Of a stretch of 64,000 nucleotides of DNA, positions 1 to 64,000 are shown in pieces. The position numbers and the translations under genes were made by a program. This DNA is from Amphiscolops sp. MND2022 (lineage: Eukaryota). How positions within the stretch are numbered: the first letter of the stretch is position 1; each line of letters starts with the position of its first letter. Below the pieces are notes generated by a model. It saw only the letters and a program-made list of their open reading frames with translations. It did no database searches and was not told the DNA's origin. The stretch lies in the NCBI GenBank assembly GCA_964187785.1, contig OZ076409.1, positions 54,810,001 to 54,874,000 on the forward strand, written 5' to 3'.

Positions 1-287
1 ACAGAATGTAAGTTAATGAATCCCAAAGGGTCCCCCTTTTCATTTTTCGGCACTATGCGACTTTTTCGAATTTTTTTTCAAAAAAAAAATTTCAAAAAAA
101 ATTCAAATTTTATTTTTCCCAGTCGGGAAACAGTGATTTTCCAGTCATATCGAGCATGAAAGGCACACTTTGGGTGTCTCGAAAGTGTTTTCAAAGCTTT
201 TCATGAATACGTCCTGAGCATATTTAGAAAACTTTGCGCTTCTTGAGCCTTAGATATAGCGCCGACTTTAGACGTTCCCGTCTTGTT
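1..287 (+). mobile_element. Partial non-autonomous Helentron/HINE (DINE-1-like) repeat, 3' end
   Basis: Ends GCGCCGACT-tt-AGACGttccCGTCT-TGTT (subterminal IR, small hairpin, T-rich end). Close reverse complement of 2782-3060. Confidence 0.6.
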
Positions 288-699
288 TAAACTCTACGAG
301 ATGAAAAAAATGAAAAAAATTAGTTTAGCCAAAGGTCAAGGAAACTAGATGAGGTTTTCCTATCTGTATTAGATGAAAAATGAAAGTTGAATTAATTGTC
401 CAAGGGTCAAGGAAACTAGATAAGACAAAGGTAGATTTAAATTCTGAGACTCTTCAAGCAGTAGACTCTGCAATTACGCAAAAGGTACTTTCCCATCTGT
501 AAAATCACGTTTTGTGAAGCGTGGACGCTAACGTTGTATTCGAACTAAGTTGCGCTTCACTAAAGAGGAAGGGAAGGTTCGAAAATAATGCGCTTTTAAC
601 GAAGTTTGACAATATCTCCAGACAATACTGCGTTCCACTTAAGGAAAAGGCAGAGGTTTGAAAAAAGCGCTTCCATTTGTGTTCATTTCCTCTCAGAAC

Positions 700-2520
700 C
701 AGGGTTGTGCATAGTATATTTTTTCGTGAATTAAACAATTCTCATTTGTTTCCTTGAAAAAAAACACGTTTTTCCCCAACAATAACATTTGTCGTTTTTC
801 TTACAAAACCATCAATTGTTTATTCAATTGACGATATAATAATGACTGTTTTTGTGCCTTGTCCACTCCAAGTCGTGATCGCAGCGTTCCATATGTCATT
901 CCCATTGTCGAGAAGTGGCGGTCGAGCGACGCACTGCTTGGTGATGCCGAAACCCAACTCTCAGCTATGTCATACAGTCGAGAGTCGAAGCCGAGTCGAA
1001 TTCCTGTGTTCCACCACGAACCTGGAGACGTTTCTAAAAGCTGATTCCAAACAAGGAGGGTGGTTTGCGAGGTATTTTGTTAGCTCCGCTCCAGCTTCTT
1101 CATTGTTTTCTTGGATGTACGCAACAGCGGCCTGTACTTCAGCGGAACAAAGGGCTTCACCGTTGTATCGTGGGTCTAACAGATTGCAGCAAAGAAGACA
1201 CCAGCACGATATTGCTGCTCACGAGTTGAAACCTCAGCTTGACACTCGTGGGGAATGGCGTCTTTTAAATCTCGCCAGATTTCGCAAACATTTCCTAGCA
1301 GGCACTTGTCGCTTTGAACCTTGTTCAGTGCTTCACTCACCGGGCACAGTATTGCAAGTTGGTCAGTTGCGGCCCTCTTAATCGAAACTTCTTCCATGTG
1401 CCTGTATACCTGATCCCTCGGCTTCAAAGTGGAATTCACGACGACTGGATTTTCAGACCAGTAAAGGGTAAAGTACTCAAGAGTCTCCTTCAACGAATTC
1501 CATCGAGTTTCCGTGTACAGTGGAGGACGTGCAAGTTTCTTGGATTGAGGTTATTTTTCCGTTAACACCTTTATTGTTAGCTTTCTGGGCGATGTCTTCT
1601 GCCAAAAGGTTGAGAAGATGTGCCTGAGAGCCATATGTAGGAACACCGGGCACGTTGTAGGCGGCTCGCATCCCGGTATCATTTGCTGCATTATCGGTCA
1701 CAACACTTGTTATTTTAATTCCACAATCCGTTTCACACTCGCGTACCTGGTCGGTCAATAGGGATACTAAATAGGCCGAAGTATGCGATTACCCACTAGT
1801 ATCAAATGTATTGATTAGATAAAATTCACCAGATGCAATGAATGAGATGCCAACAATTGGATCATTAGTCACTTTCGACCAACCATCAAGAGCCAATGTC
1901 GCCTTCAACGATTTCAATTTTCCGACAGTTTTCTTCTTTTCTTCATCAAAGATTTCTTCAAGCAGGGGACCCGCTAACGTTTTTCGAGATGGTATTGCTG
2001 TACCCGGTCTCAATATGTCAAACAGCTTTTTCAACTGACCATTTTCGCTCGCAAGAAATGCAGTGTTGGAAGCTACCAGGTACCGCGACAATTGAAGGTC
2101 GATAGCGTGCTGCTTGTTAGGACCAGTTGAAACCAATCCAAGTGTGGTTTATTTCATTTTCTTTGACGGTCCATCTTCTTCTTCTGCAAGCATCCGAAGC
2201 TTACACTGATTATCCACATGCGCGCAACCAGTGACGCATATCTTGTTCACACAACTTGCACTGAGCTCGCAGGCTTCTATCCCCGTGGATCTCAGCGAAA
2301 TTGTTCCAAATTGCATCCTTCTGTCGCGGCATCATTCACTGTATCTGAAAATCCTCTAAACTTTCACGAAGCATCAGCAAAAATGTTGAATAAAACGCAT
2401 AATAAGCAATTAATTATTGATAAAAACAGGCAATGTAAAAACGAGTTTTTTTCGTGTTTTCAAAACAAGTTTTTTCAGCCGTGTTTAAAACGTTTTTTTT
2501 TTTCATTTCTGCCATCCCTG
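700..2520 (-). mobile_element. Decayed Ac-type hAT DNA transposon
   Basis: Termini CAGGGTTG (700) and CATCCCTG (2513-2520; reverse complement CAGGGATG, like the Ac TIR). 8-bp TSD CTCAGAAC (692-699) / CTCAAAAC (2521-2528), 7/8 match. Transposase remnants inside. Confidence 0.85.
850..2330 (-). pseudogene. hAT transposase pseudogene (stops and frameshifts)
   Basis: Minus-strand fragments in canonical hAT order: LALDGWS (1789-2136), VVTDNAAN and GSQAHLLNL, a degenerate CxxH (1477-1758), then 1176-1493. Ends approximate. Confidence 0.8.
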
Positions 2521-2781
2521 CTCAAAACTATATCTAGTTTGCACCAGAAAAGTGCAAGTCGAAATTACAGCATTTTGGGGCTGAAAATTTTCGCACTTTG
2601 CCTCTAAAAGGATTTTCTGAAAATCGAAAAAAGTGGTGATGAAAAAAGTGGTGAAGGTTTAAATTGCTATCATCAACATCATAAACAGCATCTTGAATCC
2701 TTGTCGGTACGTGAAACAGAACGCTGAAATAACCCAAAACTTGAACCTAAGCAACAAAAACAACGACGTCATTTTCGGAAT

Positions 2782-3384
2782 AACAAGACGGGAACGTCTA
2801 AAGTCGGCGCTATATCTAAGGCTCAAAAAGCTGAGTTTTCTAACTATGCCCAGGATGTATTCATGAAAAGCTTTGAAAACACTTTCGAGACACCCAAAGT
2901 GTGCCTTGCATGCTCGATATGACTGGAAAATCACTTTTCCCGACTCGACTGGAAACTAAATTTTTTTTTGAAAATTTTTTTTGAAAAAACTTCGAAAACG
3001 TCGCATAGTGCCGAAAAATGAAAAGGGGGGACCCTTTGGGATTCATTAACATACTTTTTGTTGCAAAATATCAAAAAATCCGAAGGGGGGACTCTTTTGC
3101 ATAATTAAAAGTTTTCGAAAAAAAAATTCGCACAGTGCCGAAAAAAAATTGAAAGGGGGGACCCTTTGGAGTCTTCCGGTTTTGTAGGTTACGTAAAAAA
3201 GGTAAAAAACGAAAGGGGGGACCCTTTGCAGTAAGTTTGCATTGGTCGAACTAACCTGAGTGAACTTATCAGTTTCTGTAAAAAAGTGGTACATACGCGA
3301 TGAGCTCTGTGGTCTGACGAAAAAAAAACTAGCCACTGTAATAGTCGGGCTTTTTTCCTTAAAGGAAAATGCGCCGACTAAAAA
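2782..3384 (-). mobile_element. Full-length HINE/Helentron-like non-autonomous element
   Basis: On the minus strand it starts TTTTTAGTCGGCGC and ends GCGCCGACT, hairpin AGACG/CGTCT, TGTT. Internal repeated AAAGGGGGGACCCTTTG motifs. No TSD seen. Confidence 0.6.
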
Positions 3385-4229
3385 CCGAAGAACAATGGTT
3401 GGTTCGAAATCGTTGGTGAGATCAAGACTATTTTACGATAAACGTTGTACAAAAACATCACCCATGTATAAACTGGATTTGATGAAACCATTAGAAGCAA
3501 CGTTTCTGGAGTCAACATTTTTTTTCTTTTTTATTTTGCTCTCATGTTAACCAATGTTTTGTCATGTACACTAAAAACAACAAAAAACCTCAAAGTAATT
3601 CTTGCCGAAAGTAATTTTCTTGCTCTTAATCAGAACGATCACCATCAATTTCCTGGAATTGACATATTTCACTAGAGTAATTACGGAAAAATTCGCAAGC
3701 TCCTCCTCTGAAATTCTATTGCTCAAATTTTTTAAAAGAATCTTGTGACCAATCGAATGCCTTTTCCAGATCAATGAAGCATTCCTTTTCGCTCTTTCAT
3801 CTAATTCCAAACGATGTCTTCGCTAAATTTATGCTGTAGTCTGAATTGTTTTAAACTTTTGATGTGAACAGTTCTTCATTTCAATAAGCATTCAAATCTG
3901 GGGACAGTTAAACTACTTCTTTTTCTAACTGTATTCCTAAAAATTGCAGTTCCGTCGGCAATAAGTTACATGATCACAATGAAAGTTGATGAAACCAATA
4001 ATATTGTTACAACTTTCAGTATTTCACTAACATGCAACTAAGGACCAGATTTCTATGTAATCACATAACTTACAAGAGACTCGCATATTTGTTCAAAAGT
4101 TTTAAAAACACCAAATTTCATTATTTGACCAATTTTTCTCAGAATAACAAAACTTGCGAATGGATTGCGTACAAAGCGGACACTTATATTCCTAACAAGC
4201 GTCAGCTTTGCAAATTTCATTTTACCCAG

Positions 4230-5385
4230 TGTCATGCCGACGCATGAATATCCCGAATGATCTTGATTACACTACATCCAGGGAAAGGAATACCATTAGA
4301 CGAAAACACGTTTGTAAACTGAAAGAGAATGTAGTTGAGGAAACTACATCAGGCAAAATAAACTTAAACAACTACATGCATCCACCACATTTTATCCCGA
4401 ACAAACTCCAACCATTTATTAACTAAAACCAGCCCCTTTTCACATATACTTGTAAAATCATTTTCATAACATTTAGTCGATGATATTGTTAATGTACCGT
4501 CATTTGATTTTATTTTACCAATTCCATAACATTTAGTCAATGATGTAGTCAAAATACCATCATTAAGTTTACTTCATCCACTTCGGTATTCACAAGTATA
4601 ATCAGTACCATCACCTAACCAGTTAACTATATGTGTAGCGTCATTAACATTACAGTGCATTACTAAATACATATATAGAGTAAACATATTATTACAGTGC
4701 TATGATGTGCTTATGTTACCATCATTATATTAACGATCATACCAAATTTGAGTCATGTAACCATAGCAACATAATTACACACCATTTCTACATTTCAACA
4801 AATTTAGACGCAAATTGCGCAATTACATACCAAGGTGCGAACGAATATCGTAACGTGATTGGTCGATGTGGTCACGTGACCAGCATCGCCATAATTGACA
4901 CAAAGTGAATTGGCGCTGCCATTGGAAAATAGTTATACCTTGACGTGCAGTTACTAACGACATACCAGAAATTCGCAATAAATCAACTTCATACTTTTGC
5001 TAAAACAAACCTTGTTCAGAACAATAAAATCTTAAAACTCAATTACTCTTAAAAATGGTTAATACTCGATCCCAAGCTAGAAGCTCTATCCCAGTATTTG
5101 TGAGTGGAGTAAGCAGAAATGACCGACTCAGCGACACTGAAAGTGAGTGTAGCGTACCAGACCTCCTATCGAGAGGTCAAATCGACGAACTAGACAGAGG
5201 GAATCTCATCCGTACTGAACAACCTTCCGAACGAATGACAATTGATCAACGATTCTCGAATATGAACAAGCAAATCAGTGAACTTACTGGATTAGTTTTG
5301 GCCTTAACCGATAAGCTATCCTCCAATATTGGAGAAGGGGACAATCAAAACACAGCGTCTGACAAGACCTGTACACGTTCCGACA
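4230..5385 (+). repeat. 5' LTR of element A (1156 bp), contains first 110 gag codons
   Basis: TGTCATGCC...GTTCCGACA, direct repeat of 18355-19510. By eye roughly 25-30 differences (~97-98% identity). Confidence 0.95.
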
Positions 5386-5398
5386 TGGTGACAGGAGT
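5386..5398 (+). promoter_or_regulatory. Primer binding site TGGTGACAGGAGT (tRNA-Leu-like), inside the gag frame
   Basis: Directly follows the LTR's CA. 12/13 match to the complement of the vertebrate tRNA-Leu(CAG) 3' end as I recall it (TGGTGTCAGGAGT). Identical in elements B and C. Confidence 0.85.
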
Positions 5399-6567
5399 CT
5401 CTCCAACCAAATACCTGGCGAACCCACAAACGACACACCAGTCTACATCCAGATACCCTCAACCACCCGCAACGCAGTTCGACGATATCGTCAGCGAAAT
5501 ACACCACCTGAGGGACACAATGACAGATACAGTGCAACATCCCAAAATCTTGCACACACAGGTCCCGCTCTTCAGAGGAAACCGGGAAAAGTATAATTAG
5601 TTTGAACACTTACTGCTCAACCACCTCAGACCTCATCAACACAAACTATCTGAGGAACAGAAGCTCACATATTTTCAAAGCCTGTTGCGAGACGACGCAA
5701 TTGAATTCTGGCAATCATTGAAAATGACAAACCAGACCACACTCGCCCAAGTCCTCCGCTACTTCAAGAAGGAGTACGCAAAAGAAGATCTGAAAGAAGT
5801 AGCGAAATACAAATTCGACCAGATGCGCTACGATCCCACAGCAGAAACATTCAACGACTTCCTAAACAAATTCAAGAAAGTAGCAAAACAAGCATTTGGA
5901 GAAAAATCAAGTGATATAACGGAAACATTTCTGTTTGCTAAACTTCCCGTCCAAATGCAGAACGAATTAGCCATGGCTGGGAAACACGATGCGTCCATGG
6001 AGGAAATAAGGACATTCGTCCAAAGACGATGCCAATATGCTCAGCTCATACCAACTACGACACCACAGGCATTCAACCAAATCAGTGCGCCACCGCCCAA
6101 TGCAGCAGCACCTCAGTCATCTAACTCCCAACCACCCCAAAACCGGGAGACAAAACGAAACTTTGACGGACAATGCCGCCACTGTGGAATCACCGGCCAC
6201 AAATGGGCCGAATGCCGTAAGCGCCTCCGTGAGGAAGCACAAAACAAAGCAACCAACCACAACCAACAACAACCAGCCCAACCCACCAACACCCAGGACG
6301 TCAAGCCCAAATACAACCCCAAATTGGTGTGCCAAATATGTGACAAAGTGGGACACTCCGCCCGAGACTGCTACTACAGAAATACAACGACTTCAGCCTA
6401 CAGAAGTATCCCGTATTCCAAGCAGTAGACAGAGGAAAACAAGCAGTTCTGCCGAGATTTCAGACAAACCAAATCAGGGTCTACAACGCGAACGAACTGC
6501 CCCACGCCACCAACGATGAAACTGACAATGTCGAAGAAACGGAGAGGCACGATGACGTAGAAGACCC

Positions 6568-6574
6568 AAAAAAC
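6568..6574 (+). other. -1 ribosomal frameshift heptamer A AAA AAC (gag-pol, element A)
   Basis: CCA AAA AAC TTC TAG at the gag end. The -1 frame is open from here into the pol ORF at 6772. Confidence 0.75.
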
Positions 6575-9500
6575 TTCTAGAGCCACGTCATCCTCAGCAA
6601 TCATACAAAAGTGCGCTATTAAACCGACAACCACAAACTACGACTCCGACTCGACTACATACTGGAAACAACACGGGGTGGCAGTCCCGTCCTTCAACTT
6701 ACACTAAAGAGACTACAAGCTTCGTCATCACCAGACACTCGACTGACACTTATACCATTAAACCGAAAAAGATGAAGCCAAGACTCGAAGTCAACAACGT
6801 CAATCAGCTTCCCTCCAACAACACAGCCCGCGACCAACCAAATGCTGATACACCAACCGCATCCGTCAAACCACTGAAACCAGTAAAGAAGCCAAAATAC
6901 GAAATACGTCAGTTGAGCGCCACCCTCCAACTCAACAAAAAAGACAGGATGCTATACGTACCACTTCAATTCCGTGCATATGAGAATTTTGGTCTGCTCG
7001 ACACTGGCGCAATTCAGAGTGCCCTCTCAGAAGCCGAACTCCGACGAACCCTTACTGCCCACCCAGCGGCCCTTCTTGAAGAACTCCCAGCCCCGGAGTT
7101 CAAAGTGGAGATTGCTAATGGTAACATTGTACCCGTCAGAAAACAAGTTCTCTTGCGATTTTTCATCGGTGGCAAAATTTTCGAAGAGACATTCATGGTC
7201 CTCCCGACGATGGGGAACATCCTCATAGGAATATCTTTCTTCAAAAAGTACTCCGTCACTTTAGACTTAGCCAATAACATCGTTAAATTCCCGGACATCA
7301 CACTCCAACTACGATCAGTCAACGGGAAATTCAAAAACAAACTATTAGAACTGAAGACCACACAGAAGATAATACTTCAACCCAACCAACAAGTATTCTC
7401 CCCAGTAGTGATTGAACGTGATCTGGGCGACATCACCGTGACAGTCGAAGGATTACCAGCCTTTGAACGACGCACAAACCTACTGGTATCTCCGGCTCTA
7501 AACGAAACCCAGGAGGGCCGGACTCATGTCCAGATCACCAACACGCTAGATTATCAGATGACGATCAATGTGGGCACAGCTGTAGCATCACTCAAAATAC
7601 TAACGCCGAAGCAGGCAACCAACCTACAGCCGATGACCGACCATCAACTGAATCTGATTTCTCAGTACCCAGACGAAGCCGAAGCTGTCCTGAACCAGAT
7701 TTTCCAGGACCCTACCACCAAATCAGACAGACGATGGTATCCTACCCCTGAGACGTGTGACGACCCATCAAAACTGAACAAGATCGAGAAACGAATCTAT
7801 GAGGAGATCGTCAAACTTAGGGAACAGGAGAAACTTGACCCAACGACGAGCGATGAGCAACGGCATGAATTTCTGGCAAACTTTCCGTGGGAACAGTCAA
7901 TACTGAGTCCGCACGAAACACAGCAAGTTGAAGCATTATTGGTTAAGTACCATGACATTTTCGCCAGACATAGATTGGACATCGGAATCAACACTGAATT
8001 CAAGATGAAGTTGACTCCTAAGCACGACGAGCCAGTTTATGCACAGAGTCTGCCTACACCAACGAACTTGAAAGACGACCTCCTAGTTGAGCTGGCGCTG
8101 ATGCAAGAGTACGGCATAATCAAAACATTGCCGTGCAGCAAGTACCGATCACCCATCTTCGCCCAGCGAAAACCGAATGGAAAACTGAGAATACTCGTGG
8201 ACCTTAGGAGGATCAATCATCTGTTGAAGAATGACTACAACCAGCATAACCATCCAGTGACAACGATGGCCGATGCAGCGCAACATATGGCTGGGAAGCG
8301 ATATTTCTGCAAACTGGATTGTTCGCAAGCGTATCACTGCTTGCAGATGGCAGATGAACAATCAATCCAGTTGTTTGCATTCAACTTTGGAAGCAGGACG
8401 TTCGCCTTCCTCAGATTGGCACAAGGATTGAACCGGTCCCTGTCAGCCTTCAATAGTACTGTTCGAGAGTATTTGGACCCCATGGTCAAGGCCGACAAGT
8501 GTGCACAGTACGTTGACGACATCGGCCTTGCAGCCAGCACTGTTGAAGAATTAGTCGACAACATAGAGGCAGTGTTCACCAAAGTCAGACAAGCAGGTCT
8601 CAAACTTTCAATGTCGAAGTGTGCAATCGGTCATCCCGAGATCGAATTCCTTGGCAGAAGCATCACCAGCAAAGGCATCGGGCCCATCGAGAAAAATATT
8701 GACGACTTCCTGAGAAATATCAAATTGCCGACTTCAGTGAAATCACTTCAGCGATACATTGGGTTTGTACAATTCTACCGACAGTACATACCGAGACTAG
8801 CTGAGAAGTTAGTGCCTCTATACAAGTTGTTGCAAAAGGACGTCAAATTCCAACTCACGCAAGTCCACAAAGACGCGATATTCGACATCAACGAGAACTT
8901 GGCGAATGCTGCTAAGATGTCATTGAGGTTACCACTTCCAGACAAACAGTTAGTGATCATGTGCGATGCTAGCGAGCATGCAGCTGGATACGTTCTCTTG
9001 GTTGAAGACTACACTGAGATGAATGACGGATCGACGAAGTCATACGCACCAGTAGCCTTTGGTTCACAAAGGTTTACCGAGGCCCAGATGTCACTCACTA
9101 TGTACGCAATAGAGTTCTTGGCTATGCACTTCGCCTTCGACGAGTTAGCTCATATCTTGAGGGGTGTGAAGAAACCAACCATAGTCATGACGGACAACAA
9201 AGCCCTCACAAGATTCTTTCAGTCAAAGCGGATACCACCCAAGTTGTGGAACTACTGCGACTAAGCCCTCCAATTCGACTTCGTTCTGGCCCACGTCCCT
9301 GGCGTCGAGAATCCAGCAGCCGATTACCTTTCCAGGATCGACATCAATCCAGCAGACAGGATCCACCTCAAGCTGCACGACGAGATACCGGTCTTCAAGG
9401 TGGAAATCAACCTGGCATCCAAGACGCCCAAACAAGACGATGACGAGGAGGAGTACATCCCGGACGACCATGATGTGCCAGATGTCACCACGTCATCGAA

Positions 9501-11501
9501 CCCAACATTACAAACGCTGATGATGATGTTCCCACAACAACACCGCGAAACTGAGGAACATTACAACAGACGTATCGAGGGGATGAGATCTCAGATACAA
9601 CCATTTGTGACGCCCTCTGACCCAGCTCTTCTCTTCAGCCGATTTTACCGACGGGACCAGGTCCACATGGTAAATCAGGTATGCCCTTCGGAGGTTTCAG
9701 AAATTGTTGAGGCTCAAAGCGTAAGTAGTGACGTACAACGAGTAATTAGGATCCTTACTGTCCAAGAAACTCCTCCGAACCATGTGAACTTTGAAAGAAC
9801 CTTTTTTCAAAAACTGTTCAAAAACCGCAAAAGACTTGAGTGGTAAACAACGTCTTGTACAGACAGTTTTTTGATAATGGAGGGCACCTAGCTTACCGGC
9901 AAATTGTAGTTCCTCCAGAAACTACTGAAGCCATAATCAGGACGATGAATGGCGACCCCATGCAGGGACACCCTGGCGCTTCCAAAATGCTAAGTGAACT
10001 AAGAAAAAGGTACTACATCCCAAACCTAACCGAAAAAGTCTAAGTACTTGTAAACAACTGCCAAGAATGTATTAAAGTGAAACCTGCAAAACCGAACACT
10101 CTGATACTTCCACTGGAACCAATTTATGACCCCTGCAACGGTCCTGAAGATGTCCTTGAAATCGATCTCGTAGGTGAGTTACCGCGATCTAATGGGTACT
10201 CACACCTTCTGACGGCATGTGATTATTTTTCGCGCTACCTGTTTGCGATCCCGATCCGCAAACCTGACACGAAGTCTGTCGTCGAATCTCTGCTAGACAT
10301 TTTCACAAAACATGCATAAGTACCGAAACACATTATCACCGTCAAAGGATCTGCCTTCACGTCACAGGTCATAGCCGAATTGATGGACAAAGCCGGAATC
10401 AAAGTCTCTCACGCAACGATTAAACATGCCCAATCCATTGGGATGGTCGAGAGATCACATCAACGCTTGAAACAAATCCTGAAAATAAACGTTTCCGTAG
10501 ATCGACCACAGTGGGACCGATACGTTAATCTCGCTGTGATGGCACACAAAACAACTTACCATCAAACCCTGAAATGTTAACCGACTGAAGTTTTCCACGG
10601 CCGCGTGCCATACAACGCGCTAGATTTGAAATTCAGCAACCCTCTCAACCCGCCTCGAAACGCCGTTGACACGAAGACAATAGTGGATAACTTTAATGCG
10701 AAAGTCAAAGAGGTACACACCAACATAGTCCGTGCTTTCCATAAGTACAAGGCGTACTACGACAGGAAAGCGCAAGCGTCACCCTTAAAAGTAAACGACT
10801 TTGTCTTTTTACTGAACCCTAAAATTGGCAAACAATCCGAAAAAATCCCTTTCAAATGGGAAGGGCCTTACAAAATTGTCAAAGCCTTGACTCAATCGAA
10901 TTATATTGTCAGAAAAGTTGATACATTCAGAACGCAGTGTGTACATAGAATGCGGCTCCGCCCATTTGTACCACACGATCCGATTGAAGATATACACGAC
11001 GATGCATCCCGACACTGTAGTGACCCTGACGCAATTGACGATCAGTCAATATTCAACGACAATCTGCCTGAACTCGAAACGCCACCGTCGGCTGAAAACA
11101 CAGTGGAACTAGACACAAACGAGACTGACACAATCGATTCTGAGCATGGAACAATCTATTACGAACACAAAAGGGTTCACGAGGTACCACCTCTGTATAA
11201 CCCTCTACCTGAGACCGTTCACACTGAACGTGCGTACCGATCTGAAGCTGAAAATCAATCTGATGAAATAGACATACCGTCTCCTGATCATGAGCCTGAA
11301 CAACGCATCCAGCCAAATAATGATGCGGCATCGACCACATCATCTGCCGAAACTTCCCAGCCAATTACACGAAATAACATTACCCGATACAGCCTTCGCG
11401 AGGCACCCGTGCCTAAAACGTTTGACAATTTTCTTGTTCATGAACTGCAAGCAAAGCCCGCACTCTTAAAAATCATGCAACGCAAATCTGCAAACCAATA
11501 G
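6574..11501 (+). pseudogene. pol: pol of element A (protease, RT, RNase H, integrase), disrupted
   Basis: LLDTGA protease, YVDD RT, CDAS RNase H, GHPG..CxxC integrase Zn motif, IDLVG core, WEGPY. Stops at 9262, 10041, 10317, 10578 and a frameshift near 9843. Confidence 0.95.
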
Positions 11502-13063
11502 AAAAAACACATGCAATCAATACAATGTAGTTTACTCCACCACATGCAACTATTATACCATCGAATTCTTCTAATTACTCTCCACCATTCATTGACGACT
11601 GATGCTTACTGTCCTACATAAAAAAAATTTACCGGCAGAGTAAAGTATTACTCTCTACCGAGACAGCCGAGCACGAAAGTAAATACATGTAATGTAGTCA
11701 TATACACCACATCACTCCAACCGGAAATTGTTAAGTACATGTAAATCACATGTAAACGAGCTACTAAATTATGCAATTCACAAAAATTTTCAACCACACA
11801 AATTCAAAGGAATTACTCTGCAATTCTGCGCCCACTAACCCTGAATCAATTAAACTAAACTGTTTTTAAACACGTCACAGTCCACAGTTGAGAATGTAAA
11901 AGAAACCGCTGACCCGTTTAAGTAACGTTGCCAAAATCTAGACTCACACTTCCGCCCTGACAAACCATGATGTGGTTCGGCTGTGTGGGTGCGTCATCAA
12001 AAGCGCGTCTGTGTGGTTGTGCAAACATTCAGATGAAGCTTGCTCTTTAGCAAGTGGATTCGGTGTTAGTTTTGTATGGGTTTTTGCGACGGCAAGAACC
12101 TTCCCAATCAACGAAAACAAGAACATTTTCCTTGGACAGTAACATGCAGTCGTCACCCTCATTAGACTTTAAGCCGTGACGCTGTTGTTCTTACTGGTAA
12201 TTCGTAGGCTTCGCCTCGTGTCAGAAAGAACACCGGTACAATATACATGTAGTCATTATCACCTCATGATCGAAATTCGGAACAAGAGATGGATCACACC
12301 ACCCCTTGCCAAAAAGTGTAATGGACATGGGGAAACCCATTTTCCATTAAACTGACGTTAACATTTGACACACGTCACGAGTGATGACGTCTCATGACAC
12401 ACATCAGCGTTGACGACGTCAGAACTTTTACAACTAAAATAATATATGTAAAATGCAAAATGATTGACACCTTAGAATGACACCTACGTTATCAAACACG
12501 TGTTAAAACATACGCACTTAGAGTATATATAGCATGCAAGATATTAGTTCGATCATTGGGAAGGAGCGGTGCAGCTCCGTTCATTCACCTTGGTGTAACC
12601 ACAGGGCGTCAATACCACTTTCCGAGACCTGTGGGTGAACCTCCGTGAATGAAACTCTGTCTAAAGTGGTGGCTACGCAAGTAACCACCATGCAATCTCA
12701 CTGGAACGTAAAACAACTCTACTCAGCTTCCCGACAAATTGAAACAAGCTAACGAAGCTCACATGTAAAAAATTTGTATAACGTAAGCAACATGTAAATT
12801 AACCGTCATCCCAAGCATAAAATTCAAGACGATCAGCAAAAAAGGGGACGTAGTCAGCGCTACTAAATACATGTAAAACACATGTAAAGCCTTCAATCAT
12901 CAAGTGTCACCATGTAAATCATCAAGCATCTGGTGAGAGTATAACTCTAACAAAAAAAAAGAAAAACAAAGAATGAAGGGCAATACATACAGAACACAAT
13001 ACCAAACCAATGCAAATACATCAGTCAAAAGTTTGATAAGAACACATACAGAGTTTGCTCTCC

Positions 13064-16000
13064 TTAGGATTCATCAGAAGATTCGATCCTCATAGTACGT
13101 TTTCCCCGACGACTAGTTTTCACTAAACCGTCATCTGACAACTGATCTTCTTGATCGGCCGACCCACTAGCAACTAATGACAATACTAGCTTTTTGCCGC
13201 CTTGAGGTTTCCCTCCAGTTCGACGTCCTGTAGACGACGGCGTTTTCCTCCCACTACTCCTGCGAATGGCACCACGAGTCTTTGACGGTATGGCAGATTT
13301 AGAAGTAGTAGACGCAACCACATTAGTATCCTCTTTCGGCGTTTTCAATTTCACGTCAGATTGACTGCGAGGCCTTTTAGATTTACTTCCTGATCCTGAC
13401 GGCAGTGCAGTAAGTTTGGGAGAAGCACGGATAGGGCTAGCTGCCATGATCTCCATCACATTCAGCTGTCCGAGAATAGACGACCTGTAATCATCCACGA
13501 TAGGCACTACAGGTGCCTCGGGTCCTTTATCCAATAAGGCTACGCAAAATGATAAGCTCTGATCCAGCCCGACTTTCAGTAATTGGTCCCAGGGCTTGGC
13601 CCGAACACTATCGGACAGACGAGAGACTTGCATGTTCGTCGTCTCGGCAATACGCATTAGGCCACGCAAATCACAGCGTGATTTTCCAACGAAGGAATGT
13701 CCGAACCAACTACGAACTAAATGTAAGCTTGAAGCAAGTTCGTCAGGGTCCAAAGCGGTAGCGACGTCGTCAACAAACTCAGCCTGATAACTACTGACAA
13801 CAACCACACTGAGCACTAAGTCTACTATTTGGCGCAATTGAGCACACCGACTCCAATGAGGATAAAAAAGCCACATAGCAATCACATCGTCCACAGAAGG
13901 AAGCTCGTCCACACAAAACGACCACCGCTTCTTAAAGAATTGCGTGACTTCTCTGTACTGCTGCTGTACTACACCGCCGTCGTCCAGATCGACTAGTCCG
14001 TGGGCAGTCAAGACAGCACAGGTCTCCACTAATGAGTCCACACGACGATCATCCGAACCCTGGTGTATAAGCACTGGATCAAACGGTGTCAAACTCAGAT
14101 GCTTCGGCCAGGTCCGTTGCCATAATCCACTTAGCCCACGACACAAACCCACCAGCATCTTCTGTACTGCCTTGTAAAAGAAGGATAGTTGGGAACTGAT
14201 GTCGTAGCGGAAAAATTGCCCGAAATGTTTCCTGTACAGATGGGCATCGACATCCACACAATCAGAGTCAATAACTTGAATCAATGCTGTAATCTCGTAC
14301 TCTGCAGGAATACTGGTAACTGGGTAAATGAACCTCATTAATCCGCGCAATAAGTGAGCTAGTTCCCTCTACACAACAACGCCGTAGTCTCGACCACGTC
14401 CACACAGTCGAGGACAATGCTTCACCACTGCAAACAAAGTAAAGTACAATAGTAGCTTTAGCATCGCAAATGAGTCCTCACTACTACGACGGAAAAGATA
14501 ACACACACAAAAAAAACATCTTTTCTCCTCCCTTTATACAACTAATTGTCTCATACTCACTTAAATCCAAAACGAGCCGCAAGATAGCAAACCGAGGACG
14601 AATCATCGCGTCTTCCAACACTTGGACTTCCAGTGGAGTAATCGGCTGTAGTTCTGAGGTGACGTTTGGACGATGAGTCCCGAAATACAACGATAAATCA
14701 TTCCAGTACTCCAAAATTTCTGCACAGACGGATGCTAACTGAGTGATGTCCTCTCCACCGACACGTACACACTAGAACAACAGAAACAAAATTGCGTTTC
14801 ATAACCAACCTCCAAAGAGCTGTCCAAATACATAAAACCTTATACTACACTTAGCAACTCCAAAAAACAAAAAAAAACGAAGCTAAAGTCACAAATAGCG
14901 ACTTCAGCAAACTACTTGCATTACTTTATAACATATTCACCTGTCGTAACAACGGCAATCGATCCAAAAACGTCGCCTGGACTACAGGTAGCATTCTCAC
15001 ACGGAAGTATTCTAAGACACTGAGCGGGTCCAATCCTGAAAATTCCACCCGGAATTGCCTCTGCACCTCATTGAAAATTGACTTTGCTGTTAGCAGTCCA
15101 ACCACGAGAGGCGTCTTGGGAGCTACCATGCCCGCCACTGCTCTCCCAACGTGAGTCTCTCCCTCGACCGCCATTGTTTTTAGCAATGTTCTGTCCTTCA
15201 GACATGCAAGCAAGGGTACCACGTTGCCCAGCATCCTCTTCTCCCATCCAGTTCCATCAGCCACCAGAGCGAGTACCACCGATTTCACACCATGATTGCC
15301 GATGATGTGAAGCTCGCCACGCCACTGCTAGCCACTCCGACGGATGCTGACGCCAATACATGAACTCGCCTCCACAAGGGTATCCAACTGCTCCACAACA
15401 TACGGATAACACCCGTACAGTATCAGACTCTAAATAACAAATAACGTCCCGAACACAACGACATTAAAACTACAAAGCAACCCCAACAATCACATTATAC
15501 ATGATTTAACAACGCGGTACGACCCTCTACATGTCAAAGAAATATTATCTCAAATAACCTGACAACGCGCGTAGTCCAGCGTCCGGCACTCGAAATGTAG
15601 TTCATTCGCCATGCAACTTCGCCAGGCATCCATTGAATGGAGCACCCCCTCGATGGACCTCGCAACCAGGAAGCTAGATATAAAATTATTCAGCCACAGA
15701 TAACCCACACCATCGTCCGGCAAATGTGGTCGCGCCCCTTCTGTTGCCTCAGCTTCTTCAATAGCCATGCGTTCTTCGACTGTCAGGTTCAGGTCCGTTT
15801 CCATAAAAACTGGCGGTTCGGTAGAACGAGCAAGTCTGATCCGGCGGTCCTCATCTGCAGATACAGGCCTGCAGGACTTGTCTAGGAGCGGCCTGTGAGT
15901 CATTATCCTATATTTCTGCTCCAAACGGGTGTGCTCCACCCCCTTCCAATGATCCCACAGAGATGAGATCCCGCGCACCGCAATGCTCAGGTCCGCCCGG

Positions 16001-17447
16001 CATAGCGGATAACGAGCGTAACCATCAATCACTCTCTTGTTGCGAGGAAAACCAACGAAGGTCCCCACAACACTCGACACAAAATAAGAAGGTTTCAGCG
16101 TCTTGATCTTCTTAGCACGCGCTGGAACAAACAAGTGAAACTCAAAAAAAAACTTTTAAATCTTAGTATAGAGATGCCCTTGTAATCACTAAAATCTTTC
16201 CCCCTAAAACCCCCCTCATGATCTTATGAGATACTTACCAGGTGTAACACCAGCCGACTTCGCAACACTGGCCGGCCCGACCACAGCACTCTCGCCGAAC
16301 AATGATGGCGCGACTGACTGCTGCAAACTAGCAACTGAGTGAGTCACAGGGACAGCAGATCCAACCGACACTATCTCAGCAGGCAATGTAGGAGTCACAG
16401 GCACATCGTCTCCAGGGATGGCAACACGCAAACCACTGACAGGTTTCAATTGAGATACAGCCGAGACCAATCGCTGAACGAAATCGTCCACAGCTACCGC
16501 TCCCACAGTGCCTAACCGACCCAGGGTGGATTCAACTGTTGCCTTGACAACACCAGCCAACTCCTTTTCCAACCGAGTAATTGCAGCCACCACAGTGTCG
16601 ACACTCAAAGCGGAATCACTCGCGACACCTGGAATAAATTACAAAGGATAAACAATGCTGTCACCATACATACGTCACCCCTAACAATAACCTCTCCAAC
16701 ATTACCCTTATGTCAGTGCAAATCAAGGGACGACTGTCATACGGTACTACCAGTAGAAGATTGAAATGATGCCTATCTTACGCCATAACATACAGAAGAT
16801 ACCAGGTTGTTCACTTACCACTCTGAGTGAAGCAGTAATCCCTGAGCCCGGATTCGCACGCACCCACACTCGGTTCATCACCTGACGACGCTCTAGACTG
16901 TAGCATCCGCCGCAACCTGGCAACAATATCGGTCATATTCAAGGATTCTACAACACACATGGGGAAAAATCGGCCAGACAGTTAATCGGCTTAAAACAAA
17001 CGTTCCAACAATTTACCCAAGGTAATAGGTCCAGGGAAGAGCCTACAGAGTGCCGCTCAATAATCATATCCTGCATTAACGATGCTATGCACACACACAC
17101 ATTACCTTGATGAGTTCCGAAGTTAAACACAAATGACAAATGCCTGCCCTTATCAACAGACCATCAATACAAAGAAAACAATACGAAAACGTTTTGGAGT
17201 ACTCACGGAATTCACTAGAGAGAGCTATTTCGAGTAATGTAGTAGCGGTTTCCACATTGGCTTCATCTACTCGACCGGCATACTGACAACATACCGACTG
17301 AGTCGCACCCTCTAGTAATTCGTCCACTGATGCAACGAGACCTTCCTCGTCCGACAAATGGTCCAAACTAGACAGCTCAGCTAACGCTCCTTCTGCCGCT
17401 TCTACTAATGATGCAACCTCTCCTTCCGATAATTCTCCAGCGGCCAT
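13064..17447 (-). pseudogene. Antisense spliced zinc-finger / hAT-like cargo gene of element A (decayed)
   Basis: Predicted exons 17447-17207, (uncertain ~16916-16819), 16628-16239, 16121-15559, 15429-14941, 14771-14561, 14427-13064, with GT..AG introns. Premature TAG at 15328-15330 and 14369-14371. Alignable by eye to the element B cargo protein. Confidence 0.75.
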
Positions 17448-18354
17448 TTTTAACAAATAATCAAGAACAATCAATAACGAATGTCAAAGCATACAAACAA
17501 TCTCTGGAAAAAATTTGCGATCTACCAGGTTTCAGCAGCTATCGTTATACAGAATGAGGATTGATCACCCTTATCACCTGGAAATGATAGCCTACAACCC
17601 ACGTCAAAGAGAAATTTGATGAAAAATTTACTCGAAATACAACCATTTTGACCACCCTACCAATCAAAGAACCACAAGGTTCGAATTTCACAAATCGCTA
17701 AGTTTCTCCGGAGAAAGGAAAACTTTATGCACAAAACTTCCTGATGTAATCCCCATCCTGAACGATTCAAAAATGACCATTTTGATTGGCTCACTTCCAT
17801 CTGGTATACCGCTCAACAACTTACAGCAATTCCAACTAACAACAGTTCTATCGTGACAAATGGTTTAATTCATTCACTCAGTTTTGGCAGCTACGGAAAT
17901 TTGTTTACATAACGCGCGATATTCCACTGCATCTTACTTCCGAACAGTTACCGAATGAGCCGAGTTATTACAATTGCGCTGCCACGCTATTGTTTTCCGG
18001 CGACGACATTCTTACTCTTACTCTCTTCCTGCAAACAACGCGCACGATTTGGATGACGTGGCTACTCTCGCCACATTGACTCTATATTTACTCTTGACCG
18101 AAGTGAAATACTCGACGCGCAGCTAACAATTCCTCCCCCATCCGAGATGAAGTATTAAAACCATCCGATTATTTTCAACCATGACGTCAATACACTACCG
18201 ATGATGCAGTTGTCATGACAACGTCGCTGCTACTTCCGATTAATAACCAACAAGAAATCAACTTTGCTAATTGACACACAAAACTCAGCTCCCCCCACTC
18301 AGCTGTAAATACAAACCATCCCGACCACAAGCTCTTTTCAAAAAAGACCCGGAG

Positions 18355-19510
18355 TGTCATGCCTGACGCATGAATATCCCGAATGATCTTGATTACACTA
18401 CATCCAGGGAAAGAATACCATTAGACGAAAACACGTTTGTAAACTGAAAGAGAATGTAGTTGAGGAAACAACATCCGGCAAAATAAACTTAAACAACTAC
18501 ATGCATCCACCACATTTTATCCCGAGCAAACTCCAACCATTTAATAACTATAACCAGCCCCTTTTCACATATACTTGTAAAATCATATTCATAACATTTA
18601 GTCGATGATATTGTTAATGTACCGTCATTTGATTTTATTTTACCAATTCCATAACATTTAGTCAATGATGTAGTCAAAATACCATCACTAAGTTTACTTC
18701 ATCCACTTCGGTATTCACAAGTATAATCAGTACCATCACCTAACCAGTTAACTATATGTGTAGCGTCATTAACATTACAGTGCATTACTAAATACATATA
18801 TAGAGTAAACATATTATTACAGTGCTATGATGTGCATATGTTACCATCATTATATTAACGATCATACCAAATTTGAGTCATGTAACCATAGCAACATAAT
18901 TACACACCATTTCTACTTTTCAACAAATTTAGACGCCAATTGCGCAATTACATACCAAGGTGCGAACGAATATCGTAACATGATTGGTCGATGTGGTCAC
19001 GTGACCAGCATCGCCATATTTGACACAAAGTGAATTGGCGCTGCCATTGGAACATAGTTATACCTTGACGTGCAGTTACTAACGACATACCAGAAATTCG
19101 CAATAATTCAACTTCATACTTTTGCTAAAACAAACCTTCTTCAGAACAATAAAATCTTAAAACTCAATTACTATTAAAAATGGTTGATACTCGATCCCCA
19201 GCTAGAAGCTCTATCCCAGAATTTATGAGTGGAGTAAGCAGAAATGACCAACTCAGCGACACTGAAAGTGAGTGTAGCGTACCAGACCTCCTATCGAGAG
19301 ATCAAATCGACGAACTAGACAGAGGGAATGTCATCCGTACTGAACAACCTTCCGAACAAATGACAATTGATCAACGATTCTCGAATATGAACAAGCAAAT
19401 CAGTGAACTTACTGGATTAGTTTTGGCCTTAACCGATAAGCTATCCTCCAATATTGGAGAAGGGAACAATCAAAACACAGCGTCTGACAAGACCTGTGCA
19501 CGTTCCGACA
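18355..19510 (+). repeat. 3' LTR of element A
   Basis: Direct repeat of 4230-5385 (offset 14125). Preceded by an imperfect purine tract AAAAAAGACCCGGAG. Confidence 0.95.
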
Positions 19511-19553
19511 ACCAGAACGATATTCTCTGTTTTTTGGTCAAAATAAAAGAAAC

Positions 19554-19930
19554 TGTTACGACTTACTTGCGGGGTGTTGTTTTGAGCAGTCGTTTTAGTT
19601 CTTTTAGGAGTTGACGTAGGACCAAAAAAAGTGTTTTCAGTTTCAGAATCAAACTCTTCTATACTTTGCGGGTCTTGTTTGCAGATCGAACTATCAATTT
19701 GAGCATTTTTTGGTTTTCTGCTAATTTTTTGGTCGATCAGAACTAATTTCCTGCCAGACGGACGTTTTGATCTCGTCCAAGTCTCCAGTGTGGAATCTAG
19801 GATATTTGCTAGGACCAGCAACTAGGTTTTCAACAGTATTTGTTTCAGTTACTGACGTCTCAAAGTCAGCAGAGACTAGTTAATTTTACTGCTTTCCTCT
19901 TCTGACTTCCGGTTGTTATTTTCGCTTAGG
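19554..19930 (-). mobile_element. Old LTR remnant of the same lineage with decayed Gag N-terminus (right limit uncertain)
   Basis: Ends ..AGTCGTAACA like the B and C LTRs. Minus-strand translation across stops/shifts gives TGSQKRK..NLVAGPSKYPR..QKMLKL..TPQVSRN, resembling B Gag TRSQKRR..VAGPSNPKSPR..QKEMLKL..PTICRN. No PBS follows. Confidence 0.7.
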
Positions 19931-21259
19931 ACAAAAGAGTTCTAGATAATTTCGAATTTTTTACTGAAAATGTTTACAAAATTGATGCACCAAGAAACTA
20001 CTGATAACTGCACTTATATTAACAAAGAAACAAAATTATATCTTCGCAACATGATTTGTTCCTCACCTAAAAATTCAAAGCAATCGGAATTTTATTAAAA
20101 TAAGGTATCAAAATAATAGGACTAGTTCACCAAGAAACTTGGTGATTCATACTAATTCAGTCTGGCATCTAAAATTCAGTTCTGAAAATTCATGGTCGCG
20201 TCTACCAAACGTCACGTAAATTTATAGTCCGTTTGAATTTTGGCAATGAATGCACCCTACACGTGAACAAGTACTCAATTCGTAACAAAAACATCGGGAA
20301 ATTTGGTATGAAAATGATGACGTGCAATGATTACTGCGACTGAGACGAAAGAATGGCTGTTTTTGAGAAAATTGGAAAGGAACAAGAACACTGGAGATTT
20401 AAACTTTGTACCACAAATATGCTTGAATAAAACAAAGATACTCAAATTGATGTAGTTTCATCATGATTAAATACACACTACAACATTTGCACCCTTTTTG
20501 CTAGAAAAATCGTTAAGTAAAAATGCAGCAAAGACTTGACGACCAACAAACAATTCAATTTACATATTTGAACAACCTTTTCGGATAGCAGTGTGAAACA
20601 ACAACTACCTTCAGTTGACGTCGACTTTACGTCACACACGTATTTTAGAGTGGCATGTTGAGCTATTCAAAATTAAAAAATTGGACGTTTCGTTGAAAAC
20701 TAGTGAAAAACTCTAATGTGGCGTTTCTAAAGTGACTTTGTAGTTTGATTCGGGATGTGGATCATACAGCACTTTAAGTGAATATGCTCGATGAACGAGA
20801 AATAAGTTCATACTATGTCTTACGAAACAGCTTTATCGAATGATTGAAATGCACATTAGCTCGTTTTTATGTTTCTTATGAATCAGTCTAGTTTCCTAGG
20901 AGGAAACTCTTTTTGGTCGGAAAGCTAGCACACAGGTTGAGCCCTCCTTTAGGTTTGAGGTAGCGTTGACGTTTGTACTAAGATTGGCCATAATTGACGA
21001 ACGACTGACTTAGATATTTCTTCAAGCTTCTCAAAATCCATTCCTATTCTATTACTAGTTACGTCACATAAATTATTGCTATTGGCTTGAGAACGGTGGG
21101 ATAGTTCCAGTAGTGATGCTATTGGTTCCTTATGCTGGCAAAGCTGAGTTTTGATTTTGTCTTAAGACGTACCTTGCGTCGCAAATATTTTTTAGAATGC
21201 ATTCTTGTAATCCGAGTAGCTTCAACAACTGTCTTGCTATGATATTCAAGTATTGTTTG

Positions 21260-23770
21260 TGTTACGACATATTGTCGGGTCGTTTTGAGTAGAACTTATT
21301 CTTACTGATTTTGTTGGAGTATAGAAACTTCTAGTTTCTTCCTCTACCTCTTCTTCGGTATTTTCTCTAATGATCCCTCTTGTTTCAGGTTTCAAGAGTT
21401 TTAACATCTCCTTCTGGGATTCGATAAGAAGATTCTTAATTTCCGAAGTTATTTCCTCTTTCAAAGAGGCTCTCAAACTTTCTAAGAGACTATTCTCAAT
21501 CCGGGGGGATTTTGGATTGGAAGGTCCCGCTACCTCATCGTCCTGGTTCAAAGGACAAGAATTTCCTACCACTATAGGTGAAATCAGGCCTTCACTTACG
21601 TTCTCACTGGTGCTTTGCTGATCATTTCTTCTTTTTTGGCTTCTCGTTGTAGACATTTTGTAGAAAAGTTTGGATTTGAAGAATTGAATTTCTTTCAAAT
21701 ATTTTCTGACAAAAGTAGAATAAGGTGAGAGTGAAATTGAGAATTCGACTGAATTATACAATTACTAAGGACTGAGTCCCTCAATCATCAAATCCTATCA
21801 TATTTATACCCTCTTAGCATCATTTGATCACGATCATAATCCCTAATTTCCTTCGAACAATTAGTCATTTCCTGTTTTATCGATGAAAAAATCACGAAGT
21901 TCCCAAATTTGCGCTGACATTCCGTCAAATTTTAAGACACGGCAAACCTAATCTAGCATTAGTCATCAACCGTAATCATATTATTTCAGCTCGGCGTCCT
22001 TTTATTTCCTCCCAAGCAGGAAGTAGATATTACTTCAGTCTGTCAAACCGGAAATGATTCCCTGTTTTACTGCTTTGGTTCGCGGGAAATTGACGCTGAG
22101 ATGACGCCGGCATGAACAACTAATGCCTGAATTTTGATATTTTGCTCGAGAAAAATGCTATGACTAATGTTTTCAGCCCTATAATTTCCAATGATGCTAA
22201 AGAGGAAGGAGAAACAAGCTCAAAGAATTAGCAACAATCTCAAATTAGTTTCAAATTAAATGATTAACGATTAACAAAATAAAGCAACGACACATTGGCG
22301 TTTGGTGGATTGATGGACTAGGTTGTCTGAATCAGACTTTTGTCCAAATTTATTAATACTTCACTTACAAATAGCGTCTAATATCATTTTAGCGCTTATT
22401 TGGTAAATATGCATAATACTCTGTCAACAGATTTTAACTTGTACATGAAATAGTAATCTTGAACAAAACATCTGACGGTATGAGGACGGCACTTCATGGA
22501 ACCTCTGAACAGGCAAGAGTCCAAAACCTTCTAACACCAGATTCCATTCATTACAGAACGCACAAATGTAATACAAACATTTACTCTTGATTCATCCACG
22601 TTAGGGTTAGAATAATGCACATTCTGATTAGGGGGTGACGACGTACCGACGTCCAATTAAACAACAAGGTTGTAGCACACACTTTATGCAGTACAAAAGT
22701 ACAAATGTATGAAAATATATTTCCAATATGAAAATATCATCGAATTACTTTCGTCATGCCCATAAACTGTGACTTTCACCTACATTATACTGGGACTTCC
22801 ATTTCAACTTAAATTTTGGAGTAAAATTTATCCGACAAAGGAAATATTTGACGAAAACGTGGCATGGGACTCCAAATTCCCTTTTAATTATTTTGTTGGA
22901 ACACCAAGTACTTTAAACGTATTCCTAGCCCTAATTCAATTTGATTGATATTCATCATAACTTCTGGGTGGATTAAAACAACTCGTCTTGATGGAATTTG
23001 GACGTACCGTGGACGTACGTATTAGTATTAGGCCTGGTCCAACATAGTGGACGTAACGCGGACGTAAATTTGACGTAGAATTAGTCCTCGCCGAGAAGGC
23101 AATGCCGTGACGTCACTATGGCGGAAAATTGGAATGATTTCAAGTAGTGTATCTAATATAGGCGGTAAATTGGAATGGTTCTCTAGTGAGCGTGGACGAA
23201 ACGGTGACGTCACGCTGTATACTTTCAAGTCTGCTTCTTACCGACATCTAATATACATGTATCCTTTATTTTGTTTACTTAACGCAGTACCGACGTCCTA
23301 ATCCGCACTAATTGCTGTTCAAAGTGCAATTAAGCTGCCTTTCTTAGAAAAGGAGTGGATATCTCAGTGTGTCATCTCAATGTAGTTTCTATTTTAGATT
23401 CAGATAATGTCCTTTTTTCAACGGTGGTTTTGGGTATATTTCTATTTAGATCGGTCTATGGTCTTTATTTCATTGCGAGTTTTAATTTAGTTTTCAGGTG
23501 GCGAATGTTTCTATTTTGGCGTACTAAGGACGTCCTACCGGATGTGCGTGAAATCATCTTATTTCAATTTTAATTTCATTTCTCATTTTTGTTTAAACTT
23601 TTCGTGAGTTGGGCGTTCGTTTTCGTATTCTTAGTCACAGTTTATTCTAAGGATAAGGTTTTAAAGTTACCAGTTGAAGTAAGATCTGGGGAATCTCAGA
23701 TTGCCTCCGTGACCTCTCCCGATCTTCAGTCGTCTGCAACCACAAGCCAGACCGGGAGCGGGCTGTGACA
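21260..23770 (-). repeat. 3' LTR of element B (2511 bp)
   Basis: Direct repeat of 34987-37497 (offset 13727). Minus-strand termini TGTCACA...GTAACA. Confidence 0.95.
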
Positions 23771-24365
23771 GGGCCGCTCCTGTAGGAAGATTGACTTTGC
23801 CCGGGGCTCTGAGTTGCGAGGCAATTGTCAGAGTAGTGGTGACTGGCTGTACTCTCTTCTCCAAATCGTTCAAAGGACTTGGCTGCAAGAAGTTTATCAT
23901 CCTTGGCGTTCCCGGCGGGGTGTTGAAGTAAGAAGAGGCGTCTTCCTGGTGCACTTTTTCGAGATATTCTGCTACTTTACTGCTCGTTGTCGATTCTTTA
24001 TCGTCTGCCGAGGGTTCAACAACAAATATATCAGATGACAAACTTTCGTCAGGGCTCTCTGGAGAGTCGGCCATTACTTCTTCTTCGGGACTTTCCGATT
24101 GTGGGTATTGACCTGATTCCACAGTTTCAAAGCTCGTGCTGAGTTTCATCCTTTTGCATTCAGCTTCCAGAGAGTCCAGAGAGAGGTCGAGGAATTCTTC
24201 CTCATCTGCAGTAGCTTCCGCAGACGAATTCATTATTTCAACAATTATTCTAGGGTATTCTTTGTTGACTCTAGGTAGTGGTGTAGAAGCCCTCGTGATC
24301 TCACCCTCTTCTTCACTTGACGACGAGATGTCGATCAATTCGTAAATATCCAGTAGATTATTCAT
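23667..24365 (-). CDS. 232-aa acidic, Ser/Glu-rich accessory protein in the env position, overlapping the 3' LTR by 104 nt
   Basis: Open ATG..TAA ORF with no signal peptide or TM segment. SIM-like motifs ELIDISSSSEEE and EEFLDLS. C-terminal ALSQPAPGLACGCR is echoed by ALSQSAPGLDCGCR in element C (ORF 55311-55514). Confidence 0.6.
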   Translation of the reverse strand: MNNLLDIYELIDISSSSEEEGEITRASTPLPRVNKEYPRIIVEIMNSSAEATADEEEFLDLSLDSLEAECKRMKLSTSFETVESGQYPQSESPEEEVMADSPESPDESLSSDIFVVEPSADDKESTTSSKVAEYLEKVHQEDASSYFNTPPGTPRMINFLQPSPLNDLEKRVQPVTTTLTIASQLRAPGKVNLPTGAALSQPAPGLACGCRRLKIGRGHGGNLRFPRSYFNW

Positions 24366-24518
24366 TTTCTTTGCGAGGTTTCTTTCTTTTGCAGCTGTCG
24401 CTTGTATTTAATTGTTCCACAATGAATTTGGGATTAATTAGGATTAAGGAGAATATTGGGATAAATCCCTCCATTCTGATTGGTTAAACAATCGTTTTAA
24501 TCCTTTTTAATCTTCAGG

Positions 24519-24824
24519 TGTTGACGCTGTGCCGGCGTCGTTTTTTATTGGCTGCGAATTGAATTAATCCGCTTGGCCAAGTTTGTCAACGTTATGCTGA
24601 CGTCAATTTCGTTAGCTTAGCTAACTTTTGTTTTGTCACCGTTATGATGACGTCATTGTAGATTATAGGATTAATTTTCCAACCCTCATAACCTTTTTGT
24701 CGACGTTATGCCGACGTCATTTTCGTCGATATTTCAATCGATCTATAGTGCCGACGTTATGCCGGCGTCAGTTTCGTTGGTGAATAGCCAACTTTTAGGT
24801 TTTGTCACCGTTATGATGACGTCA
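24519..24824. promoter_or_regulatory. Array of six 22-bp repeats (approx. TGTCRMCGTTATGMYGACGTCA) in a putative bidirectional promoter
   Basis: Copies start at 24519, 24584, 24634, 24698, 24749, 24803; spacers 28-43 bp. Three copies end in a perfect TGACGTCA (CRE). ATTGG (CCAAT) boxes near 24479 and 24547. Lies between two divergent ORFs. Confidence 0.7.
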
Positions 24825-24856
24825 TTTTTGGGCTTATTTTCAGATTGTCCTTTGTG

Positions 24857-27800
24857 ATGACTTCTCCCCATCGAGTGGATCCTGGTGTGCAGAGTGGCAA
24901 CGAGACGCAGTATGTGTTCTCAGAGGGGGACGTGTATCCGAGCGATGCTGATAATGTTGGTTTGGCAGGTGAGTTTGTCATTCCTTGGTCCATTAAGCTG
25001 TTGCGGATAATACTTTGCATAGATAGGCCTTTTCCATGCCCGTATTTCCACCGCTTAGATTTTCTGACGCGTCAAGACAACAGGAATGTGTGTTTTTAGT
25101 TCCTGCTACGACTGTTGTCGTCCCTTCGCCGGTTGTCCCACCTGAGGAACATGCTGTTGCGAGTGCTACTGTCCCTGCGAGTCCTGTGCCACCCGTTGAA
25201 GTTCCTGCGGTTGCCTTTGTTGTTTCTGAACCTCCTGCTCCTACTCCTGGAGTTACTGATGTCATCGTTCCTTTGATTGAGGTTGCCGATGTAACTGTTG
25301 GTGCTGCTGCCTCCTTGACTTGTGCCCCAACTCCTTCCCAACAAGACGACTCAGATGTGCCACTTTCGTCTTTTCTTACGAAGTCAAAGAATACTGGGTT
25401 GTCTTCTCCTCGCGTAGGTGAGGACGTCTGCCCCCCGGCGAAGAAGAAAGGAGAATTGGTTGAGAAGACTGTTGCGGAAGAGGGAGCTGTCAAGAGTGCC
25501 ATAGCTTCTCCCAATTTCTCTCGGTATCTGCCTGATTTTGCTGCTACTTTCGGTAGAATAGAATCGCCTTCGCCAGCAGCCCAAGGTGAGTTGTCTTTAG
25601 TTTGTTTTCTCTTTATATGATTGGGGGTTTGTGAAATTGGGTACGATGTCATTGGTTTGCTTTATTATTGTATGTGGGATTCGTCTGTTATTATAGTTGC
25701 ACCTCCTACTCCAATTGTGTCATCTGGGAAACGACGTCGTACCGTCACTTTGGCGACTGTTGCGCAGTCACAGACCTTCCAGATCGAGAGTAGCGGGGGT
25801 GAAGAATCGCAGGCAGGGATCGCTGCCTATACTTCCCAGCAAGCTGCTTTGTTTGGTGAGGCAGTCGCTTCAGAATTGGAGACTCGGACTGTGGAGCCCT
25901 TCGTAACTAGTGAGTGAGATTTTCCTTTTGCTCTCTTTCTTCTTCCTCTCTTTTTTTTTTTTTTTTTTTTGAATTAGCTGTGTCATAGCATACGGTCGGG
26001 AAGTTTTGGGTGGTTTACCTGGTAGTGGTGAGTTGTTGAAGTTGATTGTTGTTGTTTTTGTTGTAGAGTTTGAAGAGTTAGTGACACGAGTAGAGGCAAG
26101 TCTCGAGAATGTGAGTCCGGCACGACGACGACCACCACGTCCCCAAAATGTGCGGAATCGTTTGCGTCGCAGTATGGTCAAAGATCACCCGATTTTTGAA
26201 TTGTTTGTGACTGGATCGAGTTCCGGGGTTGAGACCGCTTTCTTCTGTACCCTCTGTCAACGGGACGTCTCAATCGCGACCAAGGGCGTCCGTGAGATTA
26301 GTCGGCATTTTTCGAGTGACAAGCATTGGTTGTTGGATGCTACTTACCGTGTCCATCAAGGCTTGCAAGTTTATAACAAACTGCTTGATCCCATGGAGCT
26401 AAGTGACGCGCAGACGAAGGAGTATCTGTCTCGGCCATTTAAGGAGAAGCCTGAAGGTTTCAGCTTTCCGGAGGATCTCTTGCCTGCGTGCACCCGGGCT
26501 GATTCGAGTGTTCCCATCATGACGATGATCAACTGTCTTGTGGAGCTGCTTCGTAGTGGAGGTGACTATCTGTTGTTGAGGAAGTTGTGGGGCCATTTTC
26601 GCGCTACCCTTGGTACAGAGAACCCACTATACAATATGACTTGGAGTCGAGGAGAGTCTTTGGTGAGTTTCTGGCTAACGTTTCTGTGACGACTGTTGTT
26701 TTTCTGGTTTTCTTTCTTCCCCCATTTTCTTTGAATTCGTGGTATCTGTACTTAATCGTTCCTATTGTGTTTGGTAGTCGTTGCTGTGTCAGGGTCTGTT
26801 CCCTCGTGTTCTTCGTGCCCTGATTGCTCGGATTGGTGATTTCAAGAGCTACAGTGTCATCTTCACGGATCTGGGCAGTGAAAAACAGTGTCTTGTACGG
26901 ACGTGGGAGAAGCATGTGATGCTGGAAGTGTGCATCGATGTACAGTCGGCGGGTCAGCGTGTTCCCCTCGCTGAGTTGAATTCCTTGTCTTGCATCCTGG
27001 GGAGCGTTCCTGGCGGACAACTGCCGATATCTGTGGAGGGTGTGAGTCCTTCGCTGCTGCGAGTGTTGAGCGACGTCCGCGAGGATGGTTGCCAGTTCAT
27101 CCTCAGTCGCAATTTCACCGACGAAACCTTCCTCAGTTGTTATCGCCAGGCCCATCAGGAAGTGTTGGGCATGATGGAAGTCACCGCCATGGTCGACTAT
27201 CTGATGCTGCGTTTGAGGGGTGCTTTGCGAGAACCGTGGCTGGAAGATACTGTCGTGCTCCGTCGTTGTGTTGTCGCTGGCCAAGTGTCTTTCCATGATC
27301 TCCGAGAAGTTGCCTCTGAACTGATTCCTGTGTGGAACTCTGTGAGGGAGTTCGTCCGTTACACTGGGCCCCGTCACATTAAAAGCGAAACTGACATGGT
27401 TAGTAGTCCTGGTTTAATGGGTCTGCTTACTTGTTTGTGTGGTAATTTTCCTCTGTTTTCCTTTTTCGGTTTTCCCTTTTTTGAGCAATTGGGGTTTTAT
27501 TGGCGCGAGAGTACACTGCTGTTGTTATGTTTTAGATGAGAGGCACTGACAGTCAGATTTATTGTGATAATACAAATCGGCTGCGACTGGGGCTCCTTGT
27601 ACATATGCTTGATCTTTGTAAGTGGACGTCGTTTCATCGTCGTACTTTGAGGTTGATGGTTAGTACATGGGTTTGTTGTTTAGATCGATGTACGTTCAAG
27701 AAGCAGCTATCTGGTCGTGAAGACTATGGTTTCCACTGTTACATGGAAATCTGCCAGTTTATATACTGTTTGCTGTCTCGTACTCGCCTGCTTTCTGGGT

Positions 27801-28882
27801 TGCCTGATCTTCACGACTGGGAGGCTTACATGGATGTATCAAAAGTCGAGACATTCAAGAAGGTAGACACCGCTGATTTCCTGCTAAACCACAGTTTCGG
27901 AGAAGAATTGCAACGAGGCAAGACCGGTGAGATGCAGGAGTTCCGTAATCGTTGCCGGGAATTTATGGACCGTCTGGTGGACGTACTGCTGGGGTCTAAC
28001 CTTGTTGCGTCAGATTTCCTGCAGGGTGTTTATGCTTTCTGTCCCGAACTCCTGCTTGAAGGCGATGATCGTTACATCTTCCGCCTATTCAGTAAGTTGG
28101 TGCGAGTCTTGGAACGGAGCGGAGCTCTGAGCAGTGAGGAGGCTAAATCCGGCTCTGAAGAATTTGTGACTTTTGTTGTGGACGCGCGACGCCGGCATAC
28201 TGATGCTGAGAGGAGTGCTGAAGATATTGTGGATGTTGTGAGTTTTCTTCTAAATGATTACAGTTTCTTGGCACGGAAGGATTTGTGCCGTATCCTGAAG
28301 TTGTGTTGCCTGGTCATGCGTCGTCCTGCCCCCGGTGGCCCTGAAGTGAGAGTCTCCCTAGATGGTTGTGTCGTGCCCGCAGGAGTTGTTGCTTCCTGTC
28401 TGCGTGGAGTACAGAGTTATGTTCGAGGTCCTGATTTTAAACTGGGGTCCTTCTTTACCCAGCACACCATGGACTGTGTTCGTGATGCTCTTTCTGGTGC
28501 CCGAGATTTTATGACTGCTTCTTCAGATTTTGACCCCTGGAGGCGTATCTGTCTACTTGATCGCGATGAGTTTGTTCGTCATTACAGCGAGTTGTTCGAG
28601 GCGCACATAAAGCGCAAGAAGGATGAGTCTTACCAACGATTCCGGACTGCTAATCAGCGTGTGCGTAGGAGTGCCACTGATGTCAACGTGTTTGCTGCGT
28701 CGTCTGGTGGTCGTTCCGGACGGGGGAGCTCGTCTGTTGCTGGAAGTGCTGCACTTAAAACACCGACTAAACGACCTGCTGTCCCGGCATCAAAAGAGTC
28801 CAAGAAGAATGAGTCGTCCGTCAAGAATAAGAAAAAATCCAAGAAACAGTCAGGCGACGCTTCTAGTTCGAAGAAGTGTTGA
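24857..28882 (+). CDS. Antisense 7-exon gene of element B, ~1102-aa zinc-finger / hAT-transposase-like protein
   Basis: Exons 24857-24968, 25100-25585, 25697-25909, 26067-26662, 26778-27398, 27536-27617, 27684-28882. All introns GT..AG (donors GTGAGT, GTTAGT, GTAAGT), phases compatible, 3309 nt open. Zn finger FCTLCQRDVSIATKGVREISRHFSSDKH; Lys/Ser-rich tail. Confidence 0.8.
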
Positions 28883-29018
28883 ATTTGTTGAATTGAACTT
28901 TGTTTGATTGTTTGTGTGTTTTTATTGATTTTGTATAAGTATTCAGTTGTAGTATTATTATGGAGTCATAGTAAAAGAAAAAGTTTGAAAGACTGTAGTA
29001 AGTCTAGAATTGAAATTG

Positions 29019-32000
29019 TCAGATCGGTTCGGTCTGGACTCCCGATGATACTTTTTGGTCTTCCATCATCGTAGTTATAGCGTCAAGTCGTCTGAAGTCA
29101 GGCTTAGCTTTAGGTTTAGGGTTGGGTCGCAAGTTGTACTTTGCTATTTTCCTCGGATTATACCCGACAGTTGTAGGCGGAGATATCGGGGGAATAGGCG
29201 GGCTTTCTGTGGGAGGGGGGCGACGTATGTATGGGTTATCCCCCACATCTGTTGTAAGGTTTGAAAAATCCGGAGACGGCGGCGCTGCGACGTCTGTATT
29301 TGCCATTTCTTGTATTTCTACGTTATGGTTGTTTCTTGTGTTTTCCGGCGATTCGTGTTCATCAATCTGCTTTCCAAAATCCATTTCCCATGATACCGCA
29401 TACCATTCATTGTGTGAGACTTTAACTTCTGGGTCAGGAAGGTAATCATTGGCTCGTACTGTGACGTCGGGCAAGCGTTGTTCCGTCACATAAGGTCGTA
29501 TGCGAATTCTGTGTAGTGTTTGTGTATATCTTGTGCCAAGTTTTCGTATTGTGTAGTTGTTGTTCGAAAGCACTTTGATCACTACATACGGTCCTGTCCA
29601 GATGCAATCTTGAAACGCAAACTTTGTCGATTGATTGTCGGCTTTCGGGTTAAGTATGTAGCAGTAGTCATTGATTTTTAAGGGAGCTGCAGTCGCTTTG
29701 CGGTCGTAGTATTTTTTGTATTTGAGATAGGACAGCATGATGTTGTCTTTCGCCGTCGCCCTCACTTCGTCTATTTGTTTTTGGAGTTGTTCTGCTATAT
29801 CCGAGTGGGGGGTGGTCTTCCACTTTGGCTTGATGCCTAATTTTAAATCGAGAACGTTGTAAGGTATACGTCCATGAAATACTGTAGATGGTTCGCAGCC
29901 CAGAGTTTCATGGTATGTTGTATTGTAATTCATTACTGCGATTTGGACATATTTGTGCCACATTGAGCGTCGTTCACCCGTTGATATTTTTAGGGCAGTT
30001 TTGATTGAAGCGTGCGTTCTTTCCAGAATTCCGATTGTTTGTGCATGCTTCGTAGATGCGTGGCTGATTTGAATTTCGAGTATTTGGGCTATTTCTGTGA
30101 CGACTTCTGATCGAAATTGTGAGCCCTTGTCTGATAGGATTAGTGTTGGCAAGTATGCATGTCTTGTCATAACGTCGACAATGCATCGTCCGATTGTTTT
30201 CGCTGTGACATTCTGCGTTGGATATGCAAATAGATAACGCGAAAAGACATCAATCATCGTGACAATGTTTTGGTATCCCGCAGAGTTTGGTAAATTCGGC
30301 AATATGTCTATTTCTAGGATATCTTCTGGTCCTAAGACATGTTCCGTATTGTTGATCATTTTTGGTCGGATTTGGCTGTTGTTGATTCGTTTGTATTTGA
30401 TGCATTCTTCACATTGCATTACCCACTGTCTAATCTTCTTTGCTAATCCTGGGTAGTAGTATTTTGATCGGCATTCTTGTATCATTTTTGTGATTCCTGG
30501 ATGCTTCCCCATTTGTCCATGAATTGCTTTCAAGAGTTCTGTGATTAAATGTTCGGGGATTAGAATTTGATGGTGAGTGACTTGACCACATTCCCCGTAA
30601 TATTTGCGCATTAGTACTCCATCTTTTACTATTAGTCTGTTTTCGTGGATTAGGAGGCGCTTGGCAGTCGGATCAGTCTGCAGAAGGTGTTTGTCGTATT
30701 CTTCACATATCAACTTCTTTTTGATTGCTTTGAAAACCAAATTCGAGTCTTGCTCGACTCTAATACGTGCATCTTCCTTTATTGCCCCAAAGGTATAAGA
30801 TGCCTTGTTTATTGGGATTGGTGTGGTTTCTTTGATGGCTATTTTGATTTTTGTCGTCTCCTCGTCGCGTGCATTTTGTCTAGCTTGTTCTTTCTGCAGT
30901 AGAATTTCTTCTTCCGTTTCAATTGTTTCATCTGGGAGGAAGAAAAGTTGTTCCTCGTCTGCGACGTCCGTTGATTGGAGATTCACTTGAATGGGCTTGA
31001 TAGTAATATCCTCTCTGATTTTTAGTTCAACTCTTTCTTTGGGATTGAGATCTATTCTTGACAAAAAATCGGCTGCCGTGTTTTGCGTACCCGCGACGTG
31101 CATTATGTGGAAGTTGAATTGTAGTACGTAATCACATGCATTCCACAGAGTGGGCGGGATTGCTTTTGTTTGGAAGAAGCGGGTTACCGATCTGTTGTCG
31201 GTCATCACGAGGGTTGGTAGGGTTGTTTCCCATAGAATATGGCTGTATTCAAGGAAGGCGTGATAGATCGCTAGGAATTCCTTGCAGTAAATTGACATTT
31301 TGATTTGAGCCGGGGAGAACACCTTTGATCCGAATGCGACTGGTGCAAATGTCTTCTTTTTCGAATTGAGTTTTTTGTCGTTGTCTTCCTCAATCATTAG
31401 GGCGTAGCCAGAGGCTCGGAAGCTGGCGTCCGTCATTAGGACGTACTGTCGTCCCGTGATTGGCTGTTTGAGTGCTAAGCCGCAAGCTTGTGCCAATGCT
31501 GCGTTAATAGCTTTGTAATGGTCAAGTAGTTCTTCTGTGACCTTGATTTGTTTGTCTGCTTTCAGTAGTTCATAGAACCCGAGCAATTTCTCAGACAATC
31601 TCGGGATGTAGTTGCGATAATAATTGACGAAACCGATGTATCTTTGTACTTGTTTCTTGGATTTTGGAAATCTCACGTTTGCTAGGAATTTTTGAATTTT
31701 ATGGTCTTGCGGGGCGATTCCTTGTGGTGTGATCGTTCTTCCAAGAAATTCGACCTCGGTTACTCCGAAATGGCATTTTTCGATGGTTAATTTGAGTCCT
31801 GCCCTTCTGATGCATTCAAAAACTGCTCGAATGTTGCGTATCAGTTGCGCCACGGAATTGGCCGCTATCCCGATATCGTCCACGTACTGTGCGCATTGAT
31901 CAGCTTTGATTACTTTATCCAAGTATTCTCGCATGAAGCTTGAAAATGCCGACAGGGCTCTGCTCAATCCTTGTGCCAGACGTTTGTATGCGAACGTTCT

Positions 32001-33947
32001 GCTTGCAAAGTTGAAGGCTAGCATTTCGATTGATCTTTGGTCTGCCATCTGTAGGCAATGATATGCCTGTGAGCAGTCTAGTTTGCAAAACAATTTTTTC
32101 CCAGCTAGATGTTGGGCTGCATCTGACAGGGTGCTGACTGGGTGGTTATTGTTGATGTAATCGTCTGAGATTAATGCGTTTATTTTCCGCAGGTCGACAA
32201 GTAGACGCAGTTTGCCATTTGGTTTCCTCTGTGCGAAAATTGGGCTTGCATACTTTGAAAATGGTAGGGTCGTTATTATGCCGTACCTGTGCATTAGCGC
32301 CAATTCGACTGTTAGGTCTTCTTTCAAATTGATTGGTACCGGCAAGCTTTGCGTGTAAATAGGACGGTCGTCTTTCGGAGTTAATTTGACTTTGAAGCTA
32401 TTGTTGATTCCGATGTCAAGGCGATGGCGGGCAAAGATGTCATTGTATTCGACTATTGTTTGCTCAAGTTGTTGTCTGTCATTACCTTCGATTTGGGATC
32501 CTTCCCACTGGAACATGTCAAGGAATTTTTGTCTTGATTCTGGGTCTTTGGTTGGATCCAAGTTTTCCTTTTGGATGAGTTCACGGATTTCCTTCAAGAT
32601 CCGACGTTGGATTGGCGTATGTTCTTCTTCGTTCCCTGGGTTCTCGGGTGTGGGGAACCAGAGGTTTTCATCGTTTTGTTCGTGTTCATTTGATTTCATA
32701 AGTTCGTTAATGTACATGTGTGTGTCATCGGGGTCTTCTAACAATTTGAGTGCGGCGGCGTCAACTGGTCGGATTTGTTTCGTGTCCTCAGGTTTGAGGA
32801 TTTGTAGTTCTGCCAGTTTTGTGTGGTTCTTTATTGTATGTGGGAAATCCGTTAGATTGGCGATTCTGATGTTGAGCCTTTTGTTATGGGCTGTCGCCAG
32901 AGCTGGTGCAACAATGATTGTTGCTGTTTCATCGAATTGTGGTAGTGGTTGTACCGCACCAGTGACGTCATGCATGTTTGTGGTTATTACTATTGCGTTC
33001 ACTGTTGTTGTTTGTTGGGGCGGTAGTGTTTGGTTTCCTTCTGCCATTATTTGGAGCGGTTTCGGGTTGCATTTTTTCATCTCGTCCGTCATGGCTAGCG
33101 TCATTTCGACGTGCGGGAAATTGATGGTTCCGTTGGCAGTGTCGATTACTGCTTGGTGATTTCTCATGAAGTTCAGTCCTATGATGGGGAATGACGTTTT
33201 CGATAGGATGACGAAGGTATCCGTGAAGGTATATGTTCCGATATTGAACTGGATGTCTGCTGTTGCTATTGGTTGTTCTAGTTGTGCGTTTGCGCATTCA
33301 ATCTTGAAGGGAGGTTGAGGGTATTCTTTTATGACACAACTATCACTGTTCATTTTGATTGCGTTGTAGTCTGACCAGGACATGGCATTGATGAACGCAC
33401 CTGAGTCGACAAGTCCGTCCATTGTTATTTCGCCGAATTCTAGTGGTAAGTACAGCATTCTCCTTCTGCTCTTGAGGACTATAGTGGAGTGGAGGGGTAT
33501 ATATGCTTCTCCATCCTTTTCGGCTACGTATTCCTTGATTGTGTTAAGTGACATTGGAAAATTGTCTGGGGGTAGAAGTGTTTTGGTGGAGTCGTGGTTA
33601 ACTCCTTCGTTTTGTTGTGACGCTGGGCGGTCGTCGGAGGCGCTTTCATTTTGTTCTACCTGGTTTGTAGCAGAGAATTCTCTATTGATGGGGGGTAAGC
33701 TGGTGGGACGATTTGCTTGTTGTTTAGGATTGTCCCTGTAGTCTTTGTCGTGAGTGTAGGTTTCTGCTGGTTCAGTTTGTGGATAGGGTCTTTTTATAGA
33801 AGCAAGTGCTTGTCGTCTTAGCCGATCTACCGTTGGTGTGTCGTTACACCCTTCTGTTGAGTCGTTTGTATAGGTGATGGGGGGATCTGTTGATGAGTAC
33901 GCCCTCGCGGCTACGGTTTCCCCGAATCGCAGGCGCGGCGTATCTAG
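29019..33947 (-). CDS. pol: Pol polyprotein of element B (PR-RT-RNase H-IN), reached by -1 frameshift from gag
   Basis: LVDSGA protease, YVDD RT, TDAS RNase H, H-x5-H..CxxC Zn motif, D..D..E integrase core, WTGPY, YNLRP tail. The frame stays open 131 codons upstream of the listed Met (33554), up to the slippery site. Confidence 0.97.
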   Translation of the reverse strand, partial: LDTPRLRFGETVAARAYSSTDPPITYTNDSTEGCNDTPTVDRLRRQALASIKRPYPQTEPAETYTHDKDYRDNPKQQANRPTSLPPINREFSATNQVEQNESASDDRPASQQNEGVNHDSTKTLLPPDNFPMSLNTIKEYVAEKDGEAYIPLHSTIVLKSRRRMLYLPLEFGEITMDGLVDSGAFINAMSWSDYNAIKMNSDSCVIKEYPQPPFKIECANAQLEQPIATADIQFNIGTYTFTDTFVILSKTSFPIIGLNFMRNHQAVIDTANGTINFPHVEMTLAMTDEMKKCNPKPLQIMAEGNQTLPPQQTTTVNAIVITTNMHDVTGAVQPLPQFDETATIIVAPALATAHNKRLNIRIANLTDFPHTIKNHTKLAELQILKPEDTKQIRPVDAAALKLLEDPDDTHMYINELMKSNEHEQNDENLWFPTPENPGNEEEHTPIQRRILKEIRELIQKENLDPTKDPESRQKFLDMFQWEGSQIEGNDRQQLEQTIVEYNDIFARHRLDIGINNSFKVKLTPKDDRPIYTQSLPVPINLKEDLTVELALMHRYGIITTLPFSKYASPIFAQRKPNGKLRLLVDLRKINALISDDYINNNHPVSTLSDAAQHLAGKKLFCKLDCSQAYHCLQMADQRSIEMLAFNFASRTFAYKRLAQGLSRALSAFSSFMREYLDKVIKADQCAQYVDDIGIAANSVAQLIRNIRAVFECIRRAGLKLTIEKCHFGVTEVEFLGRTITPQGIAPQDHKIQKFLANVRFPKSKKQVQRYIGFVNYYRNYIPRLSEKLLGFYELLKADKQIKVTEELLDHYKAINAALAQACGLALKQPITGRQYVLMTDASFRASGYALMIEEDNDKKLNSKKKTFAPVAFGSKVFSPAQIKMSIYCKEFLAIYHAFLEYSHILWETTLPTLVMTDNRSVTRFFQTKAIPPTLWNACDYVLQFNFHIMHVAGTQNTAADFLSRIDLNPKERVELKIREDITIKPIQVNLQSTDVADEEQLFFLPDETIETEEEILLQKEQARQNARDEETTKIKIAIKETTPIPINKASYTFGAIKEDARIRVEQDSNLVFKAIKKKLICEEYDKHLLQTDPTAKRLLIHENRLIVKDGVLMRKYYGECGQVTHHQILIPEHLITELLKAIHGQMGKHPGITKMIQECRSKYYYPGLAKKIRQWVMQCEECIKYKRINNSQIRPKMINNTEHVLGPEDILEIDILPNLPNSAGYQNIVTMIDVFSRYLFAYPTQNVTAKTIGRCIVDVMTRHAYLPTLILSDKGSQFRSEVVTEIAQILEIQISHASTKHAQTIGILERTHASIKTALKISTGERRSMWHKYVQIAVMNYNTTYHETLGCEPSTVFHGRIPYNVLDLKLGIKPKWKTTPHSDIAEQLQKQIDEVRATAKDNIMLSYLKYKKYYDRKATAAPLKINDYCYILNPKADNQSTKFAFQDCIWTGPYVVIKVLSNNNYTIRKLGTRYTQTLHRIRIRPYVTEQRLPDVTVRANDYLPDPEVKVSHNEWYAVSWEMDFGKQIDEHESPENTRNNHNVEIQEMANTDVAAPPSPDFSNLTTDVGDNPYIRRPPPTESPPIPPISPPTTVGYNPRKIAKYNLRPNPKPKAKPDFRRLDAITTMMEDQKVSSGVQTEPI

Positions 33948-33953
33948 TTTTTT
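33898..33953 (-). other. -1 frameshift signal: A AAA AAC (33953-33947) plus downstream stem-loop
   Basis: TCA AAA AAC TAG ends gag. It is followed by a TACGCC..CTGCG..CGTAG..GGCGTA hairpin. The -1 frame is the pol frame. Confidence 0.8.
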
Positions 33954-35383
33954 GATTCATCTGCGTCTTGATTTGTCAGCTGTTGTGCAGAGTTATCTTG
34001 TTTCCTTTCTTGTTGGTGATGTCGTTTAGGTCTCGGGTCGTTTGCCGAGTTAGCTCCGTTCCAACAGTTTTCTGTTTTGTGGGGTTTTCCACAGGTATCG
34101 CATTTAAGTGGTTTTCCTGAGCTGTTGCCGGTTTGGCCATTGTTTTTCTTGGTTTGCATCCATTTATCTCTTTTCATTTTCCTACACTCCGCTTTGTAGT
34201 GTCCAAATTTGTTGCAGTAGAAACAATACCCTTTCTTGGTGTTTTGCGTTCTGTTGTCGGCTTGTTTGGACTCGGTGTTTGGTGGGGCCGGTTCTACTTT
34301 GTTTAGTGGTACCAGGTTTACTTCATCTGGCGCCCCAAGGCCGTTAAGTCTCATTTCCCTTTCTAGATGGAGTACGATGTCATTATAGGGTTTGTCTTCA
34401 AGGTACGCTCTATTTAATATTTTCTTTACATGGTCTGGCATTTTTGCATAGATCGCCTTATCAATAAATTGTTGGGCTTCAGAGCCAAAAGCTTCTTTGG
34501 CTGTTTTTTGCAGTACATCTAGAAATTCGTGGAGTTTTTGGTTCGAGGGATCGAATTTGAGCGCATCCCATTCGCACCTGGCTTTGGCCATAGACAGGTA
34601 GTCTCCGAAACGTCGTTTAAAAATTGTCATTATTTCATCCAGGGAGTCCTTTTTTGCGTCTTCAATATTGCAGAACGCCTGTAGGGCGTCCCCTCGGAGC
34701 AGTGAGTGGAAATAGTTTATTTTTTGGATTTCCGTGAGGTGTGGGTACATCTTGATGTTATTACGAAAGAGGTCTTCGAAGAGCTCGAATTTTTCCGATT
34801 TGCCGTCGAAGGTTGGGAGTGATGCCGTTAATGCTTTTGGCATCGGGAATGGGGTGCTATCGTTTTTGTCTGTTGCAAATAAGGTCCTTGCTACTATTGG
34901 ACGCTCTTTCGACGCCGGTTGGCTTTGAGACCGGGCTTTCGCTCTTTTTGGCTGATTTGTGGAGTCGGTTAGGACTCCTGTCACCATGTTACGACATATT
35001 GTCGGGTCGTTTTGAGTAGAACTTATTCTTACTGATTTTGTTGGAGTATAGAAACTTCTAGTTTCTTCCTCTACCTCTTCTTCGGTATTTTCTCTAATGA
35101 TCCCTCTTGTTTCAGGTTTCAAGAGTTTTAACATCTCCTTCTGGGATTCGATAAGAAGATTCTTAATTTCCGAAGTTATTTCCTCTTTCAAAGAGGCTCT
35201 CAAACTTTCTAAGAGACTATTCTCAATCCGGGGGGATTTTGGATTGGAAGGTCCCGCTACCTCATCGTCCTGGTTCAAAGGACAAGAATTTCCTACCACT
35301 ATAGGTGAAATCAGGCCTTCACTTACGTTCTCACTGGTGCTTTGCTGATCATTTCTTCTTTTTTGGCTTCTCGTTGTAGACAT
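33944..35383 (-). CDS. gag: Gag of element B (479 aa from MSTTRSQ); first 132 codons inside the 5' LTR
   Basis: LPTFDG capsid-like motif, knuckles CFYCNKFGHYKAEC and CDTCGKPHKTENC. First ATG of the ORF is at 35383. Confidence 0.93.
   Translation of the reverse strand: MSTTRSQKRRNDQQSTSENVSEGLISPIVVGNSCPLNQDDEVAGPSNPKSPRIENSLLESLRASLKEEITSEIKNLLIESQKEMLKLLKPETRGIIRENTEEEVEEETRSFYTPTKSVRISSTQNDPTICRNMVTGVLTDSTNQPKRAKARSQSQPASKERPIVARTLFATDKNDSTPFPMPKALTASLPTFDGKSEKFELFEDLFRNNIKMYPHLTEIQKINYFHSLLRGDALQAFCNIEDAKKDSLDEIMTIFKRRFGDYLSMAKARCEWDALKFDPSNQKLHEFLDVLQKTAKEAFGSEAQQFIDKAIYAKMPDHVKKILNRAYLEDKPYNDIVLHLEREMRLNGLGAPDEVNLVPLNKVEPAPPNTESKQADNRTQNTKKGYCFYCNKFGHYKAECRKMKRDKWMQTKKNNGQTGNSSGKPLKCDTCGKPHKTENCWNGANSANDPRPKRHHQQERKQDNSAQQLTNQDADESKN
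34974..34986 (-). promoter_or_regulatory. PBS TGGTGACAGGAGT of element B
   Basis: Immediately after the 5' LTR end at 34987. Translated as MVTGV within Gag. Confidence 0.88.
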
Positions 35384-37497
35384 TTTGTAGAAAAGTTTGG
35401 ATTTGAAGAATTGAATTTCTTTCAAATATTTTCTGACAAAAGTAGAATAAGGTGAGAGTGAAATTGAGAATTCGACTGAATTATACAATTACTAAGGACT
35501 GAGTCCCTCAATCATCAAATCCTATCATATTTATACCCTCTTAGCATCATTTGATCACGATCATAATCCCTAATTTCCTTCGAACAATTAGTCATTTCCT
35601 GTTTTATCGATGAAAAAATCACGAAGTTCCCAAATTTGCGCTGACATTCCGTCAAATTTTAAGACACGGCAAACCTAATCTAGCATTAGTCATCAACCGT
35701 AATCATATTATTTCAGCTCGGCGTCCTTTTATTTCCTCCCAAGCAGGAAGTAGATATTACTTCAGTCTGTCAAACCGGAAATGATTCCCTGTTTTACTGC
35801 TTTGGTTCGCGGGAAATTGACGCTGAGATGACGCCGGCATGAACAACTAATGCCTGAATTTTGATATTTTGCTCGAGAAAAATGCTATGACTAATGTTTT
35901 CAGCCCTATAATTTCCAATGATGCTAAAGAGGAAGGAGAAACAAGCTCAAAGAATTAGCAACAATCTCAAATTAGTTTCAAATTAAATGATTAACGATTA
36001 ACAAAATAAAGCAACGACACATTGGCGTTTGGTGGATTGATGGACTAGGTTGTCTGAATCAGACTTTTGTCCAAATTTATTAATACTTCACTTACAAATA
36101 GCGTCTAATATCATTTTAGCGCTTATTTGGTAAATATGCATAATACTCTGTCAACAGATTTTAACTTGTACATGAAATAGTAATCTTGAACAAAACATCT
36201 GACGGTATGAGGACGGCACTTCATGGAACCTCTGAACAGGCAAGAGTCCAAAACCTTCTAACACCAGATTCCATTCATTACAGAACGCACAAATGTAATA
36301 CAAACATTTACTCTTGATTCATCCACGTTAGGGTTAGAATAATGCACATTCTGATTAGGGGGTGACGACGTACCGACGTCCAATTAAACAACAAGGTTGT
36401 AGCACACACTTTATGCAGTACAAAAGTACAAATGTATGAAAATATATTTCCAATATGAAAATATCATCGAATTACTTTCGTCATGCCCATAAACTGTGAC
36501 TTTCACCTACATTATACTGGGACTTCCATTTCAACTTAAATTTTGGAGTAAAATTTATCCGACAAAGGAAATATTTGACGAAAACGTGGCATGGGACTCC
36601 AAATTCCCTTTTAATTATTTTGTTGGAACACCAAGTACTTTAAACGTATTCCTAGCCCTAATTCAATTTGATTGATATTCATCATAACTTCTGGGTGGAT
36701 TAAAACAACTCGTCTTGATGGAATTTGGACGTACCGTGGACGTACGTATTAGTATTAGGCCTGGTCCAACATAGTGGACGTAACGCGGACGTAAATTTGA
36801 CGTAGAATTAGTCCTCGCCGAGAAGGCAATGCCGTGACGTCACTATGGCGGAAAATTGGAATGATTTCAAGTAGTGTATCTAATATAGGCGGTAAATTGG
36901 AATGGTTCTCTAGTGAGCGTGGACGAAACGGTGACGTCACGCTGTATACTTTCAAGTCTGCTTCTTACCGACATCTAATATACATGTATCCTTTATTTTG
37001 TTTACTTAACGCAGTACCGACGTCCTAATCCGCACTAATTGCTGTTCAAAGTGCAATTAAGCTGCCTTTCTTAGAAAAGGAGTGGATATCTCAGTGTGTC
37101 ATCTCAATGTAGTTTCTATTTTAGATTCAGATAATGTCCTTTTTTCAACGGTGGTTTTGGGTATATTTCTATTTAGATCGGTCTATGGTCTTTATTTCAT
37201 TGCGAGTTTTAATTTAGTTTTCAGGTGGCGAATGTTTCTATTTTGGCGTACTAAGGACGTCCTACCGGATGTGCGTGAAATCATCTTATTTCAATTTTAA
37301 TTTCATTTCTCATTTTTGTTTAAACTTTTCGTGAGTTGGGCGTTCGTTTTCGTATTCTTAGTCACAGTTTATTCTAAGGATAAGGTTTTAAAGTTACCAG
37401 TTGAAGTAAGATCTGGGGAATCTCAGATTGCCTCCGTGACCTCTCCCGATCTTCAGTCGTCTGCAACCACAAGCCAGACCGGGAGCGGGCTGTGACA
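34987..37497 (-). repeat. 5' LTR of element B (2511 bp)
   Basis: Direct repeat of 21260-23770. Confidence 0.95.
35496..35535 (-). promoter_or_regulatory. Putative LTR core promoter (TATAAAT plus TCAGT initiator), ~120-150 nt upstream of the gag ATG
   Basis: Minus strand GGGTATAAATATG...GGACTCAGTCC. Element C has TATATATA..TCATTC at the equivalent position. Confidence 0.45.
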
Positions 37498-40400
37498 GTT
37501 TGTTTGATTGTTTCGGGTCGTATGTTGTTCGTAGATTTTCGGATTGAATACTGTTTCGGTTTTCTTAGGTTGAAAAATGGATGAACAAATCTTTTCAAAT
37601 TTATGTATCGGTTTTAATGTTTGGATTGTTGTGTGAGTTAGATGGAAGAAACCGGATATGCAGGAGAAGGAGAGGAAAGAACAAAATTAATTTCCCTATC
37701 ATCTCGGGGTGGACGCCGGATAAATAGTTCTGCTTTTTCTAAGCGGCGCCCTTTCGGATAAAATCTCGCCAATGCAAGCTTTGGTATCACATTTGCAGCC
37801 AAGTGGTCTAGTAATGGTGAACCTGAAGCTGCGTTTCGAAGTGACTTGTTCAAGGTCACAAAGGTCTGACTCCTCACCGTTGCTCTTTTTGTTTTTATTT
37901 TCTCCGCCAAACGCGGTATTTTTTGTCATGACCATATCATTAAGCTAGGGGATGAAGGACTTCCTAAATATCACACAAATATGCCCTATTTTAACAGTAT
38001 TTTGTGTCGCATTTTCTCGATAAAAATTCAAGTTTGTTTGGAGAGAAGAGAGAAGAGCATTCTAGTTGCTTTTGAATGCAGAAGTCAAGAGATGCTTTGA
38101 CTTGATTATAGGATATTTAAAACACAGAATTGTATTTAAGTTTTCTGAAGAAAAGAAAATTTCTTTTTCAGATTCCCATCTTTTAGAAATAAACAGCGTT
38201 GACGTTTGTACTAAGATTGGCCATAATTGACGAACGACTGACTTAGACATTTCTTCAAGCTTCTCAAAATCCATTCCTATTCTATTACTAGTTACGTCAC
38301 ATAAATCATTGCTATTGGCTTGAGAACGGTGGGATAGTTCCAGTAGTGATGCTATTGGTTCCTTATGCTGGCAAAGCTGAGTTTTGATTTTGTCTTAAGA
38401 CGTACCTTGCGTCGCAAATATTTTTTAGAATGCATTCTTGTAATCCGAGTAGCTTCAACAACTGTCTTGCTATGGTATTCAAGTATTGTTTGTTTGATTG
38501 TTTCGGGTCGTATGTTGTTCGTAGATTTTCGGATTGAATACTGTTTCGGTTTTCTTAGGTTGAAAAATGGATGAACAAATCTTTTCAAATTTATGTATCG
38601 GTTTTAATGTTTGGATTGTTGTGTGAGTTAGATGGAAGAAACCGGATATGCAGGAGAAGGAGAGGAAAGAACAAAATTAATTTCCCTATCATCTCGGGGT
38701 GGACGCCGGATAAATAGTTCTGCTTTTTCTAAGCGGCGCCCTTTCGGATAAAATCTCGCCAATGCAAGCTTTGGTATCACATTTGCAGCCAAGTGGTCTA
38801 GTAATGGTGAACCTGAAGCTGCGTTTCGAAGTGACTTGTTCAAGGTCACAAAGGTCTGACTCCTCACCGTTGCTCTTTTTGTTTTTATTTTCTCCGCCAA
38901 ACGCGGTATTTTTTGTCATGACCATATCATTAAGCTAGGGGATGAAGGACTTCCTAAATATCACACAAATATGCCCTATTTTAACAGTATTTTGTGTCGC
39001 ATTTTCTCGATAAAAATTCAAGTTTGTTTGGAGAGAAGAGAGAAGAGCATTCTAGTTGCTTTTGAATGCAGAAGTCAAGAGATGCTTTGACTTGATTATA
39101 GGATATTTAAAACACAGAATTGTATTTAAGTTTTCTGAAGAAAAGAAAATTTCTTTTTCAGATTCCCATCTTTTAGAAATAAACAGATTTCGGCTCTCAT
39201 TCATTTGGCTGTATCAATAAATATATTTCTCTCCAGCCGCTGAATATAGCGGCTATATTCAACTTCGCACATGAAGTAGATGCATAGTAAAGGGAGGAAA
39301 GTTTCTTTCTGCGATAGAAAAATATCTGCCCGTGGAACCGCGCCACCTGAAGTTTTCTATTCAATTTTCATGAAAACTTCGTCATTTCGTCATTGCCGAT
39401 TCATTACCCGCCTTTAATGAAGAATTCGATCAAATTTTCTGATATTCGTGAAGTTGAAGAGTTTTGGTTTTTGGAAACATTCTAATTTTAGTTGTTTGTT
39501 CGAATAAATTGATTGGAATAACTATTCAATAATTAGACCGCTAAAGACGGGATATGCGTGCTCTTAGTTAAGAATCATTTAAACCTTACGTTCATAAAGC
39601 CACAAAGGCACTCATGTATTTTTTAGAATATGTAATACAGCCAATATTTTCTGCAACTTGGTTTTCCTAGCTGAAGCGAAATTGTTGAGTTTTGAGAAAA
39701 GTCAAGAGTGGAGTTAAGTTGAACAATATAGCAGAAACAATGTGATACAGCTTGGCTCTCTCGATAGAGTTCCTGATTTGCATATCCCATAGCTCCATAT
39801 AACTCACTCGATATCCAAAAATCCAAAGAATGTGATATCACTTTGTGAAAAAAGCTCCACCATTCATAGAGAGCTTGTTTAAAGAACATCATAGTTGTGA
39901 ATGATAGTTATTTTTACACTGTTCTGTTCATCGGATCATGGTGCTCATTTTGTTTGAAGAATCGGCAAATTTTGAATATGGTGAGACTACACAATCAAGA
40001 CATGTGTTGCAGCTGATATGTAGGAAATCATGTCGAACACGTCGTCACGGGAACTTCATTTTAGAACCTGGAGCTGCATGTATCTGCTTTTGGGAAGTGT
40101 TAGGCTCATGAAATTTTTCAAGAAATCTGCACCTGTCGGCTAAATAAAGGCTTCACCAATTGTACAGTTTATCTTGTAAGTTTTCCAGGCAAATAAACCA
40201 ACTGAATGGACAGTCTCGAAGTTTCGCTTCGTCAACAATTTTCATTATACTCTATTTTGTGTATTTTTAGGTGCAAGCTCGAAAAGCCAATATAGTCGTT
40301 GTTTGTCTTGAATGGCGTTTTTCCTTGTTATTTTTTTGTCGAAAATATCTATCATGGTTTGGAGAATTTTTTGTGAAAAACTCTCAAGCTTCCCACTCAC

Positions 40401-41017
40401 TTTGTTCTTACATATGAAATGATATTGAGACTATTCATTCTGCGGTAAGAACTGCACATTGTTCTCAACTGGTGAATTGAACGTTTTGAAAAACTTTCAT
40501 CAATCTAACTGCGGCAAAAACTTGTGAAGGGAATTTTCAAGACGAGCTTGAATTACATAATTATTAAATCTATTTCGGTTTTTTTTAAAACAGATGATGT
40601 AAAAAAACATGTGATGCCCAAAAAAAGAGCATGCAGTTCAAAGTAGAACGTAACGGGTAAAATCTTTTAGACTCGGAGGACACCTTGAAGTATGAACGTC
40701 AGCACATGCCGAGAATCTGAACCTTCCCAATTGACAAGTGTTTCAAAAATTGTCTGAATACGGATAATTGCGACAGGGACGAATTATTATACGGATAAAA
40801 TGTGAGGTACTTTCATTAGTTGTTTGCGACACAAAAATGGCCGAAGACAGTTTCGGAGAGTTTCAAGCACATGTACCATGCGACTGACAACCAATTTATA
40901 ATTATAAATACTAAACAAAGTATAATTAAAGGTAATTGTTTTGACTAAAACAAACAAAAAATTGCGGAGGAGGATTCACAGGCAGGAGACCAACAAAATT
41001 GATACCCTCAAATCCCA

Positions 41018-41414
41018 TTTTTAGTCGGCGCATTTTAGTAGAAAATGTGCCCGACTGTTACAGTGGGTAGTTTTTTTTAGAAACGGAAGGTCCACTTTTT
41101 TGTTCATTTGTTCAACAACGTCAAACCTCAACAACTTCAAACCTCAACAACTCCAACCTCAGAAACGCGTCCAAAACAAAAAGAAAAAACAAAACAGACG
41201 TCCAGAACCTCGAAAACACACTAAGGGTCTCCCCATAGCCCCACTTTTTTCGACACTGAGACTTTTTGAAACTTTTTGGATTGCACCAAAGGATCCCCAC
41301 TCCATTTTTTTTTCATTTTTTGCAAACAGCTGGAGTTTCACAAAGCCCGAAGGGTCCCCCTTTTCAATTTTGATCCTTAGATATGGCGATGACTTTGGCC
41401 GTTCTCGGCTTGTT
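41018..41414 (+). mobile_element. HINE/Helentron-like repeat copy
   Basis: Starts TTTTTAGTCGGCGC; ends GGCGATGACT-ttgGCCGttctCGGC-TTGTT. Confidence 0.55.
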
Positions 41415-41421
41415 AAATACT

Positions 41422-41424
<3 letters not shown>

Positions 41425-41456
<32 letters not shown>
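41425..41456. repeat. (TC)n microsatellite
   Basis: About 16 TC units. Confidence 0.9.
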
Positions 41457-41459
<3 letters not shown>

Positions 41460-42379
41460 AGAGCTGCCCTCAACTAATCGAAGCGGAACTTCTCTATTGG
41501 TTTAGAATATCCGCATTGATTTCAGATTTTATTCTATACTCTATTGCGTACTTTATCAGAACAGGTTTTTGTCTAAATGATTAGTGAGGCGGTTGAATTT
41601 GCTCCTTTACAAAGGACTCGTTTACTCATCACTGTCAGCATAAGACAAACAATTCCGAGAAAAAAACTAGAAAGTGTGTATCTGGGAACCTCCGTTGGAT
41701 TGCCGACCGTAGAAAACAGTACCCTAGTGTTTGCCTGATACTCATCGGTGACCAGCAAACTCAACTCTATAGACTCGAGTGACTCCCTGGGTCGATTTGC
41801 CCGAAGTATTTTTTCAACAAACGAAAGAGCATTCACAATCAGGTACAAAGCCCTGTGGACTGATTGCACTTTCCATAGGTTTCTAAGGGTAATTTTTTAG
41901 GATTGATGTACCCCAACATACTACTACTAGAAGGCTCAGTACTATTTTCACAAGTATTACTATTTCGTAGTATCTTCAAACTTTAGGGTCTGTAGACCTG
42001 CACCTGGGGAACTCTTTTTGGTTGATAGGTGTGAAAATTACACATTTGATGATTGTTTATGCAAATCTTCATGTTTTGTCTTGTCTGTGGCAATTTTCAG
42101 TATTTGACATAGCTTAAGTAATCCATTCAAGTGCAATGAGTATGACACGCTTCCAGCAAAAAATCAATATTTTGAGAGATTCATGAAGTGGAACGCGACT
42201 ATAATAATGACCCTTTTTTCTATCCACAAGAACTGACCAAAAAAGTCCTTCAAAATTTTCAGGGTGCCAAATTGTACCGTTTAGAAATTTTTGCCAAGAA
42301 ATGAACTATAAGAGTTTTATCTTTTCTATCGTGACATACAAAACCGTATAAGATTGAATAGTCCCGCTATTCAATTTTA

Positions 42380-42742
42380 TTTGGCACTGTCCCCCAACGG
42401 TCGATCATCAATTTTATATATTTTTTGCAACAGAATGGATGTTGAAATAGCCCAAAAGGCCCCCTTTTACGTTTTGCTGCTCTATGAGACTGTTCAAAAT
42501 TCTCTTTCGTTTTTTCTCGAAAATTTTGTAATTTCTCTGAAGGTTTCCTCCTTCATATTTTAAATATTTAGCAACCTAATGGATGTTAAACAATCCCCAA
42601 AGATACCCTTTTAGCGCGCCACTTCGGTTCCTCTTTGAGTTTTTTGGGTACTGTACAAACGAATGCTTGATACTTTGAAGTCTTTTTGCTATTTTTGAGC
42701 CTTAGGCGGGGCGCCGACTTATTATGCCGTTCCCGGCTTGTT
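42380..42742 (+). mobile_element. Partial HINE-like repeat (3' part; start approximate)
   Basis: Ends GGCGCCGACT..GCCGttccCGGC-TTGTT. Confidence 0.45.
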
Positions 42743-44734
42743 TTAAACACTGGAGGAACCTTGCGAATCTCTCATCAACTGAAATGATGATTCGTTTTTT
42801 GTTTATAATAGTTTATGTTTTTTGATTTTTTTATTTTTGTAAGTTTTAATACTGTTATCAAACTACATAACAATCAAAATTGTCGATGATACATATCAAC
42901 ATAAAGATAATTTTTGTTTGATCATTTCTTGGCAAATGGAGTGGAAACCAAAGCTGTCCAGATGCGTTCGAATTGGGAAAATGTTTGTCAACCATCATAT
43001 TTGAATTTGCTCAATTTTAGTTCGAATTGAATCGCAGATTATCGAGAATGTTCTAATAATTGAGCTTTCAGAAAACTAATTTCTTCATTAATTTGACATC
43101 AGCCTCATTCGCTGTTTGACAGTTTGGTAAAAGAAGAACTCGAACCAAGATTTATGAAGCTTTAATGAAGCTCAGTATCTTTTTTGTGACTGATGGTTTT
43201 CGTTTATTCAGCGAACAACGAAAAGCCAAAATTGATGATTAGAAAAGTTCAGGCCCAATTTTCATCAGTCAAAAAAACTACACTTTTATTGAAGTTATAA
43301 TTCAAAGCTAAAACTTTCCTGAAAAACTCAAAGATTAAACCAAACTAGAAGCTTTCGCACTGATCAAGAACTTTAAAAAAAGTTCTTTTCAAATTATAAA
43401 TCGATTTCTTGTGCTTCCCCTAAAACAAAACCTCTTTATGGAAGTAGCTAGCAGTTAAAAAAAAAGATCTTAGCGACTTGACTGTTTCACTTGCGCGGCT
43501 CAATTTATATGAATCGAATTCAATGAATCAAAGTGCTCTTCTAAATCGGAAGCTTTTTCAAACATATCACGCGGACGATATCCCAATGTTTAGAAAATTA
43601 AAACAAAATTAGCGAACTTGACAATGAAATTGACCCGGTCACAAAAAAAACTTTCCGAAAGCAATCCAATCAAAAATCCAATTCTTTATACTGGAATATT
43701 TTCTTTCGCTTTTCAAAAGACACATGTATGGATAAAAAGAAATAAGTTGGGTTCCACGTGACGAATGAAAGAAGATCCTCGAATTTCGAAGATTGACCTG
43801 GAAGGACCCAATCAAGGTTTCAGTTGCTCATGATAGCAGTTTAAACGGATCTTTCCAAAATATTGATTTACAAAACCACCTCAAAGAAGTAAAAACCAGA
43901 ATTTTTGGTCACTTTTAATTTCCAGATGCAAGCAAATAGTGAAGTAATCACAAGGTTATGTTTTCTCATGGCGGTAAAAAATCAGTAAGAGGTTTCAGTG
44001 CTTAAAAAATCCAAATTGAGACCTTTTTGACTTTCCTTTTATAAATGAACTTCACCAAATGCATACCTGTATAACAAACTCTATATAGTAACGTACATAA
44101 CGGAAAAGATGGAAGTTTAAGTCTATCAAACTTTGAGTGCTTTATGATTACAAATTCATATTCGAGAAAGTTGGAAGACACCAAAAAAGTCTATATTAGA
44201 CGTTTTACGGCACTGCTCGATTGACAATGACAGTTTTTTCGAACTCTCATTTGCTGTAAGTTTCGTTTTTCTTCAACACTTTCCAACTACTCTCGAGAAT
44301 CCTTTGGTCTAGTTCCAATAAACTGCTATTTCCTTTAGCACGAATTGGTTAGTTGGAGTGTCTAAAATCAACTGCCTGTCATGGGTTATTAAAACTTTTT
44401 GAGTAGGAAACAAGACGCGGGAAAATTTCCGCCACAATATGAATTTGCTGCGACTAGTTCTCCAAGCTCGAGCGCGACACCTCAACACCGTTCAATTCAT
44501 TTCACGCCTTGCTTTGAAAAACACTGAGAAAATGTTTCTCCAACTGAATAATGTTTAGTAGCCAAAATTTGTATTGAGCTCCATGAATATTCATACTACA
44601 AAAACATGCGAACAATATCAAAAAAAAAGCAGGAAATGTTCGGAAGTGGACATTTTTGGCTCTTGTTTCAACATTTTATGTAGATTTTAAAAACATGGTC
44701 AGTTGTCTGTTTGAGACATTCCCGATGAAACAAC

Positions 44735-46943
44735 CTGTGAAGGTTGACTTTTGTGGGTTTTACGCGCAATTCCTGATGAAAAAAACACTTCAAACCACAA
44801 TGTTCAAAAAAGTACTGAAAGTAATTAACACAGTTGATATTGGAAGAACGTTGACTTTTGTGGGTTTTACGCGCAATTTTTGATGAAAAAATTTCTTCAT
44901 ACCCACACAAAGTTCGTTCGAAAAATGTACTGAAATTGATTATCACAGATGAAATTGGAGAAAGGTTGACTTTTGTGGTTTTGCTCACAATTTCTTTTGA
45001 AAAAATCGCTTCATGCCACCACATAGTTTGAAAAAGTACTGGATTTAATTAACACAGTTGAAATTGGAGGAATGTTGGGTTTTGCGGGTTTAACGCGCAA
45101 TTTTTGATGGAAAAATCTCTTCATATCCACACAAAGTTCGTTCAAAAAGTGTACTGAAATTGATTACAACAGTTGAAATTGGAGGAAGGTTAATTTTTGT
45201 GGGTTTTGCTCACAAATTCTGTTGAAAAATTCGCTTCATGCCACCACAAAGATCGAAAAAGTACTGAAATTAATTAACAAAAATGGAATTGGAAAATGAT
45301 TTCTGTGGGTTTTGTGCGCAATTCATGTTGAAACAAATCGCTTCATACCACCACATTGTTCAAAAAAAGTACTGAAGTTAATTAACACAGTTGAAATTGG
45401 AGGAATGTTGAGTTTTGTGGGTTTTACGCGGAATTTTTGATGAAAAAATCCTTTCATATCCACACAAAGTTCGTTCGAAAGATGTACTGAAATTGATTAC
45501 CACAGTTGAAATTGGAGGAAGGTTGACTTTTGTGGGTTTTGCTCACAATTTCTGTTAAAAAAATCGCTTCATGCCACCACAAAGTTCGAAAAAGTACTGA
45601 AATTAGTTTACAAAAATTAAATTGGAAGAAGGTTGATTTTTGTGGGTTTTGTGCGCAATTTATGTTGAAACAACTCGCTTCATACCACCACAAAGTTCAA
45701 AAAAAGTACTGAAGTTAATTAACACAGTTGGAATTGAAGGAATGTTGATTTTTGTGGGTTCTACGAGCAATAGTTGATGAAAAAAAATCTTCATACTCAC
45801 ACAAAGTTCGTTCGAAAAATCTACTGAAATTGATTATCACTGTTGTAATTGGAGGAAGGTTGACTTTTGTGGATTTTACTCACAATTTCTGTTGAAAAAA
45901 TCGCTTCATGCCACCACATAGTAAAACAAGTACTGGATTTAGTTAACACAGTTGAAATTGGAGAAATGTTGACTTTTGTGGGTTTTACGCGCAATTTTTG
46001 ATGAAAAAATTTTTTCATATCCACACAAAGTTCGTTCGAGAAGTGTACTGAAATTGATTACAACAGTTGCAATTGGATGAAGGTTGACTTTTGTGGGTTT
46101 TGCTCACAATTTCTGTTAAAAAAATCGCTTCATGCCACCACATAGTTTAAAAAAAGTACTGGACTTAATTAACACAGTTGAAATTGGAGGAATGTTGACT
46201 TTTGTGGGTTTTACGCGCAATTTTTGATGAAAAAATTTTTTCATATCCACACAAAGTTCGTTCGAGAAGTGTACTGAAATTGATTACCACAGTTGCAAAT
46301 GGATGAAGGTTGACTTTTGTGGGTTTTGCTCACAATTTCTGTTGAAAAAATTGCTTCATGCCACCACAAAGTTCGAAAAAGTACTGAAATTAATTTACAA
46401 AAATTAAATTGGAGGAAGGTTGACTTTTGTGGCTTTTGCTCACAATTTCTGTTGAAAAAATCGCTTCATGCCACCACATAGTTAAAAAAAGTACTGGATT
46501 TAATTAACACAGTTGAAATTGGAGGAATGTTGACTTTTGTGGGTTTTACGCGCAATTATTGATGGAAAAATCTCTTCATATCCACACAAAGTTCGTTCGA
46601 GAAGTGTACTGAAATTGATTACCACAGTTGCAATTGGATGAAGGTTGACTTTTGTGGGTTTTGCTCACAATTTCTGCTGAAAAATTGCTTCATGCCACCA
46701 CAAAGTTCGAAAAAGTACTGGATTTAATTAACACAGTTGAAATTGGAGGAATGTTGACTTTTGTGAGTTTTACGCGCAATTTTTGATGAAAAAATTTCTT
46801 CATATCCACACAAAATTCATTCGAGAAATGTACTGAAATTGATTACCATAGTTGCAATTGGATGAAGGTTGACTTTTGTGACTTTTGCTCACAATTTCTG
46901 TTGAAAAAATGCTTCATGCCCTCACAAAGTTTTTAAAAAAAGT
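44735..46943. repeat. Tandem satellite of ~20 units of 108-115 bp with A/B/C monomer variants
   Basis: Core GTACTGAAATT..GAAATTGGAGGAAxGTTGACTTTTGTGGGTTTT recurs, e.g. at 44927, 45036, 45151, 45261, 45369, 45484, 45594. Confidence 0.95.
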
Positions 46944-47399
46944 TTAATAAAATCTCTTACAGGATGGTTGTTTTGTTCGTCGTTCATTTCGCTGGATTTT
47001 GTAAACTACGTAATTGCTTAAACACTGTTCAAAAATGACAATTGAAATGTCAAAAATGGACACAGAAGATGGGCAAACATTGCAATAAATTGTCAAAAAT
47101 GATATAAAAATTTTTCGTTTTTTGTGCATACGAACCCTTTATTTTAAAAGAACAATTTACTGACTGTTCGAATAAAAAGTCCCGTAAAATTGATGGATGT
47201 TTTGCGTTCGACATTTTTATATTTTCATACCCATGACAACATTCGAAATTTTGACAAAAATTACTTTAGAACAGTTGACAATTGAATTTTTTAACTTTTG
47301 AAAGGCACCTTTGCATTTTCTCAACAAGCAACATCAAATGTTTTTTTCCTAAAAACCATGTAGGATAGTTCGTGTCGACTTAAAACTCTCTAGATATTG

Positions 47400-49355
47400 A
47401 ACAAGACAGGAACGTCTCAAGTCGGCGCTATATCTAAGGCCAAAAAGCACAAAATTTTTTTTTTGGAAAAATAACTTGAAATTTTCGAAAAAAAATCTTT
47501 CGGAAAATGTCGCACAGTGCCGAGAAATGTGAAAGATGGACCGTTTTTGATTTATAAACACGCATTCTGTAGCAAAATAACAAAAAACTCAAAGGGGGGA
47601 CCCTTTGGGGACATTGAAAAAATTTCGAAAAAAAAGTCGCACAGTGTCGAACAAAAATCGAAAGGGGGGAACCTTTAGTCCCGTCCGGGCTTGTAGTGTG
47701 AGAATCATGACCCATGGTATCTCTCAAATCACCTACTGATCGTGAATCCTTCTTTGCAATCTTTATTTTAGGCCCAGATGCGCTTTCCTTGTTTTCCTGA
47801 CTATTAGGGGACAAACTGGCCTAAGTGTCCCTGTGCCCCGTAGAAGACATCGAGTTAGCAATGTTTTGGATTTCTGGGATGACTCTCTCAGCTATAGCTG
47901 TCGTAATGGCTCTATTTATCTGACTATGCATCATTGACATCATAGAGTCCATTTCTTGAGATAGTCTAAGGTTAAATTCATTTGAGAAAGTTTCAAAAGA
48001 CTGTCTGACTTCATTTTGTCTCAGTAAATCATATTCATGTAAGTAATTTCTATATTCATTTCCTTGGTACACATTTGTATCGGCGTCCCCGTGGGTCGAC
48101 GACTAATCTATCGCATCAGCTAATTCTCTCTCTATGGGATTATTATTACTATTTCCCAGCATCACGTCTAAGTTTTCAAAGTCGGACATCATGTCCATTT
48201 CTCTAAATTTCCTGGCTTTATCCTTTTGTTTTCATGTGGAAGGCATAAGAGGTTTTTACAAGATAAAGAAGTGAATTATCTTTTAGCTTGTAAATTCAGT
48301 GTGAGATTACTAAACGATAAGTAACTAGCATGTAGTATCATACAAAAGTTGTTGTCCCCGGGACTAAATTTCCCGGCTATATATACTTGAAACTACATGA
48401 CGAACATAATTTTAGCAGTCATGAGCTAAAAATAGCCCTAAGGGCTTTCTAAATATAGCCAATGCTATAAACAGCAACAAACATCATCATGACGTTATAT
48501 ACATCAAAGGGCCTTTCCGACAGTTAACATGGCGGGAAGCCCGTGAGTCCATACCGACAATCAACTGTATACATGCATGAAACTAAACAGGATACATGTA
48601 TTTCAACACTGGTTAGGATTGCATGAATTATATGAAAATGCACTGATAGCACGTTGTCTGCCGTATTTCATAAGTCCTTTGAGGACTAATAATGCATCAT
48701 ATGGGTAATCAAAGCACCAACACTTATGCAATCGATAATAATCACTAGTTAGCGCTTTTAATTTAGTTACGGACTCAGTGTCCAATAGACATGAACGGAC
48801 CAGCGCTTTATTGACAGGCGGCATATGGCCATCCAGTCCTTTAATCTAATAATACAGTACAGCAACGAATAAAGATAATACTGCGCTGTGATTGGCTAAC
48901 GAGTTAATTGGACTGGCGGACCAAGGCGACAGGCGAGAAAACATTCGAACGCGTTTCCTTTACCTGTACGCCTTGGTGTCCAATTAACTTACATATTAAC
49001 GCCAGTATATTAATTTTACATTAGATTGCATAATACAAAACATATTATGAAGTAAAATATGAGGTTTACAAGACTTTCTAGGATAATTTCAAGAGTTTTG
49101 CTTGCAAGTTTAGTTTAGAGGAAGGGTGTAAGGCTGCACTTTCTTATAGTCGTGGCAAATTGAATAGACATTGCCATCACAGGCGGACGCCTGGGACATG
49201 TAGGTAACGTTTAAAAAGTAAAAAACCAAAGGGAGGATCCTTTGGAATAATTTACATGCGTTTCCCTTGTATTTAGTTTCCTTTAGTTGAACGTTAACGT
49301 TCGTCGCTTCGAGTCTGTCTTGTCTACGGACTTGTCTTCGAGTCTTCGGACTAAA
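47400..49355 (-). mobile_element. HINE-like repeat interrupted by a solo LTR (right end approximate)
   Basis: AACAAGACAGGAACGTCTCAAGTCGGCGC at 47400. The repeat consensus (..TGTAG GTAACG..AAAAACCAAAGGG) resumes at 49199. Confidence 0.55.
47697..49198 (-). mobile_element. Solo LTR (1502 bp) of another family, with decayed 183-codon Gag N-terminus
   Basis: Minus-strand termini TGTCCCA...TCTCACA; perfect TSD TGTAG (47692-47696 / 49199-49203). A frame from ATG 48246 (MPST*KQKDKARK) runs through ORFs 47821-48072 and 47814 to the LTR end. Confidence 0.85.
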
Positions 49356-49654
49356 AACTGTCGACTTGAAAAACTTCAAAAACCGAACTGTTTGCTTCAA
49401 TCTACGCAAGTATGTATTTTAATCTATCTACCCTTCCATTAGCAATAAGCGCGATGTTTAGACTCTTTCGGACGATTCAGTCTAATAATTTTTGTAGTGG
49501 AATCATTTGTTCGGGCGTTAGCTTTCATTTCTGCAAAAGCATTTCTTTTAATTGGGTTTTTCTCTCACTTTTTCATTTGAGTGAACCCATTGTTGCTTAA
49601 AGTAGGTACCCCTTTTTTCCAGGAAACATTCAATAACAAGAAAGAAAAAGACGG

Positions 49655-51230
49655 GAATAAGACGGGAAAGTCGGTGCCTCACTTAATGTTGGAAAGTGCA
49701 AAGTTTTTGAACTTTGCTCAGGACTTTGTTAAAATGAAAAACGCGCATAAAAAAAGTCGAAACACCCAAAGGGAAAACGCTTGAGAAGTTCGGATATAGC
49801 GTGCTGGGACAAATGGGAGCGCTTGTTTTTGAACCTCTGCCTCCTCCTCAGTAAAACGCAATATAGTTCGTATACAACCTCAATGTTCGGATCTAGCGCT
49901 GTACTCCGGATATTACGTCAGAAATTCGGGAACTTTTGAAAAAATATATTGGTGGATATATATTGAGAAAACATAACATCAGACGAAAGCTGAGAGTTTT
50001 GAACAGTCTCATAGTGCCAAAAAATGTGAAAGAGGGGACCTTTTGGCTTTTTTAACATCCTATCTGTGGCAAAATATCAGGAAAATTAAACGGGGGCTCT
50101 TTGGAAACAAACAAATCTCGGGCAAAAAAGTCCTATAATGCCCAAAAACTATTAAAATCAAACCTTCTGTGTTGTCTAGTAACGAAAAACGCTTAAAAAC
50201 CTATGGTACCCAAAGGTGGCACCCTCTGCAAGCACTCGAGTTTGCTTTTTAGTAAGATAAGAAGGCCTATAGAATTTCTGTAAAAAGTGGACCTTTAAGT
50301 GTGAGAGCTCTGTAGTCTGGAGAAAAAAGTCACTGTAAAAGTAGGACATTTTTTGCTTCATGAAAAGCGCCGACTAAAACGAACAGTGACTGTAATAGTC
50401 GGATTCTTTTATTCTAAAAGCGCCGACTTGAAAATAACGTAGTAGAACTGCGATTCTTATTAGCAATATTTTCAAAGGACCCGGGGTTTTGTTTCCATAT
50501 TTTTGCCTCCTTGAAACGATCAACGTTCCAATTTAAAAACTACTTTTTCTCGCTACGTGAGTCAATGGGTGTGGAATATTCTGTCTCAAGTTGCGCTCAG
50601 TTTCAAAGTAGTTGTCTTGTTAGCGAATGGATCCCTTGCAAATTCAATTTCCAACAAGACGGGAACGTCTAAAGTCGGCGCAAAATCTAAGGCTCAAAAA
50701 GAGCAAAGTTTCTGAAATATGTCCAGGACGTGTTTATGAAAAGCCCAGAAAAGTGTTTTGAGTCACCCAAAGGGTGCATTTTATGTTCGATAAGACTCGG
50801 AAATCACTTTTGCCCCAACTGGAAACAAAAAAAAACATTTTTTTCTGGAAAAAAAATCGATTTTTCATTCGGAAATTGTCGCATAGTCCCGAAAACCCTA
50901 AGGAGTCCTCTATGCTCGCAAAACCTTTCGTTTCTAGTAAATCTTGATAAATCTTCGATAAAAACAACTTGGAAAAAGTCGCATAGTGCCGAAAAAAAAC
51001 GACGGTCCAAAAAAATCGGATTTAGCGTGCTGGTTCATTGAGAAAAACAATTTTTAAAACAAAAAATAACCACTTTGAAAAACCTGACAATGCCGAAAAA
51101 AGTTAAAGGGGACGCTTTGGGATTGATTAATACACGTTTTGTTGCAAAATATCAAAAAAAAATGAAAGGGAGACCCTTTGGTGCAATCAAAAATGTTGCG
51201 AAAAAGTCTTATAGTAACGAAAAAATCACA
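49655..51230 (-). mobile_element. Cluster of HINE-like repeat copies (approx. 49655-50428 and 50653-51230)
   Basis: AACAAGACGGGAACGTCTAAAGTCGGCGC at 50653. AAAAGCGCCGACTAAAA at ~50363. Confidence 0.5.
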
Positions 51231-54200
51231 ACATAACAGTTAATGGGGTCAAATAATACCGTCAAATAATTATATAATGCAATTTTAAAACGACGTTAGA
51301 CTAGATGGCGCTTCTACACACGCTGAAACGAGTTTGAGGCGGTTGAGTTGAATAAATTTCTCATGCATTCAAATGATTATTCGAAGGAAAAAAACAACAA
51401 GAACGACAGCTACAATCAGTTTTATTTTTCCTTTTCAGAAAAGATATTCTCCAAGATGGACACAAGGTCAACTTGGAACGTTATCGGGGATAGTAAAGGT
51501 GATCCAATTTCGAAGAAGGAGCGAAACAAGTTACTAAGCTTACATTGAGTTTCAAAAAAAAAATGTTTTAAAAGTAGCATTTGAAAAACCAGGTTTTGTT
51601 GAACTAATTTTTGAAGCATTTCCAGTCAGGGTGGTCAACTTCCGGTCACAGGGGTTATTTCCGGTGAGGATAGTGTCACTAGTTAACGGCTCCGCACTTA
51701 ACTGGCATTTCATCCTCAGCCTGTTTAATGAGACTTACTTGACCTAAACGTAATCTAAATTCGATTCACAATGTCAAAAAATGTCAAGAGGGGGTTAACT
51801 CCATTTCCGGCCATCGCTGCACGCACAACTGGTTGCCATGCGGTTACGACGTTGCTATGCAAAGTTTCATCCAATTCAATCGGCAAAAACTGATGTTTTT
51901 CTATTATTACCCCCATTTCCGTAAGTTGTTTCTTCGTCATAAATGCGGGCATACAGGACCCTGCCCGTCGCCCGCAAAATTTTGGTAGGGTTATTACCCT
52001 TACCACCAAAATAGCCAAACGGGAGATCCTTAGTATGTTTTGGACCAGGTTCTGACGTATGCAGTATGTTTTGGACATGCGTAGTTCAAATTGAACAAAT
52101 GAACATAAAAGTGGTCCTTTCAGTGTGAGGTCTGAAAAAAAGGAGGAAAAGAAGATCTGGAGAAAAAAAGGTCGCTGTGAGAGTCGGGCATTTTTGCTTC
52201 ACAAAAAGCGCAGACTGAAAACACTATAACCGAATACTTTCGGCAGAGTTTGACATTTGAATAAAATGGTTTGAGCGTTAGACAACACCTTTCAAAGTGA
52301 TTTTGTTTATAATTTTTGGTATATCTGTTTTAAAATACACTTTTTTTCTGTGAAAATTTTGGCTTATGAGAAACTTAGGCGGAATTCATTCGCTTGTTGA
52401 GACCTAAAAACATGGTGCATAATTTTCTTGTTTTCACCAGAAACTCATAGCTCTTACAAGATGTATAATAACTAAAAAAACCTATAACATGCGAAGATAA
52501 GTACGAGATTATGTCGGAAACTCAGTTTTTGTCATCTAGTGTGTGTATTTGTTGATGAAACGAATCTTCGAAAGTGTCAGTGAATAGTGAACACTTGAAA
52601 ATACTGTTTCTATTCAATAACTGATGGAACAAAGAAACGGAAGATATTTAAAATATTCAAAACAAGCTAACCATTTTTGACTCTTCGATTGGACCCACTT
52701 TGTGAATGTACATATCGAAGGTGATGAAATCAGTCTCCCCTGAAACACCGTTAGAAATTAGGAAGTAAAACCTAAAACTGATTGATTATTGTTTGTGTTT
52801 TGGTAAAAGTGAGATTGTGTCCGAACAGAGGCGTCAACTAAAAATTCCTGAAATATTCAAAGTTTCTCAACTTTTCCAATCTTTAGTAAGTTGAGAGAAG
52901 TTCAGATCAGAACATGAATGTTAATGTAACTACCTTCTTTGCGGTAACTAACATCCTTATGACGTTAGCATTGGAGCAAATCTAAACATGCCATCTTACA
53001 TGCCAAAATTTAGGAAAGTCATCCGAAAGTTTCAATTATTATCAATAATTTGAGATTCAATTTTCCAAAATCAGACTTTTTTTTGAAACGAGACGCAGAT
53101 CAATCAAAAATAAAAATATTAACAAATTTCCGGTAGTTGTTCCAGCTCAATGTTGCATAATTATGGGAAATTTATGGCACTTTTGGCTGTGAAAGAAAGT
53201 TATCACCTTCTACTGGGAGGGGTTGTCCTAAATTAGAGCGAGATACACATTTTTTGGGGTGAGCTTTATAGTAGGAGAAAAATAGTGGCCTTTATTTCGG
53301 ACGAATTTGACATCACCTGCTGCATTGAAGTGACACGTAGCCCGTTTAAATATCTTCTCATTCTCAAAACATCAATCAAGCTGTTACGACTCCTGTTAGG
53401 GTCGTTGTTCTGTACATTTCTGATTATTTTTGTAGCTTTTTTGAAGGACATTCTTCTTTTTAGCTTCTCTTGATGAAAAGATTTTTGGATTTACCAATTT
53501 TGAATTGAAGTTTGCAGAGTAATTGTTTTAACAAAACAAAGTAGAATTTGATACAAGACAGCAGATCGAATCAGAAATTGAATGAATAAGTTTACAGGTA
53601 CAAGCTATATATACCCTCCTAGCATCATCTGTTCATACTCGCGTATTTTAATTTCCATCGAGATATTAGTCACTTCCTGTAATTTTGCGGCAAAATTTTG
53701 ATCTTCGTCAGCAATTCGTCAATTTTTAAGACACGGCAATTCTAATCTACTATTAGTCATCAACCATGATCATATCATTTCATTCCGGCGTCCTTTTGTT
53801 TCCTCTCAAGCAGGAAGTAGATATTACTTCAGTCTGTCAAACCGGAAATACTTCCCCGTTTTTCTGCTTTGGTTCGTAAGAAACCGACGCGGAGATGACG
53901 CTGACGTGAACAACTTTTACCTGATTTTGAATTTCCACTTGAAAAAAATTATGACTAATTCCAAACTAGGATTATTTAATCGATGCTAGGAAAACATTTT
54001 GGAAGATTAATACAAGTATAGGAATAAAATTAACATTCATGAATTTCCAACAAAATAGGGAATAAAACAGATACAAAACTTGGTTTGTCGCACCAATTGC
54101 GTCACATTTTACAAAACCATTAGTAAAACAACAATTAGCACTTTCACAACTATAATTTCGCCATCAGCACAACATTTCCCAAACCCATTAGGGGAACGTA

Positions 54201-55583
54201 GATAAGAAAATGATTGCATCAACAATTATCATGTACATATTTGCCAAATTGAAAGTAAAAGGTACAAACTTATGAAAATACATTTCTGGGTACAAAATAT
54301 TTTTTACCCGCACTGAACATGAGTATAAACTGTGACCTTTGCTTAACTTCTTGTGAAATTTCATTTAAAAGATATCCGGGTAGGTTTCCTCTATTGTCAA
54401 AAAATGCATGACGACTAACTGACGCACTAACTGGATTTTATACTACACCTATATCAGATATGTTTTAAGTGTGAAATTTCAGATAGCCTACCATTGACGA
54501 AACGTCTGCATTGCGGATTAAGAAAAGCCATTATCATTTTCCTTATGAAGCTGCGAATTAAACATGAGGATAAAACCGGTTATTTTGACAGATTTACCTA
54601 TTTCCAACTAATTTCATAAACTTGTCGTCGTCACTGTGACGCATTTTCTTGGCAATACTGAACTCTGCCAAGTTTGCCGCATCGTTGACGCATATTTTGA
54701 GACAAGTTAACAGCTAGTTACTAGTATTGTGACGTCACGCAGGCGGTAAATCGGAATGATTTTCTAGCATAGTGGTTGATATAGGTGGATAATTGGAATG
54801 AATTTTTGACTAGCTGCCAAGTTAGACGAGATGCTGACGTCACATTTTGGAATAAAATTCTATCTAGCTGCCATAGCTGTGACTTAGCGTAGTTGCGAAG
54901 CAAATTCAATCGTATTGGCGAAGCGGTGACCTGTATTAGTTTTAGTTTGTTTTTAATTCAATCCAGTCCGGGCGCGGACTGTGACAGGGCCACTCTCATA
55001 GGACGAATGGTTCTCGGGAGCTTGATAAAATGAAAGAGATGATGTTAGGGAAGTATTTTACCGTCAATTAATTGGTTTTCAAATTGTTTTTGTTTTCTTT
55101 AGTCCTAAATTTTGACGTAGTTTCGTTCTTTTTGCGACAAGTAATTCCAATGATATGTCTCGGTTGTATTTTGCAGGAAAATGATTAAAATTCTACTGTC
55201 ATCACTACGCATGTCCGGAAATGTGTGAAATTATCTCGGAATGTTTTAAGTTCTGAAATCACTCATAATTTAGATTTTGATGGTTTTAACTTGTCACAGT
55301 TTATTTCAATTTAATAAGATAGTCTAACTGTTTTCATAATGCATCCATGATCACGTCCAAACTGCGCCTCTCGGCAACCACAATCCAGGCCGGGCGCGGA
55401 CTGTGACAGGGCCACTCTCATGGGACGAAGATATCTCGTGGGGTTGTCGAAACTGAAGAGAGGATTGTTTTGGTTGTACGCTTTCCCAGAGGAATGTGAC
55501 ATTTCCGGTACCACTCTGTAGTTCAGTATAGCACTTTTTGGGAGGTGGTAGAAGCTGTCTTTTAATTCCTTTATAGTCCCAGG

Positions 55584-55901
55584 TGTTGACGTTTTCCCAA
55601 CGTCACGTTTTTATTGGCCTCAAATTAAATTAATTCGTTTGACCAAAGTTGTCAACGTTTTTCTGACGTCAAGTTCGTTAGCATAGCTAACTTTTGAATT
55701 TGTCACCGTTTTGATGACGTCATTATAGATTATAGGTTTAATTCTTAACCCTGATAACCTTTGTGTCGACGTTATGCCGACGTCAATTTCGTTGGTAATT
55801 AGCCAACTTTAGGTTTTGTCACCGTTTTGATGACGTCAATTTTGTTAGCGATAAGCCAACTTCAATTTTTTGCGGTCACTGTTGACGTCATGATGACGTC
55901 G
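55584..55901. promoter_or_regulatory. Six-copy 22-bp ACGT/CRE repeat array homologous to B 24519-24824
   Basis: Copies at 55584, 55650, 55701, 55764, 55817, 55880. Confidence 0.75.
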
Positions 55902-56412
55902 TATCAGTATTGGGCTGTTATAACCCGGTCATTTGCGACGTCAATCTTGCGTCGTCTTTGTATATGGGCTGTTATAACCCGGTCATTTTCAGATCCATAT
56001 GATCTTAAAAGGTCATGGTCTGCAAGATGATAATAGGACTCATTTTTGTTCTCTGAGGGAGATGTGCGTCTAAGTGACGCCAACGCGCTGGTTTTTCAAC
56101 AACCCTTAGGTTTGTAACATTCCGCGTTCCATTAAGCTTTTCTGAATCATACGAAGCTGCAGATAGGCCTTTTCTGCTTTTGTATGTTCATAGCTTAGAT
56201 TTTCTGACTAGTCGATTCGGGAATGTGTGCTTCAGTGACTACATCTTTGTCATCTTTCGAACGCACATCTCGGCCTCAGGAAAAGTCTAGTTTTTTTTTC
56301 TTTTTTTATACTTACCGATGTAAGCTAATTCACCCGACTCTGGGCAAAGGTAACGCCCCAGGGGTATGTTGCCAGCTTTTGGAACCTCGTGTTGTGGTAA
56401 ACAATGTCTTCG

Positions 56413-56673
56413 GCAGGTGTTGGACTGCATCTGACGATGTACTGACGGGTTGAGTGTTGTTGGTGTAGTCGTCGAATTTTAACTCGTTTATCATCAGTCG
56501 GTCAACAAGTAGTCTCCATTTGCCGTTTGGGTTGCGTTGCTCAATTAGTGTATGTTCGTCTTCGTTTCTGGGGCGAAGAGTTTCCGCAATGTGCAGGGAC
56601 GCTCTTTGGACGGTAGTTTAAGCTGAGGTTTTCTTGGATACATTTGTTGAAAGGTCCAAAACTCCTGTCACCA
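56413..56673 (-). pseudogene. gag start fused to a ~42-codon RT remnant in element C
   Basis: MVTGVLDLSTN followed by QRNPNGKWRLLVDRLMINELKFDDYTNNTQPVSTSSDAVQHL; B Pol has QRKPNGKLRLLVDLRKINALISDDYINNNHPVSTLSDAAQHL. Confidence 0.85.
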
Positions 56674-59561
56674 TGTTACGACTCCTGTCAGGGTCGTTGT
56701 TCTGTACATTTCTGATTATTTTTGTAGCTTTTTTGAAGGACATTCTTCTTTTTAGCTTCTCTTGATGAAAAGATTTTTGGATTTACCAATTTTGAATTGA
56801 AGTTTGCAGAGTAATTGTTTTAACAAAACAAAGTAGAATTTGATACAAGACAGCAGATCGAATCAGAAATTGAATGAATAAGTTTACAGGTACAAGCTAT
56901 ATATACCCTCCTAGCATCATCTGTTCATACTCGCGTACTTTAATTTCCATCGAGATATTAGTCACTTCCTGTAATTTTGCGGCAAAATTTTGATCTTCGT
57001 CAGCAATTCGTCAATTTTTAAGACACGGCAATTCTAATCTACTATTAGTCATCAACCATGATCATATCATTTCATTCCGGCGTCCTTTTGTTTCCTCTCA
57101 AGCAGGAAGTAGATATTACTTCAGTCTGTCAAACCGGAAATACTTCCCCGTTTTTCTGCTTTGGTTCGTAAGAAACCGACGCGGAGATGACGCTGACGTG
57201 AACAACTTTTACCTGATTTTGAATTTCCACTTGAAAAAAATTATGACTAATTCCAAACTAGGATTATTTAATCGATGCTAGGAAAACATTTTGGAAGATT
57301 AATACAAGTATAGGAATAAAATTAACATTCATGAATTTCCAACAAAATAGGGAATAAAACAGATACAAAACTTGGTTTGTCGCACCAATTGCGTCACATT
57401 TTACAAAACCATTAGTAAAACAACAATTAGCACTTTCACAACTATAATTTCGTCATCAGCACAACATTTCCCAAACCCATTAGGGGAACGTAGATAAGAA
57501 AATGATTGCATCAACAATTATCATGTACATATTTGCCAAATTGAAAGTAAAAGGTACAAACTTATGAAAATACATTTCTGGGTACAAAATATATTTTACC
57601 CGCACTGAACATGAGTATAAACTGTGACCTTTGCTTAACTTCTTGTGAAATTTCATTTAAAAGATATCCGGGTAGGTTTCCTCTATTGTCAAAAAATGCA
57701 TGACGACTAACTAACGCACTAACTGGATTTTATACTACACCTATATCAGATATGTTTTAAGTGTGAAATTTCGGATAGCCTAACATTGACGAAACGTCTG
57801 CATTGCGGATTAAGAAAAGCCATTATCATTTTCCTTATGAAGCTGCGAATTAAACATGAGGATAAAACCGGTTATTTTGACAGATTTACCTATTTCCAAC
57901 TAATTTCATAAACTTGTCGTCGTCACTGTGACGCATTTTCTTGGCGATACTGAACTCTGCCAAGTTTGCCGCATCTTTGACGCATATTTTGAGACAAGTT
58001 AACAGCTAGTTACTAGTATTGTGACGTCACGCAGGTGGTAAATCGGAATGATTTTCTAGCATAGTGGTTGATATAGGCGGATAATTGGAATGAATTTTTG
58101 ACTAGCTGCCAAGTTAGACGAGATGCTGACGTCACATTTTGGAATAAAATTCTAGCTAGCTGCCATAGCTGTGACTTAGCGTAGTTGCGAAGCAAATTCA
58201 ATCGTATTGGCGAAGCGGTGACCTGTATTAGTTTTAGTTTGTTTTTAATTCAATCCAGTCCGGGCGCGGACTGTGACACAAGCTTATTCTAACTTTGAAG
58301 TGAAATCCATTTAATTTCCAAGCCACATCAATTTTGATTCCAAGAGTTTAGTGTAAAGTTGCTGCAGGATTATTTCATACCTTTCACGTTTAGGTTAAAG
58401 GCAAATATCGTCTTTTCCCAATCACCCAAGCGTCGTTATCAATAACAACATGGTTTATCTTATGGCTGATACTAAAGGTTATGCAACAGGCAACATTTTT
58501 GAACACATAAATGGTAATAAAGTCTAATTATTTAGCTTGATGCCATTATGAAAACTTGTATAATCAAGTTAATAATTATACTTTAATTTAATTTTGAACA
58601 ATATGATTTGTAATTTCCCAGTTAACTTCTTGAATAACAACAAAAAAAATCATGAAAAAAGACGACATATATAGCTGAAGCAATTAGAGCAACGTTTGTG
58701 ATAAAATGCGACATTTTTCAACATTTATATATGGAGGTGTGTGAAAAAGTCCTAGAAAGGACTATCTGAAATTGAAGGGCGGAAAGCTGGTTGAAAATTA
58801 ATTTGCCGAAATATAATTGCGTGCAAACGCGTCGAATGATTACATATTACCAATTGGCTGTTAGTAACCCAACAGAAAATCGCCCCTTTCCTTGCGAAGT
58901 GCTAAATATGGAATATTTTTCTTTAATTGAGGCGAGAAATTTTTAGTTTTTGGCATTACATAGTTTTTAAGAAAAAAATTACATAATTGCTTGAAATGCC
59001 AGTTTAATAATTTATTATACTATTGTTCGTGATACCGTACTATCACAAAGTTCTATATTTCGCTAAATTGATTTCCTGAACATACTTGTGACGAGTTTCC
59101 GCGTTAAATTTTTGACCAGTTGTTACGGCGGGTGTTTCCCGACGAGTTGTTGTTGATAAGTTTTCCTGGATTCATTAATGGAAAATTGCAATTCAAAGGT
59201 ATCTTTAGTTCTTGTTCACTGGTGCATTTCCGCGATTATCTTTTTTCTAGGAAATAGACGAGGAAATTTATTCATATGAATTCATGCATTTTGTAACGTC
59301 AAGCTAGCAACGTATATCCTAGAACTGGGACAGTGCCTAGATTACATAGACAGGAGACGGTAGGCTTACTACAAGCGTAGACCTGCGGAGACTTTTCATA
59401 CGTCAAGGAGGCTCCTCTTTTTAGAGCTCTGTGGCGACCTGCCGGTACACTCAAGGTGCGGACACGTCCCACAAGCCTGTAAAAACAAATCTTAAGGTTC
59501 TTGCAACTTCCTGCATGCTTCCGAGGTCCAAAAATGGCAATTAGCTGAAATACATTAAATT

Positions 59562-60515
59562 GGGGGAATAAGATCTGTAATGGGGATCTACTAGATCATA
59601 CATCACTAAATGCCTGGAAATAGCGCAACCTCATAACTTAGAATGTCAAAATTCAAAACCAAATATCTCGTAAACTGTCACGAATACAAAATTTTGCCAG
59701 CTAGGGAAGTTTCTTAGAGTTTTCTCTGGTTTACAAAAGTGTTTCTTTGAAATTTCTCCAAATGCAAAAAAATCCAAAAATTTCAATTATACGCTACTCA
59801 ATTTTCAAAAAACTCAAATTTCAATTGAATTGTTTTAAAAATTTGCATTTTCTAACTTTTTCAGTAAGAGTCGTGGAATTTTCAACCAAACATTTTTGTA
59901 AACTAGATAAAATTCAAAGAAACTTCCCTGGCTGACAATTTTCCGTACTTGTGACAGTTTGCAAGATATACGGATTTGAAATTTGCAATTTTAAGCAATG
60001 GAGTTGCGATATTTCAGAACGCTACTGTATTAATATAAGTATAGAAACTATCCAAAACTATTATTAAATATTCATCGGAACGTTTTCCTCAAACTACATT
60101 CCTCAAACTGTCTGGTGTCATCCCACGAGTCCGAAAGGTCACGGGTCCAAATATTATTTCCAAGTAACACGAGTTCGAAAATTAATTATTTTCCGACCCC
60201 ACATTTTATAAATGGGGGAGGAAAATCATGATCTGTGACGCGTCTTTTTTTCCAAATTTTGCCGAATCTCCACAATCTGCACCTTTTGATTACTTGACTA
60301 TTTTTTATAGCAACTAGTAACTAAAATTGTCAAGTAACTAAAATAGCACACAGCGGGAATAATATCTAAAGTCAAAAAAGGGAATAAGATCAGACAGGAA
60401 TAAGATCGGACGGGAATAAGATCTAAAATTTCAGGGCGGCAATAAGATCTAAAAGGAATAAGATCTAAAACCTCTAAATTTTAAATCTTATTCTTTAGAT
60501 CCTATTCCCCCCCCC
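59562..60515. mobile_element. MITE/foldback-like element with GGAATAAGATC subterminal repeats and an internal ~130-bp inverted repeat
   Basis: GGGGAATAAGATCT at ~59563 vs AGATCCTATTCCCC at ~60497. About six GAATAAGATC copies at 60355-60470. Imperfect inverted arms ~59614-59745 and ~59888-60018. Confidence 0.5.
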
Positions 60516-60807
60516 AAAATAGCTATGGCTCAGTTGGTGAAGGCGAACAGGACGGAAAATATCCCGGTGCTTAGCGGGTGCCTTGTTTAAATTCCAACGT
60601 GTCAAAAAATTAATTTTGAACAAAGAAGACATTCATATGACAAATTAGGCTAAATTTACAGACAAAGCAGACATCCAAGCTCCTGAACTTTAGCCTGATT
60701 TATTATATGAATATTCATTTTGAGAAAAAAAATTTTCGGAAGTGCACTCGACTCAGCAGTAATTTGAATTAGCAAAAAGCAAAAAGTAAATCGAGGCTAC
60801 ATAATGA

Positions 60808-62583
60808 AACAAGACGGAAGCACTTAAAGCCCAGAGAGCGCAAAGTTTTAGAACTATGCTCAGGACTATTGTTAGAAATTAATCTATTTTACAGTGCCAA
60901 AATAACCTGAAGGTTACAGCACAAGACTCGAAAACCACTTTTTCCGAACTGAAAACAACAAAAAACATTTTTCGAAAGAAATTGAGATTGTTTTTCGGAA
61001 AACAACTCATAGTACCGAAAAACTCAGACAGAGACCTATTAAGTTCCCAAAACGTTTTTTTTTCAAGCCAAAATCTTCGTAAAAAGTGAAGGGGTACCAT
61101 TTTACAGAAAGAAAACCCTTTCGAAAAAAAATTGCACAGTGCCGAGAAAGCCGTACGTACGCCTTTTACACAATTATTGAGAAAACTCATCAGTCCTACA
61201 GGACGAACAAATGATCAGAGGTTAACCTTTAAACTGGGAAAACGGTTTTGCTCAACCGAAAACCTCTCAAAAAACGAAAAAATGTCTCCGGTAACTCGCA
61301 TATTGCCTTAAACTCAAAGTAGTCCTTCATTCTCGCAAAGCGTTTTGTTTCTAGTAAAAATCGAGGAGGGGGCTTCGATGAAAACAATTTAGAAAAAAGT
61401 CGTACCGAAAAGCGCCGTTTTAACAAAAAAAAACAAAATTTGGATATACCGTGCTGAGAAAATTTAATTTTATAACGAACATGCCGGGACCGTCCCAAGT
61501 CGGCGCCATATCCAAGGCTAGGCTAAAAAAAGCAAAAGGACATCAAAGTTTCAAAGTTTTCTCTTCTACAGCACTAAAAATTTTTTTGAAAAAAGTCTCA
61601 CAACGCCGAAAAAAATTGAAAGGGGGGAACCTTTGGGATTTTTCTATACCCAGTCTGTCGCAAAACACGAAAAAAAATGAAGGGGGACCCTTTGGGGAAA
61701 AAGTTAGGCTAACAGGTGAAATTTGAAATTTTGTAGAACTTTTAGTAGAACTATTTTGGTCAGTTCAGGTTGTCTTAAAAAAACACTGACGAAAAGCCAT
61801 GACTATAGTCGACTCTTTTCTCTAGAAAAGCGCCGACTAAAAATGATACTTTTGAAAAGTCTCAAAATGCCAAAAGTGTAAAAGGAGGACGCTTTGGGAT
61901 TTTTTAACATCGAATTTGTTGCAAAATATCCAAAAAATTAAGAAGACATAAGAAAATTTTTTCTCAGAAAGTCTCACAGTGCCAAAAAAGCGGAAGGGGA
62001 CCCTTTAATCTCGTCCGATTTTGCAAATGCGCGAAAATGCCGGCTGAAGCATGGAATCGAACATACGCATACATTCTGTTATCTGACGAAAAAAACCTGC
62101 CACAGTTAATAGTCGCGCTCATTTTGTTAAAATGCGCCTACTAAAAATAGTCGTGATGAAAAGTATTTACTACTTGGTAATCGAGACATAATAACTTATT
62201 GAAATGACATGTCTCATTTGTGCCAAAGTTGAATTAATATCGAATTAATAGGTTTCGTTTTTTAGTCAGCACTTTTCTTGAACAGAGCCGACTATAGTCA
62301 ATTGCTTTTTGTCAGTGTTTTTTTCCATATTTTTTTCGATACACCTGAAGTGACCAAAATAGGTCTTCCATCACCGGGCGAGAGTAAAGTGTCCCCCCTT
62401 TCAAGTTTTGTTTCGAAAATTTTGTTCCACCAAAGGGTACCCTGTTCAATTTTTTCGGCATTGAGACTTTTTTCAAAAAATTTTTTTCGGGTGCTGTAGA
62501 AGAGAATACTTTGACACTTTGAAGTTCTTTTGCTATTTTTGAGCCCTAGATATGGCGTCGACTTGGGCCGGTCCCGGCTTGTT
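60808..62583. mobile_element. Cluster of HINE-like repeat copies in both orientations
   Basis: AACATGCCGGGACCGTCCCAAGTCGGCGCC (~61478) to AAAAGCGCCGACTAAAA (~61826). An inverted copy at ~62257-62583 ends GCCGGTCCCGGCTTGTT. Confidence 0.5.
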
Positions 62584-63196
62584 AGTTTTCGGTATTAGTT
62601 ACTTCAATTTAATTTTCCGTGGGACTCGTTCTTCCGACGCGCAGATTAGTTAATTTTAAGTAAATACTTGGATGAAGTTGCAAAATAACAGTGAAATACG
62701 AAAATAAAAGATCAACAATCTTTCAGATTCGTGGGAAATAAAATTTGTTTTCGGACTCGCCAAAATAGTTGTATAAAGAACGAGTTCCGCGGAAAATAGC
62801 AATCAACTGTCTATATTGTACATAATATGAACTGTTCAACCGGTTCATCGCTGGCCACTGATTGCACTGTCAAACTTTGAGGCACTTAGTATTTACATGT
62901 CCAAACAAATTGATAATCTCCACTGAAATAAGTCCGGTACATGTATAAAAATTGGTTATAGATTTAAGACTTATTGGTTTGTGATATTTTTTTACATGTA
63001 CACTCTAGGGTACTGAAATTTTTCGACTGTAATTAGTGAATGATGGGCACATTGAACAATATTAAAAAGTAAATAATGACCGGCTTCCGCTCCTAATTTA
63101 GACTCTGCAACTGAATTTCCAAAACTCTCCATGTAAAAAATATTATTTACAAACTTGTCTCGTATTAGTTTTAAGGCTTCCAAAATTAGATGAATG

Positions 63197-63420
63197 CCCG
63201 GGTCGACCCTCCATGGATATCTTAGTAAGATCTTGGCAAGATCTTGCCAAGATCTTGGAAAATTCTTAGCTAAGATCGTGACAAGATATTGCCAAGAATT
63301 GCAAGATGCCATGGTAAGATCTTATCAAGAGAGCCATGTTTCCAAGAAAAATCTTACTAAGAAGCCCAATATGGCAAGAAAAATCTAACTAAGAAGCCGA
63401 ATATGGCAAGAAAAAAATTG
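63197..63420. repeat. Degenerate ~11-bp palindromic tandem repeat (CAAGATCTTG-type)
   Basis: TAAGATCTTGGCAAGATCTTGCCAAGATCTTGG..., followed by a ~30-bp duplication (ACTAAGAAGCCxAATATGGCAAGAAAA). Confidence 0.6.
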
Positions 63421-64000
63421 CTACGAACTGCTCGATATCGAGAAAAAGTAAAATCAGAAAACCATTAAATTAAGAGTTATGCAAAAATAATCTAGACACC
63501 ACTCTGATTGAACAAAATTACTGAATGATTTTTACAACCATTTCGATATCGATTTTTTTTCAATTGCAAAACTGTCCCCAACAACGGCGTCAGATAAGCC
63601 TTGAGCTGTCATTACCCCAAATAGAGCAATGACCGCCGTGTCTAGCAGTAATAAGGCTGCCAACTAAACAGGCTCAAAGAAAGCTGGAAATATGATTCTT
63701 GCAAAATTTTCAGGATTTTAAGGTCTTTCCTTTGTAACTTTCCGATAGTGGATCTAGACGTTTGAGAGCATATTTCTCCGTCTCTGGAATCGACAGGAAT
63801 GATAAATTACAAGTTTTGAAAAGCCCTCGAAATTACCTTTCATTTGGTACATTCGGCATTTTTCAGTCTTAAACAGGCGAGGAATTATTAGGATTCTCGT
63901 CAAATTTTCTGAAGCCAGACTACGTTATCGTAATTTTTCACGCATTTTTGCATGCAAAATTTTTTCAGCAGGTTTAAGCATTTTGATTATGAAAACGAGT

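Follow-up and report, generated by a model that had tools for sequence, protein, structure and literature searches.

An old, selected and intron-bearing antisense gene of Ty3/Gypsy retrotransposons in Amphiscolops, likely derived from a hAT transposase

We found that Ty3/Gypsy retrotransposons of four clades (A to D) in Amphiscolops sp. carry an old, selected and intron-bearing gene on the strand opposite to their own genes. This cargo gene is likely a dead hAT transposase and its product likely a nuclear DNA-binding regulator of the element, a reading that we consider, as a whole, about evenly balanced between right and wrong. The window, that is, the whole 64,000-nt stretch analysed (54,810,001-54,874,000 in a 1.07-Gb assembly), contains two such elements, A and B, both without env, which have the TG...CA LTRs, short target-site duplication, primer-binding site (PBS) and PR-RT-RH-IN pol order of Ty3/Gypsy elements. 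Element A lies on the plus strand, with a 5′ LTR (4230-5385, TG...CA) that is 97.6% identical to its 3′ LTR (18355-19510), four of five bases equal in the flanking 5-mers, and a stop-broken gag and pol (5028-11501; PR-RT-RH, with integrase downstream). Element B lies on the minus strand between identical LTRs (5′, 34987-37497; 3′, 21260-23770), and its gag (35488-33944) and pol (33956-29019) are both open. The 5-bp target-site duplication of B (21255-21259 and 37498-37502) could be fixed because an empty copy of the insertion site lies beside the element, in a duplication of about 990 bp (20962-21260 / 37498-39186). The RT domains of A and B are 68% identical and the same PBS-like 13-mer directly follows the 5′ LTR in both. 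Their LTRs gave no alignment, only 17-18 nt matches at E≥0.1, as a sequence-only reading of this DNA had said. The gag frame begins within the LTR and reads through the PBS in both elements (5028-5600 in A, 35488-33944 in B), so the 3′ LTRs hold dead-end copies of the gag start (19153-19614 and 21761-21246). Element B also has a sense ORF of 246 codons (24407-23667, minus strand) between the 5′ region of the cargo gene and the 3′ LTR, which it enters; its start looks conserved in relatives of B, and decayed related DNA lies at 54959-56232. A tandem array of about 19 copies, with alternating units of about 110 and 115 nt, occupies 44700-47000.

In both elements the cargo gene lies antisense between pol and the 3′ LTR and is predicted to comprise seven exons, encoding 1,128 aa in A and 1,102 aa in B. 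The 5′ exons, predicted from conserved splice sites and frames, are separated by three further phase-1 introns in each gene. In A, on the minus strand, exons 1-3 (17447-17207, 16947-16819 and 16628-16239) are followed by exon 4 with a C2H2 finger, whose first Cys is altered in the window copy (15559-16121), intron i1 (15430-15558, phase 0), the 489-nt exon 5 with the RNase H-like region (14941-15429), intron i2 (14772-14940, phase 0), the 211-nt exon 6 (14561-14771), which crosses the i3 site without an intron, intron i4 (14428-14560, phase 1) and exon 7 with a helical domain, a hAT-like C-terminal part and a basic tail (13064-14427). The window copy of A has two in-frame stops, one in exon 5 and one in exon 7, at columns that are open in most other A copies. 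A Cys-rich N-terminal domain considered for the A protein was rejected, since the stretch is intron 1. The B gene, on the plus strand, is open: exons 1-3 (24857-24968, 25100-25585 and 25697-25909), exon 4 with a C-x2-C-x16-H-x5-H finger (26067-26662), i1 (26663-26777, phase 0), the 621-nt exon 5, with a predicted RNase H-like fold and the start of a helical insertion, running across the lost i2 site (26778-27398), i3 (27399-27535, phase 0), the 82-nt exon 6 (27536-27617), equal in length in clades C and D, i4 (27618-27683, phase 1) and exon 7 with the same three parts as in A (27684-28882). The six intron coordinates and phases given in the sequence-only reading all held, each intron being GT...AG. 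Two clade D copies, L203 and L204, have a single open frame of 630-730 codons that holds both the N-terminal arm and the zinc finger and covers the region where A and B have the three phase-1 introns, by gain or loss.

Judged from their spliced proteins, the A and B antisense genes are homologous, as had been proposed from short segment pairs, all five of which are in register in our alignments. The cores matched at a blastp E of 2e-19, with 149 of 797 positions identical (19%) and nearly colinear, and their Smith-Waterman score was 147 versus 42.5±5.7 for shuffled sequences, a score that none of 500 shuffles reached. HHalign likewise matched profiles built for each clade, from 17 copies of A and 57 of B (8 of 82 gene models being left out as truncated or rearranged), at 98.05%, E 1.5e-13, over 667 columns, and the B profile found all 17 A proteins at E 1e-27 to 1e-18. 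Spliced alignment of the A protein on B DNA recovered B's three introns exactly, and that of the B protein on A DNA recovered only one of A's three. The claimed coincidence of two introns, after the zinc-finger exon (i1) and after LDL (i4), was borne out, as they fall in the same alignment columns, 238 and 485. The DNA of these shared introns gave no alignment between A and B (105 and 94 of 300 shuffles scored as high), and homology of the N-terminal arms was rejected, as they did not align and 72 of 300 shuffles scored as high.

Since cargo-led genome searches, each with at least about 100-140 scored matches, are biased towards the cargo (antisense pol was near it in 78 of 80 such loci), an RT motif common to A and B was used as a cargo-independent search of the genome. 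It gave 3,483 exact matches and its reversed control none; the element family carrying the cargo has thousands of copies in the genome. Among the first 40 matches on contig C1, the cargo core was antisense to pol in 37; of the other three, two have cargo remnants around deletions and one ends after pol. These 40 copies comprised 15 of B, 11 of C, 12 of D and 2 of A, and newly revealed clades C and D. In the pol tree the clades branch as (A,(B,(C,D))) and together are monophyletic (0.997) versus six other Gypsy sequences. None of 20 other Gypsy loci, picked by Pfam score rather than by kinship, matched the A, B or A+B cargo profiles, the four-clade profile not being among those applied. The cargo is thus lineage-wide, as had been suggested from A and B; the closest sister lineage lacking it was not found. 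Another Gypsy family, L166-L171 and L182-L185, has a sense ORF of about 800 codons after pol (env-like by eye) and an ORF of about 350 codons. Cargo relatives in public protein clusters numbered 476 at E≤1e-3, and the ten looked up all came from ENA contigs. Two divergent homologues, P0122 and P0132, lie on ENA contigs of 12-13 kb, in single frames that appear to cross the i3 and i4 sites; P0122 is at most 30% identical to anything scored in the genome, and a JGI metagenome scan with it gave no matches. These two proteins suggest a further cargo lineage elsewhere.

The cargo gene is under purifying selection, as judged from a dN/dS of about 0.05. With the Nei-Gojobori method and pairs of dS 0.3-2, the median was 0.055 in clade B (48 pairs, range 0.045-0.077), and values were 0.047 in clade C (2 pairs) and 0.084 in clade A (1 pair), with no clade D pair in range. 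More distant pairs were saturated at synonymous sites (pN 0.13-0.41), and near-identical A copies gave 0.17-0.46, as expected from decay after insertion. In the 33 RT-picked copies with a full-length core, the cargo core was unbroken in 15 and the pol stretch in 12.

Trees of cargo and pol were built with FastTree, and IQ-TREE was used for the AU tests alone. The congruence proposed as a check was found at the deep splits, where both genes agree on A versus B, the main B subclades and the four clades, but not within clades (AU p<1e-37). Over 46 copies, the two trees had only 12 of 43 splits in common, and 15 of 24 strong cargo splits conflicted with a strong pol split. In AU tests on 12 A copies and on 27 B copies, the data of each gene rejected the topology of the other, at p values between 1.5e-38 and 8e-81. 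Such conflict would also be expected had the gene been captured recently and independently, or had a pseudogene hitch-hiked neutrally. However, the position, orientation and intron sites are the same in four clades, the deep splits are congruent and dN/dS is about 0.05; we hold captures or hitch-hiking to be very improbable and regard them as refuted by the common intron sites and dN/dS. The shallow conflict instead traces to swapping of the cargo gene as a cassette. Window B and locus L087 are 98-100% identical in pol and 98%, then 90%, identical upstream of the cargo ATG, while identity falls to 49-76% across 24,900-29,100, which is the cargo gene itself; clade A shows the reverse pattern, with a cargo pS of 0.05 and a pol pS of 0.42. 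We conclude from these breakpoints and trees that the cargo moves as a cassette by recombination within clades; no swap between clades was seen. Diverged cargo versions on near-identical pol backbones point to selection keeping several versions. The claim of long co-inheritance under selection is supported by the deep congruence and the low dN/dS.

The distribution of introns was followed at four core positions, i1 to i4. All 11 clade C copies have the four introns, with shifted calls in two of them. In clade D, i2 was present in all 10 copies and i3 in 8 of the 10. Each of the 20 cargo-picked A loci has i2 and i4 and none has i3, and in clade B i3 stands at the reference position in 58 of 60 copies and i2 is always absent. 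Intron i1 occurs in all four clades, and i4 in A is common to B, C and D. The introns i2 and i3, taken by the sequence-only reading as private to A and B, respectively, are therefore not element-specific: both are clade-wide, i2 in A, C and D and i3 in B, C and D. Internal exon lengths fit this (486+135+82 nt in C and D, 621+82 in B, 489+211 in A and 486+217 in L203/L209), and in a joint alignment i2, i3 and i4 each fall in one column, with i1 of C and D one column off that of A and B. Placed on the pol tree, i1, i2 and i4 are ancestral and i2 was lost on the B stem, and i3 is either a gain that followed the divergence of A or a loss in A. Intron i4 is precisely missing in two B subfamilies; its precise losses are in L107/L141, whose sister L145 retains it, and in L112/L113 and L205, and i3 is precisely missing in L203/L209. 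By this mapping, single introns were precisely lost at least four times, while the adjacent introns, 82-135 nt away, were kept in each case. No gain is proven, so that of the suggested intron gain or loss inside the retroelement only loss is seen. In the six commonest types of i4 junction the exon ends in T, not AG, which makes short-repeat deletion a poor fit and a spliced template likelier. All cargo splicing is predicted; that intron sites stay fixed while lengths and sequences diverge argues that the introns are spliced. Intron i4 is enlarged in L059 (1,232 nt, with a duplicated exon) and in L223 (2,031 nt, its exon structure otherwise kept). It is also long in L197, L201, L202, L212 and L219 of clade C (610-710 nt), where TGACGT/ACGTCA recurs at a spacing of about 32 nt, resembling the repeat upstream of the B cargo described below.

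Predicted folds point to hAT transposases as the likely, though not proven, origin of the cargo. Two predicted exon folds match Hermes in order, behind the finger and with weak scores, and may correspond to an RNase H-like core with a large helical insertion; hAT proteins are also what three exons lead to separately, in the expected order. The predicted series, a finger, an RNase H-like core, a helical insertion and a C-terminal part, would be that of hAT transposases (Hermes, PDB 8edg/4d1q). The finger, C-x2-C-x16-H-x5-H, is invariant, N-terminal, C2H2 and BED-like as in hAT proteins, although zf-BED was matched only at E 0.07-0.12; the Atlas neighbours are hAT. Introns are also reported for Tip-group transposases, of which BuT2 is a five-exon DUF4371 member (as described in PMC3942097). 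However, unlike hAT transposases, the cargo has no Pfam hAT match and no conserved DDE triad, the positions being placed by eye. Pfam scans of the cargo exons and homologues gave nothing at E≤1e-3, including Dimer_Tnp_hAT and DUF4371, both of which the control hAT L153 matched. PDB sequence searches with cargo profiles returned chance matches alone, Foldseek of exon 7 had no matches, and cargo profiles showed no similarity to the genome's own hAT proteins in a comparison that had no Tip/ZNF862-type alignment; a genome search for DUF4371 had no match, its controls being equally silent. Searches for longer homologues found none, or further cargo proteins on ENA contigs (best 120 of 202), with no named hAT, and no inverted repeats of at least 60 nt flank either cargo gene. 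The failure of every sequence-level hAT test and the weak fold scores leave some room for a captured host or other gene with an RNase H-like and helical fold, the rest of our explanation being unchanged. This is unlikely in our view, as the leads from the three exons to hAT proteins are correctly ordered, the 150 best among 476 matches in a library of 1.8 billion proteins are unnamed, and none of 46 library matches scanned had a Pfam family.

On the whole, we lean slightly towards a history in which the retrotransposon lineage domesticated a DNA transposon, a backwards hAT gene becoming a dead accessory whose deeply diverged versions are exchangeable as cassettes over common pol backbones and lose introns one by one via the spliced message. 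The ancestral element would have received an intron-bearing hAT transposase gene, in reverse orientation, between its pol and 3′ LTR; the catalytic residues would then have been lost, with the finger, scaffold, Ser/Thr-rich arm and basic tail kept; the arm and tail are retained in the present protein. Introns facing away from an element's RNA are copied through reverse transcription. The cargo introns, on the strand opposite to the element RNA, would persist in this way because that RNA cannot splice them. Between the 3′ LTR and the ATG, an internal promoter would give rise to a separate spliced cargo mRNA. A 17-nt repeat in five copies, ending in CGTCA, lies upstream of the B cargo ATG (24589-24824, plus strand), and from its sequence we infer a candidate internal promoter or binding array; across 61 B loci, TGACGTCA was counted 100 times in the first 700 nt, part of which may be LTR, versus 43 times in the next 7,800 nt. 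Precise intron loss could follow from a short template switch onto, or conversion by, the spliced cargo message, and cargo swaps from template switching between co-packaged subfamily RNAs in conserved flanks.

By analogy with gene23, TRP28 and VANC, the cargo protein is likely a nuclear DNA-binding regulator, perhaps a transactivator or an anti-silencing factor. The main rival to a role in transcription is one at the DNA-product stage, in which the protein would bind cDNA ends or chromatin and assist the integration complex in entering the nucleus or choosing its target. A scaffold like that of a transposase, combined with a DNA-binding finger and a basic tail, would suit it, as would a pol without a chromodomain match, but free cargo swaps over near-identical pol backbones fit a tight integrase partner poorly, and we give this role a minor share of probability. 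Dead transposases can poison active ones, and hATs are abundant in the genome (150 scored PF05699 matches), so that the cargo might target the host or other elements, as a dominant-negative hAT damper or a general chromatin factor for instance, with host tolerance benefiting carriers. We consider such action improbable, since the cargo has no detectable similarity to the genome's hATs and selection over thousands of mobile copies suggests a replication benefit. A regulator of the element itself is thus our preferred role.

The feature described here is real, and it joins antisense extra genes known from the pol-3′ LTR site in plants and from Botrytis. The plant aORF-3R genes of Ty3/Gypsy elements (Retand TRP28 ORFs, maize Grande gene23, rice RIRE2) are likewise antisense between pol and the 3′ LTR, lineage-wide and proposed to encode DNA-binding regulators, as described in PMC7264820 and PMC11963269, and an internal promoter and a nuclear location were reported for gene23 (PMC7264820). 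The cargo resembles them in being present at that site in most lineage copies (37 of 40). It differs from TRP28 in that Pfam scans of its exons gave no Transposase_28 (PF04195) match, and from the plant genes at large in being a predicted seven-exon gene of about 1,100 aa, the word 'intron' being absent from the main texts of those two papers. Section 6 of the 2020 review (PMC7264820) calls aORF origin unknown and nested TE insertion unsupported; on its predicted folds, the cargo gene offers structural support for nested TE insertion as an aORF origin. The brtn gene, a conserved antisense extra gene of Boty-like Ty3/Gypsy elements of Botrytis (Zhao et al. 2011, cited in PMC8365987), is fungal, and the account in PMC8365987, from whose description we compare it, mentions no transposase origin. 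The extra ORFs of bdelloid elements are not presented as antisense or intron-bearing in PMC5408684, and the multi-exonic antisense Copia transcripts of bioRxiv 10.1101/2024.04.02.587720 are non-coding. The same preprint describes VANC proteins as anti-silencing factors of VANDAL DNA transposons, which have another fold and belong to another element class, but may be functionally analogous as element-encoded accessory factors acting on their own chromatin. Host genomes have also domesticated hAT genes, ZBED and ZNF862, which have roles. The cargo differs from hAT elements and from domesticated hATs such as SLEEPER in riding on a retrotransposon, with neither its own ends nor a fixed place in the host. 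No transposase-derived, multi-intron, cassette-swapped antisense cargo was found in open PMC and bioRxiv texts, and the brtn paper or supplements may hold one.

Antisense extra genes in LTR retrotransposons raise the question of where they come from and what they do, and here we describe such a gene that is old, lineage-wide and selected and is likely traceable to a DNA transposase. With at least four precise losses, sister groups that retain the intron and a resident reverse transcriptase, the model of mRNA-templated intron loss becomes testable. If the domestication history outlined above is true, the thousands of copies of these retrotransposons would form a natural system in which to follow intron loss templated by mRNA and domestication element by element.

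What the first reader, a model, noticed from the sequence alone, without database searches (positions are those of the whole stretch)
24519..24824. 22-bp repeat array between the two accessory genes, retained by non-autonomous element C
Seen: six 22-bp repeats separated by 28-43-bp spacers, some self-complementary (GTTAGC-tta-GCTAAC). C has lost nearly all of gag, pol and the cargo gene but keeps six copies at 55584-55901. Known: hAT BED-type fingers bind short subterminal repeats, Arabidopsis VANDAL VANC anti-silencing proteins bind tandem motifs in their own elements, and TGACGTCA is the CREB/ATF site. Inference: a cis site (bidirectional promoter/enhancer or binding platform for the cargo finger) needed for mobilisation, giving a trans-factor plus cis-array system.
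Basis: partly seen in the sequence, partly recalled or inferred. Interest (0 to 1): 0.72.

Follow-up and report, generated by a model that had tools for sequence, protein, structure and literature searches.

The report
Family-specific DNA code in a retrotransposon
The repeat array is the densest cluster of a short spaced DNA motif that runs through this whole retrotransposon family, even through its genes, while a neighbouring family carries a different motif, which suggests that each family marks its own DNA for a protein it carries; the array also appears to fold into a chain of RNA hairpins.

Summary
The array is real: six 22-bp units in Ty3/gypsy element B and six in the deleted, recently inserted relative C (five shared, one private each). 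Each unit carries two CpGs exactly 11 bp apart (CG-N9-CG). An unbiased scan shows this spacing enriched outside the array across B (92 sites against 26.6 expected) and C (21 against 4.9), also at synonymous positions of pol (37 against 14.8), but not in element A or flanking DNA. A has its own element-wide dyad, ATG-N15-CAT (29 against 5.6), with no excess in B or C. A and B carry homologous, diverged antisense zinc-finger genes. Best reading: a family-specific binding code for the element's own protein, working like plant VANC/TnpA systems, with the array as its strongest cluster. Second layer: on the genomic-RNA strand the array folds into about eleven hairpins with compensatory changes. Not shown: binding, promoter activity, mobilisation. 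Against: two arrays only, A lacks an array, the hAT identity of the cargo is a lead only, no RNA data. CREB sites alone do not explain the pattern.

The parts
24519..24824 (.). Array of B: six 22-bp units, 8 CG-N9-CG sites (23.6 per kb against 6.9 per kb in the rest of B)
24519..24824 (-). Same array read as genomic RNA: six unit hairpins alternating with five spacer hairpins, A-rich linkers
   Evidence: (z -5.6)
55584..55901 (.). Array of C: six units, 7 CG-N9-CG sites; hairpin chain on the minus strand (z -6.8)
21260..37497 (-). Element B, Ty3/gypsy LTR retrotransposon, identical 2511-bp LTRs, 5-bp target duplication; carries CG-N9-CG in excess in LTR, cargo and gag-pol
21260..23770 (-). 3' LTR of B: 20 CpG pairs at 11 bp against 3.1 at other distances; these sites do not form the array's hairpin
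29019..33956 (-). pol of B (protease-RT-RNase H-integrase), open; 37 CG-N9-CG sites against 14.8 +- 3.4 in synonymous-codon shuffles
33944..35488 (-). gag of B (starts inside the LTR); 10 sites against 3.4 +- 1.7
24857..28882 (+). Antisense accessory (cargo) gene of B: six exons in frame with consensus splice sites, 1120 codons with the stop; C2H2-type finger in exon 4; start codon about 30 bp from the array
   Evidence: finger similar to A's finger, E 7e-6; hAT/ZBED5-like only as an Atlas lead
23667..24407 (-). Second accessory ORF (246 aa stop to stop, acidic, low complexity; first Met at 24365), runs into the 3' LTR; no family found, mostly deleted in C
24495..24519 (+). Pyrimidine tract plus CAG/G, conserved in C, at the array's edge; a second acceptor-like site at 24837-24843. 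Suggests the array lies inside the cargo transcript
   Evidence: alignments; splice role is inference
53382..58278 (-). Element C, non-autonomous, LTRs 99.25% identical, target duplication, intact primer-binding site; CG-N9-CG 21 against 4.9 outside its array
4228..19510 (+). Element A, distant family with homologous antisense cargo; own dyad ATG-N15-CAT (refined ATGNNG-N9-CNNCAT), no CG-N9-CG excess, no array

Best explanation
The array is the high-affinity hub of a self-recognition code. Shown: B and C carry a dyad-symmetric spaced motif (CG-N9-CG, flanks like GWCGWC) along their whole length, written even into synonymous codon positions; A carries a different dyad with the same 9-bp inner gap; the array units are top-scoring copies; the array also keeps RNA base pairing on the genomic strand. 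The hairpin chain is a second use of the same bases on the genomic RNA (export, packaging or dimer signal). My odds by step: code is real and selected 0.9; read by the cargo protein 0.55-0.6; effect is activation or anti-silencing rather than something else 0.6; hairpins under selection 0.6.
For: Unbiased scan of 3808 spaced dinucleotide pairs per region: CG..CG at 11 is the top hit in B without array (92 against 26.6, Bonferroni 1.6e-19), in B pol alone (37 against 11.8) and in C without array (21 against 4.9); no dinucleotide pair passes correction in A. By region: B LTR 20 against 3.1, cargo 25 against 10.0, gag-pol 45 against 13.5; A gag-pol 16 against 14.6, flanks 28 against 28.8. Synonymous shuffles: pol 0 of 1000, gag 0 of 1000 reach the observed count. 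A: ATG..CAT at 18 is the top of 56160 trinucleotide tests (29 against 5.6, Bonferroni 1.7e-7), in excess in 4 of 5 parts of A and in none of B LTR, B internal, C or flanks; refined form 12 against 0.8, 0 in B, C, flanks. Non-array sites show little or no arm complementarity beyond their matrix, so the code is sequence, not hairpin. Cargo intact in B, homologous to A's, 476 relatives at E <= 0.001. RNA layer. Precedent: PMC5735166, bioRxiv 10.64898/2026.08.24.746577.
Against: No binding, expression or methylation data. One copy each of three elements. A has no array and no dyad site between cargo and LTR. CpGs with an 11-bp partner are not better kept from B to C in alignable non-array blocks (5 of 11 against 9 of 19). 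No excess in the second ORF and its gap (2 against 1.0) nor in the finger exon (2 against 2.6). A common half-site GWNG for A and B is not supported in B (23 against 17.4, p 0.1). A's motif has no CpG, so protection from CpG methylation cannot be the general mechanism; the window shows no CpG depletion (observed/expected 0.98). Cargo has no Pfam match. Poisson values treat sites as independent, and local tandem copies in the LTR inflate them. VANC motifs are reported as non-coding (PMC5735166), unlike this code.
Confidence: 0.5

Rival explanations
1. RNA element first: the array is a structured signal on the genomic RNA (export, packaging or dimerisation, like RTE of mouse IAP elements near the 3' LTR); its DNA motif content is only the family background.
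For: Minus strand z -5.6 and -6.8 with well-defined structures against -2.6 and -2.9 on plus. 7 of 8 minus-strand windows at z <= -3.5 among 433 lie in the arrays. Unit helix 90.3% paired, 4 of 6 pairs with two-sided changes, 0 of 500 shuffles; the wobble pair is paired in 11 of 12 units on minus and 0 of 12 on plus. B's four internal unit types differ only at three pairs of partner columns; chance 34 of 1500000 with the DNA core frozen, 533 of 400000 if one step is discounted. Spacer stems change less than loops between B and C (6 of 73 against 17 of 78, p 0.017). IAP deletion elements keep RTE-D (PMC2674570).
Against: Does not explain the element-wide code, nor why all 15 array sites are above-median motif copies. 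One compensatory step also creates a second CG-N9-CG site, and the three end units pair in the register that a DNA dyad gives for free. Strand-neutral wobble count is 15 of 21 as copies but only 8 of 14 as events by my hand count (p 0.064). 4 of 10 spacers fold better on plus; with C as reference the plus strand also shows stem conservation (p 0.004). A has no such chain.
Confidence: 0.15
2. The code is read by an element protein but for another purpose: coating the cDNA or pre-integration complex, self-repression that limits copy number, or binding by integrase or Gag rather than the cargo.
For: The even spread through coding regions suits coating of the whole DNA better than a promoter; pol also differs between A and B (RT region about 67% DNA identity), so family specificity does not single out the cargo.
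Against: The cargo is the only element product with a finger outside the integrase and Gag knuckles and its nearest Atlas clusters are hAT-type DNA-binding proteins (lead); the best cluster of sites lies at the cargo's own start. Integrases recognise element ends (established knowledge).
Confidence: 0.17
3. Host factors: the array is a bidirectional promoter or enhancer of CREB/ATF sites with CCAAT boxes between two divergent genes.
For: All 17 TGACGTCA sites of the window lie in the three elements (chance 1.09); TGACG is intact in 9 of 9 internal units; CCAAT boxes at about 24477 and 24546; divergent start codons on both sides.
Against: The full site is broken in half of B's units; a host factor does not explain one fixed spacing in B and C and another motif in A; splice-like signals conserved at both edges suggest the array is inside the cargo transcript (inference).
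Confidence: 0.11
4. No function: slippage-made repeats and palindrome-correcting template switches in reverse transcription gave array and pairing; a mutational bias gave the 11-bp spacing.
For: Units are gained and lost; a 54-bp tandem lies next to C's array; B's LTR holds short 11-bp tandem runs; tandem arrays of unknown function are common in this slot (PMC11963269).
Against: The array is as conserved between B and C as the RT scrap (77.7% against 73.2%); palindrome correction would remove the constant wobble; no mutational process known to me gives one exact spacing in one family and another dyad in its neighbour, at synonymous sites.
Confidence: 0.07

Closest known systems
VANDAL/VANC anti-silencing system of Arabidopsis Mutator-like elements (PMC5735166, PMC10398659; passages read)
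   Same: Accessory gene in the element; short family-specific motif at high density, partly in tandem repeats that gain and lose units; sister families have different motifs.
   Different: Here an LTR retrotransposon; motif is a spaced dyad, spread through coding sequence at synonymous sites, where VANC motifs are reported in non-coding regions; protein not shown to be related; binding and demethylation not shown; array has an RNA-structure signal.
Spm TnpA and transposase-derived sequence-specific activators (bioRxiv 10.64898/2026.08.24.746577; abstract and passages read, supplements not visible)
   Same: A transposase-derived, non-catalytic protein with family-specific motif clusters is what the cargo may be.
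   Different: DNA transposons, motifs at termini; the main text has 0 occurrences of 'retrotransposon' or 'LTR'. Transposase origin of this cargo is a lead only.
Hermes (hAT) BED domain and subterminal repeats (PMC10368747; passages read)
   Same: Zinc-finger pairs bind quasi-palindromic short repeats with strict phasing.
   Different: There the sites are near transposon ends and serve cut-and-paste assembly; here they are internal and element-wide; no sequence or fold match to Hermes was obtained.
Retand/Tat and Grande plant Ty3/gypsy elements (PMC11963269; passages and Discussion read)
   Same: Long pol-to-3'LTR region with antisense ORF for a putative DNA-binding protein and family-specific tandem arrays of unknown function; non-autonomous members.
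   Different: TRP28 domain not found here; no element-wide code or RNA structure is reported there (0 occurrences of 'secondary structure').
RTE-D of mouse IAP elements (PMC2674570; passages read)
   Same: Structured RNA element near the 3' LTR, kept in internally deleted elements.
   Different: No Rfam match here; repeated short hairpins; export role untested.

Membership tests
Ty3/gypsy LTR retrotransposon (element B) | LTRs, target duplication, gag, pol in the order protease-RT-RNase H-integrase | tested here: met
VANC/TnpA-type trans factor plus cis motif system | Family-specific short motif enriched in the element and different in sister families | tested here: met
   three elements only
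VANC/TnpA-type trans factor plus cis motif system | Motifs clustered in tandem repeats with unit gain and loss | tested here: met
   for B and C; not in A
VANC/TnpA-type trans factor plus cis motif system | Motifs mainly in non-coding regions | tested here: not met
   excess also in gag and pol at synonymous positions
VANC/TnpA-type trans factor plus cis motif system | Element-encoded protein binds the motif and lifts silencing | not testable with these tools
   needs binding and expression assays
VANC/TnpA-type trans factor plus cis motif system | Host element is a DNA transposon (Mutator or Spm) | tested here: not met
   LTR retrotransposon; works like, is not a member
hAT transposase-derived (BED/ZBED5-type) protein | BED-type finger, RNase H-like core, C-terminal dimerisation domain | tested here: inconclusive
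   Atlas 0.86 to ZBED5/FAM200-like clusters, under the 0.9 mark; no Pfam match; folds gave no match
CREB/ATF-driven bidirectional promoter | TGACGTCA in each unit | tested here: not met
   3 sites in B's six units, 4 in C's; half-site kept in internal units
CREB/ATF-driven bidirectional promoter | Divergent transcription starts flanking the array | not testable with these tools
   no RNA reads available
Known structured RNA families (Rfam 15) | Score at the family's gathering threshold | tested here: not met
   0 matches in the window; best E 2.4 in B and 0.3 in C, far below gathering
Conserved RNA secondary structure | Compensatory changes and strand-specific wobble pairs | tested here: met
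   few independent events, two arrays
Non-autonomous LTR element (C) | Young LTR pair, target duplication, primer site, coding regions lost | tested here: met

The most novel reading that the evidence does not exclude
A clade of LTR retrotransposons has captured a transposase-like DNA-binding gene and each family has rewritten its entire sequence, codons included, with an orthogonal dyad code that only its own protein reads: a self-recognition system by which the element marks all of its DNA against host silencing, with non-autonomous parasites keeping the code, and with a hub that is read both as double-stranded DNA and as a folded genomic RNA.
Probability: 0.35. Interest if true: 0.92.

Novelty: new variant of a known kind. 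Interest (0 to 1): 0.78.

Why it matters
The function of antisense accessory genes and of 3' tandem arrays in Ty3/gypsy elements is stated as unknown in a 2025 survey (PMC11963269). This window gives two concrete, orthogonal candidate target motifs for two homologous accessory proteins, so a simple cross-binding experiment can decide whether such genes are family-specific regulators. If so, VANC-like self-recognition would extend from plant DNA transposons to LTR retrotransposons, and a cheap spaced-word scan could predict target motifs for accessory genes in any genome.

Tried and rejected
No whole genome is held, so copy-number and phylogenetic tests were impossible. No sequencing run was listed: no evidence either way on expression. 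More arrays were not found: viral contigs 0; the one metagenome hit is an unrelated locus with no similarity to the window; 55 single hits in prokaryote genomes show no similarity beyond the motif (in these 27 of 55 pair at all three variable positions, 10 of them one sequence type, so the pattern itself favours pairing). Cluster membership could not be looked up. Word-based searches with two cargo exons among longer proteins found none; HMMER then found 476 relatives. Last cargo exon: model pLDDT 85, all helical, no fold match, no Pfam family in 69 members beyond single weak hits, no solved relative. Middle exon: model pLDDT 37.5, uninformative. Homodimer prediction: no answer, not evidence. 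Second ORF: no usable Atlas hit. Hammerhead ribozyme and C/D box considered by eye and rejected; Rfam empty. Terminator-like hits are a bacterial pattern and irrelevant here. A bistable two-register switch was considered: register 2 shows no covariation and is 3-7 kcal/mol weaker in 8 of 9 internal units. Shared A/B half-site rejected. A covariance model of the unit found no further strong copy; next best E 0.019 in B's LTR. Host not determined; a recalled guess gave no useful paper. Searches for a printed description found none of an element-wide dyad code in LTR elements; the library is partial and none of these searches used the motif itself.

Full report
Setting. The window is repeat-rich eukaryotic DNA with three LTR elements. 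B (21260-37497, minus strand) has identical 2511-bp LTRs, a 5-bp target duplication and an open pol of Ty3/gypsy order; 26 unnamed relatives at 40-92% identity head a list of 47 hits, some clusters with hundreds of members. Between pol and the 3' LTR lie an antisense gene of six in-frame exons with consensus splice sites (24857-28882, 1120 codons), the array, and a 246-codon acidic ORF on the genomic strand. C (53382-58278) has LTRs with 12 mismatches in 1605 bp, a target duplication and a primer site, and 1687 bp of interior against 11216 in B; so many losses under so young an LTR pair suggest it moved in the deleted state (inference). A (4228-19510, plus strand) is a distant family with a homologous antisense gene (finger exon E 7e-6; last exon against a profile E 0.0019, probability 14%). 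The host is not determined.

Observation. Confirmed with corrections. The array is the best-conserved alignable piece of C's interior beside a 47-bp LTR-start scrap (77.7% over 345 bp; RT scrap 73.2%) and is flanked by deletions on both sides; with about 15% of the interior kept, one whole retention is suggestive, no more.

DNA layer. The invariant core of each unit is two CpGs 11 bp apart. A covariance model of the unit pointed to a look-alike in B's LTR, and the pattern YGACG-N7-RACG occurs 33 times in the window against 1.13 by chance, 15 in the arrays. Spacing is exact: GACG-N7-GACG occurs 20 times outside the arrays, no other gap from 0 to 30 more than 8 times. CpG pairs at 11 bp: B LTR 20 against 3.1, cargo 25 against 10.0, gag-pol 45 against 13.5, C LTR 9 against 1.5, C interior 12 against 2.3; second ORF 2 against 1.0; none of 5 parts of A and not the flanks (28 against 28.8). 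To guard against hindsight I scanned all 3808 spaced dinucleotide pairs per region: CG..CG at 11 is first in B without array (92 against 26.6, corrected 1.6e-19), in pol alone and in C. Synonymous-codon shuffles that keep the protein give 14.8 +- 3.4 for pol (observed 37, 0 of 1000) and 3.4 +- 1.7 for gag (10, 0 of 1000); cargo exons are weaker (36, 35 and 755 of 1000). The same scan at word length three found a different dyad in A, ATG-N15-CAT (29 against 5.6, corrected 1.7e-7), in excess in LTR, gag-pol, the pol-cargo gap and cargo, absent from the cargo-LTR gap, and at background in B, C and flanks; synonymous shuffles in A's five frames give 14, 35, 21, 111 and 77 of 1000. The refined form, chosen on these data, has an inner G-N9-C like B's motif and occurs 12 times in A, 0 elsewhere. 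The flanks hold some passing word pairs too, from their own repeats. Non-array sites are not hairpins: arm complementarity is at or slightly above arm-shuffled values (B 169 against 150.6 +- 10, 64 of 2000; C and A none). All 15 array sites score at the 74th to 100th percentile of a matrix from 113 non-array sites, and density is three times the element's mean; one 340-bp stretch of the LTR near 23000 is as dense. Against: partnered CpGs are not better kept from B to C (5 of 11 against 9 of 19), so single sites turn over.

RNA layer. On the minus strand, which is the genomic RNA, both arrays fold into a regular chain of hairpins with A-rich linkers (z -5.6, -6.8; plus strand -2.6, -2.9) and hold 7 of the 8 strongest minus-strand windows among 433 (15 shuffles each). 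In 12 units the six-pair helix is 90.3% paired with two-sided changes at 4 pairs (0 of 500 shuffles; the tool warns that kinship inflates this). One pair alternates G-U and U-G: paired in 11 of 12 on minus, 0 of 12 on plus. B's four internal unit types differ only at partner columns; a simulation with the DNA core frozen gives 34 of 1500000 for three such steps and 533 of 400000 for two, the fairer figure, since one step also makes a second CG-N9-CG site. All 10 spacers fold as one hairpin on minus, 8 with z <= -2.8; 4 lose it on plus, but 4 are more stable on plus. The short spacer stems show A-U, G-U and G-C at one position (read by eye). B-C changes avoid stems: 9 of 131 against 29 of 146 (B as reference, minus), 12 of 145 against 26 of 132 (C, minus); plus strand p 0.63 and 0.004; spacers alone p 0.017 and 0.020 on minus, 0.53 and 0.058 on plus. 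Of 7 changed pairs in B's structure 3 break. Wobble strand bias: 15 of 21 copies, 8 of 14 events by hand count (p 0.064). So the layer is probable, not proven. No Rfam family matches; A has no such chain at the matching place.

The reader of the code. A dyad with a fixed gap is the usual mark of a dimeric DNA-binding protein (established knowledge). Enrichment, not avoidance, means binding helps the element (inference). Different codes in neighbouring families point to an element product. The cargo finger region is nearest to ZBED5/FAM200-type clusters at 0.86, under the Atlas's 0.9 mark, with 10 of 10 best family hits in one clan: a lead. Pfam, solved-structure and fold searches did not confirm it. 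Thus the step from code to cargo is inferred.

Known systems. VANC proteins bind family-specific motifs in tandem repeats in non-coding parts of VANDAL elements (PMC5735166, PMC10398659; passages). TnpA is reported as a transposase-derived activator with family-specific motif clusters (bioRxiv 10.64898/2026.08.24.746577; abstract and passages; supplements closed and may bear on wider distribution). Hermes BED domains bind phased quasi-palindromes (PMC10368747; passages). Retand elements have antisense ORFs and arrays of unknown function (PMC11963269). IAP deletion elements keep RTE-D near the 3' LTR (PMC2674570; passages). Ty1 dimerises through palindromes, and Ty packaging signals are ill defined (PMC6844567, PMC4974528; passages). 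Egl-type localisation signals are long bulged stems (PMC13186709; passages), unlike the six-pair units. Searches listed no description of this arrangement. Earlier notes of this scan on fungal elements with antisense finger genes are parallels only and were not checked.

Verdict. It works like a VANC/TnpA trans-plus-cis system but is not a member. Mechanism inferred; interest 0.78.

Noticed in passing
window 4228-19510: Element A carries its own element-wide dyad ATG-N15-CAT (29 sites), densest in the LTR and the pol-cargo gap; its gag and pol are broken into several frames.
   Followed up: yes
window 21260-21761 and 34987-35488: gag begins inside the LTR of B, so the primer site lies within the gag frame; the same layout is seen in A (5028-5600).
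   Followed up: partly
window 21801-22168 and 53606-53959: The only well-aligned block of the B and C LTRs (76.8%) holds a TATA-like box and a conserved CG-N9-CG site; likely the core promoter.
   Followed up: partly
window 54987-55408: C has a second LTR-start sequence 422 bp upstream of its present 3' LTR, more like B's LTR start; the LTR seems to have been shortened by a duplicated start.
   Followed up: partly
window 23771-23800 and 54987-55000: No clear polypurine tract before the 3' LTR; in B the boundary sits in a short inverted repeat.
   Followed up: no
window 55884-55988: Two 54-bp tandem copies beside C's array, with one more CG-N9-CG site; absent from B.
   Followed up: partly
window 12250-12420: Structured patch on A's genomic strand (z -4.5 in one window, -2.15 over 441 bases) with a cluster of TGACG words, between pol and cargo.
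   Followed up: partly
window 44739-46931: Satellite of about 110-115 bp units with a 224-bp higher-order period.
   Followed up: no
window 1-3061, 47400-51200, 61400-62600: Elements with long terminal inverted repeats and related subterminal repeats, probably a DNA transposon family and its short derivatives; no CG-N9-CG excess in 1-3061.
   Followed up: no
window 20962-21260, 37498-39186: Duplications around B: 699 bp repeated exactly and 299 bp shared with the other flank; rearrangement or assembly artefact.
   Followed up: no
L005, L013, L016, L022, L023, L039, L051, L054, L056 near 575-640: Several bacterial genome bins share a 40-50 bp repeat that happens to contain the unit pattern; unrelated to this finding.
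   Followed up: no
L001 360-1034: Chance pattern hit inside a frame that looks like a cyclin-dependent kinase inhibitor (label recalled, not from a call).
   Followed up: no
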